Program-made: the position numbers and the translations under genes
In this document: in pieces, positions 1 to 64,000 of the stretch
Position numbering within the stretch: position 1 is the stretch's first letter
Layout: every line of letters begins with the position of its first letter
Assembly (NCBI GenBank): GCA_964021785.1
Contig: CAXIAX010000001.1
Coordinates: forward strand, 3,368 to 67,367
DNA length: 64,000 bases
Direction: 5' to 3'
From: an uncultured Flavobacteriales bacterium
Lineage (GTDB): Bacteria; Bacteroidota; Bacteroidia; Flavobacteriales_D; CAJJDF01
The notes under the pieces: model-generated
What the model was told of the DNA's origin: nothing
What the model saw: only the letters and a program-made list of their open reading frames with translations
Database searches by the model: none

Positions 1-1011
1 GAAGATGCATTATTCTTTGCTCATTATGATATCTTATCACAAAGACCTACAACAGGAAATAGACTTAATCCTTTAGATTATTTGTATATCGATAATATCT
101 CTGGAGATATAATTAATAACCCAGATTTGAGACCAACAAGAACAATTGATTATGAAGTTGGATTCCAACAAGTATTAAGTAGATCTTCTTCATTGAAAAT
201 TGCAGGATTCTATAGAGAACAAAGAGATGAGATTACAGTTGTAAATGTTGCAGGAGCTTATCCTAAAACATACAGTTCATTTGGTAACTTAGATTTTGGA
301 ACTGTAAAAGGTGTGACTTTAACATTTGATAAGAGAAAATCTAAAAACCTTTGGATGAAAGTATCTTATACATTACAGTTTGCGGAAGGAACTGGATCAG
401 ATGCAAGTTCTTCTCTTAACTTAATTAACTCAGGACAACCAAACTTAAGAGCAATCTTCCCTTATAGTTATGACCAAAGACATGTTGTAACAGGAACAAT
501 TGACTTTAGATATGGAGAAGGAAGAGATTACAATGGACTAGTATTAGGAGGAAAGAAAATTTTAGAAAATACAGGAGTTAACTTTACTGCAAACTACTCT
601 TCTGGAAGACCTTATTCAGCTGCAAAGAACTCAGTGCCATTGACAGGAGGAATTTCTTCAATATTAGAAGGAACACCAAATGGATCTAGAAACCCTGGAA
701 CATTTAGAGTAGCAATGCAAATTGATAGAAACTTTATGTTGAAGTTTGGAGCGAAAAAACAAAAAACTGCAGCATTAAACGTTTACGTTTTAGTAAACAA
801 CTTATTTAACACTAAAAATATATTGGGTGTTTACAGAGCAACAGGTAACCCTGATGATGATGGTTATTTATCAGATGCTCAGTACCAAACAATTATTGCT
901 AGCCAAATTAGTGAGACTTCATTCAGAGAGTATTATGCTTTAAGTATGAACAGTCCATTTAATTATTCTTTACCAAGAACTATTAGACTTGGTGTGAAAC
1001 TTGATTTTTAA
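1..1011 (+). CDS. TonB-dependent-receptor-like outer-membrane beta-barrel, C-terminal part (5' end lies outside the window)
   Basis: Frame 1 is open from nt 1 (EDALFFAHYDILSQRPTTGNRLNPLDY...) straight into the tracked ORF 82..1011, so the TTG at 82 is not the true start. The sequence has alternating beta-strand character and many G/Y/N/S turns. It ends ...TIRLGVKLDF with a terminal Phe, typical of TonB-dependent/OMP barrels. Confidence 0.7.
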   Translation, partial: EDALFFAHYDILSQRPTTGNRLNPLDYLYIDNISGDIINNPDLRPTRTIDYEVGFQQVLSRSSSLKIAGFYREQRDEITVVNVAGAYPKTYSSFGNLDFGTVKGVTLTFDKRKSKNLWMKVSYTLQFAEGTGSDASSSLNLINSGQPNLRAIFPYSYDQRHVVTGTIDFRYGEGRDYNGLVLGGKKILENTGVNFTANYSSGRPYSAAKNSVPLTGGISSILEGTPNGSRNPGTFRVAMQIDRNFMLKFGAKKQKTAALNVYVLVNNLFNTKNILGVYRATGNPDDDGYLSDAQYQTIIASQISETSFREYYALSMNSPFNYSLPRTIRLGVKLDF

Positions 1012-1022
1012 AATATTAGATT

Positions 1023-4000
1023 ATGAAAACTTATAACACAAACAAATATTTCTTACTAGGAGTAGGTTTATTATTTTCTTCTGTACTTACAGCAAGAGAA
1101 TGGGTTGGAACCACTACTAAAACTAGAAGTGCTATATCGACTAGAGCTGCCGGTTGTGCCCCAGCTAGTCAGAATCGTACTCTAGAATTTAATAATGCTA
1201 GTGCCTACATTGAAAATAGTGGGTTATTATGGTACAATAGGTCTCTATCTAGAGCAGCTTATGTAGTGCCTAAAGATGCAGGAACTTCGCCTATATATGC
1301 GGGTGGACTTTGGATGGGTGGTGTAGATGCTACTAATCAATTGAAGCTTGCAGCAATTAGGTTTAGATCTGACGGAAATGATTACTGGCCAGGACCACTT
1401 TCTGTGAACGCAGGTTCAGGAAATGGAAATGACAAAAAAGATTTTGGAGCAGCAGATATTAATGCAGCAGAGTGTGCAGCTTGGGATAAGTTTTTCGTAA
1501 TAACGAGACAAGAAGTAGAAACTTTTAGAGCTTGGTACAATTGTTCTCAGGATCCTACTTGTGATGCTTCTGTAGATTTTCCAGGATATGCTATTCCAGC
1601 AAGTATTACAGATTGGCCAGCACATGGAGATATTTCTAAAGCTCAAGATTATTACATAGCACCTTTTTATGATAATGATGGTGATGGAGTTTACTCCGTA
1701 GCAAATGGAGATTATCCTTACTATGATATCGAAAACGATATTGACTGTAGAAATGATAGACAAGTAACACTTTTTGGTGATTATACTATCTGGTGGATTT
1801 TTAATGATAGAGGTAATATTCATACTGAGTCAGGTGGTGAATCAATTGGAATGGAAATTAGAGGTCAAGCTTTCTCATTTGCAACAAATGATGAAATTAA
1901 TGACATGACATTCTATAACTATGAAATGATTAACCGTTCTACTCAAACATTGTACGATACTTATTTTGGACAAAATGTTGATACAGATTTAGGTTGTGCT
2001 CAAGATGATTATGTAGGATGTGATGTTGGTAGAGGATTGGGTTATGCATATAATGCAGATGCAACTGATGATAACTGTTCTAACGGAGCAACACCTTACG
2101 GAACTAATCCACCAGCAATTGGTGTTGATTTCTTTGAAGGACCATACCAAGATAATGATAACATTGCGAATCCATTTTTTGTAAATGGATCACCTAACTT
2201 CTTAACTGAAGCAGTTCCTGGTAACGGAATTGGATATGGGGATTCTATCGTGGATAATGAAAGATTTGGAATGAGAAGATTTGTTTATTATAACAATTCA
2301 GCAACAGGTAACCAAAGTGATCCAGATAACCAAATTGAACATTACAATTACTTGAAAGGTTTATGGAAAGATGGAGTTAAATTCCAATATGGAGGAAATG
2401 CATACCCAACTGCTGGTGGAGGAACATCAGTTTCAGGTGTAGATTGTGATTTTATGTTCCCAAGTGATCCTGCTACGGGTGTAAATACAGATCCAGAAGG
2501 ATGGGGAACAGGTGGAAATACAGCTGTTGCATCAACACCTTGGTCAGAGTCATCTGTGGGTAACCCTGCTGGTGATAGAAGATTTTTACAATCTGCTGGT
2601 CCATTTACTTTGGAGCCAGGAGCATTAAACAATATTACTGTTGGAGTTGTATATGGAAGAGGAACAAGTGGTAACCTTTCTTCTATTGCCAAATTAACTG
2701 CTGCAGATGATAAAGCACAAAGTTTATTTGATAACTGTTTTGAAATTTTGGAAGGTCCAGATGCACCAAAACTTACTATCCAAGAATTAGACAAAGAATT
2801 AATTTTAACTATTGATCCAACTGCTAATGGTTCTGATATAGAGAATTATGCTAAATTGGATCCAACAATTGACACAACTCTTTTGGTAGATAGTTTAAAA
2901 TCGGTAAACGGAAAGAACAACTATTACACATTTGAAGGATACCAAATTTATCAATTAAAAGATGTTTCTGTTTCTGCTTCTGATATTTATGATGTTGATA
3001 AATCGAGATTGGTTGCTCAATATGATATCAAGAACGGAGTAACACAATTAATCAATTATACTGTAGATCCAGTAATGGGAGTAGGTGTTCCAGAATTGTT
3101 AGCAAATGGTGCTGACGAAGGAATTAAACATTCATTAAGAGTTACACAAGATTTATTTGCTAAAGCAGATCCAGCACTTATAAACCACAAGACTTATTAT
3201 TTCTTAATCATTGCTTATGGATATAATAATTTCAAACAATATGATCCAACAGATGCTGGTTCTTTAAATGGACAACAAGTTCCTTACATTGCGAGTAGAA
3301 AAGGATATGATGGAGGAGAAATCCAGTCATACCCAGGAATACCTCACAATCCTACACCAGAAGCTGGAGGAACAGTACAAAATGCAAACTATGGAGATGG
3401 TGTTGAAATTGTACGTATAGAAGGAATGGGTAATGGAGGAAGAGAATTGGATTTAACTGATGCTTCTAGATTAGATGTTGCAAGAAACTACAGAGTAGAT
3501 GAATTGACTTATGCTGCAGGAAAAGGGCCAATTGATGTAAAAGTTATTGATCCTTTAAATTTACCTTCTGATAAATACGAAGTGAGATTCATTAAAGATG
3601 CTGCTGATGGAATGGATTCAGCTACTTGGGAACTTAAGAGATTAAGTGATGACTCTATAATTACTTCTGACAGAAATATTGCATTAGGAAATGAACAATT
3701 GTTTCCAGATTATGGATTTTCAATAAACATTGAGCAATATCTACATGAAGAAAGATTAGTAAAAACAGATCCTGCTACAACAACTGGTTCTGCAGAAGAT
3801 GGAACAAATTTAATTACATGGAGCTTAACTTATGATGATGAATCTTTAGCTTGGTTATCTGGTTTTCCTGATCAAGATGGAAACTCAGAATATAACTGGA
3901 TAAGAAGTGGAACGCAAATTAGTGACCCTGCAACTCCAGATGGATTGTATAATGATTACCAAGGTTTAGATGATCAACAGCAGTTTGAAGGAATAAACGG

Positions 4001-5186
4001 TGGTACTTTTGCACCATTTAGATTGTTAGGTCCTCAAACAATACCTAATTCTCCAGCAGGAGGAAGTGATGCTTCTGGAGCTGTTGTAAATTACAATGGA
4101 TTGGGTCTATTAAATAGTATTGATGTTGTGTTCACACAAGATAAATCATTATGGACAAGATGTGCAGTTGTAGAAACTCAAGATAATCCTTCATTATCTG
4201 AAGGAGGAGTAGATAAATTAGATGTAAGATCTGCCGCTTCTATTGATAAAAATGGTAGACAAGCAGGAGATGCAGGATATAATGCTGCAGAAGGTGACTT
4301 GATTAGCACAACTGGTATGGGATGGTTCCCAGGGTATGTTATTGACCTAGAGACTGGAGAAAGACTAAACGTGGTTTACGGAGAAGATTCTTGGTTAGCT
4401 GGAGATAATGGAAGAGACATGATGTTTAATCCAACTTCTACTTTTACAGAAGGTTTAGGAAGTTTAGTAGCAGGAGGAAAGCATTATTTATACATTTTTA
4501 GAAATAATGATTTAGTATTATCTCCACCAATTTTAGCTAATAATCCAAATCCTACGAAATATTATGACGAAGGAAAAAGTATCTACGATAGACTTACAGG
4601 TTCTAATGGATTAGAAAGACTTAGAGTTTGGCGTTCATGTATGTGGGTTGGAATGCCTATGACAGTGCCAGGAAGAACATTCTTAGGGTCAGATGCAATA
4701 CTTAAATTAAGAGTAGAAACTGATTACGAAAGATATGCTAACAAAGGATATGTTGTGAACGACCCAGCATCAAATGTGGGTAACAGTAGAAACGATTGGT
4801 ACAATCTTTATAGATTCGATACTGAAACTGTAGCTACAGGGATTGGAGTAACAGATACTGCTGCAACTGCATTGGATATGATTAATGTAGTGCCAAATCC
4901 TTATTATGCATATTCTAACTATGAGTCTACAAGATTGGATTCAAGAGTTAAGTTTACTAACTTACCAGAGAAATGTACAATTAGAATTTACAATGTAGGA
5001 GGTTCATTAGTTAGAACTTTCTCTAAAGATGATCCAATGACTTCATTAGATTGGGATCTTAAAAACGTAAATAGTGTACCAATTGCAGGAGGTGTATATA
5101 TCGTGCATGTTGATGTGCCAGGTGTTGGTGAAAAAGTTATAAAATGGTTTGGAGCATTAAGACCACCAGATTTAACAAACTTCTAA
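1023..5186 (+). CDS. Very large (1387 aa) secreted protein of unknown function with a T9SS type-A-like C-terminal sorting domain
   Basis: N-terminal signal peptide (KYFLLGVGLLFSSVLTA). One acidic DNDGDGVYSVANGDYPYYD calcium-binding-like motif. The last ~90 aa (VVPNPYYAYSNY...VKFTNLPEKCTIRIYNVGGSLVRTFSKDD...WDLKNVNSVPIAGGVYIVHVDV) fit the Por-secretion-tail pattern. The antisense ORFs within it are shadows. I recognise no catalytic motif. Confidence 0.75.
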   Translation: MKTYNTNKYFLLGVGLLFSSVLTAREWVGTTTKTRSAISTRAAGCAPASQNRTLEFNNASAYIENSGLLWYNRSLSRAAYVVPKDAGTSPIYAGGLWMGGVDATNQLKLAAIRFRSDGNDYWPGPLSVNAGSGNGNDKKDFGAADINAAECAAWDKFFVITRQEVETFRAWYNCSQDPTCDASVDFPGYAIPASITDWPAHGDISKAQDYYIAPFYDNDGDGVYSVANGDYPYYDIENDIDCRNDRQVTLFGDYTIWWIFNDRGNIHTESGGESIGMEIRGQAFSFATNDEINDMTFYNYEMINRSTQTLYDTYFGQNVDTDLGCAQDDYVGCDVGRGLGYAYNADATDDNCSNGATPYGTNPPAIGVDFFEGPYQDNDNIANPFFVNGSPNFLTEAVPGNGIGYGDSIVDNERFGMRRFVYYNNSATGNQSDPDNQIEHYNYLKGLWKDGVKFQYGGNAYPTAGGGTSVSGVDCDFMFPSDPATGVNTDPEGWGTGGNTAVASTPWSESSVGNPAGDRRFLQSAGPFTLEPGALNNITVGVVYGRGTSGNLSSIAKLTAADDKAQSLFDNCFEILEGPDAPKLTIQELDKELILTIDPTANGSDIENYAKLDPTIDTTLLVDSLKSVNGKNNYYTFEGYQIYQLKDVSVSASDIYDVDKSRLVAQYDIKNGVTQLINYTVDPVMGVGVPELLANGADEGIKHSLRVTQDLFAKADPALINHKTYYFLIIAYGYNNFKQYDPTDAGSLNGQQVPYIASRKGYDGGEIQSYPGIPHNPTPEAGGTVQNANYGDGVEIVRIEGMGNGGRELDLTDASRLDVARNYRVDELTYAAGKGPIDVKVIDPLNLPSDKYEVRFIKDAADGMDSATWELKRLSDDSIITSDRNIALGNEQLFPDYGFSINIEQYLHEERLVKTDPATTTGSAEDGTNLITWSLTYDDESLAWLSGFPDQDGNSEYNWIRSGTQISDPATPDGLYNDYQGLDDQQQFEGINGGTFAPFRLLGPQTIPNSPAGGSDASGAVVNYNGLGLLNSIDVVFTQDKSLWTRCAVVETQDNPSLSEGGVDKLDVRSAASIDKNGRQAGDAGYNAAEGDLISTTGMGWFPGYVIDLETGERLNVVYGEDSWLAGDNGRDMMFNPTSTFTEGLGSLVAGGKHYLYIFRNNDLVLSPPILANNPNPTKYYDEGKSIYDRLTGSNGLERLRVWRSCMWVGMPMTVPGRTFLGSDAILKLRVETDYERYANKGYVVNDPASNVGNSRNDWYNLYRFDTETVATGIGVTDTAATALDMINVVPNPYYAYSNYESTRLDSRVKFTNLPEKCTIRIYNVGGSLVRTFSKDDPMTSLDWDLKNVNSVPIAGGVYIVHVDVPGVGEKVIKWFGALRPPDLTNF

Positions 5187-5229
5187 ACCGAAACATTACA
5201 GAGTTATAAATTATAGAAACTATTATAGT

Positions 5230-6294
5230 ATGAAACTAAAATTAACAATATTATCAATCGCAACTTTGTTTTCAATTACCGCAAATGCAGGAAATGAAGA
5301 TAGAATTGGATCGGCAGGTTCTACTCAATTGCTAATTAACCCTTGGGCAAGATCATCTGCCTGGGCTGGAGCAGGAGGAGCGCACACAAAAGGATTAGGT
5401 GCTTTGCAATTGAACGTAGCAGGATTAGCTTTAGCTGATAAAACAGAAATTCAATTTACCAATACAAATTGGATGACTGGTACTGACATAAATATAAATG
5501 CGTTCGGTATAGCACAAAGAGTAGGTGAATCTGGTGTACTTGGTATTAGTATGATGACTGTTAATTACGGAGATATTCCAATTACTACAACAGAATTGCC
5601 AGAAGGAGGATTAGGAACTTTTTCTCCATCTAGTTTCTTGTTAAACTTAGCTTATGCAAAAGAATTCTCTGCTTCTATTTCAGGGGGAATTAATGTAAAA
5701 GTATTAAGTGAAGGTAATGCAAATGCAAGAGCAAATGGTGTCGCATTAGATGCTGGTGTTAGGTACGTAACAGGAGAAAGAGATCAGGTGAAAATAGGAT
5801 TGTCATTGAAGAATGTAGGACCGCCTATGAAATATAAAGGAGATGGTTTTGCAATAGAAACAGTAAATCCTTTTACAGAGATATCTACAACTACTGAACA
5901 AAGAACAGCAAATTTTGAGTTGCCATCATTGATAAATATCTCTGGAGCGTATGACTTCTTAATTAATGAAAATAACGCGTTAACAGCTGCTGCAACATTT
6001 ACTTCTAACTCTTTTCAAAGGGATCAATTTAGATTAGGTGCTGAGTATTCTTTAACTGCTAAAAAAGTAATTGTTCTACTAAGAGCTGGTTTCGTATATG
6101 AAAAAGGTATTTTTTCTGCAGAAGAAACGCAAAATGCTTTATCTGGACCAAGTGCTGGAGTATCTATCGATATGCCTTTTGGTAAAAATGAATCTACAAT
6201 AGGAGTTGATTATTCATTCAGAACTGCACCAGTATTGGGAGCAATTCACGGAATTGGAATTAGATTAAACCTAGGTAGAGACGCAGAAGATTAA
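5230..6294 (+). CDS. PorV/PorQ-family (FadL-like) outer-membrane beta-barrel, T9SS-associated
   Basis: Signal peptide (LSIATLFSITANA). The N-terminal GSAGSTQLLINPWARSSAWAGAGGA...LQLNVAGLA segment matches the G-x-a-x-fL-x-i-x-x-x-aRa-x-a-x-Gga / NPAgLa pattern I associate with PorV/PorQ proteins. The rest has beta-barrel periodicity, and the gene lies directly after a T9SS cargo gene. Assignment is from memory of the family pattern only. Confidence 0.55.
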   Translation: MKLKLTILSIATLFSITANAGNEDRIGSAGSTQLLINPWARSSAWAGAGGAHTKGLGALQLNVAGLALADKTEIQFTNTNWMTGTDININAFGIAQRVGESGVLGISMMTVNYGDIPITTTELPEGGLGTFSPSSFLLNLAYAKEFSASISGGINVKVLSEGNANARANGVALDAGVRYVTGERDQVKIGLSLKNVGPPMKYKGDGFAIETVNPFTEISTTTEQRTANFELPSLINISGAYDFLINENNALTAAATFTSNSFQRDQFRLGAEYSLTAKKVIVLLRAGFVYEKGIFSAEETQNALSGPSAGVSIDMPFGKNESTIGVDYSFRTAPVLGAIHGIGIRLNLGRDAED

Positions 6295-6342
6295 TTAGTT
6301 TAGAAACTAATTTCATTAAATAATGGGTTTATAAATATTTAG

Positions 6343-6350
6343 TATATTTG
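6343..6350 (+). promoter_or_regulatory. Candidate Bacteroidota sigma-A -7 box (TATATTTG = TAnnTTTG) in the greA leader
   Basis: Exact match to the TAnnTTTG consensus, 68 nt upstream of the greA ATG and about 14 nt upstream of a terminator hairpin. Confidence 0.3.
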
Positions 6351-6363
6351 TAAGGAATAATAG

Positions 6364-6393
6364 AAAAGAGAATCTTATGATTCTCTTTTTTTT
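6364..6393 (+). terminator. Rho-independent terminator between the PorV-like gene and greA
   Basis: Perfect 8-bp stem agagaatc/gattctct (6367-6374 / 6379-6386), extendable by A:T pairs, with loop ttat and a following T-run 6387-6393. Confidence 0.8.
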
Positions 6394-6417
6394 CGTTATA
6401 TAATAAAATAAAAAGTT

Positions 6418-6891
6418 ATGGCAGATATTACTTATTACACAGAGGAAGGATTAAAATCATTGAAAGATGAACTTCGTGAACTAGAAGCTCATGAACGTCC
6501 TAGAATATCTCAACAAATTGCAGAAGCAAGAGATAAAGGAGATTTATCTGAGAATGCAGAATATGATGCAGCAAAAGAAGCGCAAGGACTTTTAGAAATG
6601 AAGATTTCTAAATTGAAAAATATTATTTCTAATGCGAGAGTATTGGATGCTACTGGTATGGATTTAACCAAAGCACTTATTCTATCAAAAGTAACCTTGA
6701 AGAACCTAAGAAACAATATGGAGGTAGAATATACTTTGGTTGCAGAAAGCGAAGCTGACTTAAAAGCAAAAAAGATATCTGTAGATTCTCCTATTGGAAA
6801 AGGGATACTAGGACATAGTGTGGGAGATATTGCTGATGTGCAAACTCCAGGAGGCGTAATACAGTTCGAAATTTTAAATATCTCAAGATAA
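6418..6891 (+). CDS. greA: Transcription elongation factor GreA
   Basis: 157 aa. The N-terminal coiled-coil domain carries the acidic tip (ARDKGDLSENAEYDAAKEAQ), followed by a C-terminal FKBP-like domain (SPIGKGILGHSVGD). Confidence 0.95.
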   Translation: MADITYYTEEGLKSLKDELRELEAHERPRISQQIAEARDKGDLSENAEYDAAKEAQGLLEMKISKLKNIISNARVLDATGMDLTKALILSKVTLKNLRNNMEVEYTLVAESEADLKAKKISVDSPIGKGILGHSVGDIADVQTPGGVIQFEILNISR

Positions 6892-7277
6892 TGTCTAGCA
6901 TATTTACAAAAATCGTAAAAGGAGAATTACCTTGTTACAAAATAGCAGAGAACGATAAGTTCTTGGCTTTTTTGGATGTAAATCCGTTAGTAAAAGGGCA
7001 TGCCTTGGTGATACCAAAAGAGGAGATAGATTATATCTTTGATTTAGAGGATGAAGTTTTATCGGAAATGATGGTTTTTGCAAAGCAAGTAGCAATTAAA
7101 ATAGAAAAGGCTATTCCTTGCAAAAGAATTGGAGTGGCTGTGATAGGTTTAGAGGTGCCTCACGCGCACATTCATCTTGTTCCTATGCAATCAGTAGAAG
7201 ATATTAATTTTACTCAACCTAAGCTTTCATTTACTAAAGAAGAAATGGAAGAAACATTGAATTTGATAATAAGATAA
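6891..7277 (+). CDS. HIT-family (histidine triad) nucleotide hydrolase
   Basis: 128 aa with the histidine triad HAHIHLVP. Its ATG overlaps the greA stop (TAATG). Confidence 0.9.
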   Translation: MSSIFTKIVKGELPCYKIAENDKFLAFLDVNPLVKGHALVIPKEEIDYIFDLEDEVLSEMMVFAKQVAIKIEKAIPCKRIGVAVIGLEVPHAHIHLVPMQSVEDINFTQPKLSFTKEEMEETLNLIIR

Positions 7278-7312
7278 TTAATAAGGAATTTTTATTCCAA
7301 AATTATTGGCAC

Positions 7313-7348
7313 AAAAAAAAGGCTTGAAGATATCTTCAAGCCTTTTTT
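7313..7348. terminator. Bidirectional rho-independent terminator (HIT gene / sucD, convergent)
   Basis: Perfect palindrome ggcttgaaga-ta-tcttcaagcc (7321-7342), flanked by an A-run on the left and a T-run on the right. Confidence 0.85.
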
Positions 7349-7367
7349 ATTATCTTTTATTTAAGAA

Positions 7368-8240
7368 TTATTTTGCTAATGCTTCAGCAACTTTCTTTCC
7401 TATTTCAGCAGGAGAACTAGCAACACTAATTCCACACTCTGCCATAATTTTCATTTTCGCTTGAGCAGTATCGTCAGCACCTCCAACGATTGCACCAGCA
7501 TGACCCATTTTTCTTCCTTTAGGAGCAGTTTGTCCAGCAATAAATCCAATAACTGGTTTAGTACTGTTTTCTTTCACCCATCTAGCAGCTTTTGCTTCCA
7601 TGTCACCTCCTATTTCTCCAATCATTACAATTGCATCAGTTTCAGGATCGTTCATGAACATTTCAACAGCTTCTTGCGTAGTAGTTCCAATAATTGGATC
7701 TCCACCAATACCGATTGCAGTAGAAACACCCAATCCAGCTTTTACAACTTGGTCAGCAGCTTCATAAGTCAATGTTCCTGATTTAGAAACAATACCTACT
7801 CTACCCTTTTTGAATACAAAACCTGGCATAATTCCAATTTTTGCTTCATCAGCAGTAATTATCCCTGGACAGTTAGGTCCAATCAATCTTGAATTTTTAT
7901 CAGTTAAATATTCTTTAACTTTTACCATGTCATTAGTAGGAATTCCTTCAGTAATACAAACGATTACTCCAATACCACTATCAGCAGCTTCCATAATTGC
8001 ATCAGCAGCAAAAGCTGGTGGTACAAAAATAATAGAAACATTTGCTCCTGTTTCTTTTACAGCTTGTTCTACTGTATTAAATACAGGTCTGTCAAGGTGA
8101 GATTGTCCTCCTTTTCCTGGAGTAACACCACCAACAACATTGGATCCGTATTCGATCATTTGCCCTGCGTGAAAAGTTCCTTCGGTTCCTGTGAAACCTT
8201 GAACTATTATTTTAGAATCTTTGTTAACTAATATACTCAT
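7368..8240 (-). CDS. sucD: Succinyl-CoA synthetase alpha subunit
   Basis: [25 protein letters not shown]-terminus and the phosphohistidine loop MGHAGAI. I place the start at the ATG at 8240 rather than the tracked 8267, because the 9-codon extension is not conserved-looking. Confidence 0.93.
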
Positions 8241-8264
8241 TTGGTTCTTTGTTTTTAGAATAAC

Positions 8265-8272
8265 CAAAAGTA
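8265..8272 (-). promoter_or_regulatory. Candidate -7 box (TACTTTTG on the minus strand) for sucD
   Basis: The plus strand reads caaaagta, the reverse complement of TAnnTTTG, 25 nt upstream of the sucD ATG. Confidence 0.35.
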
Positions 8273-8437
8273 GTTTTTTATCCCTTCTTTTACAAAAAAT
8301 TTGGTTTTAATATTATAAAAATAACCTACCAACTTATAATTCCCTTCACATTTTGTGAAAAGAACGACTTTTATATAAGGTTCTTATTTTAAAAGTCAAT
8401 TCTTAATTATAAGTTTTACTTATCCCACAATTAACCC

Positions 8438-8445
8438 TAAATTTG
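8438..8445 (+). promoter_or_regulatory. Candidate -7 box (TAAATTTG) 4 nt upstream of the mnmE ATG
   Basis: Exact TAnnTTTG match. The spacing implies a leaderless or near-leaderless transcript. Confidence 0.3.
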
Positions 8446-8449
8446 CATT

Positions 8450-9817
8450 ATGATATTAGATTCTAATGATACAATTTGTGCACTATCTACAGCAAATGGG
8501 ATGGGTGCGATAGCAGTAATACGTGTTTCGGGTAACGAAACTTTTCCTATAGTTTCTTCCATTTTTTCAAAGGAATTATCCGAAAAGAAAACTCATACAG
8601 CTCATTTTGGCGTAATAAAAGAGAAAGGTGAAATAGTGGATGAGGTTTTATTAACTGTTTTCAAAAACCCTCATTCGTTTACGGGAGAAGATGTAATTGA
8701 AATTGCTTGTCATGGATCAGTTTATATTCAACAACAAATATTAAAATTATTATTGTCTAAAGGATGTAGACTTGCCAAGCCAGGTGAGTTTTCTATGAGA
8801 GCATTTGCTAATGGAAAGTTTGATTTATCTCAAGCAGAAGCAATCGCAGATTTGATTTCATCTACCACAGAAGCTTCTCATAAATTGGCCATGCAGCAAA
8901 TGCGTGGAGGTTTTTCTGATGAAATTAATGGACTAAGAGAAGAGCTAGTTAATTTTGCTTCGCTTATAGAATTGGAATTAGATTTTAGCGAAGAGGATGT
9001 GGAGTTTGCAGATAGAACACAATTGAATGAATTATTACAAAGGATAGAAACTAAGCTGAAAAGCTTAATAGATTCTTTTTCTTTTGGAAACGCAATAAAA
9101 AATGGAGTTCCAATTTCAATTATTGGCGCACCCAATTCTGGAAAATCTACTTTGTTGAATAAATTCTTGAAAGAGGAAAAAGCGATAGTATCTAACATTG
9201 CGGGAACAACTCGTGATATTGTAGAGGATGAAATTGTAATTGAGGGAATAAAATATCGATTTATTGATACGGCTGGAATTCGTGATACTGAAAATGAGAT
9301 TGAAAAAATAGGAATTGAAAGAGCGATAGAAAAAGCAGGAAAATCTGCTATTATTCTTTATTTATTTGATGCAAGTGCAGATTTGGAGCAAGTGAAAGCA
9401 GAGTTTGATTTATTAAAATCACAATTGATAGATGATTCGATTGATGTAATTTGGGTTGCGAATAAAATAGATTTATTGGAAGATAAAGCTAGATTAAATG
9501 GAATGGAGGGTATTCAAATCTCTGCTTCGGAGGGGGAAAATATAGAGGTGTTAACTCAAAAAATAATTGAGATAACAAATTCCAAACAATCTCAAGAACA
9601 ACAAGTAGTGGTAACCAATGTACGTCACTATGAAGCATTGACCAAAGCCAATGAAGCAATTGTGCAAGTAACAAGTGCATTAAATTTGGGAATTCCTGGA
9701 GATTTGGTAGCGATAGATATTCGCCAGGCACTTCATTTTCTTGGGGAGATAACAGGAGAGATATCAACTGATGAATTACTAGGTAATATATTTAGTAAGT
9801 TTTGTATTGGAAAGTAA
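8450..9817 (+). CDS. mnmE: tRNA modification GTPase MnmE (TrmE)
   Basis: 455 aa. G-domain motifs GAPNSGKSTLLN, DTAGIR and NKIDL, plus the hallmark C-terminal FCIGK. Confidence 0.95.
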   Translation: MILDSNDTICALSTANGMGAIAVIRVSGNETFPIVSSIFSKELSEKKTHTAHFGVIKEKGEIVDEVLLTVFKNPHSFTGEDVIEIACHGSVYIQQQILKLLLSKGCRLAKPGEFSMRAFANGKFDLSQAEAIADLISSTTEASHKLAMQQMRGGFSDEINGLREELVNFASLIELELDFSEEDVEFADRTQLNELLQRIETKLKSLIDSFSFGNAIKNGVPISIIGAPNSGKSTLLNKFLKEEKAIVSNIAGTTRDIVEDEIVIEGIKYRFIDTAGIRDTENEIEKIGIERAIEKAGKSAIILYLFDASADLEQVKAEFDLLKSQLIDDSIDVIWVANKIDLLEDKARLNGMEGIQISASEGENIEVLTQKIIEITNSKQSQEQQVVVTNVRHYEALTKANEAIVQVTSALNLGIPGDLVAIDIRQALHFLGEITGEISTDELLGNIFSKFCIGK

Positions 9818-9924
9818 TCATCCCTAATAATAACCATCAATATTAGTCTTGTTGAGTTAAGAAAAGGTTACTATTTTTTATATTAAATTGATTTAAGATT
9901 AACGTTATAGGTTTTTGATAAAAG

Positions 9925-9932
9925 TATCTTTG
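9925..9932 (+). promoter_or_regulatory. Candidate -7 box (TATCTTTG) for the adhesin gene
   Basis: Exact TAnnTTTG match 22 nt upstream of the ATG at 9954. It lies inside the tracked TTG-9915 extension, which argues for the 9954 start. Confidence 0.4.
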
Positions 9933-9953
9933 CAAAGTCTAATAAATACCGCA

Positions 9954-12900
9954 ATGAAGTTTATAATTACATTTTTGTTTTCATGTTTTGCCTTTTTATC
10001 TGGTACATCACAATGTCTAGAAATTACAAGTATTTTTGTTAATTCTTGTGGTACAGTAGAAGGACAAAATGAGATGTTTACGTTTAAAACGGGTACGAGT
10101 GATATTTATGTTCATGATATTACTGTAAACTGGCCAAGTAATAGTTTTCTTAATTGGTGTACTAGTGCAACTACGGCAAGCACTACGGCTTATTTTAACT
10201 CTACGGTTGTTTCGGGATGTGGACTTTTAATAGAGCCACTTAACGATACTATTCCTGCGGGATCCAAAGTAATAGTAATTACATCTACCAGTGTTAGTTT
10301 AACCAATAATAGTTTTTCTAACCTTGCCGATACTATGTATGTGTTATACCAATGTAGTGGTAATACAGCTGGTCATTTTGGGAATTCACCTTCAGGATCT
10401 AGAACTTTAGTAGTTTCGGTAACGGGAACATGCTCAGGTTCTACAAGTGCAAGTTATACGGGTGCTATTCCAAATGTAAATGGCGCAACTGCAGTTTTTG
10501 ATGCATCAGGAAATGTATCTTATGTGAATAATGGATGTAATGCTCCTGTGGTAACAAGAAACACAGATTGGGATTTTCCGGCAAGGATTTGTAAGGATTA
10601 TGGAACAATATTATTAGACACAACTTTAAGTTCACTTGCTACTTCAGGAGGTACATGGAGTGGACCAAGAGTTACAGGAAATACCTATAATTCTGGATCT
10701 TACTTAGGGTTAGATTCTATAACTTACCAATTGTCTTCTTCCAATTCTTGCTCTAGTTTAGATAGCACAATTGTTTTTACTGTTTATAAACCAAAAGTAG
10801 ATTCTTTCTCATTTCAATCTTGCACCCCAATATGGGTTAATGGTATTTCTTACTCTTCTGACACTGTATTCTCAGATACGGTTGCAAGTAGTAATCCTTT
10901 TCAGTGTGATTCTATGATTTTTGTTCAAATTATCATTGGAAGTTATGTATTAGATTCTAGTTATTTTGCTAGTTGCGATTCTGTATTGGTAGATGGAAAT
11001 TCATATAAAAATGATACGCTAATAAGAGATACAGTTTCTGGAGCAGGAACTACAAATACTATTGATACTATTTTGCATACTGGATTCGAGAATTCTGAAA
11101 GTTGGAACAATCACAGTTCAGGAAACTGGACAGAAACAGATGTAAATGGAATTTGGAGCGGCTCAGGGATGTACGCCAATATGGGAAGTACCAATAATGG
11201 AACTAGAAAAATTGGGATGAATGATGTGGGTGATTACATAGAATTACCACTTGTTAATAACCCTACTAGTTTATCTTATTATGATAGAATAAATTCTTCT
11301 TCCACAAATTTAAATGTATTTGCAATTCAGTATAATAACGGAACCAGTTGGGTAACGCTTCAGTTAGATACATGTACTCATACTAATTATCAACTTGTAA
11401 ATGTAGATTTGACTAGCTTAACAGGTCAAACCGGAGTTCAATTAAGAATTTATAGAACTCAGGATAATCGTTCAGGTTATATTGACGACTTAACCGTATA
11501 TGGTACAACCATAGCCACAACTCAAAGTTGTGATACAATTAAGGTGATAGAAGTAAAAATCTTAAGACCAACTACCTTTACTCAGGTTTCCAGTTCTTGC
11601 GATAGTGTAGTGAGTGTAACAGGAAAGATTTTCAAAACAAGTGGAACTTATCAGGATACAATAGTTAATTCTGCAAGGTGTGATTCTATTATTACCTATA
11701 ATGTAACAATCAATTCGGTAACTTCTTCTACTCAGGTTTCCAGTTCTTGCGATAGTGTAGTGAGTGTAACAGGAAAGATTTTCAAAACAAGTGGAACTTA
11801 TCAGGATACAATAGTTAATTCTACAGGTTGTGATTCTATTATTACCTATAGTGTAACAATCAATTCGGTAACTTCTTCTACTCAGGTTTTAAATTCTTGT
11901 GACAGTGTTGTAAGTGCAACAGGAAAGGTATTTAAATCAAATGGAACTTACCTAGATACAATAATAAATACTTCAGGTTGTGATTCTGTAATTACTTACA
12001 ATATAACAATAAATTCAGCTACTACTTCTTCTCAATTAGTCACTTCTACAGATAGTATAATTAGTGTAACGGGAAAAATATTTAAGGTTTCGGGAACTTA
12101 TTTGGATACCATACCTAATTCTAATGGATGTGATTCTATTCTGACTTATAATGTTGTTATTAGTTCAACAACTACGTCAACACAAGTAGTTGCATCTTGC
12201 GATAGCATAATTAGTGCAAATGGAAAAGTTTTTAAATCATCAGGGATTTATTCTGACACAATAATTAATGGACATGGTTATGATTCAATAATCACTTATA
12301 ATGTGACAATAAATACTGCAACATCATCTACGCAAAACTCAGTTTCATGTGATAGTGTAGTGAGTGTAACAGGTAAAATTTACAGAACTTCTGGTGTTTA
12401 TCAAGATACAATTACAAATGGAAAAGGGTGCGATTCTGTAATTACTTATGCTGTAACTATAAATACCAGAACCTATTCTAATCAAAATTTGGCCTCTTGT
12501 AATCAAGTAGTAAGTGCATCAGGTAAAATATTTGCAGCATCTGGTAATTATTTAGATACAATTGTTAATTCTGCAGGTTGTGATTCTATTATTCTATATT
12601 CCGTTACTATAAGAAAACCCACATCCTCTATTCAAAATGAAACTTCTTGCGATAGTGTAGTGAGTGCATCAGGCAAAGTATATAAAACAAATGGTAGATA
12701 CCTAGATACAATCGTTAATTCTGCAGGTTGTGACTCCATACTTATTTATAATGTTTTAATAAATTCTAAAAGAACTTTAGATATAGGAAGTGACACAATT
12801 ATTTGTGGGAACACTCCATTTTTTCTTTCAGCCCCTGGGTATTCAGATTATGTTTGGAACACTGGAGATACAACTTCTTCGATCCGTGTAAGCACTTCGG

Positions 12901-13475
12901 GATTGTATACATTATCCGTATATGGATCCAATTGTCCAATTCAGGATTCTGTATTGGTACAGTTTGTCGATTTACCATCAGCAAGTTTTGGGAAAGATAC
13001 CGCTTTGTTTTGCGGGCAAAACATTGTACTTGTCGCCAATAATTCAATGCCAGGTTTCTATACACTTGTATGGCAAGATGGAAGTACTCAAGATTCTTAT
13101 CCAGTAAACAGTCCAGGTGTTTATTCGGTATTATATTCTGCTCCAAATGGATTGTGCTCTGTAGAGTACAGTATAAATGTTACATACAATTGTGATTTGT
13201 TCATTCCCAATTCTTTTTCTCCAAATGGAGATGGGTTAAATGATGAGTTTGTGCCTTATTCTCATAACGAATTAGACCGTTTCGAGTTACAAATATTTAA
13301 TAGGTGGGGAGAATTACTATTTACATCAACAAATAGTGCAGAGGGATGGGACGGAACTTTTTTGAATGAAAAAGCGCAGCAAGGAGTTTACATTTGGAAA
13401 TTGAAATATGATTTCTCTAATGATGCTGCAATCAAAACAGAATTGAAATTTGGTCATGTAAATTTGGTTAGATAA
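9954..13475 (+). CDS. Large repeat-rich cell-surface protein (putative adhesin) with a T9SS type-B (gliding-motility-associated) C-terminal domain
   Basis: Signal peptide MKFIITFLFSCFAFLSGTSQ. Eight tandem 50-aa Cys-containing repeats. The C-terminus IPNSFSPNGDGLNDEFVPY...FELQIFNRWGELLFTS...GWDGTF...GVYIWKLKY...GHVNLVR fits the type-B sorting-domain pattern. Confidence 0.9.
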   Translation: MKFIITFLFSCFAFLSGTSQCLEITSIFVNSCGTVEGQNEMFTFKTGTSDIYVHDITVNWPSNSFLNWCTSATTASTTAYFNSTVVSGCGLLIEPLNDTIPAGSKVIVITSTSVSLTNNSFSNLADTMYVLYQCSGNTAGHFGNSPSGSRTLVVSVTGTCSGSTSASYTGAIPNVNGATAVFDASGNVSYVNNGCNAPVVTRNTDWDFPARICKDYGTILLDTTLSSLATSGGTWSGPRVTGNTYNSGSYLGLDSITYQLSSSNSCSSLDSTIVFTVYKPKVDSFSFQSCTPIWVNGISYSSDTVFSDTVASSNPFQCDSMIFVQIIIGSYVLDSSYFASCDSVLVDGNSYKNDTLIRDTVSGAGTTNTIDTILHTGFENSESWNNHSSGNWTETDVNGIWSGSGMYANMGSTNNGTRKIGMNDVGDYIELPLVNNPTSLSYYDRINSSSTNLNVFAIQYNNGTSWVTLQLDTCTHTNYQLVNVDLTSLTGQTGVQLRIYRTQDNRSGYIDDLTVYGTTIATTQSCDTIKVIEVKILRPTTFTQVSSSCDSVVSVTGKIFKTSGTYQDTIVNSARCDSIITYNVTINSVTSSTQVSSSCDSVVSVTGKIFKTSGTYQDTIVNSTGCDSIITYSVTINSVTSSTQVLNSCDSVVSATGKVFKSNGTYLDTIINTSGCDSVITYNITINSATTSSQLVTSTDSIISVTGKIFKVSGTYLDTIPNSNGCDSILTYNVVISSTTTSTQVVASCDSIISANGKVFKSSGIYSDTIINGHGYDSIITYNVTINTATSSTQNSVSCDSVVSVTGKIYRTSGVYQDTITNGKGCDSVITYAVTINTRTYSNQNLASCNQVVSASGKIFAASGNYLDTIVNSAGCDSIILYSVTIRKPTSSIQNETSCDSVVSASGKVYKTNGRYLDTIVNSAGCDSILIYNVLINSKRTLDIGSDTIICGNTPFFLSAPGYSDYVWNTGDTTSSIRVSTSGLYTLSVYGSNCPIQDSVLVQFVDLPSASFGKDTALFCGQNIVLVANNSMPGFYTLVWQDGSTQDSYPVNSPGVYSVLYSAPNGLCSVEYSINVTYNCDLFIPNSFSPNGDGLNDEFVPYSHNELDRFELQIFNRWGELLFTSTNSAEGWDGTFLNEKAQQGVYIWKLKYDFSNDAAIKTELKFGHVNLVR
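11581..12780 (+). repeat. Eight in-frame tandem 150-bp repeats (50-aa modules) inside the adhesin gene
   Basis: Unit starts fall at 11581, 11731, 11881, 12031, 12181, 12331, 12481 and 12631, an exact 150-nt period. Units 1 and 2 differ at only a handful of bases. The consensus module is SCDSVVSVTGKIFKTSGTYQDTIVNSxGCDSIITYNVTINSxTSSTQ. Confidence 0.95.
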
Positions 13476-13542
13476 TCTCGTGATTAGTCATTTTTTATAG
13501 GTTAGAAAATATTTGTTATCTTCATTCCTATAAATTAAAACT

Positions 13543-14577
13543 ATGATTGTAACCAAAGGAATTAGCTTTGCACGAATATTGAAATGGTCGGGAAAATCTA
13601 TGATAAAGCTAATCGTCATAATGACAGTTGTGGCGTTAATGTATCAATTCGAAATAATAAAATTTCATATTCCTTGGCTTCCAATTTCTGTAATAGGAAC
13701 TGCAGTAGCATTCTATGTTGGTTTCAAAAACAATCAAGCTTACGATAGAATGTGGGAAGCGAGAAAAATATGGGGAGGAATTGTAAATGACAGTAGATCT
13801 TGGGGAATGTTAGTCGGTTCTTTTATTTCTAATCAATTTACAGAAAAAAAAATAAGTGAAGATGAGCTGAAATCAATCAAGAAAAGACTTATGTATAGGC
13901 ATATGGGGTGGATTTATACTCACAGGGAGCAATTACTAATCCCAACATCTTGGGAGCATGCAAGTCAAAAAGGAATGACAAAAACGACTGCCGATTATTA
14001 CCGAAAAAATTATGGATTAGGACTTCTTGGAGAACAAACAGGGCAAATAGCTTTAAGTAATTTTTTATCACAAGAAGAGGTAAAGAGATTAAAAAAACAT
14101 AAAAATACGGCTACTCATATCATAAATGAACAGTCGAAAGATTTAGCACAGCTAAAAGAAGCGGGATTGTTAGATAATTTTAGACACATGGAATTATCTA
14201 AGATATTGAAAGAGTTTTATAATCATCAAGGGAAAAATGAACGAATAAAAAAGTTTCCTTTACCAAGGCAGTATGCTAACATAAGTCGCTATTTTGTATT
14301 TATTTTTGTTGCTTTATTGCCATTTAGTATGATTCCCGAATTGATGAAAGTTGGGAGTTGGGGGCTTTGGTTATCTATTCCAATTACAGCACTTATTGGT
14401 TGGGTTTATGTAATGATGGAAATGGTGGGAGATTCTTCCGAGAATCCATTTCAAGGGATGGCAAATGATATTCCAATGTTGTCTTTGTGCAGAACCATAG
14501 AGATTGATTTGAGAGAAATGTTGGGAGAAACGGAACTTCCTCCTTCCATAGAATCTGTTAATGGGGTTCTGATGTAG
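13543..14577 (+). CDS. Bestrophin-family (YneE/UPF0187-like) anion channel
   Basis: 344 aa membrane protein. AVAFYVGFKNNQAYDRMWEARKIWGGIVNDSRSW matches the bestrophin/RFP-TM signature as I recall it. Confidence 0.65.
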   Translation: MIVTKGISFARILKWSGKSMIKLIVIMTVVALMYQFEIIKFHIPWLPISVIGTAVAFYVGFKNNQAYDRMWEARKIWGGIVNDSRSWGMLVGSFISNQFTEKKISEDELKSIKKRLMYRHMGWIYTHREQLLIPTSWEHASQKGMTKTTADYYRKNYGLGLLGEQTGQIALSNFLSQEEVKRLKKHKNTATHIINEQSKDLAQLKEAGLLDNFRHMELSKILKEFYNHQGKNERIKKFPLPRQYANISRYFVFIFVALLPFSMIPELMKVGSWGLWLSIPITALIGWVYVMMEMVGDSSENPFQGMANDIPMLSLCRTIEIDLREMLGETELPPSIESVNGVLM

Positions 14578-14589
14578 AAAAATGATAAC

Positions 14590-14928
14590 ATGCAAAACAT
14601 CCTTTTTATATGCTCCGCAAACAAAGATAGGTCAAGAACTGCTGAGGACTATTTTACCGAACATTATACGAGCTTAAGTTTTGATTCTGCAGGAACAAAT
14701 TGGAAGATTTGTAATCAGTTAGGAACTACTTTTGTTTGTCAGGACCAATTGGAATGGGCTGATAAAGTTTATGTGATGGAAACAAAACATTTGAAAAAGA
14801 TAAACGAGATTTTTGGGAAGGGGTATTTTAATAAAATTGAAGTTTTACAAATCAAAGACGTTTACAAATACAATCAAAAAGAATTAATAGAGTTGTTGAA
14901 AGATAAACTTGATTTTTGTAATCGATAA
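14590..14928 (+). CDS. Small low-molecular-weight phosphotyrosine-phosphatase-like protein
   Basis: 112 aa. ILFICSANKDRSRTAE contains the C-x5-R-S P-loop of LMW-PTP/ArsC-like enzymes, and a possible general-acid Asp lies in ...QIKDVY. Confidence 0.55.
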   Translation: MQNILFICSANKDRSRTAEDYFTEHYTSLSFDSAGTNWKICNQLGTTFVCQDQLEWADKVYVMETKHLKKINEIFGKGYFNKIEVLQIKDVYKYNQKELIELLKDKLDFCNR

Positions 14929-14967
14929 ATAATTCATTGTCTTAAATTCGCTTTTCAAAACCGAATT

Positions 14968-16014
14968 ATGCTTAATACAAAAAGAACATTTATAGAGAGA
15001 ATTTCCTTACAAAAAGTAGGAAGTAAGCAAAGAGAGGAATTAAATTTCTTGGCAACAGAAGAAGTTGCATTAACGGATAAAGAAGATAAAGCGCTAAAGA
15101 GTTTTTTCTTAAGTTCGGTAAAAGCATCTGATGAGTTGAGTAAATTTACACATCACATAAGCATGGAGTATAACACCATGTATGATTTAACTAAAAAGTA
15201 CTTTAATGATGAACAGGATTTTATTCCTTATTCTAATGCCGTTTTAGGGCATTTGTATGAGAATTCTACTCATCCTCAAATAAAAACGGGAGAGTTGTTT
15301 GTGGTAGAGTTTCACGACATAGAATTCAATGATATTATTACAACAGCAATTGGAGTTTTTAAAATAGAAAAAAAATTAGAGTTTCTTAATTTCAATCACA
15401 GAGAGGATGGAATTGATTTTATCATTGATAAAGGAGTGAAACTGCAAAAAATAGACAAAGGTTGTTTGATAATAAATACAGAAAAAGATGACGGATTGAG
15501 GATATTTTCTGTAGATAATAATACCTATGATGCATCTTATTGGAAAAATGACTTTTTGGGAGTAGATGAAGTTCATAATGATTCATTCCAAACGAAACAT
15601 TACCTGAGTATGATTTCAGATTTTTCGGCAAATTTGGTCGTAGATAATGATACTTTGGCACAAAAGGATTTTATCAACCAAACAATGAAAGTATTCAATG
15701 AAAATGAATTCATCAATTCAGATATTTTGAAAGATGAATTGCTGGAACCTTTTGAGATTACAGAGAAATTTGAGGAGTATAAAGAGGAATACAAGCAAAT
15801 TCATAACCTGGATTTGGAGGCAAGTTTTAATATTGAGCAAACTACCTTAAAGAAGGAAAAGAAAAAAATAAAGTCCGAAATTTCTCTAGACACTAAGATT
15901 CAAATAAAAATTGATGCAGACGAAATTGACACAGTAAAAGAAAATATAGAAAGAGGATATGATGAAGAAAAGAAAATGCATTATTATAAAGTGTATTTTA
16001 ATGAGGAGTTGTAG
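14968..16014 (+). CDS. Nucleoid-associated protein, NdpA/YejK (NA37)-like
   Basis: 348 aa. The size and the N-terminal pattern (IERISLQKVGSKQREELNFLATEEVALTDKEDKALKSFFLSS) resemble Bacteroidota NA37-family proteins. Assignment is from memory only. Confidence 0.45.
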   Translation: MLNTKRTFIERISLQKVGSKQREELNFLATEEVALTDKEDKALKSFFLSSVKASDELSKFTHHISMEYNTMYDLTKKYFNDEQDFIPYSNAVLGHLYENSTHPQIKTGELFVVEFHDIEFNDIITTAIGVFKIEKKLEFLNFNHREDGIDFIIDKGVKLQKIDKGCLIINTEKDDGLRIFSVDNNTYDASYWKNDFLGVDEVHNDSFQTKHYLSMISDFSANLVVDNDTLAQKDFINQTMKVFNENEFINSDILKDELLEPFEITEKFEEYKEEYKQIHNLDLEASFNIEQTTLKKEKKKIKSEISLDTKIQIKIDADEIDTVKENIERGYDEEKKMHYYKVYFNEEL

Positions 16015-16203
16015 CTTTTGTATTTAATAATCAGATTGAAAGAGAGGAGCTTATTTGTGAAGATAGACTCCTTTTTTACGAATTGAAACTCCTTTTTTTA
16101 ATATTTAAACCGTTAGTTAAAATATTAACCCTCATGAAGGGAGAATTTTGTTAAATATTCCGTTATTAATCGCTTAATTTTTAAAACTCTAATTAATTAT
16201 TAG

Positions 16204-16211
16204 TAATTTTG
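16204..16211 (+). promoter_or_regulatory. Candidate -7 box (TAATTTTG) in the long leader of the glycan locus
   Basis: Exact TAnnTTTG match about 258 nt upstream of the first glycosyltransferase ATG. It is the only exact match I saw in the 454-bp intergenic region. Confidence 0.25.
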
Positions 16212-16468
16212 TAGCCCAATAAAGATTGGCTCGATTGTTGTATTAATTGAGAAGTTAGCTTTTGATCTGTATAATATTTAAGTATATGTAAATTAGATTG
16301 ATAGAATTAAATGCTAGCTTTAATTGCAATAAGTTGAAAAAAAGTCCGTTTGAAATCCAAGTGGTCTGATTTATAATAGTTAAAAGATTGTAAGTTAAGG
16401 CAACTTAATTTAAAAACGGAACGTATACAAATTGTGAAGAGGAATAATAAAAGGTAAAAAAAGACCGA

Positions 16469-17278
16469 ATGAATAAAACTATAGTACTAATCCCGCATTA
16501 TAATAATCTAACAGATTTGTGCAAAACATTAAATTCTATCAAACATAAAGATGGAATTGATGTGCTTGTAGTGGATGATGGAAGTGCTATAGATCAAAAG
16601 CCAAGTTTAAAAGTTCTAGAAGATGAGTTGAACCCAAGAGTGAATATTGAAATCTTGAGGTTAGAAAACAACTATGGAATTACGGAAGCATTAAATTATG
16701 GTTTGGATTACATTCTAAAGCAAAGGAAACATAAGTTTGTTGCAAGGATAGATTGTGGAGACGTTTGCGTATCCAATAGATTTAAAATTCAAGAAGATTA
16801 CTTAATTAAGAATAAAAATATTGATTTGGTTGGTTCATGGGTGAATTGGATCGATTCAGATTCAGGGGAACAAGTTTTTGCTAAAAAACCACCAGTTTCT
16901 CATAAGAAAGTAAAAAAACAAATGACAGTAAGGTGCAGTGTGATTCACCCTTCGTCTATGTATCGTTTATCTGTGGTAGATACATTAGGTAAATACCCTA
17001 AGCAATATGAAGCGGCCGAAGATTATGCTTACTTTTTTGATATAGCTAATAATGGAAAAGCAGCTAATATTCCTAAGTTCCTTACTAGTGTAGAGAATAA
17101 TCCTAAAGGGATTTCTTTGAAGAAAAGAAGACAACAGAGTAAAAGTAAATTAAAAGTGATTCTAGATCATAGCCCTAAAAATTTGAATTTATTATACAGT
17201 GTGCCATATAATCTTGTCTTGATGAATATGCCAACTTCCACTGTGTTGAAAATGAAAATGAAAATTTTTAAGAATTAA
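16469..17278 (+). CDS. Family 2 (GT-A) glycosyltransferase
   Basis: IVLIPHYNN...VLVVDDGS N-terminal Rossmann-like signature and the later acidic RIDCGD motif. Confidence 0.8.
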   Translation: MNKTIVLIPHYNNLTDLCKTLNSIKHKDGIDVLVVDDGSAIDQKPSLKVLEDELNPRVNIEILRLENNYGITEALNYGLDYILKQRKHKFVARIDCGDVCVSNRFKIQEDYLIKNKNIDLVGSWVNWIDSDSGEQVFAKKPPVSHKKVKKQMTVRCSVIHPSSMYRLSVVDTLGKYPKQYEAAEDYAYFFDIANNGKAANIPKFLTSVENNPKGISLKKRRQQSKSKLKVILDHSPKNLNLLYSVPYNLVLMNMPTSTVLKMKMKIFKN

Positions 17279-18357
17279 TGGTAATAGTTCATGTAACAGA
17301 ACCTTTTGCTACCGGAATTAATACTTTTTTACAAGAATTAATTTTTAGCATGCCCGAATATGAACATATCATAATTCATGGAGAGAGGGATGATACAAGA
17401 GACATAAACGAAATCAAATTTGAGTATAAAGGGAAAGTGAAGTTCATTAAATGGGAACATGCACACAGAGAAATTAGTATTGTAAAAGATATAAAAGCTT
17501 ATTTTCATTTGAGAAAAATACTAAAATCTATCGATTTTGATGTGTTACACCTACATTCTTCTAAAGCTGGAGTTTTAGGAAGATGCATAGGCTTGAAAAG
17601 AAAATACAAGAATATAGTTTATACACCCAATGCAGCCTCTTTTTTGAGGACAGATATTTCTAAATTAAAAAGGAAAGTATATACTCTTATCGAGAAATTT
17701 TCAAATTTATCAGGAGCGCAAATAGTTAGTTCTTCCAATTCGGAATATGTAGCCTATAAAAATATAGGAATACAAAGTAAGATTATTCAAAATGGAGTAA
17801 CTATATCTAAAGAAAATCAGGAGATAGAATCTCAAGATGGTAATTTCAATATTGTTTTTTGTGGAAAAGTTACTGTACAGAAAAATCCAGAGTTGTTTAA
17901 TGAAATAGCACTTTTTTATAAGGATATACCTAACGTTAAATTTTACTGGATAGGAGATGGAGAAATGAAGGAATCACTTACTAGTGATAATATTCAAATA
18001 ACTGGATGGCAGAAAAAGAATTTCATTTATAGTATTTTAGCCAAATCAGATCTTTATTTATCTACTTCATCATGGGAAGGGTTGTCAATTGCAACCATAG
18101 AAGCTTCAGCATTTGGTCTGCCATTAGTTTTAAGCAGGTGTGTGGGGAATCAAGATATGGTACTTAAAGATTATAACGGATTTTTATTTAGTTCTAAAGC
18201 CGAAGCAATAGAAAGAATAGAAATTTTAAGAAACAACAAAGGTCAAAAAGATCAAATTTCTCAAAATTCAAAAACAAACTACAACAAACAATTTGGTAAT
18301 TATAGATGTGGATTGGAATATAAAAAATTATACCTTGAGATAACAGATCACAAATAA
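17278..18357 (+). CDS. Family 4 (GT-B) glycosyltransferase
   Basis: 359 aa. The C-terminal-half motif SSWEGLSIATIEASAFGLPLV is the E-x7-E signature of GT4 enzymes. The start overlaps the previous stop (TAATG). Confidence 0.8.
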   Translation: MVIVHVTEPFATGINTFLQELIFSMPEYEHIIIHGERDDTRDINEIKFEYKGKVKFIKWEHAHREISIVKDIKAYFHLRKILKSIDFDVLHLHSSKAGVLGRCIGLKRKYKNIVYTPNAASFLRTDISKLKRKVYTLIEKFSNLSGAQIVSSSNSEYVAYKNIGIQSKIIQNGVTISKENQEIESQDGNFNIVFCGKVTVQKNPELFNEIALFYKDIPNVKFYWIGDGEMKESLTSDNIQITGWQKKNFIYSILAKSDLYLSTSSWEGLSIATIEASAFGLPLVLSRCVGNQDMVLKDYNGFLFSSKAEAIERIEILRNNKGQKDQISQNSKTNYNKQFGNYRCGLEYKKLYLEITDHK

Positions 18358-18374
18358 TAAAATCGTAAGAACTT

Positions 18375-19634
18375 ATGAATAGAAAGAAGCTCATATTATG
18401 TCTTACTTTGTTGATGATTTTTTTTCATCTTACTTGGACGGTTAATTTCACCAATGTTGCTATTGGTTTGTTAGCATTAAGCATTCTTTTAGATAAAAGA
18501 ATAGGGATTAAAATAAGAAAGCTAATTAGCACGAGTCAATTCTGGATCTTAATATCACCTTTTGTAGTTTTTAGCTTGTCTGCTCTTTATTCTTCTGATG
18601 GTCTTAGAGCTTGGAAAGAGATAGAAATAAAACTTCCATTACTTATTTTTCCCTTTATTTATGGACTTGCACCAATGTCTGAGAAATACAGAGATTTAGT
18701 ATTTAAGTTTTTCATTTTAATTACAATTTTAATCCCAGTCATTGGATTTATAAGTCAATTAGGTACTTATTTTGAAACAAAGGATTCAGGTTATTTTTAT
18801 AATGATCATTTAGTACATTATGCAGGAAAAAAGCAAGCAGCTTATTTTGGATTGTATGCTAATTTTGCACTTGTTGGTGTGTTTTATTTTTGGCAAAAGA
18901 TTAGTATAAAAACTAATCTTCAAAAAATAACTCTAGCATCTGCCTTTTCATTTTTGTTGATTATTCAGTATTTATTAGCCTCAAGAATGGCTTTGTTAAT
19001 TATGTTCTTGGTTATAGTTGGATTTTTAATAGTCCAAATTTTTACAAATACTTCCAGGAAACAAATATTATCAATGCTAATTGGAGCAGCTTTGGTCTCA
19101 ATAGGCTTGATTGTTTTATTTCCTAAAGTGATAAAAAGATTTAATAGTATAACACATACAGATTACCAGTTTGATAATACAAATCCAATCAATCATTTTA
19201 ATGGTGAGATAAAAGCGGAAAATTGGAATGGATTAAATACGAGACTTGCCTTGTGGACTTGTGCTTGGGAGCAAATAGAAGAGAAGCCTTTTTTTGGAAC
19301 AGGTATTGGTGATGTGCAAAATGATTTAGTGAAAAAGTATCAAGAGAAAAATTTTATTTTTGCTTTAGAAAGTAATTTTAATTCTCATAATCAATATTTG
19401 GATATTATGTTATCCAATGGGATTGTCGGGTTCTTTTTGTTTGTATGTTTCATTCTATATATTCTATATTTAGCAATAAAAAACAAGAGTTGGTTTTTAG
19501 CGGGAGTTGTAGTAATTGTTGCAATGTCCTGTCTTACAGAAAATATATTGAGCAGGAATCAGGGAGTAGTTGTTTTTATTGTATTTTTGTCAATGTTGCT
19601 TTTTTCAGAAAAAGAGACTATTAAAAAGATTTAA
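18375..19634 (+). CDS. O-antigen ligase/polymerase-family (Wzy_C-type) polytopic membrane protein
   Basis: 419 aa with about 10-12 hydrophobic helices. A large loop is followed by FGTGIGD...NSHNQYLDIMLSNGIVGFFLF, which resembles the O-antigen-ligase-family signature. Confidence 0.65.
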   Translation: MNRKKLILCLTLLMIFFHLTWTVNFTNVAIGLLALSILLDKRIGIKIRKLISTSQFWILISPFVVFSLSALYSSDGLRAWKEIEIKLPLLIFPFIYGLAPMSEKYRDLVFKFFILITILIPVIGFISQLGTYFETKDSGYFYNDHLVHYAGKKQAAYFGLYANFALVGVFYFWQKISIKTNLQKITLASAFSFLLIIQYLLASRMALLIMFLVIVGFLIVQIFTNTSRKQILSMLIGAALVSIGLIVLFPKVIKRFNSITHTDYQFDNTNPINHFNGEIKAENWNGLNTRLALWTCAWEQIEEKPFFGTGIGDVQNDLVKKYQEKNFIFALESNFNSHNQYLDIMLSNGIVGFFLFVCFILYILYLAIKNKSWFLAGVVVIVAMSCLTENILSRNQGVVVFIVFLSMLLFSEKETIKKI

Positions 19635-19638
19635 TAAT

Positions 19639-21708
19639 ATGAAGGTTTTATTTAAACATGCAAAGTTGATTTTTATAATTTTTACAATTATAAATGTTGG
19701 CTTGACTCTGCTATTTTACAATACAAAATATTTTGATGTAATAATAAAGTTATTCGCAATTGAGTTGGTTATTTTATTGATGTTTATTTCTATTGTTCTT
19801 TATAAATGGATAAATGAATTATTTATTAAAATTAAAGAAGAAAATTTCAATTCAAATGTAAAGTTAGAGCAGCTTCAATCTGATTTTAATTCATTTTATT
19901 CGATTTTTAAAGAAGCACAATATTCAGATAAGCTGGAGGTGTTGGATAAAGCAATGAATTCGATAGGAAATGAAGTAGTGAGTAACCGTGAAATTATTCA
20001 AGAGCAAGCAAGAATAAATCTAGAGAGATTAGAAGCGCAATCGGAGAGCTTAGCTTACCAACTGGTAAAGATTGAAAGCCAAGAGCAAAATAGTTTAAAA
20101 CAAGAAGGTATACTAGAAAGATTGTCTGTTGAGTTAAAAGAGCAAGTAAATAAGGCCGATAGTCAATTGAAATTATTGGAGGCACAAGCAGTAAAAGTTG
20201 CAAGGCAAATAGAACTTTCTGATAATTTAACTAATGAAACAGGAAAGCAATCTACTTATCTTGAGACTCAATCAGATGTTCTAAATAAGCAAATTCAGTA
20301 TTTGGAAACTCAATTTGTAAGGTTTGATGAGCAAGAACAGTTAATAAAATCACAGTCTGCATCAATAATAGAGCATCAATCAAAAGATAAAGAGGATCAA
20401 TTAAGTAAGTTTGATTTTCAAGCGAAGTTGATTGAATTACACAATGAAAAAGTAGATAGATATTTGGGGCAATTGACAGAACAGACTAATATGCTAAATG
20501 ATCAAATGAAGTTTTTGGAAGGTCAATCAATCAGATTTGACGAACAAGAGCAATTAATAAAAACTCAAACCCTTGCAATTATTGAACAACAGTCAAAAGG
20601 GAGAGATGTTGAGCTAGGGAAACTTAACGAACAAATGAGTTTGATAGAGGCTCAGAACCAAAAGATAGAGACTCAAAAAGAAATGTTAATCAAACAATTT
20701 GATGCAATAAGTAGTCAAAAAAATATTTTGGAAAGTCAATCGGATAAAATTGCTAATCAAACTCAAATCTTGAACTCAAGTAATAATTCGTTTAGTGAGG
20801 AACTCAAACAACTGCAAGCACGTACAGTTGAGATTAATAAGCAAACTCAATTGTTAGGAGGGCAGTCAAGTAAACTAAATAGTCAAACAGATGAATTGAG
20901 TGGTCAACTTGAAAAATTAGAATTAAGTCGTGTTACTGCACACAGTCAGGTTGAACAACTAGAAAATAATAATAAGTTTATTGAGATTCAATTGAGTAAG
21001 CTGGAGGATCAAAATAAGAAATTGAATGATTTCAGTTTGACATTAACTCCTAAAAAGTATGAGGAGAGAAAGTTTTTGGAAAAACAATTAGATAGAACTT
21101 ACGATAGAATTGATGCCTTGATGTCCATTCATAATTTGTTGAAATTAAATGCTCCTCTGCCAATTATGCATAACTGGAGAGTAAGTTCAGATTATGCACA
21201 TGAAGTTCTTTCTTGTTTTATTGAAACTAAAGGGACAGTAATTGATATAGGTAGTGGGATTTCAACTTTATTATTTGGGTATGCAGTTAAAAGAAATGGA
21301 AATGGTAAAGTGATTTCTTTAGAGCATTCTAAAGAGTATTTTGAAAAAACAAAGGCACTGATTAAGTTACATCAATTAGAAGAATATTGTGAATTATATT
21401 ATTGTCCTTTAATAGAATATAATATTGAGGGGAAAAAATGGCTTTGGTATGACGTTAAAAATGTTGCATTACCAAATAAGGTATCTTTAATATCTATTGA
21501 TGGACCTCCAGGAGATACTCAATATTTGGCTAGATATCCAGCTTTAACAATTTTGAAAGAAACCATAGGTAAGGGAACTGTAATATATTTGGATGATGGG
21601 AATCGAGAACAAGAACGAGAAATTGCAAAACAATGGACTAAGAAGTTTAATTTAAATACTGTTGAATCAAATGATTATAAAGGTTATTTTAAGATGATTA
21701 AAATTTAA
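19639..21708 (+). CDS. Membrane-anchored long coiled-coil protein with a C-terminal class-I SAM-methyltransferase-like domain
   Basis: I use the ATG at 19639 (MKVLFKHAK), since the tracked 19570 start overlaps the upstream gene. Two hydrophobic helices come first, then ~430 aa of Q/E/K/L-rich heptad-like sequence with a recurring L-E-x-Q beat. A C-terminal globular domain follows, with VIDIGSGISTLLFGYA, LISIDGPPG and VIYLDDGNR. Confidence 0.6.
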   Translation: MKVLFKHAKLIFIIFTIINVGLTLLFYNTKYFDVIIKLFAIELVILLMFISIVLYKWINELFIKIKEENFNSNVKLEQLQSDFNSFYSIFKEAQYSDKLEVLDKAMNSIGNEVVSNREIIQEQARINLERLEAQSESLAYQLVKIESQEQNSLKQEGILERLSVELKEQVNKADSQLKLLEAQAVKVARQIELSDNLTNETGKQSTYLETQSDVLNKQIQYLETQFVRFDEQEQLIKSQSASIIEHQSKDKEDQLSKFDFQAKLIELHNEKVDRYLGQLTEQTNMLNDQMKFLEGQSIRFDEQEQLIKTQTLAIIEQQSKGRDVELGKLNEQMSLIEAQNQKIETQKEMLIKQFDAISSQKNILESQSDKIANQTQILNSSNNSFSEELKQLQARTVEINKQTQLLGGQSSKLNSQTDELSGQLEKLELSRVTAHSQVEQLENNNKFIEIQLSKLEDQNKKLNDFSLTLTPKKYEERKFLEKQLDRTYDRIDALMSIHNLLKLNAPLPIMHNWRVSSDYAHEVLSCFIETKGTVIDIGSGISTLLFGYAVKRNGNGKVISLEHSKEYFEKTKALIKLHQLEEYCELYYCPLIEYNIEGKKWLWYDVKNVALPNKVSLISIDGPPGDTQYLARYPALTILKETIGKGTVIYLDDGNREQEREIAKQWTKKFNLNTVESNDYKGYFKMIKI

Positions 21709-21716
21709 AAGAAAAT

Positions 21717-23057
21717 ATGATTGAAATAAAGAAAATATTGATTTTATCTAATTTATGTATAGGAGGGGTCGAAACTTTTTCGATTTATTTAGCAAAAGCC
21801 TTAAAGCAAAAAGGATATGATGTTATTTTTATAAATCAAGATGAAATAAGTAGAGGAGATGAAAGATTTTCTGAATCATTAGAATTAACTCTTATCAATG
21901 ATAATATTCCTATTATATCAGTTAAAGATTCGTTTAATGAAAAATATTTCTCATCAAATTCTAGGTATATAATTCCTTTTTATGCGACTAAATATTTAGA
22001 AGCATTTTATAGTAATGTTTTGAAAAACAATTTGCTTCCAGTTCTTTATGGTTATATCCATAGTGATGGAGCATATTATTATGATAATGCATTCCTATAT
22101 GAATCAATAACTTCAAATTTTATTTGTGTTTCAGAATCTATTGAAGTGAATCTTTCAGAAATTTTAAATGAAAAAGAGAAGTTGACATACAAAAAATGTC
22201 CGTTACTTTTAAAGGCTGATGCTCAAAACAATTCAAATCAATCCAATCACCTTAAATTATTATTTGTTGGTAGAATTAATGATGAACCGAAAGGAGTTTT
22301 TAAATTAGTTGAAATAGCTAGTTATTTAGAAGAAAATGGAGTGCCTTTTGTTATGGATATAGTAGGAAATGGGCTTGACATTGAAGAGCTAAAAGAACGT
22401 TTTTTAAAAGCAAAAATAACATCAAAAATAACCTTCGTTACTGATGCAAATACGCCAGAGAAAGTAGTGCCTTACTACGAGTTTGCTGATGTTTTATTGA
22501 TTCTTTCCAGTTATGAAGGAGGGCCTTTAGTGTTATATGAGGCAATGGAGTTTGGAACTATCCCCGTTGGATTCAATGTTGGCGTGATGAATCAATTAAT
22601 CGAAAATGGGATTAATGGCTATGTGTTTGAACATAACCAATTTAATCTTTTGTTAAAGCAGATTAAAATTTTGTCAAAAAATAAAAATAAATCAAAGATA
22701 AAGAAAAAGGCAATAAATACCGTTAGGAATTTAAATATGGGTATGGATGACTACATAAGCTTTGTAGAGGAATTATTTACTCAAAAAACGCAAAAGCAAT
22801 ATGCAGATGTGGCAATTCGTAAAACGAATTCAAAGATAAAGTGGAAAGACAATGATTTACAGTCTTGGATTTCTAGAATACTTAGCGAGAGTACATTGAA
22901 GAGGAATCATATTTTTCATTATTTATTTTTAACCCAAAATAATATTGAATTAAAAAAACAATTGGAGGTTCAAAAACATTATCAAAGTGTATATGATGAT
23001 ATGCCTATGTTTTGGAAAAAGTTAGGGTCAATAATAAGAAAATTTAAGAGTCTATGA
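21717..23057 (+). CDS. Family 4 (GT-B) glycosyltransferase with a coiled-coil / conserved basic C-terminal tail
   Basis: SSYEGGPLVLYEAMEFGTIPV is the E-x7-E motif. The C-terminus reads ...QKHYQSVYDDMPMFWKKLGSIIRKFKSL. Confidence 0.8.
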   Translation: MIEIKKILILSNLCIGGVETFSIYLAKALKQKGYDVIFINQDEISRGDERFSESLELTLINDNIPIISVKDSFNEKYFSSNSRYIIPFYATKYLEAFYSNVLKNNLLPVLYGYIHSDGAYYYDNAFLYESITSNFICVSESIEVNLSEILNEKEKLTYKKCPLLLKADAQNNSNQSNHLKLLFVGRINDEPKGVFKLVEIASYLEENGVPFVMDIVGNGLDIEELKERFLKAKITSKITFVTDANTPEKVVPYYEFADVLLILSSYEGGPLVLYEAMEFGTIPVGFNVGVMNQLIENGINGYVFEHNQFNLLLKQIKILSKNKNKSKIKKKAINTVRNLNMGMDDYISFVEELFTQKTQKQYADVAIRKTNSKIKWKDNDLQSWISRILSESTLKRNHIFHYLFLTQNNIELKKQLEVQKHYQSVYDDMPMFWKKLGSIIRKFKSL

Positions 23058-25132
23058 AAATAAGTATAATTATACCGGTTTATAATGTAGAAAAATACAT
23101 TGTTGATTGCTTGAGTAGTATTTATGAAGTCGAAAATCAATCGGATTTTGAGATAATAATTGTAGATGATTGTTCTCCTGATAATTCAGTAAGTCTCGTT
23201 AGAAATTTTATTAAGGAAGTGAATGTTGACAATATTAAAATTGTAAAGCACGAAATAAATAAAGGGTTAGGAGCGGCTAGAAATACAGGGGTACTGCATG
23301 CTAAGAATCCATATGTTTGGTTTTTAGATTCTGATGATGCAATAGATCCTGTGCAATTCACTCAATTAATTGAAAGTACTTCAGAAGATTTTGATGTTCT
23401 TCTAATGGGAGTTGCAGAGTGTGATGCTAATTTAAATTTCAAAAAAGAATATTTGAAGTATGATGAGTTTGTTGTGGATGATTACTCCTTACAGTATAAA
23501 AATAAAAAGTTAAAGCAATTAGATGTTGTAGCTTGGAATAAAATAATTAAAAGAGATTTATTTATATTAAATTCCTCACTTACTTTTGGAGAAGGCGTTC
23601 TTAATGAGGATGAAGTATTTTCTTTATTGTTATGTAAATATGCAAAAAAAGTAATCTTTAAGGAGGAATTAGTTTACTTATATAGAATTAGAGAAAATAG
23701 TATAACAACATCAACAATAAGTAATCAGTTTTTTGATTCTTGGGAAGTTAATTTTAAACAAGCCCTACTTTTTTTTCACGACTATAAGTTAGAGTTTTGG
23801 CAGGATTGGTTTTTAGAAAAAATTCAAATTTTTAATAGAAAATACAGTTTTTCGCCAGAACAATTAGTAATTCTGAAAAAATTGTTGACTCCATACTATT
23901 CCATGTATCCAGAAAGATTGTGGAATAACAATTGGAGATTTAGAGAAAATACAACCTTTTTTGAGGACTGGTTCAATATCTATGAATTGAAAATTGAAGA
24001 GACTCCATTAGTTTCAGTTATAATACCAACCTATAAAAGACCTGAAAACTTAATAAGAGCATTGCAATCAGTTCTAAATCAAAGCTATAAAAATATTGAG
24101 GTAATCATTATTAATGATACAGGAAATGTTGATGATTATCAGAGTAAATATCATGACTTATTACTTCCATTTTTAAATAAGGTGACTTATGTTCAATTAA
24201 CCCAAAATATGGGGGGGGGAGCAGCAAGAAATATTGGAATAAATGAAGCGAATGGTAAATATATTTCTTTTTTAGATGATGATGATTCTTATTGTGTAGA
24301 TAGGATTAAGAATGCAGTGAATGAAATTCAAAAATACTCGGTTGATGAAGTTTGGGGGGTGTACTGTGGATATAAAAATAATGAAAGTGGTAGTGTAAAT
24401 AATGAGTTTTATTCAGGAGATTTAACATATGATATATTAAATTTAAATTATGCTGAATTTTCATTAAATACAGATACTGTTCTGATTAAAAAGGAATTTT
24501 TAATGTCTTATGATATCCGATTTAACCCGAAATTGAGAAGGCATCAAGATTTAGATTTGTTTTTAAAGTTATTCAGGCATGGCTATGTAATTGGTTACAA
24601 AAACATTGATGTTATAATTAGACCTGAAAAAACTGAAATTGGTAATTGGTTAAATGATGAGGTTATGCACTCAACAAAAAGATATTTTTTACATCAGCAT
24701 AAAGATGTTGTAGAAACGTTTTTAAATCAAATTCAAGAGGAAATATATAACATTCAATGGAACAATGTTCTTCATTATTATTTAGGAAATGAAAAGATTG
24801 AAAGATTTAAAAATTTTGTGGTAAAGTCGAAATTTAACGAAGTTGATTCGCATGAATATTTTTTTCTAGTTCATCTAATTAATAAGTTGGAAATTGCTGA
24901 ACCTGAAGAGAGTAAAGAGCTTATTCAAAAACAAGATAAAGCTAAACGAGAGATGAAATTAGATAATGAAACTCTTAACTCTAAGGTTCAAGACTTGGCC
25001 TTATTAAATAAAGAGCTTAATTTAAAAGTTGAAGATTTATTAAGTCAAAAAAATTGGTATGAAAACACCTACGAAAAGATGCCTATGTGGTGGAAAAAAA
25101 TGGGTGCATTAGTAAGAAAAATAAAGAATTGA
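23054..25132 (+). CDS. Two-domain glycosyltransferase (GT2 + GT2) with a coiled-coil / conserved basic C-terminal tail
   Basis: There are two GT-A signatures: ISIIIPVYNVEKYI...IIIVDDCSPDNS and VSVIIPTYKRPENL...VIIINDTG...LDDDD. The C-terminus reads ...QKNWYENTYEKMPMWWKKMGALVRKIKN. The start overlaps the previous stop (ATGA). Confidence 0.85.
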   Translation: MKISIIIPVYNVEKYIVDCLSSIYEVENQSDFEIIIVDDCSPDNSVSLVRNFIKEVNVDNIKIVKHEINKGLGAARNTGVLHAKNPYVWFLDSDDAIDPVQFTQLIESTSEDFDVLLMGVAECDANLNFKKEYLKYDEFVVDDYSLQYKNKKLKQLDVVAWNKIIKRDLFILNSSLTFGEGVLNEDEVFSLLLCKYAKKVIFKEELVYLYRIRENSITTSTISNQFFDSWEVNFKQALLFFHDYKLEFWQDWFLEKIQIFNRKYSFSPEQLVILKKLLTPYYSMYPERLWNNNWRFRENTTFFEDWFNIYELKIEETPLVSVIIPTYKRPENLIRALQSVLNQSYKNIEVIIINDTGNVDDYQSKYHDLLLPFLNKVTYVQLTQNMGGGAARNIGINEANGKYISFLDDDDSYCVDRIKNAVNEIQKYSVDEVWGVYCGYKNNESGSVNNEFYSGDLTYDILNLNYAEFSLNTDTVLIKKEFLMSYDIRFNPKLRRHQDLDLFLKLFRHGYVIGYKNIDVIIRPEKTEIGNWLNDEVMHSTKRYFLHQHKDVVETFLNQIQEEIYNIQWNNVLHYYLGNEKIERFKNFVVKSKFNEVDSHEYFFLVHLINKLEIAEPEESKELIQKQDKAKREMKLDNETLNSKVQDLALLNKELNLKVEDLLSQKNWYENTYEKMPMWWKKMGALVRKIKN

Positions 25133-26079
25133 AATTTATCTTAGCCATAACGACCTATAATCGACTAGATTTTTTATCTAGTTGTATTAGATCCTGGAAT
25201 GAAACTAGGTCTCAGAAAGCAAACTGGGAAATTATTGTGGCAGATGATGGCTCTGAGGATGGAACCATAGAGTATGTAGAATCTTTAAAACTAGAAAATA
25301 CCAAAATTACCCTTTTAAGAAATTATAGAATTGGTGTTCATCAGCAAATGAATACAATCATAGAACTATTAGAAGTAAAAGAGTTTGATTTTTGTTTTAA
25401 AATAGATGACGACATTAAATTTTTAAAATCAGGTTGGGATATGCTTTATTACGACCATTATTTAAAAACTGGTCAGGATCATCTAGTCTTTTTTGAAAAA
25501 AAATGGGAGAAGAAACAACATTTAAAAAACAAGGTAAATTCAGATAAAGGAGAAGGGAATGTTTCTTTGCTTAACGTTCATGGATTCTTTTATACACTTA
25601 CAAAAGATATAGTTAAAAAGGTGGGTTATTTTGACTATCGAGAGTTTTATTTTCGAGGAATGGGTCATGTAGATTATACAGCAAGATGCTGTAGGGCTGG
25701 ATTTAACAATATACATACACCTTTTGATGTAAAAAACAGTAATGAGTTTATATCTGCATATCATGAAGAATACTCTTCAGCAATTAAGCATGATTGGGTA
25801 AGTTATTATGATGAGTTTTTTCGAATGAAAAAAGTAGATAAAATTTTAGAAGAAGATAGAGTTTATATCGGAAAAAGTGAGGTTAATTTAAAAGCATATT
25901 TTTTGTTTAAAGATAGGCTCATAAATGCAATGTCCAATAAGCTTGATAAATTTGAAGAAGAAAAGGCAGAAATAGTTAATTGGTATGAAAATCAGTATAA
26001 TGATGTGCCGAAATGGTATTTGAAACTAGGTAAAATATTTAAGTTGAAATTACTGATTAAAAAAGGATTGATAAAATAA
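25129..26079 (+). CDS. GT-A-fold glycosyltransferase-like protein with the same conserved C-terminal tail
   Basis: KFILAITTYNRLDFL...WEIIVADDGSEDGT...KIDDD. The C-terminus reads ...VNWYENQYNDVPKWYLKLGKIFKLK. The start is ambiguous: GTG at 25087 (tracked) or TTG at 25129, which overlaps the upstream TGA as TTGA and gives a canonical MKFIL... N-terminus. Confidence 0.7.
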   Translation: MKFILAITTYNRLDFLSSCIRSWNETRSQKANWEIIVADDGSEDGTIEYVESLKLENTKITLLRNYRIGVHQQMNTIIELLEVKEFDFCFKIDDDIKFLKSGWDMLYYDHYLKTGQDHLVFFEKKWEKKQHLKNKVNSDKGEGNVSLLNVHGFFYTLTKDIVKKVGYFDYREFYFRGMGHVDYTARCCRAGFNNIHTPFDVKNSNEFISAYHEEYSSAIKHDWVSYYDEFFRMKKVDKILEEDRVYIGKSEVNLKAYFLFKDRLINAMSNKLDKFEEEKAEIVNWYENQYNDVPKWYLKLGKIFKLKLLIKKGLIK

Positions 26080-28247
26080 TGAATTATTGGCTATTAACTA
26101 CTGAGTTTCCGCCCATTCATGGAGGAGGAATAAGCACTTATTGTTGGCATACAGCCAAGATGATGATTCAGCATGGCCATCAAGTAACGGTCTTTGTAAA
26201 TGATTATTCTGTAAAAAGCATTCAACATGAATCTCCTCAAAATAATTTAACTTTAGTAAGATTTAATCCTGTTTTGGTTTCAAAAGGCAAGGCATTGGGG
26301 ACAAATGCAAGATTAAGTTTGGAGTTTGCAAATGTTGTTGAACAAGAAATGAAACAGAAAGGAGTTCCTGATGTTTTGGAAACTCAAGACTACGCAGGAA
26401 TTGGATATTACACTTTGCAAAAAAAACAATTGCTTTATCCTCTTTTTAGAGATCTGAAAGTGGTGATGACCATGCATGCTCCTAGTTTTTTGTATTTTGA
26501 ATTTAATCAAGTTCCTTTATATAAATTTCCCGAATATTGGATAGGTGAAATGGAGAAAGCATCCATTAGGATGGCAGATTTGGTTATTTCCCCATCTAAT
26601 TATTTGATTGAAGAATTAAATTCAAGGATGAACTTGAAAGAGAAGAACCCCATTCGAATTTTTAATCCTTATGTAAGTGAGATTGCAAGAGGAGAAGTTC
26701 CTGTATATGAGGAAGGAGATCTTGTTTTCTTTGGAAAATTAACTCCGCAAAAAGGAGTATTAGAAATGCTTTCTTATTTGAAAAAAATGTGGGATAACGG
26801 TTTCGATAAAACCATTTCTATCATTGGAGGTGGAGCTCATTATTTTTATCCGGTTCAAGAAGATATGTCTCTGTATGTCAAAAAAATATATGCAGCTTAT
26901 ATAAAAAAAGGATTGATAAAATTTGAAGGGAATATGCCTCCAAATGAATTGAATGAAAGGCTTAGAAAAGCACACGTAGTTATCACGCCCAGTATTGTAG
27001 ATAACTTGCCTTATGCTGTCTTGGAAGCAATGGCAATGGGTAAAATTGTTTTGTCGTCTTCTAACGGAGGGCATACCGAGGTAATGGAAACCGGGGAGAA
27101 TAGTTTTGTGTTTCATCATGAAATTAAGAATAGTTTTGAGTCTACCTTAACTAACATTTTATCTAAACCTAGGCAAGAGTTAACGGAAATTGGAAAAAAG
27201 GCTCAAGAGTCTGTTTTTACTGCAACCAATTATGAAACAGTTTATACCCAAAAGCAGATTGAATTAGCTAAGCTAGTTGCTAATAAAGAGAAAAAGGTTG
27301 AGTTTGATTTTATTGAAATAATAAATAAAAAGGAAACAGTAGAAAGCATAAAAGAATCAACCAAAGATTTATTAAGTATAGTCATTCCTTATTACAACAT
27401 GGGCGCTTACATAGAAGAAACTTTGGATTCTTTGATGAAAGTCCAACAAGTAAAACTTGAAATTATTATAATAAATGATGGGTCTACCGATCAGGCAAGC
27501 CGCAGTAAACTAGAGGAAATTGAAAAGAAATACCCTGTAACTATTTTTCATAAAGAAAATGAAGGGTTATCCATAGCAAGAAATTATGGAGCGGATAGAA
27601 CTAATGGAGAATTTATGGCTTTTCTAGATGCAGATGATACAGTGGAGCCATCTTATTATTCTAAAGCTTTAGAAGTATTGAAACAATACAATAATGTAAG
27701 TTTTGTAGGGTGTTGGGCTCAGTATTTTGAAAACAGTAAGGATATTTGGCCAACGTTCAATCCAGAACCACCTTATTTGTTGGTTCATAACATGATAAAT
27801 AGTAGTGCTTTAGTTTATAAGAAACAAGATTTTATTTCTTTTGGAAAGAATGATGCTAAGTTTATCTACGGAATGGAAGATTACGACAGTGTGATTTCTA
27901 TGGTGAAAAAAGGAGCAAGAGGAGTTTCTTTGCCAGAAACTTGGTGGAATTATAGAATAAGAAATAATTCTATGGCTCAGTCCTTTACTAAGGACAAAGA
28001 GCTATATTTGTACAGATTAATAAGTGAAAAACATAAGCAATTTTTTGCATCATACGCAGATAGAATTTCCAATTTGCTAAATTATAATGGATCAGGGATT
28101 TCATTTGATAATCCCACAAGAGATAGAAGTAAATTTGATAGTGCCAAATATGGGAAGTTAACAAATAGCATTGTTCGAATATTGAAAAGTAACAAGTGGT
28201 TAAGAAATATTGCAAAAAAAATATACCGAAAAATTTATAACAATTAA
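26079..28247 (+). CDS. Bifunctional glycosyltransferase (N-terminal GT4 + C-terminal GT2)
   Basis: The N-terminal half carries the ...VDNLPYAVLEAMAMGKIV GT-B motif. The C-terminal half carries LSIVIPYYNMGAYIEETL...IIIINDGSTD...LDADD. The architecture resembles the multi-domain serotype-specific transferases of ABC-dependent O-antigen loci. Confidence 0.85.
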   Translation: MNYWLLTTEFPPIHGGGISTYCWHTAKMMIQHGHQVTVFVNDYSVKSIQHESPQNNLTLVRFNPVLVSKGKALGTNARLSLEFANVVEQEMKQKGVPDVLETQDYAGIGYYTLQKKQLLYPLFRDLKVVMTMHAPSFLYFEFNQVPLYKFPEYWIGEMEKASIRMADLVISPSNYLIEELNSRMNLKEKNPIRIFNPYVSEIARGEVPVYEEGDLVFFGKLTPQKGVLEMLSYLKKMWDNGFDKTISIIGGGAHYFYPVQEDMSLYVKKIYAAYIKKGLIKFEGNMPPNELNERLRKAHVVITPSIVDNLPYAVLEAMAMGKIVLSSSNGGHTEVMETGENSFVFHHEIKNSFESTLTNILSKPRQELTEIGKKAQESVFTATNYETVYTQKQIELAKLVANKEKKVEFDFIEIINKKETVESIKESTKDLLSIVIPYYNMGAYIEETLDSLMKVQQVKLEIIIINDGSTDQASRSKLEEIEKKYPVTIFHKENEGLSIARNYGADRTNGEFMAFLDADDTVEPSYYSKALEVLKQYNNVSFVGCWAQYFENSKDIWPTFNPEPPYLLVHNMINSSALVYKKQDFISFGKNDAKFIYGMEDYDSVISMVKKGARGVSLPETWWNYRIRNNSMAQSFTKDKELYLYRLISEKHKQFFASYADRISNLLNYNGSGISFDNPTRDRSKFDSAKYGKLTNSIVRILKSNKWLRNIAKKIYRKIYNN

Positions 28248-29030
28248 ATGGGAAATAAATTAGCGTTAAAACAAACCGACAACAGATTAGAGCGAATTTG
28301 GTTGTTGGCAAAAATAGAATTTAAACTTCGTTATTATGAGAATAAATTAGGTTTACTCTGGGCATTAATTCAGCCAATGAGTCAGTTGGTAATTTATTAT
28401 ATTTCATTTACTTATATAATGAAAAGTAATGTGCCTAATTTTGCTATTTATTTGTTTGCAGGAATTATTATGTGGCAATTTTATAATGAAGCTACTGGAG
28501 GTTTGTTAAAAATATTACGGACAAAAAAATACCTATACGAATATTCAAACATGTCTAAATTAGAGATTTACCTTGCTAGTTTGATAAGTATAACTTTAGG
28601 TTTTTTGTTTAATTTTTCAATCCTATTACTCATTTTATTATTCGGAGGAATTGGATGGAGTTGGACCTTGATTTTTGTTCCTATCATATTAATTCTATTA
28701 ATGGTTTTTTGCTTGGGACTGGCATTAATATTGTCAAATATATATGTGATAGCTAAAGATGTAAATCAAATATGGCCTCTGGTATCTTTGTTTTTAATGT
28801 GGTTGTCGCCTGTATTTATTGATGTAAGATTATTGGAAAGCAATTTGCCACTGATTAAATATTTTAACCCAATGTTTGGGTTAATGAAAAACTTTAGAGA
28901 AGTGGTGATGTATCACAATCCACCTGATTTTTGGTTGCTGTTAATTTCATTATTTCACGCCCTTCTTTTTTTCGGAATAGGATGGTTATTATTAAAAAAA
29001 ATTGGAGGAAAAGCTTCAGAAATTTTATAA
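28248..29030 (+). CDS. ABC-2-type polysaccharide export permease (Wzm/TagG/KpsM-like)
   Basis: 260 aa with six hydrophobic helices. The N-terminal ...FKLRYYENKLGLLWALIQP matches the ABC-2 permease start pattern, and the gene immediately precedes its ATPase. Confidence 0.85.
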   Translation: MGNKLALKQTDNRLERIWLLAKIEFKLRYYENKLGLLWALIQPMSQLVIYYISFTYIMKSNVPNFAIYLFAGIIMWQFYNEATGGLLKILRTKKYLYEYSNMSKLEIYLASLISITLGFLFNFSILLLILLFGGIGWSWTLIFVPIILILLMVFCLGLALILSNIYVIAKDVNQIWPLVSLFLMWLSPVFIDVRLLESNLPLIKYFNPMFGLMKNFREVVMYHNPPDFWLLLISLFHALLFFGIGWLLLKKIGGKASEIL

Positions 29031-29033
29031 ACT

Positions 29034-29771
29034 ATGGAAGAGAAAGAAATTTCAATTGAACTGAAAAACGTAAACAAAACTTTTTATGTTTTCGATAAAA
29101 ATTACCTAACGGTAAAGGATAGGTTGTTTAATCTTCATAAAAAGAATAAGCAAAGAAAAATTTTTGGACTAAAAAATATAAATTTTGAAATTTATAAAGG
29201 AGAGTGTATAGGGATAATAGGGCGAAATGGGTGTGGGAAATCTACACTTACCAAAGTTATGTCTGGTTCATACAGAGCAGACAAGGGAAGTACCGTAAAT
29301 AGGAATGGTTCTCATTTGTTACTCAATTTAGGAGTAGGATTTAGTCATGAGTTAACTGCTAGGGAGAATATTTATGTAAATGGATCTACTTTAGGTCTTA
29401 GGGTGGCAGAAATTGACAAGATTTTTCAAGATATTATTGATTTTTCTGAACTTCATGATTTTGTTGATACAAAAATTAAGTTTTTCTCTTCGGGTATGGT
29501 TCAAAGATTATCCTTTTCTATTGCTTTGTATGCCAATGCAGATATTATGTTTTTGGATGAAGTATTTGCAGTAGGAGATGAAAAATTTAAAGAGAAAGCT
29601 ACAAAAGTATTGGAAGATAACTGGATAAAGGGAAGGACAGCAGTCATTGTTTCTCATAGTAGTGCGCTTATTGAAAAATATTGCAATAGGGTTATGCTAA
29701 TGCATAAAGGTGAAATTCTTTATTTTGGAGATCCAAAAATAGCAGTAGAGAAATATAGAGCTTTGGATTAA
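29034..29771 (+). CDS. Polysaccharide ABC exporter ATP-binding protein (Wzt/TagH/KpsT-like), short form
   Basis: Walker A GRNGCGKST, signature FSSGMVQRL, Walker B IMFLDE, H-loop VSHS. At 245 aa there is no room for a C-terminal carbohydrate-binding extension. Confidence 0.9.
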   Translation: MEEKEISIELKNVNKTFYVFDKNYLTVKDRLFNLHKKNKQRKIFGLKNINFEIYKGECIGIIGRNGCGKSTLTKVMSGSYRADKGSTVNRNGSHLLLNLGVGFSHELTARENIYVNGSTLGLRVAEIDKIFQDIIDFSELHDFVDTKIKFFSSGMVQRLSFSIALYANADIMFLDEVFAVGDEKFKEKATKVLEDNWIKGRTAVIVSHSSALIEKYCNRVMLMHKGEILYFGDPKIAVEKYRALD

Positions 29772-29816
29772 AGAATAAGTTTTGGTTAAGATAGAAGTGA
29801 AATTACAGTTTAAATT

Positions 29817-30836
29817 ATGAAAATACTAATAACAGGAGGAGCAGGGTATATAGGCTCACATACGATTTTGGAAACACTTGAAAATACCGATTGGGAGATA
29901 ATTTCAATCGATAACTTTTCTAATTCTACGCAAGAAACTTACGATAGAATTAAAGAAATTAGTGGAAAAGAAATTAAGAGTTACGAAGTAGATTTGAAGG
30001 ATTTGTCGGCTACAGAAAAAGTATTTGAAGAGAATCCAGATATTGAAGGGATAATTCATTTTGCAGCTTTTAAAGCAGTAGGAGAATCTGTAATTAAACC
30101 GCTTGATTATTATGATAACAATATAAATTCTTTGAGGAACATATTGGTTTGTCAACAAAAATACGGAGTTAAGAATTTTATCTTTTCTTCTTCTTGTTCT
30201 GTTTATGGAAATATAGAGCAATTGCCAGTGACAGAAGCTACACCTTTCTCTAAGGCAGAATCACCTTACGCATCAACTAAGCAAATAGGGGAGGTAATGA
30301 TTGAAGATCATTTGAAATCTACAAAAAATTTCTCTTCTATTAGTTTAAGATATTTTAATCCTGTAGGGGCACATGAATCTGGAAAAAATGGAGAGTTGCC
30401 AATAGGTTTGCCTAATAATTTGGTGCCTTTTATTACTCAAACAGCAATTGGTAAATTAAAACAATTGACTGTTTTTGGTGGAGATTATAACACTATAGAC
30501 GGAACTTGCGTAAGAGATTATATCCATGTAAGTGATATTGCCAATGCACATATTTTAGGAATGAAACGTTTGTTAGCCTTTTCAAATAATAAGAATGAAG
30601 TAATAAATATCGGCTCTGGTGTAGGTAGTAGTGTTTTGGAGATTATCAATGCATTTGAAGAGTCTACAGGAGAAAAACTGAATTACACAATAGGAGAAAG
30701 AAGAGATGGAGATATTGAGGCTGTTTACGCCAATATGGATAAAGCCAATTCATTGCTAGGATGGAAGCCAACAAGAAGTTTAAATGAAATGATGTCTTCG
30801 GCTTGGAAGTGGCAACAATATTTGGGACAACAATAA
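29817..30836 (+). CDS. galE: UDP-glucose 4-epimerase
   Basis: GGAGYIGSH NAD-binding motif, the catalytic YASTK (Y-x3-K), and a length of 339 aa. Confidence 0.9.
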   Translation: MKILITGGAGYIGSHTILETLENTDWEIISIDNFSNSTQETYDRIKEISGKEIKSYEVDLKDLSATEKVFEENPDIEGIIHFAAFKAVGESVIKPLDYYDNNINSLRNILVCQQKYGVKNFIFSSSCSVYGNIEQLPVTEATPFSKAESPYASTKQIGEVMIEDHLKSTKNFSSISLRYFNPVGAHESGKNGELPIGLPNNLVPFITQTAIGKLKQLTVFGGDYNTIDGTCVRDYIHVSDIANAHILGMKRLLAFSNNKNEVINIGSGVGSSVLEIINAFEESTGEKLNYTIGERRDGDIEAVYANMDKANSLLGWKPTRSLNEMMSSAWKWQQYLGQQ

Positions 30837-31057
30837 AATCGAACTTATTGATAGAAGAACTTGAAAGCTTTAGGTAATCGGTTTTAGATTGGATTTTAAC
30901 TTGTGATATCATTCACACGTGAATTGATAGATGGAGAATGTTTAATTCGCCAAAGTAGCCCCATAAAGAGGATGATTTGTTTTAGGCTTTTATGTTCTAA
31001 ACAAATAAATTACTGCATTTTTTAGTATTTTGGGATAACAAAATTAATCAACCTCTT

Positions 31058-33325
31058 ATGAATGAAGTTTCGCCAGCAGCCGCTTATACTTTAAAGTTTA
31101 TTAACCAGACTAATAAATCTATTTTTTTAACGGGTAAAGCAGGGACAGGAAAAACCACTTTGCTCAAAGAAATTATAGCAACAACTCACAAAAATACTGT
31201 AGTTGTAGCACCCACTGGAATTGCTGCTCTTAATGCTGGAGGAGTTACTATTCACTCGCTTTTTCAACTTCCTTTTGGCGGGTTTATCCCAGATACTACC
31301 GATCCACAATTTGCCGATTCTTTCAAATTGGAATCAAAAAGCACGCTTGGTAGGCATTTTAAGATGAGTGCTGTGAAAAGAAATGTAATCAAAAGTATGG
31401 AGCTATTGATTATTGATGAGGTAAGTATGTTACGAGCAGATTTATTGGATGCCATAGACTTCATGATGCAAACCGTACGCAAAAACAGAAGGCCTTTTGG
31501 AGGGGCACAAGTGTTATTTATTGGTGATTTATTGCAATTACCTCCTATTGTAAAACCTCAAGAATGGAGATTCTTAAGTAAATATTACCAAGGTAAATAT
31601 TTCTTTCATTCGCATGTAATTAGTCAAAATCCGCCTTTGTATATTGAGTTGGATAAAATTTTTAGGCAAACGGATAATCAGTTTATTGAGGTACTCAATA
31701 ATTTACGAAACAATACCATTACAACAGACGATTTAAAGATATTGAACCAATTTGTTAATCCAGATTTTGATTTGAAAAAAAATCCTGGTTTTATTACTTT
31801 AACCACACACAATGCCAGTGCCGATACTATCAATAATAAAGCTTTAAGTGAGTTGGAGGGAGAAAGTTTTACTTTTAAAGCTCAAGTTATTGATGATTTT
31901 CCCGATAGAATATTTCCTGTAGATGAAAAGCTGGAGTTGAAAGTAGGAGCCCAAGTAATGTTTATTAAAAATGATTTATCCTTCGAGAAAAATTATTACA
32001 ATGGTAAAATGGGGGTGGTAAAACAGCTTGGAGAAAAAGAAATTATCGTTCATTTTCCTGAAGAGGATAAAACGATTGAGGTAGAGCGATATGAGTGGCA
32101 AAACATAAAATACAAAGTAAATGATAACAGTAAGGAAATAGAAGAGCAAATAATGGGAACGTTCACCCATTTTCCTTTAAAATTGGCTTGGGCAATCACG
32201 GTTCACAAAAGTCAAGGGCTTACTTTTGAGAAGGCAGCTTTGGATGTTTCTAGGGTTTTTCAGCCAGGGCAAGCTTATGTGGCTCTGTCAAGATTGCGTT
32301 CACTAAAAGGACTCGTGTTGTTGGCCCCAATACAAATGAATGGGTTGAAAAATGATGCAGACGTAATGCTCTATTCAAAGCAAAAAGCAAGTGATGATGG
32401 CATAAAAACTGCTTTGCAAGAAGAAACAAGAAATTATCTATTTCAATACCTTCACTCTACTTTCGATTGGAAATATGTAACTCAAGAATGGCGAAACCAC
32501 AGATTTAGTTATAAGGCAGAAGATTCTAAATCGCCTAAGGCAAAATTTGCAAGTTGGGCAGAAGAACAAGCTATAAAAATGGAAAGTTTGAGTGTTCCTG
32601 CACAAAATTTCACCAGACAATTGAATAAGTTGTTTGCAAAAGAACCTTTCGATATCCAGTTTATTAATGAAAGATTTGAAGCGGCTTACAACTATTTTTT
32701 CAAAGAGTTGGATGCATTAGTTGATGAGTTGTTACAGAAAATAGACGAAGTAAAACGCATCAAAAAAGTAAAGACTTTTTTCAGTGAGTTACATGAGTTG
32801 GAAGAGCTGCAAACAAGCACAATGATACGATTGATGAAGGCAAAACTATTGGTAGAAACAATAGTCTCGAACAAAGAAATTACAAAAGAAAATCTTACTT
32901 CGGATGAAATAGTGTTGTATAAAACCAATAAATTAAAAAGAATAAAAGAGATAAATATCGAAAAATTTGGAGAAGTAGAGGAGCCAGAATCCTTGTATGA
33001 GGAACCCAAAGCTAAAAAAGATAAAAAAAAGAAAAAGCCTACGATTGAAATTACGTTAGAGTTATGGCAAGTAAATCAATCGGTTCCCGAAACGGCCAAA
33101 GTGAGAAAGCTTAGCGAAGGAACCATTTTGAGTCATTTGGTAAAATTGATACAGCAGGGTTATATTGATTTAAAAGATGTGCTACCCCAAGATAGAATAC
33201 TAGAATTGGCTGAGGTTTTTGAAAACTACTCGGGAGAAACTCTTTCAGAGTTAAAACAAACTGTAGGTGATACATTTACCTATGAAGAATTGAGGTTGTA
33301 TAGAACGCAGGTTACTGAAGACTAA
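31058..33325 (+). CDS. Pif1/RecD-family SF1 DNA helicase with a C-terminal helix-turn-helix extension
   Basis: Walker A GKAGTGKTT, Walker B LLIIDEVSM, and the late motifs VHKSQGLTF and AYVALSRLRSLKGL. The C-terminal TAKVRKLSEGTILSHLVKLIQQGYI segment looks HTH-like. Confidence 0.8.
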   Translation: MNEVSPAAAYTLKFINQTNKSIFLTGKAGTGKTTLLKEIIATTHKNTVVVAPTGIAALNAGGVTIHSLFQLPFGGFIPDTTDPQFADSFKLESKSTLGRHFKMSAVKRNVIKSMELLIIDEVSMLRADLLDAIDFMMQTVRKNRRPFGGAQVLFIGDLLQLPPIVKPQEWRFLSKYYQGKYFFHSHVISQNPPLYIELDKIFRQTDNQFIEVLNNLRNNTITTDDLKILNQFVNPDFDLKKNPGFITLTTHNASADTINNKALSELEGESFTFKAQVIDDFPDRIFPVDEKLELKVGAQVMFIKNDLSFEKNYYNGKMGVVKQLGEKEIIVHFPEEDKTIEVERYEWQNIKYKVNDNSKEIEEQIMGTFTHFPLKLAWAITVHKSQGLTFEKAALDVSRVFQPGQAYVALSRLRSLKGLVLLAPIQMNGLKNDADVMLYSKQKASDDGIKTALQEETRNYLFQYLHSTFDWKYVTQEWRNHRFSYKAEDSKSPKAKFASWAEEQAIKMESLSVPAQNFTRQLNKLFAKEPFDIQFINERFEAAYNYFFKELDALVDELLQKIDEVKRIKKVKTFFSELHELEELQTSTMIRLMKAKLLVETIVSNKEITKENLTSDEIVLYKTNKLKRIKEINIEKFGEVEEPESLYEEPKAKKDKKKKKPTIEITLELWQVNQSVPETAKVRKLSEGTILSHLVKLIQQGYIDLKDVLPQDRILELAEVFENYSGETLSELKQTVGDTFTYEELRLYRTQVTED

Positions 33326-33516
33326 GTAAGTTGTTCTAAAAGATCCACTAGTTGAATTTGGATATAAATTAAGGTAATTCTTGTTACAGTTTTCTGAAAA
33401 CCTTGCAAAGGCTAGTTCAATAGCAGTAATTTATTTACGTCATAGAAACAGTATTTGCTAATTACGAAATAATGTAAATGTGCTCGAAATAACTTTTAAA
33501 GTTAATCTATGACCCC

Positions 33517-33531
33517 TGACACAATCTGTCA
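33517..33531. promoter_or_regulatory. Perfect inverted repeat TGACA-N5-TGTCA upstream of the VOC gene (candidate operator)
   Basis: tgacacaatctgtca lies 50 nt upstream of the ATG at 33581, at the head of the VOC / WYL-regulator / alkylation-repair gene row. Confidence 0.3.
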
Positions 33532-33580
33532 TTCTATGCAACTACTTTTGGATATTATTAATTCAAAAAACAAATACACA

Positions 33581-33952
33581 ATGAAAGATGCAATCGCATG
33601 GTTCGAAATCCCAGTAACTGATTTCGCTAGAGCTCAAAAATTTTATGCAGCTGTAACAGGAAGAGAAGTAAAGTCTATGCCAATGCCAGGTATAGAATAC
33701 GGAGTTCTTGAGTATGATCATCCAGGAGGAGGTGTAGGAGGAGGGATTGTGAAAATGGAAGGTTTTGAACCCTCTGCAAGTGGACCACTTCTTTATTTGC
33801 CAGGAGGTGAAGATTTAACCGAAGCATTAGCTAGAGTAGAGCCTGCTGGAGGAAAAGTAATTTTGCCAAAAACCGACATTGGAGAGAACGGTTTTATGGC
33901 TCACTTTATGGATACTGAAGGAAATAGAATTGCCTTGCATTCAGAAAAATAA
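33581..33952 (+). CDS. VOC (glyoxalase/bleomycin-resistance/dioxygenase) family protein
   Basis: MKDAIAWFEIPVTDFARAQKFY...GGKVILPKTDIGENGFMAHFMDTEGNRIALHS is a typical single-domain VOC pattern. I place the start at the ATG at 33581, because the tracked 33509 extension covers the operator-like repeat. Confidence 0.75.
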   Translation: MKDAIAWFEIPVTDFARAQKFYAAVTGREVKSMPMPGIEYGVLEYDHPGGGVGGGIVKMEGFEPSASGPLLYLPGGEDLTEALARVEPAGGKVILPKTDIGENGFMAHFMDTEGNRIALHSEK

Positions 33953-34022
33953 ATAGTCATTTTTAAATGCGAATCTCAATTTGGTTTGTCAACCGGAGCG
34001 AGATTCGCTATTTTTGTTTAGA

Positions 34023-34721
34023 ATGACCCAATTAGCTCGTATCATAAATATTCTTACTCTGTTAAAATCCAAAAGGATTGTAACAGCAACAGAGCTTGCT
34101 CTAAAGTATGAAGTAAGTGTAAGAACAATTTATAGAGATGTAAAAAAGCTTGAGGAGTCAGGTGTTCCGGTTATTACAATAGAAGGCAAAGGATATACCC
34201 TAATGGATGGATATACTGTAGCTCCTGTTCAGTTTACCGAGAAACAAGCCAATGCATTGATTACTGCGCAACATTTGGTGAAACAATCCAATGATTCATC
34301 CTTTACTCAGAATTTTGAAGAAGCATTAACCAAAATAAAATCAGTATTTCGAGATTCTATTCAAGAGCAAAGCGAGTTTCTAGACAGTAAAATTCATGTT
34401 TTTGATAGGTATTTAGAAAAAGTATCAAGTAATGCATTGTCAGAAATTCAGTTGGCAATCATCAATCTCAATTTTGTAGAAATAAATTACCGCAAAGCAG
34501 ACGACCCCAATATTACGTTTCGTAAAATAGAACCGTGTGCCATATTTTCATCTGCAAACAAGTGGATTTTAATTTCTTGGTGTCATTTGAGAAACGATTA
34601 TCGCGCCTTTCGAATAGATAGAATTCAGCATTTTAAGATACTAAATGAGAAGTTTGAAGACCGTAAATTTACCATAGAAAAGTATTTCGAATACTGTAGA
34701 GAAACCGGTAAAAAACCTTAA
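34023..34721 (+). CDS. HTH + WYL-domain transcriptional regulator (YafY-like)
   Basis: The N-terminal wHTH reads RIINILTLLKSKRIVTATELALKYEVSVRTIYRDVKKLEESGVPV. The C-terminal WYL domain reads NKWILISWCHLRNDYRAFRIDRI. I place the start at the ATG at 34023. Confidence 0.85.
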   Translation: MTQLARIINILTLLKSKRIVTATELALKYEVSVRTIYRDVKKLEESGVPVITIEGKGYTLMDGYTVAPVQFTEKQANALITAQHLVKQSNDSSFTQNFEEALTKIKSVFRDSIQEQSEFLDSKIHVFDRYLEKVSSNALSEIQLAIINLNFVEINYRKADDPNITFRKIEPCAIFSSANKWILISWCHLRNDYRAFRIDRIQHFKILNEKFEDRKFTIEKYFEYCRETGKKP

Positions 34722-34724
34722 ACC

Positions 34725-35831
34725 ATGGCAGAACTATTAAAAAATATTTATAATGATTTATTCTTTCAGAGGCTGGGAGAATCGATAGAAAAAGTTGTTC
34801 CTGCTTTTGAAAAAGAGAAGTTTACAAAAGAGATTTTTAATAAGGGATGGGCAGAAAAAGAACTGAAACAAAGAATGAGACATGTTACATTAACTCTTCA
34901 TTCTCAGTTATCATCAGATTATAAAGAAAACATAAAGGTTTTACTCGAGCTAATCCCAGTATTACTGGATGATGGATTTAAGAAAGATGGGTTAGAATTT
35001 ATTTTTTTGCCAGATTATGTAGAGGTTTTTGGTCAAGATGATTTTGAAACATCCATGTTTGCAATTAAAGAAATCACTCAATTTGTTACCTGTGAGTTTG
35101 CTATACGTCCGTTTATTATTGAACACCAAATAGCAGTTATTTCTCATTTGTACAATTGGTCCAATCATCCCAATGAAGATGTGAGGAGGTTGGCATCTGA
35201 AGGATGTAGACCCAGGTTACCTTGGTCTGTTGCTTTGCCTTATTTAAAGAAGAACCCAATCACGATTCTTCCAATTCTTGATAACCTAAAAAATGACCCT
35301 TCGGAATATGTGAGAAGAAGTGTGGCAAATAGCCTGAACGATATTGCGAAAGATAACCCGCAAATTGTGGTGAAATTGGCAAAGAGATGGAAGGGGAAAA
35401 CAGAACAAACGGATAAGCTAATAAAACATGCTTGCAGAAGTTTACTTAAGGAAGGAAACCCAGAACTGATGGAGCTATTTGGATTTGGATCAATTGCTGA
35501 GGTAGGAATTGAAAATTTTGAAATTGCTACACCACAAGTAAAAATAGGAGACTATCTGAATTTTGCTTTTAATTTAGCCAACAAAAGCGAACAGAAATCC
35601 TTGTTGCGATTGGAATATGGATTATACTTCAAAAAAGCGAATGGGAGTTTGTCGAAAAAAGTATTTAAAATTAGTGAAAAGGAATACGAAGGAAAAACTA
35701 CGTCTCTAATCTCCAGAAAACAATCTTTCAAGTTAATTACTACAAGAAAATTTCATTTGGGTGAGCATAGGATTGCACTCATTATTAATGGAAAAGAATT
35801 GGAGTCGTATAGTTTTGAATTGATAAATTAA
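34725..35831 (+). CDS. DNA alkylation repair protein (AlkD-like HEAT-repeat family)
   Basis: 368 aa. HEAT-like repeats with NEDVRRLASEGCRPRLPW and DPSEYVRRSVANSLNDIAKDNP, which I recognise as the DNA-alkylation-repair-enzyme family pattern. Confidence 0.65.
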   Translation: MAELLKNIYNDLFFQRLGESIEKVVPAFEKEKFTKEIFNKGWAEKELKQRMRHVTLTLHSQLSSDYKENIKVLLELIPVLLDDGFKKDGLEFIFLPDYVEVFGQDDFETSMFAIKEITQFVTCEFAIRPFIIEHQIAVISHLYNWSNHPNEDVRRLASEGCRPRLPWSVALPYLKKNPITILPILDNLKNDPSEYVRRSVANSLNDIAKDNPQIVVKLAKRWKGKTEQTDKLIKHACRSLLKEGNPELMELFGFGSIAEVGIENFEIATPQVKIGDYLNFAFNLANKSEQKSLLRLEYGLYFKKANGSLSKKVFKISEKEYEGKTTSLISRKQSFKLITTRKFHLGEHRIALIINGKELESYSFELIN

Positions 35832-37162
35832 AAACCTGCTGCTTTTTCAAAGTTTCCGTTTCGTTTCATAGTCTTGAAAGCCCTCTGAAAATCTTTGTCA
35901 GGATTAAATTCTTCGGTAAGTAGCATTAAGCTACCCATGTTCAATCCCATAGAAATAGAGGTGAATCCAAATCCAGTTATAATTCCGTTATCCAATAGGA
36001 TAAACGAAATTTCGGATTTTTTTCTTCCTGGTGCAGTATAAATTCCCGACTCTTGGGTGTAGCCATATTGCGCCTCAAATTGTTCGATTCTTAGGTTGTA
36101 ATCGTCTGAACTTTCTTCGCCAATACAACCACCATTGCAATTGTGCAATTGAAACTGAAAACACGAACCTACGCGATTCACGTTTTCCAATCCGTTTAGT
36201 TTTTGGCAAAGTTGGAAATTCTCAATCGTATTCAGAATAAAATCTTTGGCTTCTCTTCTAGAACCAAATTCTATTACAGTGTCACTGTTTTGGTTTACTT
36301 CTTGTAGCTCCAATTTATGAAACTCTTCGTCTCTGTTTATCGAAATTCCAAAAGGATATTTTGTCTTTTTTTGAGCTCGATTGTGAATAGGTCTGTGAGC
36401 TTTTATTTCCATAGTTTCGTACAACAAAGCCATGGTTTCGTTTCCAGTCAATTTAAATTCTATGGTATGAATTGTTTCCATGATAGTAATTCCTTTTTTA
36501 GTAGAGAAATTACGCATGTGACTTTGCACTCTTTTTTTTATGTTGATGCTTTTACCAACATAAATTATTTTACCATCAAAATCCTTAAAATAATAAACCC
36601 CAGCTTTGCTCGGCAGTTTTTTTATTTCAAGTTTTTCGGCAAGGCTATTTACTGTGTCCAAGTCTTCTTGAACCCTCATTATCTTATGAAAAACCTCTAC
36701 AGTTGCCATTGTATCTGCCATGGCTCTGTGGGCATTGTTTAGCGTGATTCCAAGCGATTTTGTTAGTTTACCTAAGCTGTATGAAGGCAATCCAGGAAAA
36801 GCTTTTCGCGATAGCCTTACCGTACACATGTTTTCGCTTTCATAGGAATAACCTAAGCTTTTAAACTCTTGTCGTACAAAACCATAATCAAAATTTACAT
36901 TGTGTGCTACAAATATTCTTCCTTCTAGGTAACTCAAAATAGTTTTAGCTACTTCAAAAAATTTAGGGGAGTGAGCCACCATTTCATTACTAATCCCGGT
37001 AAGTGCAGTAATATTATACGGAATGTTTTGTTCTGGATAAAGTAACGTTTCGTATTGGTCAATAATTTTTTCACCATCTGTAATTACAATCGCAATCTCA
37101 GTTATCTTGCTAGTTGTTGGACTTCCTCCTGTGGTTTCTATGTCTACTATTGCGTATTCCAA
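35828..37162 (-). CDS. DnaQ-like 3'-5' exonuclease fused to a GIY-YIG nuclease domain
   Basis: Exo motifs AIVDIETTG, VAHNVNFDYGF and HRAMADT, then the GIY-YIG domain GVYYFKDFDGKIIYVGKSINIKKR. The 3' end overlaps the convergent alkylation-repair gene by 4 nt. Confidence 0.85.
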   Translation of the reverse strand: MEYAIVDIETTGGSPTTSKITEIAIVITDGEKIIDQYETLLYPEQNIPYNITALTGISNEMVAHSPKFFEVAKTILSYLEGRIFVAHNVNFDYGFVRQEFKSLGYSYESENMCTVRLSRKAFPGLPSYSLGKLTKSLGITLNNAHRAMADTMATVEVFHKIMRVQEDLDTVNSLAEKLEIKKLPSKAGVYYFKDFDGKIIYVGKSINIKKRVQSHMRNFSTKKGITIMETIHTIEFKLTGNETMALLYETMEIKAHRPIHNRAQKKTKYPFGISINRDEEFHKLELQEVNQNSDTVIEFGSRREAKDFILNTIENFQLCQKLNGLENVNRVGSCFQFQLHNCNGGCIGEESSDDYNLRIEQFEAQYGYTQESGIYTAPGRKKSEISFILLDNGIITGFGFTSISMGLNMGSLMLLTEEFNPDKDFQRAFKTMKRNGNFEKAAGF

Positions 37163-37272
37163 GTTTCACGTTTTTTATAAAAGTATTATTTAAAAGGTAA
37201 TATATTAATATTAATCAGCTAAAATAATCAGTAAATTTAACCTTACCTTTAGTAGTAACCTTTTTTAGTCAG

Positions 37273-38223
37273 ATGAAAACCATTTCCATAGCTTGTAAGA
37301 AAGTCCTTTGTTTTGTTGGGATGATTGTATTATTAAACAATTGCAACAAAGAATTAGATATTAGCTCGGAGCTTTTACCAGGTAATTTTGAAACAGAAAA
37401 TGTAATTGTTTTAATAATTGATGGTCCACGTTTTTCTGAAACTTGGGGAGATGAAACCAAATTATTGACTCCTTATTTACAAACCAACCTAAGACAGAAA
37501 GGAGTTGTAAATAGTAATTTTTACAATTTTGGAAACACACAAACAATCTCGGGACATACAGCTATCACAACAGGTGTGTATGAAGAGATGAATAATAATG
37601 GATTGCAATATCCAGAGAATCCTTCTTTTTTACAACATTGGTTAAGTGTAACCAAAGCGAGCCCTAATAAGGCATATGTTGTTAGCTCAAAAGAAAAACT
37701 GAAAGTATTGGCCAACTGTTCTAGCGTAGATTGGAGGAATACCTATTTGCCTTCTATTGATGCCGAAGATAGAGAGGATGAACAAACATTTAATAGAGTG
37801 AAGAGTGTGATTACAGAGCATCATCCCAATTTATTATTTATAAACTTAAAAGGGGTAGATGTATCTGGACATAATGGAGATTGGAATGGGTATTTGGAGA
37901 ATATTACAAAGTGCGACAGTATGCTTAATGAGTTGGTTCAGATAATAGATAACGATTCTATTTATAAAGATAAAACAACCTTAATTATGACCAATGACCA
38001 CGGTAGACATTCAGATGGAATATCGGACGGGTACAAAAATCATGGGGATAATTGCTTGGGATGTGTTCATATTAATTTCTTCGCCTACGGACCAGATTTT
38101 AAACAGAATCAAGTGTTTCATAATGTAAGAGAACAACTGGATATTGTACCTACAATTAGTCATTTGATGGGAATGCAGCTTAATCAAGCAGACGGACATG
38201 TGATGCACGAAATTTTTAAATAA
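37273..38223 (+). CDS. Alkaline-phosphatase-superfamily metalloenzyme (phosphodiesterase/pyrophosphatase-like) lipoprotein
   Basis: Lipoprotein-like signal (VGMIVLLNNC). Motifs VLIIDGPRFSETWG, TISGHTAITTG and MTNDHGRH resemble the AP-superfamily metal and nucleophile sites. Confidence 0.5.
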   Translation: MKTISIACKKVLCFVGMIVLLNNCNKELDISSELLPGNFETENVIVLIIDGPRFSETWGDETKLLTPYLQTNLRQKGVVNSNFYNFGNTQTISGHTAITTGVYEEMNNNGLQYPENPSFLQHWLSVTKASPNKAYVVSSKEKLKVLANCSSVDWRNTYLPSIDAEDREDEQTFNRVKSVITEHHPNLLFINLKGVDVSGHNGDWNGYLENITKCDSMLNELVQIIDNDSIYKDKTTLIMTNDHGRHSDGISDGYKNHGDNCLGCVHINFFAYGPDFKQNQVFHNVREQLDIVPTISHLMGMQLNQADGHVMHEIFK

Positions 38224-38849
38224 TGAAAAAGATAAAATTAATAGTAATAGGAGTGTTGGTTAGTTATTTTGGATTTGGACAAGATAAGAAATTCACCTTT
38301 GGGGTAGATTTAATGCCAACTTATAGCATAATAAGTAGATCAACTAGATCCGAATTACAACTGGGAATTAGTGCTTACCGCAATAGGCATCAGTTGCGAT
38401 TAGCTCCCGTTATGCATTTACAGTCTAGTGAAGCATCCAATAATCCCAATAAACCTTCATTTTCTGGAGCTTCTTTGTCGTATTATTACAATATTCCATC
38501 CGAGAGTAAGTGGTTTGATTTGTATTTCAAATATGAGTTTACCATGCAGTATTATGAAAACGAATGGGTAGGTAATTTTTATGATTTCACAGATAATCAA
38601 TACAAGGAATATATAAATGAATCGAATGAATATTTTTCAGGAAATTCGGTTGCTTACGGATTAACCTTAAATGTGACAAAACATATTTATGCGAAAACAG
38701 AAATGGCTGCAGGGTTTTATCTTTCCAATATAACAGGAGAATTTGAATCGGAAATTCGACCAAGTACCAACACAAGAATTGATTTTAGAGGCTATGATGC
38801 AAATGGATTTTTTGCGAAAGTATCTGGAGCAATTGGGTATAAGTTTTAA
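38223..38849 (+). CDS. Hypothetical outer-membrane beta-barrel protein
   Basis: Signal peptide, alternating aromatic/polar strands, and a C-terminal ...GAIGYKF ending in Phe. Confidence 0.4.
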   Translation: MKKIKLIVIGVLVSYFGFGQDKKFTFGVDLMPTYSIISRSTRSELQLGISAYRNRHQLRLAPVMHLQSSEASNNPNKPSFSGASLSYYYNIPSESKWFDLYFKYEFTMQYYENEWVGNFYDFTDNQYKEYINESNEYFSGNSVAYGLTLNVTKHIYAKTEMAAGFYLSNITGEFESEIRPSTNTRIDFRGYDANGFFAKVSGAIGYKF

Positions 38850-38853
38850 GAGG

Positions 38854-39549
38854 CTAAAGTTCCATTTTAAACTGGTCATCTTTTAGTTCCCAGTCAATAG
38901 TTTCTAGTCCGTTTTTAGCTAAATAATCATTCGTTTTGCTAAAAGGTTTAGACCCCAAAAAACCTCTGTGAGCAGAAAATGGTGAGGGGTGAGAAGAAGT
39001 GATTATGCAATGTTTAGTCTCATCAATCAAATTCGCTTTTTGTTCAGCAAATTTTCCCCAGAGTACAAATACAACAGAATCTTTCTTGTCGGAGATGGTT
39101 TTTATTACCGAATCGGTAAATTCTTCCCATCCTTGTTTTTGGTGACTTGCAGGCGTAGATTTACGCACAGTTAGTGTAGCGTTCAATAATAAAACACCTT
39201 GTTTTGCCCAAGCAGTCAAATCTCCTTTTGCAGGAATAGAAATTGTTAAGTCTGAAGCTAATTCTTTAAAAATATTTCGTAGTGAAGGTGGGATTTTAAT
39301 TCCTTCGGGAACAGAAAAACTTAGTCCATGAGCTTGGCCTTTTCCGTGGTAAGGATCTTGCCCAAGTATTACAACTTTTGTTTCAGAAAAAGAACAAACT
39401 TCAAATGCTTTAAAGATGTCTTTTTCTGGAGGGAAACAAACCTCAGATTTATACTCGTGATTTACAAACAAAGATAAAAGGCCAAAGTATTCCTTGCGGA
39501 ATTCTTTGGCCAAAATTTCTTTCCAATCATTGGTAAGTTCCACTTTCAT
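38854..39549 (-). CDS. ung: Uracil-DNA glycosylase
   Basis: Water-activating loop GQDPYH, GVLLLNATLTV, and the HPSPFSA Leu-intercalation/His motif. Confidence 0.93.
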   Translation of the reverse strand: MKVELTNDWKEILAKEFRKEYFGLLSLFVNHEYKSEVCFPPEKDIFKAFEVCSFSETKVVILGQDPYHGKGQAHGLSFSVPEGIKIPPSLRNIFKELASDLTISIPAKGDLTAWAKQGVLLLNATLTVRKSTPASHQKQGWEEFTDSVIKTISDKKDSVVFVLWGKFAEQKANLIDETKHCIITSSHPSPFSAHRGFLGSKPFSKTNDYLAKNGLETIDWELKDDQFKMEL

Positions 39550-39554
39550 TAAAC

Positions 39555-40463
39555 TTATCCGTTATATCCGTATTCCCCTAGTTTGTTGTCTTTTTCTTTC
39601 CAGTCTTTGTCCACTTTCACGTACAAATCAAGAAATACTTTTTTACCAATAAACTCTTCAATGTCTTTTCTTGCTTCAGTACCCACTTCGGTCAATTTAC
39701 TTCCTTGGTGACCAATGATAATCCCTTTCTGAGTCTCTCTGTTCACCATAATCAAAGCTCTAATTCTTGTAATAAGCTTTTTAGAAGAACCCATGGTAGG
39801 CACATCTTCTTTGTACTCTTCTACGACAACCTCGCAAGAATACGGTACTTCTTTGTTGTAAGTAGTAAATATTTTTTCTCTAATAATTTCCGAGATAAAG
39901 AATTTCATTGGCTTATCAGTCAATTCATCTTTTGGGAAATAAGCAGGAGACTCTGGCAATAGCTCTCTTATTTTATTAATCACAAACTCTGTATTTACTT
40001 TTTCTAATGCAGAAATTGGTAAAATTTGAGCTCCAGGCATTAATTTAGACCATAATTCAACTTTTTCTTCCACAATCGTCATGTCTCTTGCAAGGTCAAT
40101 CTTATTGATAAGAACAAATTTTGGAACATCCATTTTCTGAATTTTTTCCAAAGTCTCAGCATGATTCATAGAATCTTCAAAAATATCCGTCACCATCAAA
40201 ATAATATCTGCATCACGAAGCGAATCGTTCACAAAATTCATCATTTTTTCGTGCAGTTTGTATTTAGGTTCCAGTACCCCAGGAGTATCAGAATATACAA
40301 TCTGAAAATCATTTCCACTCACAATTCCTCTAATTCTGTGACGAGTAGTTTGATGTTTTGAAGTGATAATAGACATTTTTGCCCCTACCAATCCATTCAT
40401 CAAAGTAGATTTTCCTACGTTTGGACTACCTACAATATTTACAAAACCTGCTTTGTGTGCCAT
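39555..40463 (-). CDS. era: GTPase Era
   Basis: The start is set at MAHKAGFVNIVGSPNVGKSTLMN (ATG at 40463). DTPG, NKIDL and a C-terminal KH domain are present. The tracked 51-codon 5' extension runs through a GC-rich non-coding element. Confidence 0.92.
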   Translation of the reverse strand: MAHKAGFVNIVGSPNVGKSTLMNGLVGAKMSIITSKHQTTRHRIRGIVSGNDFQIVYSDTPGVLEPKYKLHEKMMNFVNDSLRDADIILMVTDIFEDSMNHAETLEKIQKMDVPKFVLINKIDLARDMTIVEEKVELWSKLMPGAQILPISALEKVNTEFVINKIRELLPESPAYFPKDELTDKPMKFFISEIIREKIFTTYNKEVPYSCEVVVEEYKEDVPTMGSSKKLITRIRALIMVNRETQKGIIIGHQGSKLTEVGTEARKDIEEFIGKKVFLDLYVKVDKDWKEKDNKLGEYGYNG

Positions 40464-40539
40464 ATTTTTCTTATAATTTATGTACAAAGAAACGAAGAAT
40501 TTTAGATACTTTTCTATACAAAGTAGTTTAACTGTAATT

Positions 40540-40637
40540 TGGGCGTTTCCCTCCTTGGGTCGGGTCGGGCTTTTCGCACTCGCTATCCCGATAAAAATCG
40601 GGAGGAGCTCATACAATTGCTACAATCCCTAACGCAA
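40540..40637. other. GC-rich structured intergenic element of unknown function
   Basis: tgggcgtttccctccttgggtcgggtcgggcttttcgcactcgctatcccgataaaaatcgggaggagctc...atccctaacgcaac stands out against the AT-rich surroundings. It contains a perfect 7-bp hairpin tcccgat-aaaa-atcggga (40586-40603), flanked by ctcc.../...ggag. Confidence 0.4.
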
Positions 40638-40726
40638 CATTCTACAAAATAATTATAGGTTTTTGAAGCCTGTAATATTTCAGAGTGAAAAATCAATTTT
40701 CTGCAAAAACTATTCGCTAATTTTCT

Positions 40727-40734
40727 TACATTTG
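40727..40734 (+). promoter_or_regulatory. Candidate -7 box (TACATTTG) 4 nt upstream of the holB ATG
   Basis: Exact TAnnTTTG match with the same 4-nt spacing to the ATG as at mnmE. Confidence 0.3.
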
Positions 40735-40738
40735 AAAC

Positions 40739-41857
40739 ATGTTATTTAACGAAGTAATAGGACAAGAAGGGATAAAAGAAAATCTAATACAAACAGTTGT
40801 AAATGATAGGATAAGTCATGCGCAAATGTTTCAAGGGAATCTGGGTTCAGGTTCTTTTTCATTGGCATTGGCCTATGCCCAATTTGTTTTTTGCTCCAAT
40901 AAACAAGAAAACGACTCCTGTGGAGTTTGTCCATCTTGCTTAAAAATAAATACCCTTACTCATCCCGATTTGCATTTTTCTTTCCCTGTTCAGATTTTGG
41001 GAAACAAGAAAAAATCAGATGATTTCATAACCGAGTTTCGTGAAATGATGATTACTAATCCTTACTCTACAGAGCAAGATTGGTATGGAAAAAATGATAA
41101 CGAAAACAAAAAAGGAATCATTGGAGTAGATGAGAGTAAAGAATTATTCAAGAAATTGAGTCTTAAATCTTACGAAGGAGGATACAAAGTAGCTATCATT
41201 TGGTTGGCAGAGAACATGAATATTGCAGCAGCCAACAAATTGCTTAAATTGATTGAAGAGCCACCAGAAAAAACATTGATATTTTTGGTTGTAGAAGATT
41301 TAGAAAAAATATTGGCAACAATAATATCTAGAGCTCAAATTATCCGACTTAAATCCCTTTCCGAAGAACAAATAACAAGACAATTAGTGAATTTTCATGG
41401 AGTAGATGAAGCTAAAGCAACAGAAGTTTCTACTTATGTAAATGGAGATTTTGCCTTGGCACTTCACGAAGTTTCTACTCTTGATAATTCTCAAGCCTTT
41501 TTCGAGTTGTTTGTAGCCTGGATGAGACTTTGTTTCAAAAAAGACGTAGGTGGAGCAGTTGCTTTTTCTACCAATGCACAAAAATTAGGAAAAGAGAAGC
41601 AAAAGGCATTTTTACTGTTTGTACTCAATGTGTTTCAAAAAAGTTTAATAGGAAATTTTGCAGGAATCGAAAACGTGAAAACAACACCTTCACACAAAGA
41701 TTTTATAGCGAAATTTATGCTCTATGTGCACGAAAGAAACATAGAAGCATTGCACACAGAAATGTCCGAAGCACACTATCATATCGATAGAAATGCAAAT
41801 CCTAAAATATTATTCCTAGATCTTTCGTTTACTCTTTTCAAGCTGATTAAAAAATAA
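40739..41857 (+). CDS. holB: DNA polymerase III delta-prime subunit (clamp-loader AAA+)
   Basis: ISHAQMFQGNLGSGSFSLALAYAQFVFC, the zinc module CGVCPSCLK, sensor region TLIFLVVED and ...ILATIISRAQ. Confidence 0.85.
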   Translation: MLFNEVIGQEGIKENLIQTVVNDRISHAQMFQGNLGSGSFSLALAYAQFVFCSNKQENDSCGVCPSCLKINTLTHPDLHFSFPVQILGNKKKSDDFITEFREMMITNPYSTEQDWYGKNDNENKKGIIGVDESKELFKKLSLKSYEGGYKVAIIWLAENMNIAAANKLLKLIEEPPEKTLIFLVVEDLEKILATIISRAQIIRLKSLSEEQITRQLVNFHGVDEAKATEVSTYVNGDFALALHEVSTLDNSQAFFELFVAWMRLCFKKDVGGAVAFSTNAQKLGKEKQKAFLLFVLNVFQKSLIGNFAGIENVKTTPSHKDFIAKFMLYVHERNIEALHTEMSEAHYHIDRNANPKILFLDLSFTLFKLIKK

Positions 41858-42008
41858 CTGAGATTTTAATTTTCTTTAGCGTGAATATTCAATATATTTG
41901 ATACTTATATATTGGGGCAAGACTGCGAACGCATCACCCTCATTATTACTATTATTAACTTTCAAGAGTAAGATTTTTTCTTGCTTTTATACAAATACAA
42001 AATTACAA

Positions 42009-43205
42009 ATGGGATGTTCATCATGCTCAAATAATACTTCTGGTGTGCCAAAAGGCTGTAAAAGCAATGGTTCATGTGGAACAGGAGGTTGCGATAAAAT
42101 GACTGTTTTCGATTGGTTAGAAAACATGCAAATACCTACCGGAGAAAAACCGTTTAATGTCATTGAAGTGAGATTCAAAAACGACAGAAAAGAATATTTT
42201 AATAACAATACCAAACTTTCTCTTTACACAGGAGATATCATTACTGTAGAAGCTACAAGCGGTTACGACTTAGGTGTAGTTTCGCTTACAGGAGAATTGG
42301 TGAAATTACAATTGAGTAAAAAGAAAATTACTGATTTAAGAAGTTTGCCAGGTGTAATTAAAAAAGCCGATACTAAGCAAATAGACAAGTGGCACGAATC
42401 AAGAGAAGAGGAAAAGAGAATTATGCCTAGAGCAAGAACTCTTGCTATTGAGGAGAAATTGAAAATGAAAATCAGTGATATCGAGTTTCAAGGAGATATG
42501 TCTAAGGCAACTTTCTATTACACTGCAGAGCAAAGAGTAGATTTTAGAGAATTAATCAAGAGATTTTCATCAGAGTTTAAAGTAAGAATCGAGATGAAGC
42601 AAATTGGAATGCGACAAGAAGCAGGAAAATTAGGAGGAATTGGATCTTGTGGTCGTGAACTATGTTGTTCTACTTGGCTTACAGATTTTCGTTCGGTAAA
42701 TACTGCAGCAGCTCGTTACCAACAATTATCACTTAACCCGCAAAAACTTGCAGGACAGTGTGGTAAATTAAAATGTTGTTTGAATTTTGAGTTAGACGCT
42801 TATATGGAATTAATGAAAACATTCCCTAAAGCAAACACAACTCTACAAACACAAAGCGGAAGAGCTCGTCACATGAAAACAGATGTTTTTAGAAAAATGA
42901 TGTGGTTCTCGGTAGAAACTAAAGACAGAAACAATGATTTTATTGGTCTTTCGGTAGAAAGAGTACACGAAGTTATTGCTATGAACAAAGCAGGTGAGAA
43001 ACCAGTTAGTTTAAAAGAATTTGAAGAATTAGAAGTTGTTGTCGAAGAAAATTATGCAGCCGTAAATGATCAAGATAGCTTGACAAGGTTTGATAATAAT
43101 TTTAATAAGAAAGGGAAAGGAAAGAAGAAAAGAAACAACAACAATCGTAATAAAAATAACAACAGAAACAGAAAGACAAATGACAAGAGTCAGCCGAAAA
43201 AATAG
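42009..43205 (+). CDS. PSP1-domain protein (YaaT/RicT-like)
   Basis: The start is set at MGCSSCSNN... (ATG at 42009). There is a Cys-rich N-terminus, a PSP1 core (...ATFYYTAEQRVDFRELIKRF...GRELCCSTWL...CGKLKCCLNFE) and an N/K/R-rich C-terminal tail. Confidence 0.8.
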   Translation: MGCSSCSNNTSGVPKGCKSNGSCGTGGCDKMTVFDWLENMQIPTGEKPFNVIEVRFKNDRKEYFNNNTKLSLYTGDIITVEATSGYDLGVVSLTGELVKLQLSKKKITDLRSLPGVIKKADTKQIDKWHESREEEKRIMPRARTLAIEEKLKMKISDIEFQGDMSKATFYYTAEQRVDFRELIKRFSSEFKVRIEMKQIGMRQEAGKLGGIGSCGRELCCSTWLTDFRSVNTAAARYQQLSLNPQKLAGQCGKLKCCLNFELDAYMELMKTFPKANTTLQTQSGRARHMKTDVFRKMMWFSVETKDRNNDFIGLSVERVHEVIAMNKAGEKPVSLKEFEELEVVVEENYAAVNDQDSLTRFDNNFNKKGKGKKKRNNNNRNKNNNRNRKTNDKSQPKK

Positions 43206-43680
43206 TCTTATTGCATTAGGAGTTATTATAGCTTCAGCACTTTTTACTTCTTGTAGCAATGAAGATATCTATTTTCAGAAATACACAGAAGTAGAAAATG
43301 CAACTTGGAACATGGATGATGCTATCGCCTATGATTTTGAGGTAAGCGATACAACCGCTATTTATAACTTTCTGTTTAATCTTAGGAATACAAACAACTA
43401 CGAATTCAGTAATTTATTTGTCGATTGGGAGTTGCAATCACCAGATGGTAGAGTAAAAACAGAAACAGCAGAGTTTGTGTTGGCAAAGCCAAATGGGCAA
43501 TGGTTGGGTAAATCCATAAGTGGAACGATAATAGAAAATAGTATGTTGTTTCTTAAGAAAAAATTGCCTGTTTCTGGAAAATACACATTTACCTTTACTC
43601 AAGGAATGAGAGAGGGATCATTGAATAATATCAAAGACGTAGGTCTTAAAATTATAAAAACGAATGAGCAAAGCAACTAA
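43180..43680 (+). CDS. gldH: Gliding-motility lipoprotein GldH
   Basis: The start is set at MTRVSRKNSLIALGVIIASALFTSC (lipobox). IYNFLFNLRNTNNYEFSNLFV...LAKPNGQWLG...GKYTFTFTQGMRE...IKDVGLKI closely parallels the F. johnsoniae GldH pattern I recall (YNLFVNLRDNNNYPFNNLF...). It overlaps the PSP1 gene by 26 nt. Confidence 0.75.
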   Translation: MTRVSRKNSLIALGVIIASALFTSCSNEDIYFQKYTEVENATWNMDDAIAYDFEVSDTTAIYNFLFNLRNTNNYEFSNLFVDWELQSPDGRVKTETAEFVLAKPNGQWLGKSISGTIIENSMLFLKKKLPVSGKYTFTFTQGMREGSLNNIKDVGLKIIKTNEQSN

Positions 43681-46093
43681 AAAAACTCCACCCAAAAAGA
43701 GGAAATTATTAGTCCGATTAATTTGGCTAGCATTTCTTGGTCCGTTTGTAGGACTATTGTTAATGTTAACCTTGGCCTATTTTAGTGATATGCCAGATAT
43801 TTCTGATTTGGATAACCCAAAGAGTAATTTGGCGTCTCAAATTATAACTGCAGATGGAGCAGTGATAGGAGAGTACTACCTTCAGAACAGAACAAATGTT
43901 GATTTTCATGAAATTAATAAAAATGTTATTGATGCCTTAGTTGCCACAGAGGACGAACGTTTTTATTCTCACTCGGGAGTAGATGCAGAAGCCTTGGCAA
44001 GAGCTGCAAAAGGAATGGGGAAAGATGGAGGAGGAAGTACACTAACTCAGCAATTGGCTCTTAATCTTTACGGAAGTAGAGCAGGTAGTTTCTTTGGTAG
44101 AGTAAGACAAAAATTTGGAGAGTGGATTATTGCAGTGAAGCTGGAAAAAAGATACACCAAAGAAGAGATTATGACTATGTATTTGAACAAAGTCGATTTC
44201 TTGAACCAAGGTGTAGGAATACATTCTGCAGCTAAAGTTTATTTTAGTAAAGCACCCTCTGAGCTTAATATACAAGAAGCAGCAATGCTAGTAGGTATGG
44301 TGAAAAATCCTAATGGATATAACCCAAAACGATTTCCAGAAAGAGCAAAGAAAAGAAGAGAGGTAGTATTGAAGCAAATGCTGAATAACGATAAAATCTC
44401 AAGAGAACAATACGATTCTATTAGAGTTTTACCTTTGGGGTTAAACCTTACTTCGGTAGATCATAAAGAAGGAATAGCTCCTTATTTTAGAGAAACACTA
44501 AGAGCAGATTTAAATAAGCTTTTAGCTGAGAAAGATGAAAAAGGCGACTTTGTGTATTTGAACAAAGAAACAGGAAAGCAATACAGTATTCTTAAAGATG
44601 GACTTAAGATTTATACGACCATAGATTCTCGTATGCAGAAACATGCAGAGTGGGCAGTAATGGAGCATTTGAAAACTCATTTGCAGCCAGAGCTGGATAA
44701 AAGATTGAAATGGAAAAAGACCTATCCAAGATATCCTTTTGTTAGAGCTATTGATGAAAAAGAAGCTAAACAAATATTTGATAGAGCAAAGAAACAAACT
44801 ATGCTTTACAAAACGCTTACAGGAAAAGCTTGTGCAGTATGCGAAAGACCAGGGACAAAGAAAAAGAAAGGGAAGTACGTTTGTACTTATAATCCTAATC
44901 ATGTTAATCCGACTTATACAGAGGCTGAAATAGATACTATTTTCAATACACCAGTACAGACTCAAGTTTTTGATTGGGCAGCAGAAGGGTATGAAAAAGA
45001 TACTCTGATTTCTCCAATGAATAAAATAAAATACTTAAAAAGTATATTGAGAGCTGGAATGATGTCTATGGATCCTAAAACTGGATTTGTAAAAGCATGG
45101 GTAGGAGGGCCTAACTTTAAGTATTTTCAGTATGATATGGTAAGAACAGGAAGAAGACAAGTAGGTTCGGTTTTTAAACCTATTGTTTATGCTTCGGCTA
45201 TTGATGCAGGGGTAGTAACTCCTTGTACAGAATTTATGCATATTGAGCATTGTTGTCCTATTCCTGATAATCCAAATAGACAATGGTGTCCTAAAAGTGG
45301 ATATAAATTGGATGGATTACCAATGCGTGTAAAATACGGATTGGCTAGTTCTGATAATCCTATTACTGCTGCAGTTATGGGAAAAATTGGACCTAAACAA
45401 GTAAGAGATAATGCTATCAAAATGGGGATAGATGGTAAACACGTGAACGAATATCCTTCTATTGCTCTAGGTGCTGTAGATTTATCGGTATACGAAATGG
45501 TGGGTGCCTTAAGTACATTTGCCAATGATGGAGTTTTTATTAAACCAATGATTATTACAAGAATTGAAGATAAAAATGGAGCTGTAATCTTTGAAGCGCA
45601 ACCAGAAACCGAGCAAGTGTTTGATGCCAATGTATCGGCTACTATGATTAAAATGATGACAGGTGTAGTTGCTGGAGTTCAGAGTCCTTACAGAAAAAGA
45701 GTAGGAGGGACTTCTATGAGATTGAGAGCTTCTTACAGAAAATATGGAGGAATAACTACTCAAGTTGCAGGGAAAACAGGGACAACACAAAGCAACAGTG
45801 ATGGTTGGTTTGTTGGGCTTACACCTGATTTAGCTACTGGAGTTTGGGTAGGAGGAGAAGATAGAGGTGTTAGATTTACAAGTACTGCACTTGGTCAGGG
45901 TGCTAATACAGGTTTACCTATTTTTGGGTATTACATGAATAAAGTTTACAAAGACCCAGAGTTACACGTGTCTAAGGCAAATTTTTCGGTACCTGATAAT
46001 TACATTGATGATTATACCAAATGTAATGACCAAGAAAGTGCTGAGCCAATTAATTACAATGATTTTTCGAATAGTGGATTAGATTTTGAATAA
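43664..46093 (+). CDS. mrcA: Class A penicillin-binding protein (PBP1A; transglycosylase + transpeptidase)
   Basis: GT51 motifs [12 protein letters not shown] and GGSTLTQQL. Transpeptidase motifs SVFKP (S-x-x-K), SDN and KTGTT. An N-terminal TM anchor is present. Confidence 0.92.
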
Positions 46094-46101
46094 TAACAAT
46101 T

Positions 46102-46800
46102 ATGAATAAAACAGTAAAAAACGTACAAGAAGCAACCGAAGGAATAAAAGATGGAATGACTCTTATGTTAGGAGGATTTGGTCTTTGTGGGATTCCAGAA
46201 AACTCTATTTCGGAATTGGTAAAGATGAATGTTACTGAATTGACTTGTATTTCTAACAATGCAGGAGTAGATGATTTTGGATTGGGACTTTTATTACAAA
46301 AGAAACAAATCAAAAAAATGATTTCTTCTTATGTTGGTGAAAATGATGAATTTGAAAGACAAATGCTAAGTGGAGAACTAGAAGTAGATTTAATTCCTCA
46401 AGGTTCTTTGGCAGAAAGATGTAGAGCAGGAGGTGCAGGGATTCCAGCATTTTTTACTCCAGCAGGATACGGAACTGAAGTGGCAGAAGGAAAAGAAGTA
46501 AGAGAATTTAACGGAAAGCCTCACATTTTAGAATCGGCATTAACAGCAGATTATGCAATCGTAAAAGCTTGGAAAGGGGATACAGCAGGGAACTTAGTTT
46601 TTAAAGGAACTGCACGTAATTTTAATCCAATGATGGCAATGGCAGGGAAAATTACTATTGCTGAGGTAGAGGAATTAGTAGAGGCAGGAGAATTAAATCC
46701 TAACGAAATTCATACTCCAGGAATATTTGTACAAAGAGTATTTCAAGGAGAAGGATACGAAAAAAGAATTGAGCAAAGAACGGTAAGAACTAAATCTTAA
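46102..46800 (+). CDS. scoA: 3-oxoacid CoA-transferase subunit A
   Basis: 232 aa, with [16 protein letters not shown] and ...[20 protein letters not shown]. Confidence 0.92.
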
Positions 46801-46801
46801 T

Positions 46802-48640
46802 TTGGTTTTTAATACAAACAAAATATCGCTTTTTGCAGTTCTAGCAATTGTCGTTTATCTTGTTTCTTATCCATTTCTAAACGGATGGCCCAATCCTTTT
46901 GTTTGGGATACTTTTGGGTATTACCTATATCTCCCAATGGCGTTTATTCACCAAGATTTGGGAATGCAAGATTTTTCGGTAATAGAAAATCTAAGGCAAG
47001 AACAATTTATTTCTTCTACTTTATATCAAATAAATAGAACAGAAACAGGGAACTGGTTGATTCGCTACCCCTCGGGATTGGCAGTTTTACTCTCTCCCTT
47101 TTATTTAATAGGACATTGGGTTGCTAAATTGGGAGGTTTCTCCCAAAATGGCTTTTCATTGCCTTATCAAATCTCTATAGTTTCGGGCTGTTTATTCTAC
47201 ATTTCGTCTTCCCTTTTTTTACTAAGAAAAATACTGCTTCATTGGTTTGCCGATAAAGTAGTTGCACTTACCCTTGTAGTTATTTGTTTGGGTACAAATT
47301 ACCTTCATCAAGCTACTGTAAATACTGCAATGCCACATGCTTTGTTGTTCTTTGTTTACACCCTTATTATTTTATTTACTATAAAATGGCACGAGAACAA
47401 AAGCATTAAAAACTCATTGTTGTTGGGAGCTACAATTGGTCTTGCAACCATTTGTCGTCCTATAGAAATTATTAGTGTGCTTATTCCTGTTTTTTGGGGA
47501 GTATCAAACTGGAGAACTTTCAAGAATAAAATAATAAACATAGCCAAATTTCATTTATCCAAATTACTCTTGGCGATAGTCGCGGGAGTGGCAGTTGTTT
47601 TTATCCAAATGCTGTACTGGAAAATCTATACAGGTCACTATGTTTACAATTCTTATCAAAACCCCGGAGAAGGCCTAGATTTATTGTTTCCCCATCTTGT
47701 TGAGGTTTTGTTTAGTTTCAAAAAAGGATGGTTGGTGTATACTCCAGTTGTAGTTTTTGCTTTTATAGGTTTCTATTTTCTTAAAAAGAAAAAACCAGAA
47801 CTGTTTTGGTCGGTTACGGTTTTCACAATTCTCAATTTATATTTAGTATCAAGCTGGACTTGCTGGTGGTATGCTCAGAGTTTTGGGCAAAGAGCATTAG
47901 TGCAATCTTATGCTGTTTTGGCAATTCCCTTGGCCTATTTTATTCAGGCATTTTTTAATTTTAATTCAGTAAAAAAAATAATCACAGGAGCTATTTTATT
48001 CTTTTTAGTTGGGCTTAATCTATTTCAAATTTATCAATCCAATAAAGGGCTAATTCATGGCGATAGAATGACATTTGATTCTTATGTAGCTGTATTTGGT
48101 AAAACCAATTTCGATAAAGAAAAATTAGAGCCTTTGCTTTCTTATAATAGAGATTTAAGTTTTGAGCAGGCAAATAAAAACTATGAGTTTGTATCCAAAG
48201 AATTGTATTCAGAAAATTTTGAAAACAGAAAAATAGGAAAAGGAATAGAAAGTGAAGGAGGTAATACACAATTAAGATTAGGGCAAGAAACTAAGGAAAC
48301 GTATTTTGATTTATGGAAAAATCCATATTGCGAGATTACCGAGCAAGAACAAACTTGGATTAAAGTTTCTTTTAGAGCCAAGGTTACCGATTCTAATTCG
48401 GTGGTGAGGCTGGTGATGAATATAATGCGAAACAAAAACGAAGAGAATTATGGATATGTGGCAGAATCACTAGTAAAGCACAAAAATTTTGAAATAAATA
48501 AATGGAAAAATTACACTTATTATTATCTTACACCACACATTAGAAATAGGAGAGATATTTTTCAATCTTATTTTTGGTACGAACGAGGAGGGGATGTTTT
48601 TGTAGATGATATTAAGATTTCAAACTATCAAGAAAAATAA
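46802..48640 (+). CDS. Polytopic membrane protein, GT-C/ArnT-PMT-like fold suspected, with a soluble C-terminal domain
   Basis: 612 aa. The TTG start lies 1 nt after the scoA stop. About 11-12 hydrophobic helices span the first ~420 aa, with an acidic/aromatic first loop (VWDTFGYYLYLP). A ~190-aa hydrophilic C-terminal domain follows (...GGDVFVDDIKIS). No confident family assignment. Confidence 0.4.
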   Translation: MVFNTNKISLFAVLAIVVYLVSYPFLNGWPNPFVWDTFGYYLYLPMAFIHQDLGMQDFSVIENLRQEQFISSTLYQINRTETGNWLIRYPSGLAVLLSPFYLIGHWVAKLGGFSQNGFSLPYQISIVSGCLFYISSSLFLLRKILLHWFADKVVALTLVVICLGTNYLHQATVNTAMPHALLFFVYTLIILFTIKWHENKSIKNSLLLGATIGLATICRPIEIISVLIPVFWGVSNWRTFKNKIINIAKFHLSKLLLAIVAGVAVVFIQMLYWKIYTGHYVYNSYQNPGEGLDLLFPHLVEVLFSFKKGWLVYTPVVVFAFIGFYFLKKKKPELFWSVTVFTILNLYLVSSWTCWWYAQSFGQRALVQSYAVLAIPLAYFIQAFFNFNSVKKIITGAILFFLVGLNLFQIYQSNKGLIHGDRMTFDSYVAVFGKTNFDKEKLEPLLSYNRDLSFEQANKNYEFVSKELYSENFENRKIGKGIESEGGNTQLRLGQETKETYFDLWKNPYCEITEQEQTWIKVSFRAKVTDSNSVVRLVMNIMRNKNEENYGYVAESLVKHKNFEINKWKNYTYYYLTPHIRNRRDIFQSYFWYERGGDVFVDDIKISNYQEK

Positions 48641-48651
48641 ATTAGATCAGT

Positions 48652-49305
48652 ATGTTAGATAAAACAGGAATAGCAAAAAGAATAGCGCAAGAGTTACAGA
48701 ATGGATGGTACGTAAATTTAGGAATTGGGATTCCTACTTTGGTTGCCAATTACATTCCCGAAGGAATAGACGTAGAGTTTCAGTCGGAAAACGGAATTTT
48801 GGGAATGGGACCTTTTCCATTTGATGGAGAAGAAGATGCCGATTTGATTAATGCCGGAAAACAAACGATTACTGCATTGCCAGGAGCTGTTTATTTCGAT
48901 TCTGCTACGAGTTTTGCTATGATTAGAGGGCAACATGTTCAGCTTACTGTATTGGGAGCTATGGAGGTGTCGCAAAGTGGAGATATTGCTAACTGGAAAA
49001 TTCCAGGTAAAATGGTAAAAGGAATGGGTGGAGCTATGGATTTAGTTGCATCTGCCGATAATATTATTGTAGCAATGATGCATACCAATAGAAAAGGTGA
49101 ATCTAAATTGCTTAAAAATTGCTCACTTCCACTTACGGGTGTAGGGTGTGTAAAAAAGATTGTGACTAACCTAGCTGTGCTAGAAGTAACAGAAAATGGT
49201 TTTAAACTAATAGAAAGAGCTCCTGGAGTTTCTGTAGATGAAATAAAAGCAGCAACCGAAGGAAACTTAATCATTGAAGGGGATATTCCTGAAATGGTTT
49301 TGTAA
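48652..49305 (+). CDS. scoB: 3-oxoacid CoA-transferase subunit B
   Basis: 217 aa. The catalytic glutamate motif FQSENGILGMGP is present, along with ...GAMDLV. Confidence 0.92.
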   Translation: MLDKTGIAKRIAQELQNGWYVNLGIGIPTLVANYIPEGIDVEFQSENGILGMGPFPFDGEEDADLINAGKQTITALPGAVYFDSATSFAMIRGQHVQLTVLGAMEVSQSGDIANWKIPGKMVKGMGGAMDLVASADNIIVAMMHTNRKGESKLLKNCSLPLTGVGCVKKIVTNLAVLEVTENGFKLIERAPGVSVDEIKAATEGNLIIEGDIPEMVL

Positions 49306-49403
49306 AAAAAAGAAACTAATTTACTTTCTCGGTTATTAGTTCGTCTTTCTGTGTTTCGCCACAGAAGAGAACTATTTTACGAGTGTAAAGTAAAACATAC
49401 TAT

Positions 49404-49444
49404 AAAAAAAAAGAGCCTTTCATTAATTAATGAAAGGCTCTTTT
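49404..49444. terminator. Bidirectional rho-independent terminator (scoB / protease gene, convergent)
   Basis: Long palindrome aagagcctttcatta-at-taatgaaaggctctt, flanked by an A-run (49404-49412) and a T-run (49441-49444). Confidence 0.85.
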
Positions 49445-49466
49445 GGTAAGTGGTATTTTCTTTTTG

Positions 49467-52400
49467 TTATTGTTTAATGAATTTGTAAGCTTCGTTATTT
49501 ACATAGATTACATAAGTTCCTGCAGCAAATCTAGATACATCTATTCTGTCAGAAAACTGAACAGATTTTGTTCCAGGAGTATTTTGATAAAGTACTTTTC
49601 CTAATAAGTCTATTACTTTAAGATTCAATTCGCTAGATCTATTAAAATCTACATCAATATTCACGTAATCGTTTGTTGGATTTGGGTAAATATTTATTTT
49701 ACTTATTTTATTTACTTCTTCAATGCTAGTGAAATAACATTTCCAATCTATATCAAATCCGGCTAATTGTAATCCATTATCAGCATAAAATTCTAGCGTT
49801 AAAGATCCTCCTGTAGAACTGATTGTACTTGGCGGTGGGTTTAAGTTACAATATTTTCCAATCAGATTAGAGTTTACACTGGGTCCGTCATATATTTTTA
49901 AGTAATCATAGATACAATTGGTATCTGCTTCTACTTCAAACGAATTGATAATAAAAGTAACATTATTTGCTCCTAGCGGAGATACGGTAATATTGGTAGT
50001 TTGGTTTGCAGAGTAGTTTCCTGAAAGTCCTCCATTATCTATTATTTTACCTTCGCAAGAAACTCTCGTTTGTGCAGTTCCTCCATTTGGTAGTATTACT
50101 GTACAGATGTTTTTTACATTAATTGTTTGGTAAATAGTGTCGTTTCCGTTTGCATTAGTTGCAATTAATCGAGTAGTGTAACTTCCTGAGTTAGCATAAG
50201 AAACAAGAGGGTTTGCAGCTGTAGATGTAGCGGGCGATCCTCCAGGGAACGACCAGCTAAAGCTAGTTGTGTTTACACTGTTGTTGGTGTAAGTAACGCT
50301 TTCGTTCTCGCATATGGAAGTATCGCTAGAAGTAAATAGAGCCAAAGGAAGTGGCGAAGTATATTGTGTACAGCTCCAGTTTAGTATAAATCCTTGTTCT
50401 TCTACTCCTTGGTCCGAATGAAATTTTATGTAAAGATTACCAGCCGAAGAAGTAACCGAAGCAGGAGGAGGGTTGTTGTTGCAATATCTTCCTATTAGTG
50501 GTGCAGATGTGCTTGTTCCGTCATATACTTCCAAATAATCATAATTACAAATTGTTCCACCTTGGTCTCCTGATTCTACATCAAATTGAGCAAAATTTAG
50601 AGTTACGCTAGTAGCTAAAGTAGGCGAGATAGTAAAGTATGAATTCTGTAGGTTAGAGTAATCTCCAGCAGTTCCTCCATCATCTATCAAAGTACCTATA
50701 CATGCCGAAGAGCTAAAGTTCGAGTTTTTTGACATTATATCTGGGCAAATTGCAGTAGTATCTATAGTAATGTATGTTGTTTTTAATATTGTATCTTCTC
50801 CACATGCACCACCATTTGCATATAATTCTACAGAGTATGGTCCATATCCTGTGTATGTATGAGTAGGGTTTAGTGCTGTGCTCGAGCTACCGTCTCCAAA
50901 ATCCCAAATAAAGGCAGTTGCATTATTACTTGTATTGGTAAATGTAACGGTATGTGGTAATTTACATCCTGCAGTATCATAAGAAGTGAAATCACTTTGC
51001 ACTCCTGCAACATAAGCAGTTCCTACTCCCACAGCATGCCAAGCATTTGTTGTAGCAATTACTGCTGGCGAGCAAGCTCCATACAAATCTATAGCAGATT
51101 GTATGGCAAAATTACGTGCATCATTGTGATCAGAGCTAGGAGTTAAATAAGTTGTTAGGTTTCTGAAAGCAATTCTTGAAGCTGTATCAAAACCAAGTGG
51201 CGAAACCGAATAAGCATTTCCTAAGTCGTTAGTTCCTGTTCCTCCATTCACCATCAAATAAAACCAGAAATTTTGTACACCACTGTTTGTGTGTACTCCT
51301 CCAAAATCTAAAGTTCCAGTGTAGTAATTTGTTCCTCCATAAGTATCAGGGTCACCTTTTGCATTGGGGTTAGACATAGATCTAAAATAATCGTTCGAAT
51401 TCAGGTAAATTTCATCTCCCATAAGCCAGTTTGCTTGTGCAGGTCTTGCCCAATAATCAATACATACTCCAAAAATATCACTAAATGATTCGTTCAGTGC
51501 ACCCGATTCATTTTGGTAAGTAAGGTTGGCCGTGTTGGTTGTTAATCCATGAGAAATTTCGTGTCCCGCAATTGCTAAGGTAGTAAGTGGAGATGTGTTT
51601 GTTCCGTTTCCGTCTCCGTAAGTCATATAATTACCGTTCCAAAATGCATTTACATAATTGTTATCGTAATGAATGTAGCTTATTAGTTTAAAACCAGCTC
51701 CATCTATACTGTTTCTTGCGTGTACATTCCAAAAATAATCGTAAGTCATTTCTGCTCCCCAGTGTGCATCTAGTGCATATTGGTCGCCATTAGCTGTAGA
51801 AGTCCAGTTGTTGTTACTGTCAGTAAAATCAACTGCAGCTCCGTAGTTAATTCCATTGTTACAGTCGTAAGTTTCTATTCCTAGTCCTCTTCCAGTTTCT
51901 CTTAATCTGTAATTGGTAGGCGAAGTAGAATCTGTAGTGATTACTTGCGCGCCACTATATCCTGTGTTTGCCAATCCTGGTACATCAGCATGTTTTATAA
52001 TTTTGTTTTGAAACAATACTTTACCAGATAAAGCATCTACAAAATACTCTGCTCTACTTACTGGAGAGTGAGCATAAATATTGAATTTGTAAGTTAGGTA
52101 TAACCCAGATTCGTTAGCAAAATAAACTAATTCTCCTTTTGGGTAATAAGTTGCTTTAGGGTTGTTCTCCATTGTTTTAATGTGAGCTTCTTCTTCAGCA
52201 ATTTGCCATTTATAAGTTTTTGCGTTTATGGTATTCAATGCTTTTTTAAGAGCAATTTTTTCTGTCAATACAGCCGTATTTATAGAGGGTAGTTTTCCTT
52301 CTAAGTTTCCACTAATAGATGTTATTATTCCGTTTTTTACGTGGGCAGTAACAACATTAAATTCCAAAGGAATGTTGTTAATTACTTGCTGAAATTTAAT

Positions 52401-52670
52401 GTGGGTATATCCAATTTGATCTTCATTTCTGCTTTTTTCAACTAAAGTGAAGGTGTTTTTCGAAAATTGGTTTAAAAATGAACTTAAATCCTCCAGTGCT
52501 GGTGAAAAACCTGTTCTAAATTCAATGAATTTAGGAATAGAAGATTTTTCGGATTCAATAACTTGAAGTGCATTTTCTAGTATGGGCTCATTAAAGTTTT
52601 CAGAATTGGGTAATTGTGAGTAGCCAATAGAGCCTATGACTAGTAGGATTAAAAGTAATGATTTTTTCAT
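49467..52670 (-). CDS. Secreted M4 (thermolysin-family) zinc metalloprotease with 2x PKD, 2x CUB-like domains and a T9SS type-A C-terminal domain
   Basis: Signal peptide. HEISHG (HExxH) with the downstream GALNESFSDIFG third-ligand motif. Two PKD-like modules are present (...FIWDFGDGSSS...HTY...GPYSV...). Two modules read C...DDGG..GDYSN...YDYLEVYDG...LIGRYC. The C-terminus INIYPNPTNDYVNIDV...VIDLLGKVLY...AGTYVIYV fits the type-A sorting domain. Confidence 0.9.
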   Translation of the reverse strand: MKKSLLLILLVIGSIGYSQLPNSENFNEPILENALQVIESEKSSIPKFIEFRTGFSPALEDLSSFLNQFSKNTFTLVEKSRNEDQIGYTHIKFQQVINNIPLEFNVVTAHVKNGIITSISGNLEGKLPSINTAVLTEKIALKKALNTINAKTYKWQIAEEEAHIKTMENNPKATYYPKGELVYFANESGLYLTYKFNIYAHSPVSRAEYFVDALSGKVLFQNKIIKHADVPGLANTGYSGAQVITTDSTSPTNYRLRETGRGLGIETYDCNNGINYGAAVDFTDSNNNWTSTANGDQYALDAHWGAEMTYDYFWNVHARNSIDGAGFKLISYIHYDNNYVNAFWNGNYMTYGDGNGTNTSPLTTLAIAGHEISHGLTTNTANLTYQNESGALNESFSDIFGVCIDYWARPAQANWLMGDEIYLNSNDYFRSMSNPNAKGDPDTYGGTNYYTGTLDFGGVHTNSGVQNFWFYLMVNGGTGTNDLGNAYSVSPLGFDTASRIAFRNLTTYLTPSSDHNDARNFAIQSAIDLYGACSPAVIATTNAWHAVGVGTAYVAGVQSDFTSYDTAGCKLPHTVTFTNTSNNATAFIWDFGDGSSSTALNPTHTYTGYGPYSVELYANGGACGEDTILKTTYITIDTTAICPDIMSKNSNFSSSACIGTLIDDGGTAGDYSNLQNSYFTISPTLATSVTLNFAQFDVESGDQGGTICNYDYLEVYDGTSTSAPLIGRYCNNNPPPASVTSSAGNLYIKFHSDQGVEEQGFILNWSCTQYTSPLPLALFTSSDTSICENESVTYTNNSVNTTSFSWSFPGGSPATSTAANPLVSYANSGSYTTRLIATNANGNDTIYQTINVKNICTVILPNGGTAQTRVSCEGKIIDNGGLSGNYSANQTTNITVSPLGANNVTFIINSFEVEADTNCIYDYLKIYDGPSVNSNLIGKYCNLNPPPSTISSTGGSLTLEFYADNGLQLAGFDIDWKCYFTSIEEVNKISKINIYPNPTNDYVNIDVDFNRSSELNLKVIDLLGKVLYQNTPGTKSVQFSDRIDVSRFAAGTYVIYVNNEAYKFIKQ

Positions 52671-52730
52671 TTATTGTTATTTGTTAAGAACGGTATGCAG
52701 TAAATGTACTGACTTTATTTTTTAGATGCA

Positions 52731-52763
52731 CAAAAAATAAACGGACTAAAATAGTCCGTTTAT
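52731..52763 (-). terminator. Rho-independent terminator of the deoxynucleoside kinase gene (the stem includes the stop codon)
   Basis: 12-bp stem ataaacggacta / tagtccgtttat with a 3-nt loop. On the minus strand it is followed by tttttg. Confidence 0.6.
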
Positions 52764-53360
52764 TTCTGCATCTATGTCATTTATTATTTTTCCTAAATCT
52801 TCAGGATTTTCTTTAAAGTTGTTGTTGTCTACATCTACTATGATTACTTTTCCTTTGCTATAAGTGCTAATCCAAGCCTCATATCTTTCGTTCAATCTTT
52901 TCAAGTAATCAATTCTAATGCTTTCTTCATATTCTCTTCCTCTTTGCGATATTTGATTTACCAAGGTAGGAACACTAGCTCTTAGGTGAATCAATAAATC
53001 TGGTGCAGAAATAAATTTTTCCATCAAAGAAAATAGAGAGAAATAGTTTTCAAAATCTTTGGTGCTCATTAATCCCATTTTGTGCAAGTTAGGTGCAAAA
53101 ATGAAAGCATCTTCGTAAATTGTTCTGTCTTGAATTACAGTTTTTTCACTGTTTTTTATTTCTTGAATTTGAGTAAAACGACTGTTCAAATAAAATATCT
53201 GAAGATTAAAAGACCATCTCTGCATGTCTTCATAAAAATCATTCAAATAAGGATTATTTTCCACATCTTCAAAGTGAGTATCCCACTTATAATGTTTGGC
53301 AAGTAAGTTTGTTAATGTTGTTTTTCCCGCCCCTATATTTCCGGATATTGCTACGTGCAT
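52746..53360 (-). CDS. Deoxynucleoside kinase (dAK/dGK/dCK family)
   Basis: 204 aa with P-loop GNIGAGKTT, ...FEDVENNPYL..FY, and a DR-type motif (VIQDRTIYED). Confidence 0.85.
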   Translation of the reverse strand: MHVAISGNIGAGKTTLTNLLAKHYKWDTHFEDVENNPYLNDFYEDMQRWSFNLQIFYLNSRFTQIQEIKNSEKTVIQDRTIYEDAFIFAPNLHKMGLMSTKDFENYFSLFSLMEKFISAPDLLIHLRASVPTLVNQISQRGREYEESIRIDYLKRLNERYEAWISTYSKGKVIIVDVDNNNFKENPEDLGKIINDIDAEINGLF

Positions 53361-53486
53361 AAAAGTCGTTTATTTTCAGTTTGTCGAAAATAGCAAAAAA
53401 GCCCCTTAAAAGGAAATAAAACGACAGCTATTTCAAGGATGAAAAACAAGAGTTCTGTTAATTGAAATCGCAATTAAACCATATCT

Positions 53487-54833
53487 TTGTGTGTGAATAA
53501 ATCAAAGGTAAGTTTTAAAGAAATTAGAATATTGGCTATTCCTGCAATTTTTGCTGGAATCGCAGAGCCAATAATAGGATTGGTAGATACAGCTGTAATC
53601 GGAAATTTAGGAGAAAACTCCGAAATATCACAAGCAGCAGTAGGTTTGGGGTCAGGGTTTTATGTGCTGCTTTTGTGGTCGCTCTCTCAAATTCGTACTT
53701 CAGTTTCTTCCATAATTTCTAGGTACATGGGTGCAGGGAATTTAGAAGAGGTGAAAACTCTGGTGCCACAAACAGTGTTGTTTGGTGCAACTCTAGGATT
53801 AATTCTTGGAGGATTGTCCTATGTGTTTGCCGAAGAAATATTTTTGCAATTTTATGGAGTGGATCCAGGCCAAACTCAATTGTTGGCTAATTCGGTTGCT
53901 TATTTCAAAATACGAATCGTGGGCCTTCCTATTTCTTTGGTTGTGTTTACGGTATTTGGCGTATTTAGAGGGATTCAAAATACCATGTGGATAATGAAAG
54001 CCAGTGTTGCTGGTGCTATCGTGAATGTGATTTTAGATTATATTTTGGTGTTTGGTATTGGTGATTTTACACCCAATATGGGAATAGAAGGCGTGGCTTG
54101 GGCTTCTGTTTTTTCTCAAGTGACTATGCTCTTGATAATAACTGTAATAGTAAAGCGAAAAACAATTTTTACCCTCTTGCCAAAATTCAAAAAAGTGAAC
54201 CATGAGTTTAGGAATATGTTAATCATGTCGGCCAATATGCTGATAAGAACAATTGCCCTAAATACCGCTTTCTTTTTGGCAAATAGGTATGCTACTTCTT
54301 ACGGAGAATATTACTTGGCGGCTCACACTATTCTTATAAATTTATGGGTGTTTTCTTTCTTTTTTATTGATGGATTTTCTAATGCAGGAAATGCTATTTC
54401 TGGAAAATTATTGGGGCAAAAAGATTTTAAATCTCTCACTATTTTAATGAAAGATTTGATAAAGTACAACCTCATTGTTTCGCTATTTCTTGCGTTAGTT
54501 TTTGTAGCGCTTTATCCTATTATTGGAAGAGTTTTTAGTAATAATGAAGAGGTTATTGGGCATTTTTATTCGGTATATTGGTTAATAATTATGGCTCAGT
54601 TTATCAGTGGAATTACCTTTACTTATGATGGCGTGTTCAAAGGATTGGGAGAGACGGTATACTTACGTAATACACTTATTGTTGCCACAGGATTAGTCTT
54701 TTTCCCTATTATTTTTGGATTAGATTTTATTGGATTTAAACTCTACGCAATTTGGATAGCTTTCCTTTTCTGGAATGCATTTAGAGGAGTTTCTTTAATC
54801 TATAAATTTAGATCCAAATACAGAACTGTTTAG
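53487..54833 (+). CDS. MATE-family efflux transporter
   Basis: About 12 TM helices. The N-terminus reads FKEIRILAIPAIFAGIAEPIIGLVDTAVIGNLG. The start is uncertain (TTG at 53487 or GTG at 53493), because a TATCTTTG -7-like box at 53482-53489 overlaps the TTG. Confidence 0.8.
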   Translation: MCVNKSKVSFKEIRILAIPAIFAGIAEPIIGLVDTAVIGNLGENSEISQAAVGLGSGFYVLLLWSLSQIRTSVSSIISRYMGAGNLEEVKTLVPQTVLFGATLGLILGGLSYVFAEEIFLQFYGVDPGQTQLLANSVAYFKIRIVGLPISLVVFTVFGVFRGIQNTMWIMKASVAGAIVNVILDYILVFGIGDFTPNMGIEGVAWASVFSQVTMLLIITVIVKRKTIFTLLPKFKKVNHEFRNMLIMSANMLIRTIALNTAFFLANRYATSYGEYYLAAHTILINLWVFSFFFIDGFSNAGNAISGKLLGQKDFKSLTILMKDLIKYNLIVSLFLALVFVALYPIIGRVFSNNEEVIGHFYSVYWLIIMAQFISGITFTYDGVFKGLGETVYLRNTLIVATGLVFFPIIFGLDFIGFKLYAIWIAFLFWNAFRGVSLIYKFRSKYRTV

Positions 54834-54901
54834 GTAATTATACTTAATAGTTGTAACTATTTTCTATATTTATCGTATCAAAAATTAAAAAACACACATC
54901 T

Positions 54902-55420
54902 ATGAAGATAAATTTTGTAAAAGGATTGTTGCTTGCAGCAACATTGGGAGTTGGATTAAGTTCTTGTTCTGTCGCCACCAAAACAGTAGAAGCAGAAGTA
55001 GCTACACAAACTTTATTGTTTGAAGATATATATGAAGGCGGAAACGAAAAGTCTATTACATTGAACGTAGCAGAAATGTTGGGGGATGTAGATATTACCA
55101 AAATAGAAGGAGCAACTATACAATCTATCTTGGTTTCTAAAAAAGATTCTCTAGGATTATCAGAAATTAACGAAGCAAAAGTACAATTATTAGGAGAGAG
55201 TGAAGACTTGACAATGGTAACTGTAGGAGTTTCAGGAGAGATAAAAGAAGGGTCTCAAGAAATAGAGTTAAGTATATTAGATGAAGTAGAAATTGCTAAG
55301 TATTTGAAAGAAGAAAATGTAACTCTAGTATTAGATTTAACTTATATTAAAGATCAAGAGGTGCCGCAAAATTATGAAGTTGGCATCAAATTTGATTTAG
55401 AAATGAATGAACAAAAATAA
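54902..55420 (+). CDS. Hypothetical lipoprotein
   Basis: Signal/lipobox LGVGLSSC. An acidic 172-aa protein with no recognisable motif. Confidence 0.4.
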   Translation: MKINFVKGLLLAATLGVGLSSCSVATKTVEAEVATQTLLFEDIYEGGNEKSITLNVAEMLGDVDITKIEGATIQSILVSKKDSLGLSEINEAKVQLLGESEDLTMVTVGVSGEIKEGSQEIELSILDEVEIAKYLKEENVTLVLDLTYIKDQEVPQNYEVGIKFDLEMNEQK

Positions 55421-55426
55421 AAACCT

Positions 55427-55879
55427 ATGAAAATGAGAAGAAATATACTAATTGCACTTGTAGCATTATTTACTATGAGTTTTGTATCAACTACTACAGT
55501 CTCTGAAGAAGACAGAGTAATGGGAGTGTGGATGGAAAGTACAGGGAAAGCAAAAGTGAAAATATCGAAAATTGGAAGTAAATATTTCGGTAAAATTGTT
55601 TGGCTAAAAGAACCAACAGATCCAGAGACTAAATTGCCAAAAACAGATAAAAATAATCCAAATGCAGAATTACAAGGTGTAAAATTGAAAGGATTAAGAA
55701 TCTTTAAAGATTTCGTTTATACTGGAGATGGAGTTTGGGAAAAAGGAACAATTTATGACTCTAGAAAAGGTAAAACTTACGATTGTAAGATTACAATGAT
55801 AGATGATAATACTCTTGAAATTAGAGGGTTTATTGGAATTTCATTAATTGGAAGAACGGATACTTGGACTAGACAATAG
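55427..55879 (+). CDS. DUF2147-family secreted protein
   Basis: GVWMESTGKAKVKISKIGSKYFGKIVWLKEP...GTIYDSRKGKTYDCKITMIDDNTLEIRGFIGISLIGRTDTWTR matches the DUF2147 pattern I recall (G-x-W...I-x-I...G-K-I-x-W...Y-D-P-x-x-G-K-x-Y). Confidence 0.65.
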   Translation: MKMRRNILIALVALFTMSFVSTTTVSEEDRVMGVWMESTGKAKVKISKIGSKYFGKIVWLKEPTDPETKLPKTDKNNPNAELQGVKLKGLRIFKDFVYTGDGVWEKGTIYDSRKGKTYDCKITMIDDNTLEIRGFIGISLIGRTDTWTRQ

Positions 55880-55898
55880 AGTTAACACTATAAAAACC

Positions 55899-55937
55899 AA
55901 AAAAAAAGAGTTACACGAAAGTGTAGCTCTTTTTTTT
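55899..55937. terminator. Bidirectional rho-independent terminator (DUF2147 gene / nitroreductase gene, convergent)
   Basis: 10-bp stem agagttacac / gtgtagctct (one G:U pair) with a gaaa loop, flanked by an A-run and a T-run. Confidence 0.8.
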
Positions 55938-55983
55938 GTTCTAAATTTTGCCGCACAGAAGGCAGGAATAAAGTGATGTTGAA

Positions 55984-56619
55984 TTATTTTACTTCAATCA
56001 CAAATTCATCTCTAGGTATTCTTACTTTTTTCATTGGTTTAATCCAGTCTCTCGCTTCGTCTGCATATCCTACATACATTAGCGACACACTTTTTAATCC
56101 TAGTTTTTCTAGTTCCAATACTTCGTCCACAACTTTAGTATCAAATCCTTCTGCAGGACAAGAATCTACTTTCAATTCTGCTGCTTCCGCTAAGGCTAAT
56201 CCTAGTCCAATGTATGATTGTCTAGAAGTATGAGCAAAATTAGCTTCATCTGGCGTATTTAGATAAATCTCTTTCAATTTGTCCGTATAGCTATTAAATC
56301 TTCCTTTTTCTAAGCCTCTTTCTTCTGTTGTGAAATCGTATACTTTGTCTATCCTTTCGGCTGTATAAGTATCCCAAGCTGCAAAAACTAATACGTGTGA
56401 ACATTCTTGCATGCTCTCTGGATTTAACGCTCCTTTTACCAATTTTTCTTTTACTTCTTGGTTAGAAACCAAGATTACTCTGAATTGCTGAAGACCAGAA
56501 GAAGTTGGAGCAAGTCTTGCTGCTTCAATAATTTTTTCAATCTTTTCTTCGCTAACTTTTTTAGTTGGGTCAAAAGCTTTTACAGAGTGTCTCCAATTAA
56601 GGTTTTCTATTAATGACAT
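55984..56619 (-). CDS. Nitroreductase-family NAD(P)H oxidoreductase
   Basis: LNWRHSVKAFDPTKKVSEEKIEKIIEAARLAPTSSGLQ is the typical N-terminal nitroreductase signature. Length 211 aa. Confidence 0.85.
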   Translation of the reverse strand: MSLIENLNWRHSVKAFDPTKKVSEEKIEKIIEAARLAPTSSGLQQFRVILVSNQEVKEKLVKGALNPESMQECSHVLVFAAWDTYTAERIDKVYDFTTEERGLEKGRFNSYTDKLKEIYLNTPDEANFAHTSRQSYIGLGLALAEAAELKVDSCPAEGFDTKVVDEVLELEKLGLKSVSLMYVGYADEARDWIKPMKKVRIPRDEFVIEVK

Positions 56620-56634
56620 GATTTATCTTTTTAT

Positions 56635-57057
56635 TTAGTTATTTGTTGTGTTTAATGTTACTTCCATGTTTCCTCTTGTTGCATTAGAATAAGGGCAAAC
56701 TTGGTGTGCTTTTTCTGTCAAAGCCTTAGCTTCTTCTAGACTTACTTCTGGTATGTTTACATCTAGTGTTGCTGCCAATCCAAAACCTCCATTTTCGTTT
56801 TTACCAATACTAATATTTGCTGTTACAGCAGTAGTTCCCGTTTTTATTTTTGATTGTTGAATCACTAAGTTTAAAGCACTGTCAAAACAAGCTGAATAAC
56901 CTGCTGCGAAAAGCATTTCTGGATTTGGGTGATCATTATCTGCTCCTCCCAATGCTTTTGGATGTCTTACTTCAAGGTCCAAAATTCCGTTTTCACTTTT
57001 TACATGTCCATTTCTTCCTCCTGTTGCTGTTGCTCCAATTGTATATATTGCTTTCAT
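56635..57057 (-). CDS. ohr: Organic hydroperoxide resistance protein (OsmC/Ohr family)
   Basis: 140 aa with the two conserved cysteines in ...GYSACFDSAL... and ...HQVCPYSNATRGN. Confidence 0.9.
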   Translation of the reverse strand: MKAIYTIGATATGGRNGHVKSENGILDLEVRHPKALGGADNDHPNPEMLFAAGYSACFDSALNLVIQQSKIKTGTTAVTANISIGKNENGGFGLAATLDVNIPEVSLEEAKALTEKAHQVCPYSNATRGNMEVTLNTTNN

Positions 57058-57059
57058 CT

Positions 57060-57488
57060 CTATTTATTTATTTGTGTTATTATTTGATCTATTATTCTTT
57101 TTAAATCTTGTAGTTCTTCTGTAGTTACATTTAAGGATTCTTGTATTTTACTAGGAATACCCTCTGCTTGTTCTTGTTTTTTTATCCCCTCTTTCGTTAG
57201 TGAAATCGAGACTACACGTTCGTCTGATTTTTTTCTATTTCTTTCTATCAGTTTCTTCTGTTCCAACCTTTTTAGCAAAGGAGTAAGAGTTCCACTGTCA
57301 AGATTTAAGTCTGCTCCAATTTCCGAAACATTTTGTTCGCCTTTTTCCCACAATACGAGCATTACCAAATATTGAGAATAGGTTAAGTCCAATTCTTTCA
57401 ATATGGGACGATAATGGTTGATTACCTCCTTAGATAAATTGTAAATAGGGAAGCAAACTTGATTAGATAATTTTAAATGGTCAGACAT
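57060..57488 (-). CDS. ohrR: MarR-family regulator, OhrR-type
   Basis: The N-terminal sensing Cys (LSNQVCFPIY) is present, with the wHTH ...LDLTYSQYLVMLVLWE...VSEIGADLNLDSGTLTPLLKRLE. It lies directly upstream of ohr. Confidence 0.85.
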   Translation of the reverse strand: MSDHLKLSNQVCFPIYNLSKEVINHYRPILKELDLTYSQYLVMLVLWEKGEQNVSEIGADLNLDSGTLTPLLKRLEQKKLIERNRKKSDERVVSISLTKEGIKKQEQAEGIPSKIQESLNVTTEELQDLKRIIDQIITQINK

Positions 57489-57507
57489 GTGATGTTGTAT
57501 TGCTATA

Positions 57508-57515
57508 CAAATTTA
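57508..57515 (-). promoter_or_regulatory. Candidate -7 box (TAAATTTG on the minus strand) for the ohrR-ohr operon
   Basis: The plus strand reads caaattta, 20 nt upstream of the ohrR ATG. Confidence 0.4.
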
Positions 57516-57528
57516 GCACAAAATTAAA

Positions 57529-57551
57529 TTGCACACAACTTAATTGTGCAA
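57529..57551. promoter_or_regulatory. Candidate OhrR operator (AT-rich imperfect palindrome)
   Basis: ttgcaca-caacttaat-tgtgcaa. The inner 15-mer CACAACT-T-AATTGTG is one mismatch from a perfect palindrome. It resembles the TACAATT-AATTGTA type OhrR boxes described for Bacillus and Xanthomonas. It overlaps the expected -33 region. Confidence 0.5.
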
Positions 57552-57601
57552 ATTTTCAGTATTCTTTTTGTAGGTTGTATGTTAAAATGTGTTATTTAGC
57601 T

Positions 57602-58291
57602 TTAAACGACCTGAATTTCAACTATTTCTTTAGGACAATTATATCTCATGGGAAGAGTGTCTCCTAGTCCTTTACTAATAATTACGGTAGAATTTTCTAT
57701 CTTTTTTCGGTCAATACAATGCTTATAGAAAAAACTTCCTGGGTATAATTTTCCTGATTTGGATTTCCAAAAAATAAACTGTCCTCCATGCAGATGACCA
57801 CACAAAACCAAATTGATGTCGTCTAATTTGGTAGAATTTATTTTTCTTGGATTGTGGATTAAACGAATGTTTGTTCGATTCTTTTTTCCTTCTTGTACAA
57901 TTCCATTTTCTGGATAAATGGTGTAATCATACCCTCTTTTAGATTTGTATTGAAACGATTGAGTTTTTAAATAAGTGCAATTGTCTAAGTCTCCTAATTT
58001 TTTCAGAAAATGGCTTCCATAAAGATTATCGTGATTTCCTTCAATAAACACTACGGGACAACATACAGCAAGCCTTGGTAATAATGAAAAAAGTAGATTG
58101 AAGCCTTTTGGGGTATCGAAATAATCTCCCGTCATAAGAATAAGGTCTGGTTGCCCACTTTCTGTAGATTCGGCTATTCGGTTGGCTGTCTTTTTGCTAA
58201 ACTTAAAATGAAAGTCGCTAAGGTGAAATATTTTTAAAGATTCCTTTCCGTTATGAATTGACACTATTTCTTTTCGGATGTTAATTTTCAT
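57602..58291 (-). CDS. Calcineurin-like metallophosphoesterase
   Basis: The motifs SDFHF, GDYFD, GNHD and GHLHGGQ occur in canonical order. Confidence 0.85.
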   Translation of the reverse strand: MKINIRKEIVSIHNGKESLKIFHLSDFHFKFSKKTANRIAESTESGQPDLILMTGDYFDTPKGFNLLFSLLPRLAVCCPVVFIEGNHDNLYGSHFLKKLGDLDNCTYLKTQSFQYKSKRGYDYTIYPENGIVQEGKKNRTNIRLIHNPRKINSTKLDDINLVLCGHLHGGQFIFWKSKSGKLYPGSFFYKHCIDRKKIENSTVIISKGLGDTLPMRYNCPKEIVEIQVV

Positions 58292-58294
58292 AAC

Positions 58295-58801
58295 TTAAAT
58301 ATTACCAAAGAAAAGAATGACAAACCCGGTTAAGGTGATTAATGGCTGTGTATTGCTTGTTTGTGTATTGAAGTAATATAATCTCTTTATCCGGAACGTA
58401 AGAAAGGCAAAAACAAGCATGGTCACTATATCAATAGGATCGAATGTGCCATCCGTAAGTTTTGTTAATTGCGCAAACTCAATAATAAGCCCTATGATAA
58501 TTGGGAGGTAAGCTAGCTGAATTTTTCTAGAAAATAGAGGTAATTTATAATCGCCAGAGCAGAACGTTAAAGCCATTACCCAGAGTCCTGCAGGTAAATT
58601 GTAGATGATAAAATTATTTAAAGGAAAGGAACTGTTTATGTTCAGTTTTATATCATTTAAGCTAGGGAATTTTGCAAAAATGTATTGGTTAAGAATAATT
58701 TCTTCGGGTCTGTAAATCACATAAACGAAGAGGCAAATTATCGTCAGAATCGTTGGAAGGAAATATGATACAGCTTTTTTTGCAAAAATTTTGTCTGTCA
58801 T
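58295..58801 (-). CDS. Small polytopic membrane protein, possibly VanZ-like
   Basis: 168 aa with 4-5 hydrophobic helices. IIEFAQLTKLTDGTFDPIDIV resembles the E-x2-Q...D-x2-D VanZ-like motif. Weak call. Confidence 0.35.
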   Translation of the reverse strand: MTDKIFAKKAVSYFLPTILTIICLFVYVIYRPEEIILNQYIFAKFPSLNDIKLNINSSFPLNNFIIYNLPAGLWVMALTFCSGDYKLPLFSRKIQLAYLPIIIGLIIEFAQLTKLTDGTFDPIDIVTMLVFAFLTFRIKRLYYFNTQTSNTQPLITLTGFVILFFGNI

Positions 58802-58845
58802 TTTCTTGAGTTATATAGAATGATGTGAATTTGTTCTATTTATAT

Positions 58846-58853
58846 CAAATGTA
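58846..58853 (-). promoter_or_regulatory. Candidate -7 box (TACATTTG on the minus strand) for the membrane-protein/phosphoesterase pair
   Basis: The plus strand reads caaatgta, 45 nt upstream of the ATG at 58801. Confidence 0.3.
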
Positions 58854-58944
58854 ATAATTATTACGGTTTGTTTTTAAGTAAACGCCTTTTGTTCGCCAAT
58901 TTAAAATTGGCCAAGAGTAAACTTAGTTATTCTATAAAGTATAG

Positions 58945-58952
58945 TAAATTTG
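58945..58952 (+). promoter_or_regulatory. Candidate -7 box (TAAATTTG) for the gene at 58969
   Basis: Exact TAnnTTTG match 17 nt upstream of the ATG. Confidence 0.4.
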
Positions 58953-58968
58953 CAAAAAATAACATCAC

Positions 58969-59718
58969 ATGAAAATCATTTTATCCTTCCTGATTTCGGC
59001 AGTTAGTATTGCTTCTTTTTCGCAAATCGTGAACATTGAAAACAAACGATTTAATGATGATAAGCAAGGTTTTAGTGGAGGTGTAGAGCTAAATTTTGAC
59101 TTCACTATGAACTCCAATCAATTGCTAAAAATTGGAGATGAGGTGCAAGTGAGTTATTTAAAAAAGAAACATCAGTTTTTATTAATAACGGACCATGCTT
59201 TTATAAAATCTGGAGACAATGATTTTGAAAATAGAGGTTTCCAGCATTTTAGATATATTCATAAGTTTAAGGACTCGGGTAAGCTTAGTTTTGAAGCTTT
59301 TCAGCAGATTCAATTCAATAAAATTCAAAAAATAGATTTACGATTAATTGGAGGAGCAGGGCTGCGATTGAATTTGATAAATGAAGCAAAATATCAGCTC
59401 TTTTTTGGAACAGGTTTTATGGCAGAGCACGAAGAGCTTATTGGAGTTGGTATATCTCAAGACGTTTTATCTACATCTTACCTCTCTTTTGGCGCTCGTT
59501 TTAACGATAATATAGGTTTTAGCACTATTGCTTATATTCAGCCCAAATTGATAAGTTTAGGTGATTATAGGTTTGCAAATGAAACTTCGCTCAGGTTTAC
59601 TATCAATAAGTATTTGAATTATAAGATTGTTTATTCTGTAATTCATGATAACCGAGAGATTCCTGGGGCAAGAAAAACCAATTACACGATAGAAAATGCA
59701 TTGGAAGTTAGGTTCTAA
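58969..59718 (+). CDS. Outer-membrane beta-barrel protein, DUF481-like
   Basis: Signal peptide, beta-strand periodicity and a terminal ...NALEVRF. The size (249 aa) and general pattern resemble DUF481/YdiY proteins. Weak call. Confidence 0.4.
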   Translation: MKIILSFLISAVSIASFSQIVNIENKRFNDDKQGFSGGVELNFDFTMNSNQLLKIGDEVQVSYLKKKHQFLLITDHAFIKSGDNDFENRGFQHFRYIHKFKDSGKLSFEAFQQIQFNKIQKIDLRLIGGAGLRLNLINEAKYQLFFGTGFMAEHEELIGVGISQDVLSTSYLSFGARFNDNIGFSTIAYIQPKLISLGDYRFANETSLRFTINKYLNYKIVYSVIHDNREIPGARKTNYTIENALEVRF

Positions 59719-59732
59719 ATTACAATCTTAAT

Positions 59733-60350
59733 TTAAGAGTTTTCAGGTTTCCAAATTACGGGTAATCTCCAGTCGTATTTTACCGAGAGTAATCTAAATA
59801 ATGTAATTGTAGCAATACAAATAATTTCATCTAACATAGATGGCATTGTGATGTTTTGCAAGAGTAAATATATTATTCCTCCAAGAATACAGGTGGTTGC
59901 GTATATTTCTTTGTGAAATATAAGAGGAATAGTGTTTAGAGAAATGTCTCTTATTACACCTCCAAAGCAAGCTGTAATTGTTCCTAATAATATGCTTATT
60001 GCAGGATTTAATCCCAGTGAAATTCCGGTTTGAACTCCTAGTACAGTAAAGAATCCTAAACCAATGGAATCGAAAAACAAAAGCGTTTTTTGATTGTTTT
60101 GAATCACACTTGTAAAAAGCAATGCTGCAGTAGTGCTAATTGCAACAACTATACCTGAGCTTAAGTCTAGCATCCATTTTACGGGTAATTCTCCCACAAG
60201 TATATCGCGTAATGTTCCTCCTCCCAATGCGGTAATGAAAGCAATGATATAAATTCCTAAGAGGTCTAGTTTTTTATCAATAGCAGCAAAAGCTCCGGCA
60301 ATACTAAAAGCCGCAATTCCTAATATGTCAATAACCTTCAGTAGGTCCAT
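59733..60350 (-). CDS. Trimeric intracellular cation channel family protein (UPF0126/YadS-like)
   Basis: Seven TM helices with the duplicated glycine-rich motif (ALGGGTLRDIL and ACFGGVIRDI). Confidence 0.85.
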   Translation of the reverse strand: MDLLKVIDILGIAAFSIAGAFAAIDKKLDLLGIYIIAFITALGGGTLRDILVGELPVKWMLDLSSGIVVAISTTAALLFTSVIQNNQKTLLFFDSIGLGFFTVLGVQTGISLGLNPAISILLGTITACFGGVIRDISLNTIPLIFHKEIYATTCILGGIIYLLLQNITMPSMLDEIICIATITLFRLLSVKYDWRLPVIWKPENS

Positions 60351-60438
60351 AAGTTTATTGATTTTAGATTAAAAATAAGGAGAGTAATGAGTTTACAAAG
60401 CTGTGTAAACTTTATAAGTTAATTTGTTTTAGTAAAAT

Positions 60439-61065
60439 TTATGTCCAAGCTTTATTTTGGTCAGGTTTCACAAAGGTTTTGTTTGTTTCTTCCACAAAAG
60501 CAAGAATTTCTTCTTTTCCTGTTTTCTTTTCTGCAGAGGTTAAAAAATATTGAGGTAAAAAGCTCCATTTTTCACTCATCTTTTCTAAATAAGTCTCAAT
60601 GTTACCTTCTATATCTCTTGGGTCTAGTTTATCCATTTTGGTAAACACCATTACAAAAGGAATGTTGTTTTCTCCTAGCCACTCCATAAATTCATCATCA
60701 GCTTTTAACACATTGTGACGAGAATCCAATAACACAAATACACACATTAAGTTCTCTCTAGTTCTTAAGTAGTTTCTTGTGAAGTTTTGCCATTTCATTC
60801 TCAAATGATTTGGAGTTTTTGTAAAACCGTATCCTGGTAAATCCACTAAGTACCATTCGTCATTTATCACAAAATGATTTATAAGTTGTGTTTTTCCTGG
60901 AGTAGAGGATGTTTTTGCAAGTTTTTTGTTGTTGCAAATAGAGTTTATCAAAGATGATTTACCCACGTTTGATCTACCAATAAAAGCATACTCAGGAATT
61001 TCTGGTTTTGGGCACAGGTCAATTCTCGTGTTACTTATTACAAATTCTGCAGTTTTTACTTTCAT
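60439..61065 (-). CDS. engB: Ribosome-biogenesis GTPase YsxC/EngB
   Basis: EYAFIGRSNVGKSSLIN, DLPGYG and TKMDK. Length 208 aa. Confidence 0.9.
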   Translation of the reverse strand: MKVKTAEFVISNTRIDLCPKPEIPEYAFIGRSNVGKSSLINSICNNKKLAKTSSTPGKTQLINHFVINDEWYLVDLPGYGFTKTPNHLRMKWQNFTRNYLRTRENLMCVFVLLDSRHNVLKADDEFMEWLGENNIPFVMVFTKMDKLDPRDIEGNIETYLEKMSEKWSFLPQYFLTSAEKKTGKEEILAFVEETNKTFVKPDQNKAWT

Positions 61066-61085
61066 GGTTATGGGTCGTATTTACA

Positions 61086-61093
61086 CAAAGTTA
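61086..61093 (-). promoter_or_regulatory. Candidate -7 box (TAACTTTG on the minus strand) for engB
   Basis: The plus strand reads caaagtta, about 20 nt upstream of the engB ATG. Confidence 0.35.
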
Positions 61094-61198
61094 AAACTAT
61101 TATTTTCCTTTATTTAATTGAAGTCTGTTTTTTATTAAGTTACTTTTTAAAATGTGCTTTTTTTGGTAGCTTAGATTGCAAATTAAAATAAAAGGTTT

Positions 61199-61774
61199 AT
61201 GAAGTTTTTGGTTTTGTTAATGGTGTTTTGCATGTCTCAATATTCTTTTAGTCAATCAGATAATGGGTATTTGGCAAAAACGCTAGAGGTGGGAACCTCA
61301 TTCACTTATATCTGGAATGACTACAACCAGCCAGCAGGAGAATTTCTTTACAGTGAATTAACTTGGAATATGAATGTGAAAATGAAATTGCACAATCGAT
61401 TTTGGTTGGGAGTACAAGTTGCACCAATTTATGCTTGGACTCGTGACAAGGGACAAATTACAAATGAATTTTATCATTGGTATGGATTGGTGGCTCAATG
61501 TGATGTAGTGTCTAGAAAGAAATTTCAGTTTTATGTGGAGACTCAGTTAAATCGTTCCAATTTATTGATTCTTAAAGAGTACAACACAAAGCAAGCCGGG
61601 ATTTATTACCTTGGTTTTGGAGTAGGAGCCAATATTTTATTAAATGAAAAAGGGAGACAGGATTTATTTTTAGAAATTGGATTTAACAATTCTTTTATTT
61701 TGAATAGAATAGAGGATAAATCCTATTACACACAATATATCGTAGGATTAAATTACAGAATGGGAAAAAAGTAA
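61199..61774 (+). CDS. Hypothetical outer-membrane beta-barrel protein
   Basis: Signal peptide (LVLLMVFCMSQYSFS) and alternating aromatic strands. No recognisable family. Confidence 0.35.
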   Translation: MKFLVLLMVFCMSQYSFSQSDNGYLAKTLEVGTSFTYIWNDYNQPAGEFLYSELTWNMNVKMKLHNRFWLGVQVAPIYAWTRDKGQITNEFYHWYGLVAQCDVVSRKKFQFYVETQLNRSNLLILKEYNTKQAGIYYLGFGVGANILLNEKGRQDLFLEIGFNNSFILNRIEDKSYYTQYIVGLNYRMGKK

Positions 61775-61800
61775 GCGAATTACAGTAAATTTTATAAAAT

Positions 61801-61834
61801 AAAGCCTAGTTACAATTTGTAGCTAGGCTTTTTT
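61801..61834 (+). terminator. Rho-independent terminator
   Basis: 13-bp stem aaagcctagttac / gtagctaggcttt (one G:U pair) with loop aattt, followed by a T-run. Confidence 0.8.
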
Positions 61835-62054
61835 ATTTTCGCTTTTTTTTTGTAAAAAAAAGACTTGCCACTTTCCAGAATATTGCTCTAAAAAGTCCCA
61901 CTTTTTGTCAATAGTGAACAATTCATTGTTAATATAATGGTAATCTCTCCCACCGCAATTTCATTAAGTTTGATACGGCTGTAAGTCAATAAAATCAACA
62001 TTTCCTTTATTTATCGAAACATTTTTAGTTCCTTTACGTTATAAAGTTATCCAC

Positions 62055-62081
62055 AAAGTGGTATAAAGTGGAGAAATGTGG
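62055..62081 (+). promoter_or_regulatory. Three phased direct repeats AAAGTGG / AAAGTGG / AATGTGG (candidate MraZ operator)
   Basis: The repeats start at 62055, 62065 and 62075, an exact 10-bp period, immediately upstream of the -7 box of mraZ. Confidence 0.6.
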
Positions 62082-62092
62082 GATATATTAAA

Positions 62093-62100
62093 TATCTTTG
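62093..62100 (+). promoter_or_regulatory. Candidate -7 box (TATCTTTG) of the mraZ/dcw promoter
   Basis: Exact TAnnTTTG match 18 nt upstream of the mraZ ATG. Confidence 0.45.
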
Positions 62101-62117
62101 CTAATTAACAATAACTA

Positions 62118-62579
62118 ATGTCATACTTAGGAGAATACATATGTAAACTGGACGCCAAAGGCAGGCTCACGGTTCCTTCTGGTCTAAAAAAACAATTAGA
62201 CAATGAAGGGCGTGAAGGCTTTGTGTTGAACCGTGGGTTCGAAGGTTGTCTGGGTTTGTATCCCCATAAGGATTGGCAAAAGGTTGAGGAAAAGCTAAGT
62301 GAGCTGAATTTATTCGCTATCAAAAACAGACAGTTTGTGCGTCAGTTTCAAAACGGAGCAACAAAACTCGATATGGATGGAAATGGAAGAGTACTTCTTC
62401 CAAAAGATCTTCAAGAGTTTGCAGGTATTTCAAAAGAGGTAGTTCTCTTTGCGTATGCCGACCGAATTGAAATTTGGGACAAAACTAAGTATGACGATTT
62501 GATGAACGAAGAAATTGGTGACTTTGCTGAACTTGCCCAAGAGGTTATGAGTGATAGCAAAGAGGATGAAAAAAGATAG
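62118..62579 (+). CDS. mraZ: Transcriptional regulator MraZ
   Basis: 153 aa with the duplicated SpoVT-AbrB halves (KLDAKGRLTVPSGLKKQL and MDGNGRVLLPKDLQEFAG). Confidence 0.93.
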   Translation: MSYLGEYICKLDAKGRLTVPSGLKKQLDNEGREGFVLNRGFEGCLGLYPHKDWQKVEEKLSELNLFAIKNRQFVRQFQNGATKLDMDGNGRVLLPKDLQEFAGISKEVVLFAYADRIEIWDKTKYDDLMNEEIGDFAELAQEVMSDSKEDEKR

Positions 62580-63477
62580 CAAATATCATATCCCCGTTCT
62601 TTTAAATAGTTCGGTTGAAGGATTGAACATAGTACCAGGTGGAGTTTACGTAGATGTAACTTTTGGTGGTGGAGGTCATTCAAGAAGAATTCTTGAATTA
62701 CTTGATGAAAACGGAAAACTTTTCGCTTTTGATCAAGATGCCGAAGCGCATGAAAACTCAATTGACGATTCTCGTTTTACTTTGATAGACCAAAATTTTG
62801 CGTTTATCAAAAATTACCTTGCCTTTCATGGAATAGAGAAAGTGGATGGAATCTTGGCAGATTTAGGAGTTTCTTCTCATCAGTTTGATTCTGGTGAAAG
62901 AGGTTTTTCTATTCGCTATGAAGGTGATTTAGATATGCGAATGAATCAAAGTCAAGAGTTATCAGCAAAACGTGTAGTAAATGATTACGAAGAAGATAAT
63001 CTTGAATTTATTTTCAAGACCTATGGCGAGATTAGAAACGCTAGGTTGGTTGCGAAAAAAATAATAGAAGCAAGAGAATTAAATCCTATCGAAACTACAA
63101 CTCAACTGATTGATATAATAAAGTTGCTGACTACAAGAAAAAAAGAGAATCAGTTTCTTGCTCAGGTGTTTCAAGCAATAAGAATTGAAGTGAACCAAGA
63201 GTTAGAAGTGTTGAAACAATTTTTGGAAGGAGCGAGAGATGTGTTGAAGCCTGAAGGGAGATTGGTGGTTATTTCTTACCATTCTTTGGAGGATAGGTTG
63301 GTGAAAAATTTCATCAAGAAAGGAAAATTTGAAGGAGAGATAGAAAAGGATTTTTACGGAAACCCTTTAGTAGATATGAAAGATATATCGAGAAAAGCAA
63401 TTGTTGCTGATGCAGAAGAGTTGAAGGTGAACTCAAGATCGCGAAGCGCAAAAATGAGAATAGCAGAGAAACTGTAG
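62566..63477 (+). CDS. rsmH: 16S rRNA (cytosine1402-N4)-methyltransferase RsmH (MraW)
   Basis: YHIPVLL, DVTFGGGGHS, DLGVSSHQFD and ISYHSLEDR. The start could be the ATG at 62566 or at 62551, and both overlap the mraZ 3' end. Confidence 0.9.
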   Translation: MKKDSKYHIPVLLNSSVEGLNIVPGGVYVDVTFGGGGHSRRILELLDENGKLFAFDQDAEAHENSIDDSRFTLIDQNFAFIKNYLAFHGIEKVDGILADLGVSSHQFDSGERGFSIRYEGDLDMRMNQSQELSAKRVVNDYEEDNLEFIFKTYGEIRNARLVAKKIIEARELNPIETTTQLIDIIKLLTTRKKENQFLAQVFQAIRIEVNQELEVLKQFLEGARDVLKPEGRLVVISYHSLEDRLVKNFIKKGKFEGEIEKDFYGNPLVDMKDISRKAIVADAEELKVNSRSRSAKMRIAEKL

Positions 63478-63478
63478 C

Positions 63479-63817
63479 ATGGCCGAAAAAAGAATAAACA
63501 TACTGAAACCAATTACTGATGTCTTATCAGGGAATTTCTTTGGGAAAGAGTTTGTTCAAAAGAACATTGGTTTTGTGGTGTATCTCACTTTTTTGGTGAT
63601 GTTATATATAGCGTACGGATACTATGCGGATGGTTTGATGAAAAGGGCCTCCGAATTAGAAAATATGGAAGAATTGAATTCTAAAGATAATTCTACAACT
63701 AAAGAGTTGAATCAAATTAGTCTTCAGTCAAACGTGTTGAAGTTATTAAAAAATACAGGAATAGAGGAGTTGAAACAAGCTCCAATAATTATAAAAGAAA
63801 AAAAGGAAGGTGAGTAG
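63479..63817 (+). CDS. FtsL-like cell-division protein
   Basis: 112 aa with a single TM helix (IGFVVYLTFLVMLYIAYGYY) followed by a coiled-coil-like segment. It occupies the canonical position between rsmH and ftsI. Confidence 0.6.
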   Translation: MAEKRINILKPITDVLSGNFFGKEFVQKNIGFVVYLTFLVMLYIAYGYYADGLMKRASELENMEELNSKDNSTTKELNQISLQSNVLKLLKNTGIEELKQAPIIIKEKKEGE

Positions 63818-64000
63818 TGAAAAAATTATATCAGGGAGAATTTACGCAGTCTATATGGCTGTGTTTGTATTCGCTTTGCTTATAGTTTACAAAATATTTT
63901 CTATTCAAATGACTGTAAAGCCTGCTAATAACCCTTATGTGTCAAGTATTTCTAAGGTGGAGATAAATGCATCAAGAGGAAATATTTTTGCAGATGACAA
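63810..64000 (+). CDS. ftsI: Penicillin-binding protein (FtsI/PBP3-like), N-terminal fragment running off the right edge
   Basis: An open frame from the GTG at 63810 (VSSEKIISGRIYAVYMAVFVFALLIVYKIFSIQMTV...EINASRGNIFADD) continues to the window end. The TM anchor and the RGxIxD motif are typical of FtsI N-termini, and the dcw gene order supports it. It is absent from the ORF track because it has no stop codon. Confidence 0.6.
   Translation, partial: MSSEKIISGRIYAVYMAVFVFALLIVYKIFSIQMTVKPANNPYVSSISKVEINASRGNIFADD

Follow-up and report, generated by a model that had tools for sequence, protein, structure and literature searches.

The gene analysed here encodes a protein made of three parts: an N-terminal membrane hairpin, a helical spacer of about 430 residues and a C-terminal O-methyltransferase. 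It is located in a glycan assembly locus of an uncultured Flavobacteriales bacterium, within the window (the whole stretch of 64,000 nucleotides that was analysed). We propose, with a probability of roughly 45%, that this enzyme is a terminator borne on a spacer that sets the length of the glycan. The protein would then represent a plausible but unproven form of the known "enzyme-on-a-ruler" proteins, which cap glycans of the cell surface and determine how long they become.

Architecture of the protein and of its locus

The three-part architecture of the original prediction was upheld by Pfam, AF2 and Foldseek, and every sequence string that it quoted, including VIDIGSGISTLLFGYA, LISIDGPPG and VIYLDDGNR, is found in the open reading frame. 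No kinase or further domain was detected in the protein by Pfam or NCBIfam. The ATG at position 19639 is the likely start codon, because it opens 4 nt past the stop codon of the Wzy_C gene and because the N-termini of the orthologues share the sequence MKxL..K.. with the target. An alternative TTG start at position 19570 gives a longer frame that runs into the upstream gene. A scan for sigma-70 promoters displayed no enrichment; the sigma-70 consensus does not apply to Bacteroidota. The features are collected in the following table.

Features of the target protein and of the surrounding glycan locus (positions in the window)
Feature	Position	Strand	Details and basis
Target gene	19639..21708	+	689 aa; ORF, Pfam Methyltransf_24, full-length AF2 model
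N-terminal membrane hairpin	19666..19803	+	Hydropathy windows; AF2 helices 8-27 and 29-68; conserved across the family
Helical spacer, aa 61-490	19819..21108	+	Period 7.1, heptad statistics, AF2 helices
Three tandem 71-residue units	20158..20802	+	aa 174-244, 245-315, 316-388; protein diagonal scan
Catalytic domain, aa 491-689	21109..21705	+	Pfam, AF2, Foldseek, PDB profile matches, conserved columns
GT2 (16469-17278) and GT4 (17278-18357)	16469..18357	+	Start of the locus; Pfam, GC content
Wzy_C (O-antigen ligase family) membrane protein	18375..19634	+	Pfam
Three GT genes: GT4 (21717-23057), double GT2 (23054-25132), GT2 (25087-26079)	21717..26079	+	Pfam
GT4-GT2 bifunctional glycosyltransferase	26079..28247	+	722 aa; Pfam
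ABC exporter: Wzm (28248-29030, ABC2_membrane) and Wzt (29034-29771)	28248..29771	+	Pfam
NAD-dependent sugar epimerase/dehydratase, last gene of the locus	29817..30836	+	Pfam

The two hydrophobic helices that had been recognized behind a basic N-terminus correspond to the residues 10-27 (TM1) and 34-55 (TM2) according to hydropathy, and are separated by a loop of 6 residues. The basic residues K2, K6 and K9 precede TM1, and K56, K64 and K66 follow TM2. This distribution implies that the hairpin has its two ends in the cytoplasm, which places the methyltransferase at the end of the spacer farthest from the membrane. The predicted inverted WbdD-like layout is thus retained as regards the distal cytoplasmic enzyme and the reversed order of the domains; homology to WbdD, on the contrary, was found neither by profile search nor by Foldseek.

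The C-terminal domain, described from the sequence as similar to SAM-dependent methyltransferases, matches the Pfam family Methyltransf_24 (PF13578) with an E-value of 2.3e-6 (28.9 bits for a cut-off of 26.3). Its AF2 model, calculated from the family alignment, has a pLDDT of 96.8 and displays a beta-alpha-beta core. Foldseek relates this model to the cation-dependent COMT-like class I O-methyltransferases (E-value of about 1e-8, TM-score of about 0.6, probability 1.00), and a profile search of the PDB gives a match with a COMT-like O-methyltransferase at E=4e-7. Together, the model and these matches confirm that the domain is a class I SAM-dependent COMT-like O-methyltransferase. A dependence on a divalent cation is probable. 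The SAM motif I, VIDIGSGIST, is conserved in the family. Tyr604 and the sequence D621-G-P-P are invariant, and Asp652, Asp653 (both at least 90%), Arg656 and Glu659 nearly so. In the AF2 model, Asp621 and Asp652/Asp653 are located at the ends of the strands 615-620 and 643-652, whereas Trp601, Trp603 and Tyr604 are included in a beta-hairpin insertion with the sequence W-x-W-Y-D.

Between the hairpin and the catalytic domain, the residues 61-490 contain only one proline and 10 glycines. The hydrophobicity of this region has a periodicity peak at 7.1 residues, of a power that was matched by none of 500 shuffled sequences. About 52 nearly continuous heptads follow the pattern [LIF]-E-x-Q-x-x-K, with only two one-residue skips between residues 125 and 490, at positions 244 and 315. 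The register was tracked on position a alone, which is of L/I/F type (L, I, F, V or M in 83% of heptads); position b is rich in Glu. Gln at position d reaches 62% (38/61), against 14 +/- 4% in shuffled sequences (maximum 25%). The AF2 monomer predicts six helices in the spacer (76-147, 155-197, 203-243, 257-319, 326-405 and 411-466, with a pLDDT of about 55 to 86) that are interrupted at Gly or polar sites; the region is predicted to be helical rather than disordered. From these results, the heptad coil of about 430 residues that had been proposed is correct as a helical region with a heptad period, but the Gln at position d is not that of a canonical coiled coil. A single-alpha-helix (SAH) domain was rejected on composition, since the sequence abounds in Q, L, S and N and bears a hydrophobic stripe, instead of being dominated by E and K.

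The spacer also contains an internal repeat. The duplication of about 75 residues that had been noticed is real, but it is a tandem triplication of a unit of 71 residues, equivalent to 10 heptads plus one skip residue. It was detected by a diagonal scan of the protein with shuffle controls: at an offset of 71 (residues 174-388), 50 of 144 positions are identical and the ungapped score reaches 215, compared with 48 +/- 8 in shuffled sequences (maximum 80). The identity rises to 20/29 in the core of the repeat. Tandem Repeats Finder did not detect the 213-nt repeat in the gene, the DNA copies being too diverged, and a BLASTP of the protein against itself gave no off-diagonal matches.

On the basis of GC content and Pfam, the gene belongs to a low-GC locus with the order GT2, GT4, Wzy_C, target, four glycosyltransferase (GT) genes, Wzm and Wzt. 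This agrees with the context that had been described, with an O-antigen-ligase-like gene upstream and multi-domain GTs followed by Wzm/Wzt downstream. In this locus, the target is the sole methyltransferase and the sole protein with a long helical spacer. The Wzt of the window (245 aa) consists of the ABC_tran nucleotide-binding domain alone and has no C-terminal carbohydrate-binding module (CBM). The three GTs encoded directly downstream of the target all end with a short coil and the tail W-Y-x3-Y-x2-[LMV]-P-x-W-x2-K-x-G; these basic-aromatic tails may anchor the GTs at the membrane. A profile search with the tail recovered one match among 5.8 billion proteins, the motif being too short for a profile.

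The methyltransferase family and its long-spacer clade

The C-terminal 200 residues of the target were used as query to detect homologues, the full-length query being swamped by the low-complexity spacer. At E<=1e-30, the family comprises 4071 cluster representatives. Proteins of 250-300 aa, which keep the hairpin and have almost no spacer (a linker of 10-40 residues), make up most of it. They are annotated as "class I SAM-dependent methyltransferase" or "predicted O-methyltransferase YrrM". The catalytic domains of these spacer-less relatives are 30-55% identical to that of the target; the tyrosine Y604 and the sequence D-G-P-P are invariant and the sequence D-D-x2-R-x2-E is nearly so. Their enzyme sits at the membrane, unlike the distal enzyme of the target.

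The family is associated with glycan assembly. GTs are present in about two thirds of the first-sampled homologue loci (24/37), so that the homologues do not occur mainly outside glycan loci. The dominant neighbours are GT2, GT4, nucleotide-sugar enzymes and Wzx or ABC genes. Several domain fusions were observed: 2TM-methyltransferase-GT2, GT2-methyltransferase, an enzyme of 2518 aa with multiple GT domains, and a fusion to a multi-pass membrane region which resembles a Wzx flippase by eye and has no Pfam match. The spacer-less members also accompany Wzx flippases, and they occur in an exosortase EPS locus, alone and in non-glycan contexts. Theirs is the ancestral and commonest form, which indicates that the family as a whole is not composed of terminators. 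The searches for Wzm, Wzt and CBM across the loci by single-sequence phmmer have a low sensitivity and were supplemented by Pfam scans; the phmmer query for "Wzt_C" contained part of the ATPase domain. In two loci (L003 and L038), relatives with a short spacer are adjacent to a Wzt that carries Wzt_C, the kind of system in which one expects a terminal cap.

The neighbour-joining tree confines the long spacers to one clade of Bacteroidota. The catalytic domain is preceded (hairpin plus spacer) by 138, 147, 252, 311, 315, 331, 345, 358, 369, 489 (window), 577 and 682 residues. The length of the spacer thus varies among orthologues of one clade in syntenic loci, as the original prediction had anticipated; the variation in steps of the repeat unit did not hold, since no steps of 71 residues are observed and the orthologous spacers are unlike in sequence. 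The catalytic domains of the clade are 46-67% identical, whereas the spacers are dissimilar, each with its own tandem repeats. Most orthologous spacers have a periodicity of 3.6 residues and Gly-containing repeats of 18 or 36 residues; judging from these sequences, the Gly-rich repeats of several orthologues might fold into a compact solenoid or act as a flexible leash. The closest relatives of the target are Flavobacteriales, represented by a MAG and Brumimicrobium. A member of the short-spacer sister clade (P0007) is located in a housekeeping gene context.

The related loci were searched with alignments of 13 and of 9 sequences. The long-spacer loci for which flanks are available are syntenic and contain Wzy_C, tail-bearing GTs, GT4-GT2, Wzm and Wzt. 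Wzm/Wzt and polymerising GTs are found in the window and in the orthologous loci L001/L004, L002, L005, L006 and L051. The Wzy_C gene occupies the same position in L001, L043 and L045, and the GT4-GT2 gene is conserved in L001, L002 and L051. The gene directly 3' of the methyltransferase carries the coil and the tail in 6 of the 8 readable long-spacer loci, regardless of the type of GT. Elsewhere in the sampled loci, the tail motif gave only a chance N-terminal match of the regular expression (L042/L049). The Wzt of the orthologous long-spacer loci has a length of 244-257 aa, and a CBM is absent from Wzt in the window and in every long-spacer locus examined. Two of these loci (L001 and L002) also encode a separate soluble Methyltransf_24 protein of about 200 aa.

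Proposed function and alternative explanations

These observations fit a terminator that carries its capping enzyme on a spacer, similar to WbdD with a reversed order of the domains and not homologous to it. The target would be a cytoplasm-facing, membrane-anchored O-methyltransferase acting on the undecaprenyl-linked glycan of the locus. Through the hairpin, whose two ends are cytoplasmic, the protein would be fixed in the inner membrane, and the spacer would carry the COMT-like SAM domain off the membrane. The polymerising GTs, three of them with a short coil and C-terminal tail, are probably at the membrane. Under these conditions, only the chains long enough for the distal enzyme would be O-methylated on their non-reducing end, and this methylation would block further extension. 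The CBM-less Wzm/Wzt would then export the capped chain and the Wzy_C protein would ligate it. The length of the spacer would thus decide how long a chain must be before it can be terminated, and gain or loss of tandem repeats would retune this threshold between lineages. In the WbdD system, the coil keeps the methyltransferase-kinase at a distance of about 200 A to the membrane, and the modal chain length shifts when the coil is made longer or shorter (PMC5082667). Such a function of the target would require a spacer that is sufficiently stiff and that may oligomerise; a rigid rod of about 60 nm is unproven, because of the Gln at position d and of the 3.6-residue periodicity and Gly-containing repeats of the orthologues. 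If they were rigid rods, spacers of 430-620 residues would measure about 64-92 nm, which exceeds the length of WbdD by a factor of 3 to 4.5.

Several observations count against this function as a ruler. One concerns the exporter: all characterised terminated systems have a CBM-bearing Wzt (PMC11231755), and exporters without a CBM are characteristic of the O2a mode, which is free of terminator. In favour of the ruler, the capped O3a antigen can be exported by a CBM-less Wzm/Wzt (PMC11231755). Another is the non-canonical character of the spacer, in the target as in the orthologues. The CBM-less exporter and the non-canonical spacer are consistent with a tethered enzyme that methylates internal residues, or residues of the lipid-linked primer or repeat unit. 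The spacer would be a flexible or laterally extended leash that gives the enzyme access to distal parts of a polymer growing in the cytoplasm. Chain length would depend on how export is coupled to polymerisation, following K. pneumoniae O2a, a paradigm in which no terminator is needed (PMC11231755). We hold this explanation to be a serious one, if not the one that we favour. Since most family members are spacer-less, the default activity may indeed be the decoration of lipid-linked sugars by a membrane-proximal enzyme, also in Wzx-type and EPS loci. Moreover, the methyltransferases PA5457 and PA5459 of the P. aeruginosa CPA locus illustrate that methyltransferases of an ABC locus need not be rulers of the WbdD type (PMC3560663). 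Decoration, however, requires no anchor combined with a long spacer, and the soluble Methyltransf_24 protein of L001 and L002 is an obvious candidate for it. In addition, the insertion of a spacer is limited to a clade found in ABC loci, and the helical, amphipathic and strongly periodic nature of the spacer points to a defined structure and not to a random leash.

The recurrence of the coil and tail on the gene that follows the methyltransferase would also be expected if the hairpin and spacer organised a complex of several GTs, for instance by pairing with their coils, the methyltransferase being a passenger and the spacer length mostly neutral. WbdD, too, recruits the polymerase via its membrane-proximal region, and dissimilar, repeat-rich spacers agree with a weak constraint. 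We consider this scaffold improbable: all the long-spacer loci are syntenic, so that the co-occurrence of the tails may reflect common descent, and a neutral drift leaves unexplained why spacers of 250-620 residues remain without proline and keep their helical, amphipathic character. Finally, the combination of two TM helices with a long coil bears a superficial resemblance to the polysaccharide co-polymerases. In the Wzz layout, however, the TM helices flank a periplasmic coil, whereas those of the target are adjacent, positive charges are found on the N-terminus and after TM2, and a SAM-dependent domain must be cytoplasmic. A Wzz-like periplasmic length regulator was rejected on this topology. 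A glycan-unrelated protein placed by coincidence is opposed by the synteny and by the GT fusions, which link the family to glycan assembly. Either of these two explanations is highly improbable.

It is conceivable, though doubtful, that a lineage of Bacteroidota made an anchored glycan methyltransferase into an adjustable ruler, by means of a helical spacer (about 75 to about 620 residues, through gain and loss of repeats) and with no CBM checkpoint. This would be an independent origin, in reversed order, of the principle of WbdD, with a natural length series. The orthologues constitute this series (138-682 residues, conserved domains), and two of them come from cultured Brumimicrobium species, which makes the relation between spacer length and glycan size directly testable. 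If the target is a ruler, the terminator on a spacer, as a means of controlling polymer length in the absence of a template, would have had two or more origins; the methyltransferases involved are unrelated, and they differ in the order of their domains and in their anchors. The principle would extend to Bacteroidota, where ABC-dependent glycan assembly has hardly been studied, and would dispense with the CBM checkpoint of Wzt, which is universal for terminated chains in current models. Even if the target only decorates its glycan, the annotation of this uncharacterised family could become "membrane-anchored glycan O-methyltransferase".

Comparison with characterised methyltransferases and terminators

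The target shares its fold and the region of its SAM-binding motif with COMT, PaMTH1, the Anaplasma OMT and the B. cereus structure 3DUL. COMT binds its metal where beta4 and beta5 end, and the AF2 model suggests that acidic residues of the target lie at the corresponding places. The nearest solved structures, which are small-molecule catechol O-methyltransferases, are only about 13% identical to the target domain. The COMT-like enzymes are soluble, and their substrates are small molecules or proteins, whereas the target family is anchored in the membrane and has the W-x-W-Y-D beta-hairpin insertion.

WbdD (E. coli O8/O9a; K. pneumoniae O5/O3) is a methyltransferase or kinase-methyltransferase terminator with a trimeric coiled-coil ruler. 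Both proteins belong to an ABC-transporter-dependent locus and have a SAM methyltransferase, a long helical spacer, a membrane element and a distal enzyme. The relatedness to WbdD is limited to the generic class I fold: WbdD was absent from the 60 matches listed, out of 65, in the PDB profile search (E<=1) and from the top 50 Foldseek matches of the domain and full-length models. The order of the target (anchor, spacer, enzyme) is the reverse of that of WbdD, and its anchor is an N-terminal hairpin of two TM helices instead of a C-terminal amphipathic helix. The O9a WbdD has a kinase domain that is missing in the target. The target spacer has about 430 residues with Gln at position d, compared with a coil of about 200 A in WbdD, and the CBM by which the Wzt of the WbdD system reads the cap is absent from the Wzt of the target.

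The K. pneumoniae proteins ORF6(O7), WbbB (O12) and ORF7(O4) combine a terminator, a coiled coil and an optional polymerase GT, and ORF6(O7), like the target, has a methyltransferase. Unlike the target, they have an N-terminal terminator and no transmembrane segment. Their folds are also different, with a CgnL-like methyltransferase plus kinase in ORF6(O7), a Kdo transferase in WbbB and GT137 in ORF7(O4). All three are accompanied by a CBM-bearing Wzt, in contrast to the CBM-less Wzt found with the target.

Membrane anchor and catalytic domain of the window protein

The window protein is encoded in a glycan locus whose genes are separated by minimal gaps and whose flanks are unrelated: a gene for an NA37 nucleoid protein precedes it and one for a PIF1-type helicase follows it. 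The GC content is 28-30% in this locus versus 33-36% in the flanks (window 16000-30000), as would be the case for a variable surface-glycan island that is exchanged horizontally. The Wzt of the window is a protein of 245 aa composed of the nucleotide-binding domain alone. Elsewhere in the window, the region 9915-13475 encodes a protein of 1186 aa that contains a CHU_C domain, a type IX secretion signal, and identifies the source organism as one of the Bacteroidota. The region 31058-37162, directly 3' of the glycan locus, contains genes for a PIF1-like helicase that includes an HTH_40 domain, for a WYL-HTH regulator and for a HEAT-repeat/DNA_alkylation-like protein; a fusion of an RNase_T exonuclease to GIY-YIG is encoded on the opposite strand.

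Coordinates of the glycan locus, of the gene under study and of the C-terminal tails of glycosyltransferases (GT)
Feature	Position in the window	Strand	Description
Glycan locus	16469-30836	one strand	gene order GT2, GT4, Wzy_C, methyltransferase gene under study, GT4, double GT2, GT2, GT4-GT2, Wzm, Wzt, epimerase/dehydratase
ORF of the window protein	19639-21708	+	encodes 689 aa
GT tail 1	22974-23054		C-terminus of GT4 gene 21717-23057
GT tail 2	25049-25129		C-terminus of double GT2 gene 23054-25132
GT tail 3	25990-26076		C-terminus of GT2 gene 25087-26079

All the sequence strings quoted in the original prediction are found in this ORF. The ATG at 19639 is located 4 nt past the stop of the preceding Wzy_C gene and the orthologues open with the same N-terminal sequence MKxL..K.., so that a longer form starting at a TTG is unlikely. 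The segments 10-27 and 34-55 are strongly hydrophobic and are modelled by AF2 as the two helices of a hairpin, connected by a loop of 6 residues. Lys residues are present ahead of TM1 and after TM2 and therefore both ends of the protein should be cytoplasmic, the location needed by a SAM-dependent enzyme.

The residues 491-689 match the Pfam family Methyltransf_24 above the curated cut-off. The model of the residues 470-689, obtained from an alignment of 121 sequences of the family, displays a pLDDT of 96.8 and a pTM of 0.92. The Foldseek matches in the PDB are cation-dependent class I O-methyltransferases (Anaplasma OMT 4PCA, PaMTH1, B. cereus 3DUL and COMT; E of about 1e-8, TM of about 0.6, about 13% identity), and the family profile matches the same group by sequence (best E 4e-7). 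WbdD is absent among the listed matches of both searches. Across the family, motif I (S539-G540-x-S542-T543) and His563 are nearly invariant, as are Asp652, Asp653, Arg656 and Glu659, and the sequence D621-G-P-P is invariant. Conserved acidic residues are located in the model at the ends of the strands 615-620 and 643-652, positions that would correspond to the metal site of COMT-type enzymes. Tyr604, also invariant, is included in a beta-hairpin insertion with the nearly invariant Trp601 and Trp603; a sugar would be a suitable substrate for such an aromatic hairpin.

The spacer in the window protein and in its orthologues

Between the hairpin and the catalytic domain, the residues 61-490 contain one Pro and 10 Gly and are abundant in Gln, Leu, Glu, Lys and Ser. 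In the AF2 model, calculated for the monomer, this region forms six long helices (72, 43, 41, 63, 80 and 56 residues) with short interruptions of low confidence between them, located at Gly or polar sites. The periodicity of hydrophobic residues has its maximum at 7.1 residues, with a power reached by none of 500 shuffles; its third harmonic is at 2.35 and nearly no power is seen at exactly 3.5. When the heptad register is followed by the hydrophobicity of position a alone, this position is occupied by L/I/F/V/M in 83% of heptads and Gln occupies position d in 38 of 61 (62%; shuffles 14 +/- 4%, maximum 25%), with a Glu-rich position b and a Lys-rich position g. The spacer is thus periodic, yet it is no textbook coiled coil. 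From residue 125 to residue 490 the register is broken only twice, by single-residue skips at residues 244 and 315, which are 71 residues apart, the length of an internal repeat. A diagonal scan aligned the residues 174-317 with the residues 245-388 (offset 71, score 215, 50 identities of 144), while two kinds of shuffled controls, one of composition and one preserving the register, gave scores of 48-49 +/- 7-8, with a maximum of 80. The offset-71 alignment and the spacing of the skips indicate that a 71-residue unit, made of ten heptads and one skip, is present in three tandem copies; the duplication of about 75 aa in the original prediction has therefore to be corrected in its length and copy number. 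At the DNA level the repeat escapes Tandem Repeats Finder, being too old and too diverged. As one continuous helix, 430 residues would extend to about 64 nm; the coil of WbdD measures about 20 nm (PMC5082667).

When the catalytic domains were arranged in a neighbour-joining tree, every protein with an expanded spacer fell into one clade of Bacteroidota, which comprises among others Flavobacteriales MAGs, Brumimicrobium aurantiacum (strain N62), B. glaciale (strain IC156) and Fulvivirga. The short-spacer proteins P0006-P0009 constitute its sister clade. In the long-spacer clade, the catalytic domains are 46-67% identical to that of the window and are preceded by 138, 147, 252, 311, 315, 331, 345, 358, 369, 489 (window), 577 or 682 residues, the last value corresponding to an 883-aa protein. 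This protein, the longest family member seen, is encoded at 3548-6199 of the locus L045 (loci carrying homologues are designated by L), with Wzy_C upstream and GT2 downstream, and its spacer of about 620 residues consists of many tandem units of about 56 residues with motifs such as ..SNKESEESIKSQLEEILK..HQKVEKNILSQLTNLLE... The spacers of the clade show no sequence likeness to one another and several have their own tandem repeats, with units of 18 residues (L004 and L043), about 36 residues (L009) or 11 residues (L046). All are nearly Pro-free and about 30% hydrophobic. The hydrophobic periodicity peaks at 3.60-3.65, not 3.5, in eight of nine orthologue spacers (7.1 and 3.55 in the window). 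Such a value fits amphipathic helices arranged in straight bundles, in solenoids or lying on a surface, and is not in itself evidence of a rod.

The loci of the clade with available flanks are syntenic with the window. Wzy_C is found upstream of the methyltransferase in L001/L004, L043 and L045, and GT4-GT2, Wzm and a Wzt of 244-257 aa are found downstream in L001/L004, L005, L006 and L051. The Wzt of L002 is frameshifted, and L007 and L009 contain the GT and sugar-nucleotide part only, their flanks stopping ahead of any exporter. No carbohydrate-binding module (CBM, Wzt_C) was found on Wzt in the long-spacer loci where Wzt is readable. L001 (16108-16719) and L002 (4625-5212) encode an additional Methyltransf_24 protein, soluble and about 200 aa long, between their GT2 and GT4-GT2 genes; it is not present in the window locus. 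The L001 orthologue was called as two genes, 9197-9973 (258-aa spacer part) and 10001-10747 (248-aa methyltransferase). In L004, from a related MAG whose adjacent exporter proteins are identical to those of L001, one intact ORF of 531 aa is present (9008-10603), and the split in L001 probably reflects faulty assembly or a frameshift error within the 18-residue tandem repeats. L041/L050 display a similar split.

The wider methyltransferase family and the tail of neighbouring glycosyltransferases

The C-terminal 200 aa of the window protein, used as query, detected 128 relatives. The profile search among 1.84 billion cluster representatives recovered 10,669 matches (4,071 at E<=1e-30), and nearly all of the best 150 of these 10,669 have 230-330 aa. 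The family members display the plan of the window protein without the spacer, i.e. an N-terminal hairpin, 10-40 linker residues and the methyltransferase domain. The genes immediately next to 25 further members, 117 in total, belong most often to the Pfam families Glycos_transf_2 (14), Glycos_transf_1 (12) and other methyltransferases (8), followed by Wzx-type Polysacc_synt (7), ABC_tran (4) and sugar-nucleotide enzymes (4). The family gene adjoins Wzm and a Wzt bearing Wzt_C in L003/L013 (the same contig recovered twice, from a Chloroflexia-labelled MAG; L003 2242-3120) and in the metagenomic contig L038 (16385-17656). In L012, a Flavobacteriales MAG (332-1585), the family gene is preceded by wzm and by a wzt encoding 418 aa, of which about 220 are a C-terminal extension without Pfam match. 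The family member could be the cap-adding enzyme in these loci, where Methyltransf_23 and Methyltransf_11 also occur. The Duganella member is located within an exosortase EPS locus, and the family genes of L040 and L042 are not in glycan loci. Fusions were detected as 2TM-MTase-GT2 (545 aa), as GT2-MTase (581 aa) and with a multi-pass membrane region resembling by eye a Wzx-type flippase, without Pfam match. The metagenomic protein P0238 (2518 aa) combines TPR, an FkbM methyltransferase, the methyltransferase domain of the family, three GT2 modules and GT4, and looks like a single-polypeptide glycan assembly line. From context and fusions, the family seems best described as membrane-anchored glycan O-methyltransferases at the cytoplasmic face.

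In six of the eight readable long-spacer loci, the product of the gene directly 3' of the methyltransferase closes with a short coil and, at the extreme C-terminus, the tail motif W-Y-x3-Y-x2-[LMV]-P-x-W-x2-K-x-G-x2-F-[RK]. The three consecutive GTs of the window listed in the table close in this way too, the motif being written there with [FIL] in place of F. In L005 and L009 the directly downstream gene has no tail and a GT farther downstream carries it. The tail-bearing genes span several types (GT4, GT2-GT2, GT25-GT2 and a 1111-aa multi-GT). The motif was found in 16 ORFs of the first 40 or so loci and the window, all within long-spacer loci (the tail of the window double GT2, missed by the regex pattern, was added afterwards); later scans added L043 and L051. 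The sole other regex matches (L042/L049) are N-terminal, within a hydrophobic stretch, and seem to be fortuitous. Since the loci are syntenic, the co-occurrence of tail and long spacer is not independent evidence. The tail may be a membrane-binding, anchoring or docking motif of polymerising GTs; it would hold these enzymes at the membrane, the methyltransferase being kept away from it.

Function of the spacer and comparison with known terminators

There is good support for assigning the window protein as a glycan O-methyltransferase that is anchored in the membrane and faces the cytoplasm. For the spacer, the best single mechanism is a ruler for a terminal methyl cap, to which we give a probability of roughly 0.45. 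A ruler accounts for the gain, by an anchored enzyme and specifically in ABC-exporter loci, of a long, helical and length-variable insert, and ordinary decoration could be done in the sister loci by the separate soluble Methyltransf_24. Against it are the missing CBM of Wzt, the non-canonical and heterogeneous nature of the spacers, their extreme lengths and the decorating activity that is probably the family's default. The main alternative, somewhat less probable than the ruler, is that the enzyme is tethered and decorates the glycan in an O2a-type system. A scaffold role, which comes next, is unlikely. The orthologues constitute a natural length series, so that the ruler is directly testable in Bacteroidota.

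No description of the anchor-spacer-methyltransferase architecture was found in the searchable literature, exclusive of the survey of Mann et al. 2019. Glycans terminated in ABC pathways are described as sharing one principle, where an extended coiled coil carries the terminating enzyme at its distal end, with polymerase modules nearby and a Wzt CBM that lets through capped chains only (PMC11231755). In the prototype WbdD, an altered coil length shifts the chain length (PMC5082667). The window protein has the same spatial logic. When tested for membership, however, it falls outside the WbdD group, and it differs from WbdD by a methyltransferase from another fold subgroup, the lack of a kinase, an N-terminal transmembrane hairpin as anchor, a reversed domain order and a Wzt without CBM. 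A methyltransferase in an ABC locus is not automatically a ruler; the P. aeruginosa proteins PA5457 and PA5459 have neither anchor nor spacer and behave unlike WbdD (PMC3560663). Exporters without CBM are tied to length control without terminator, as in O2a, but the O2a exporter can carry the capped O3a chain (PMC11231755), and a cap is therefore compatible with a CBM-less exporter.
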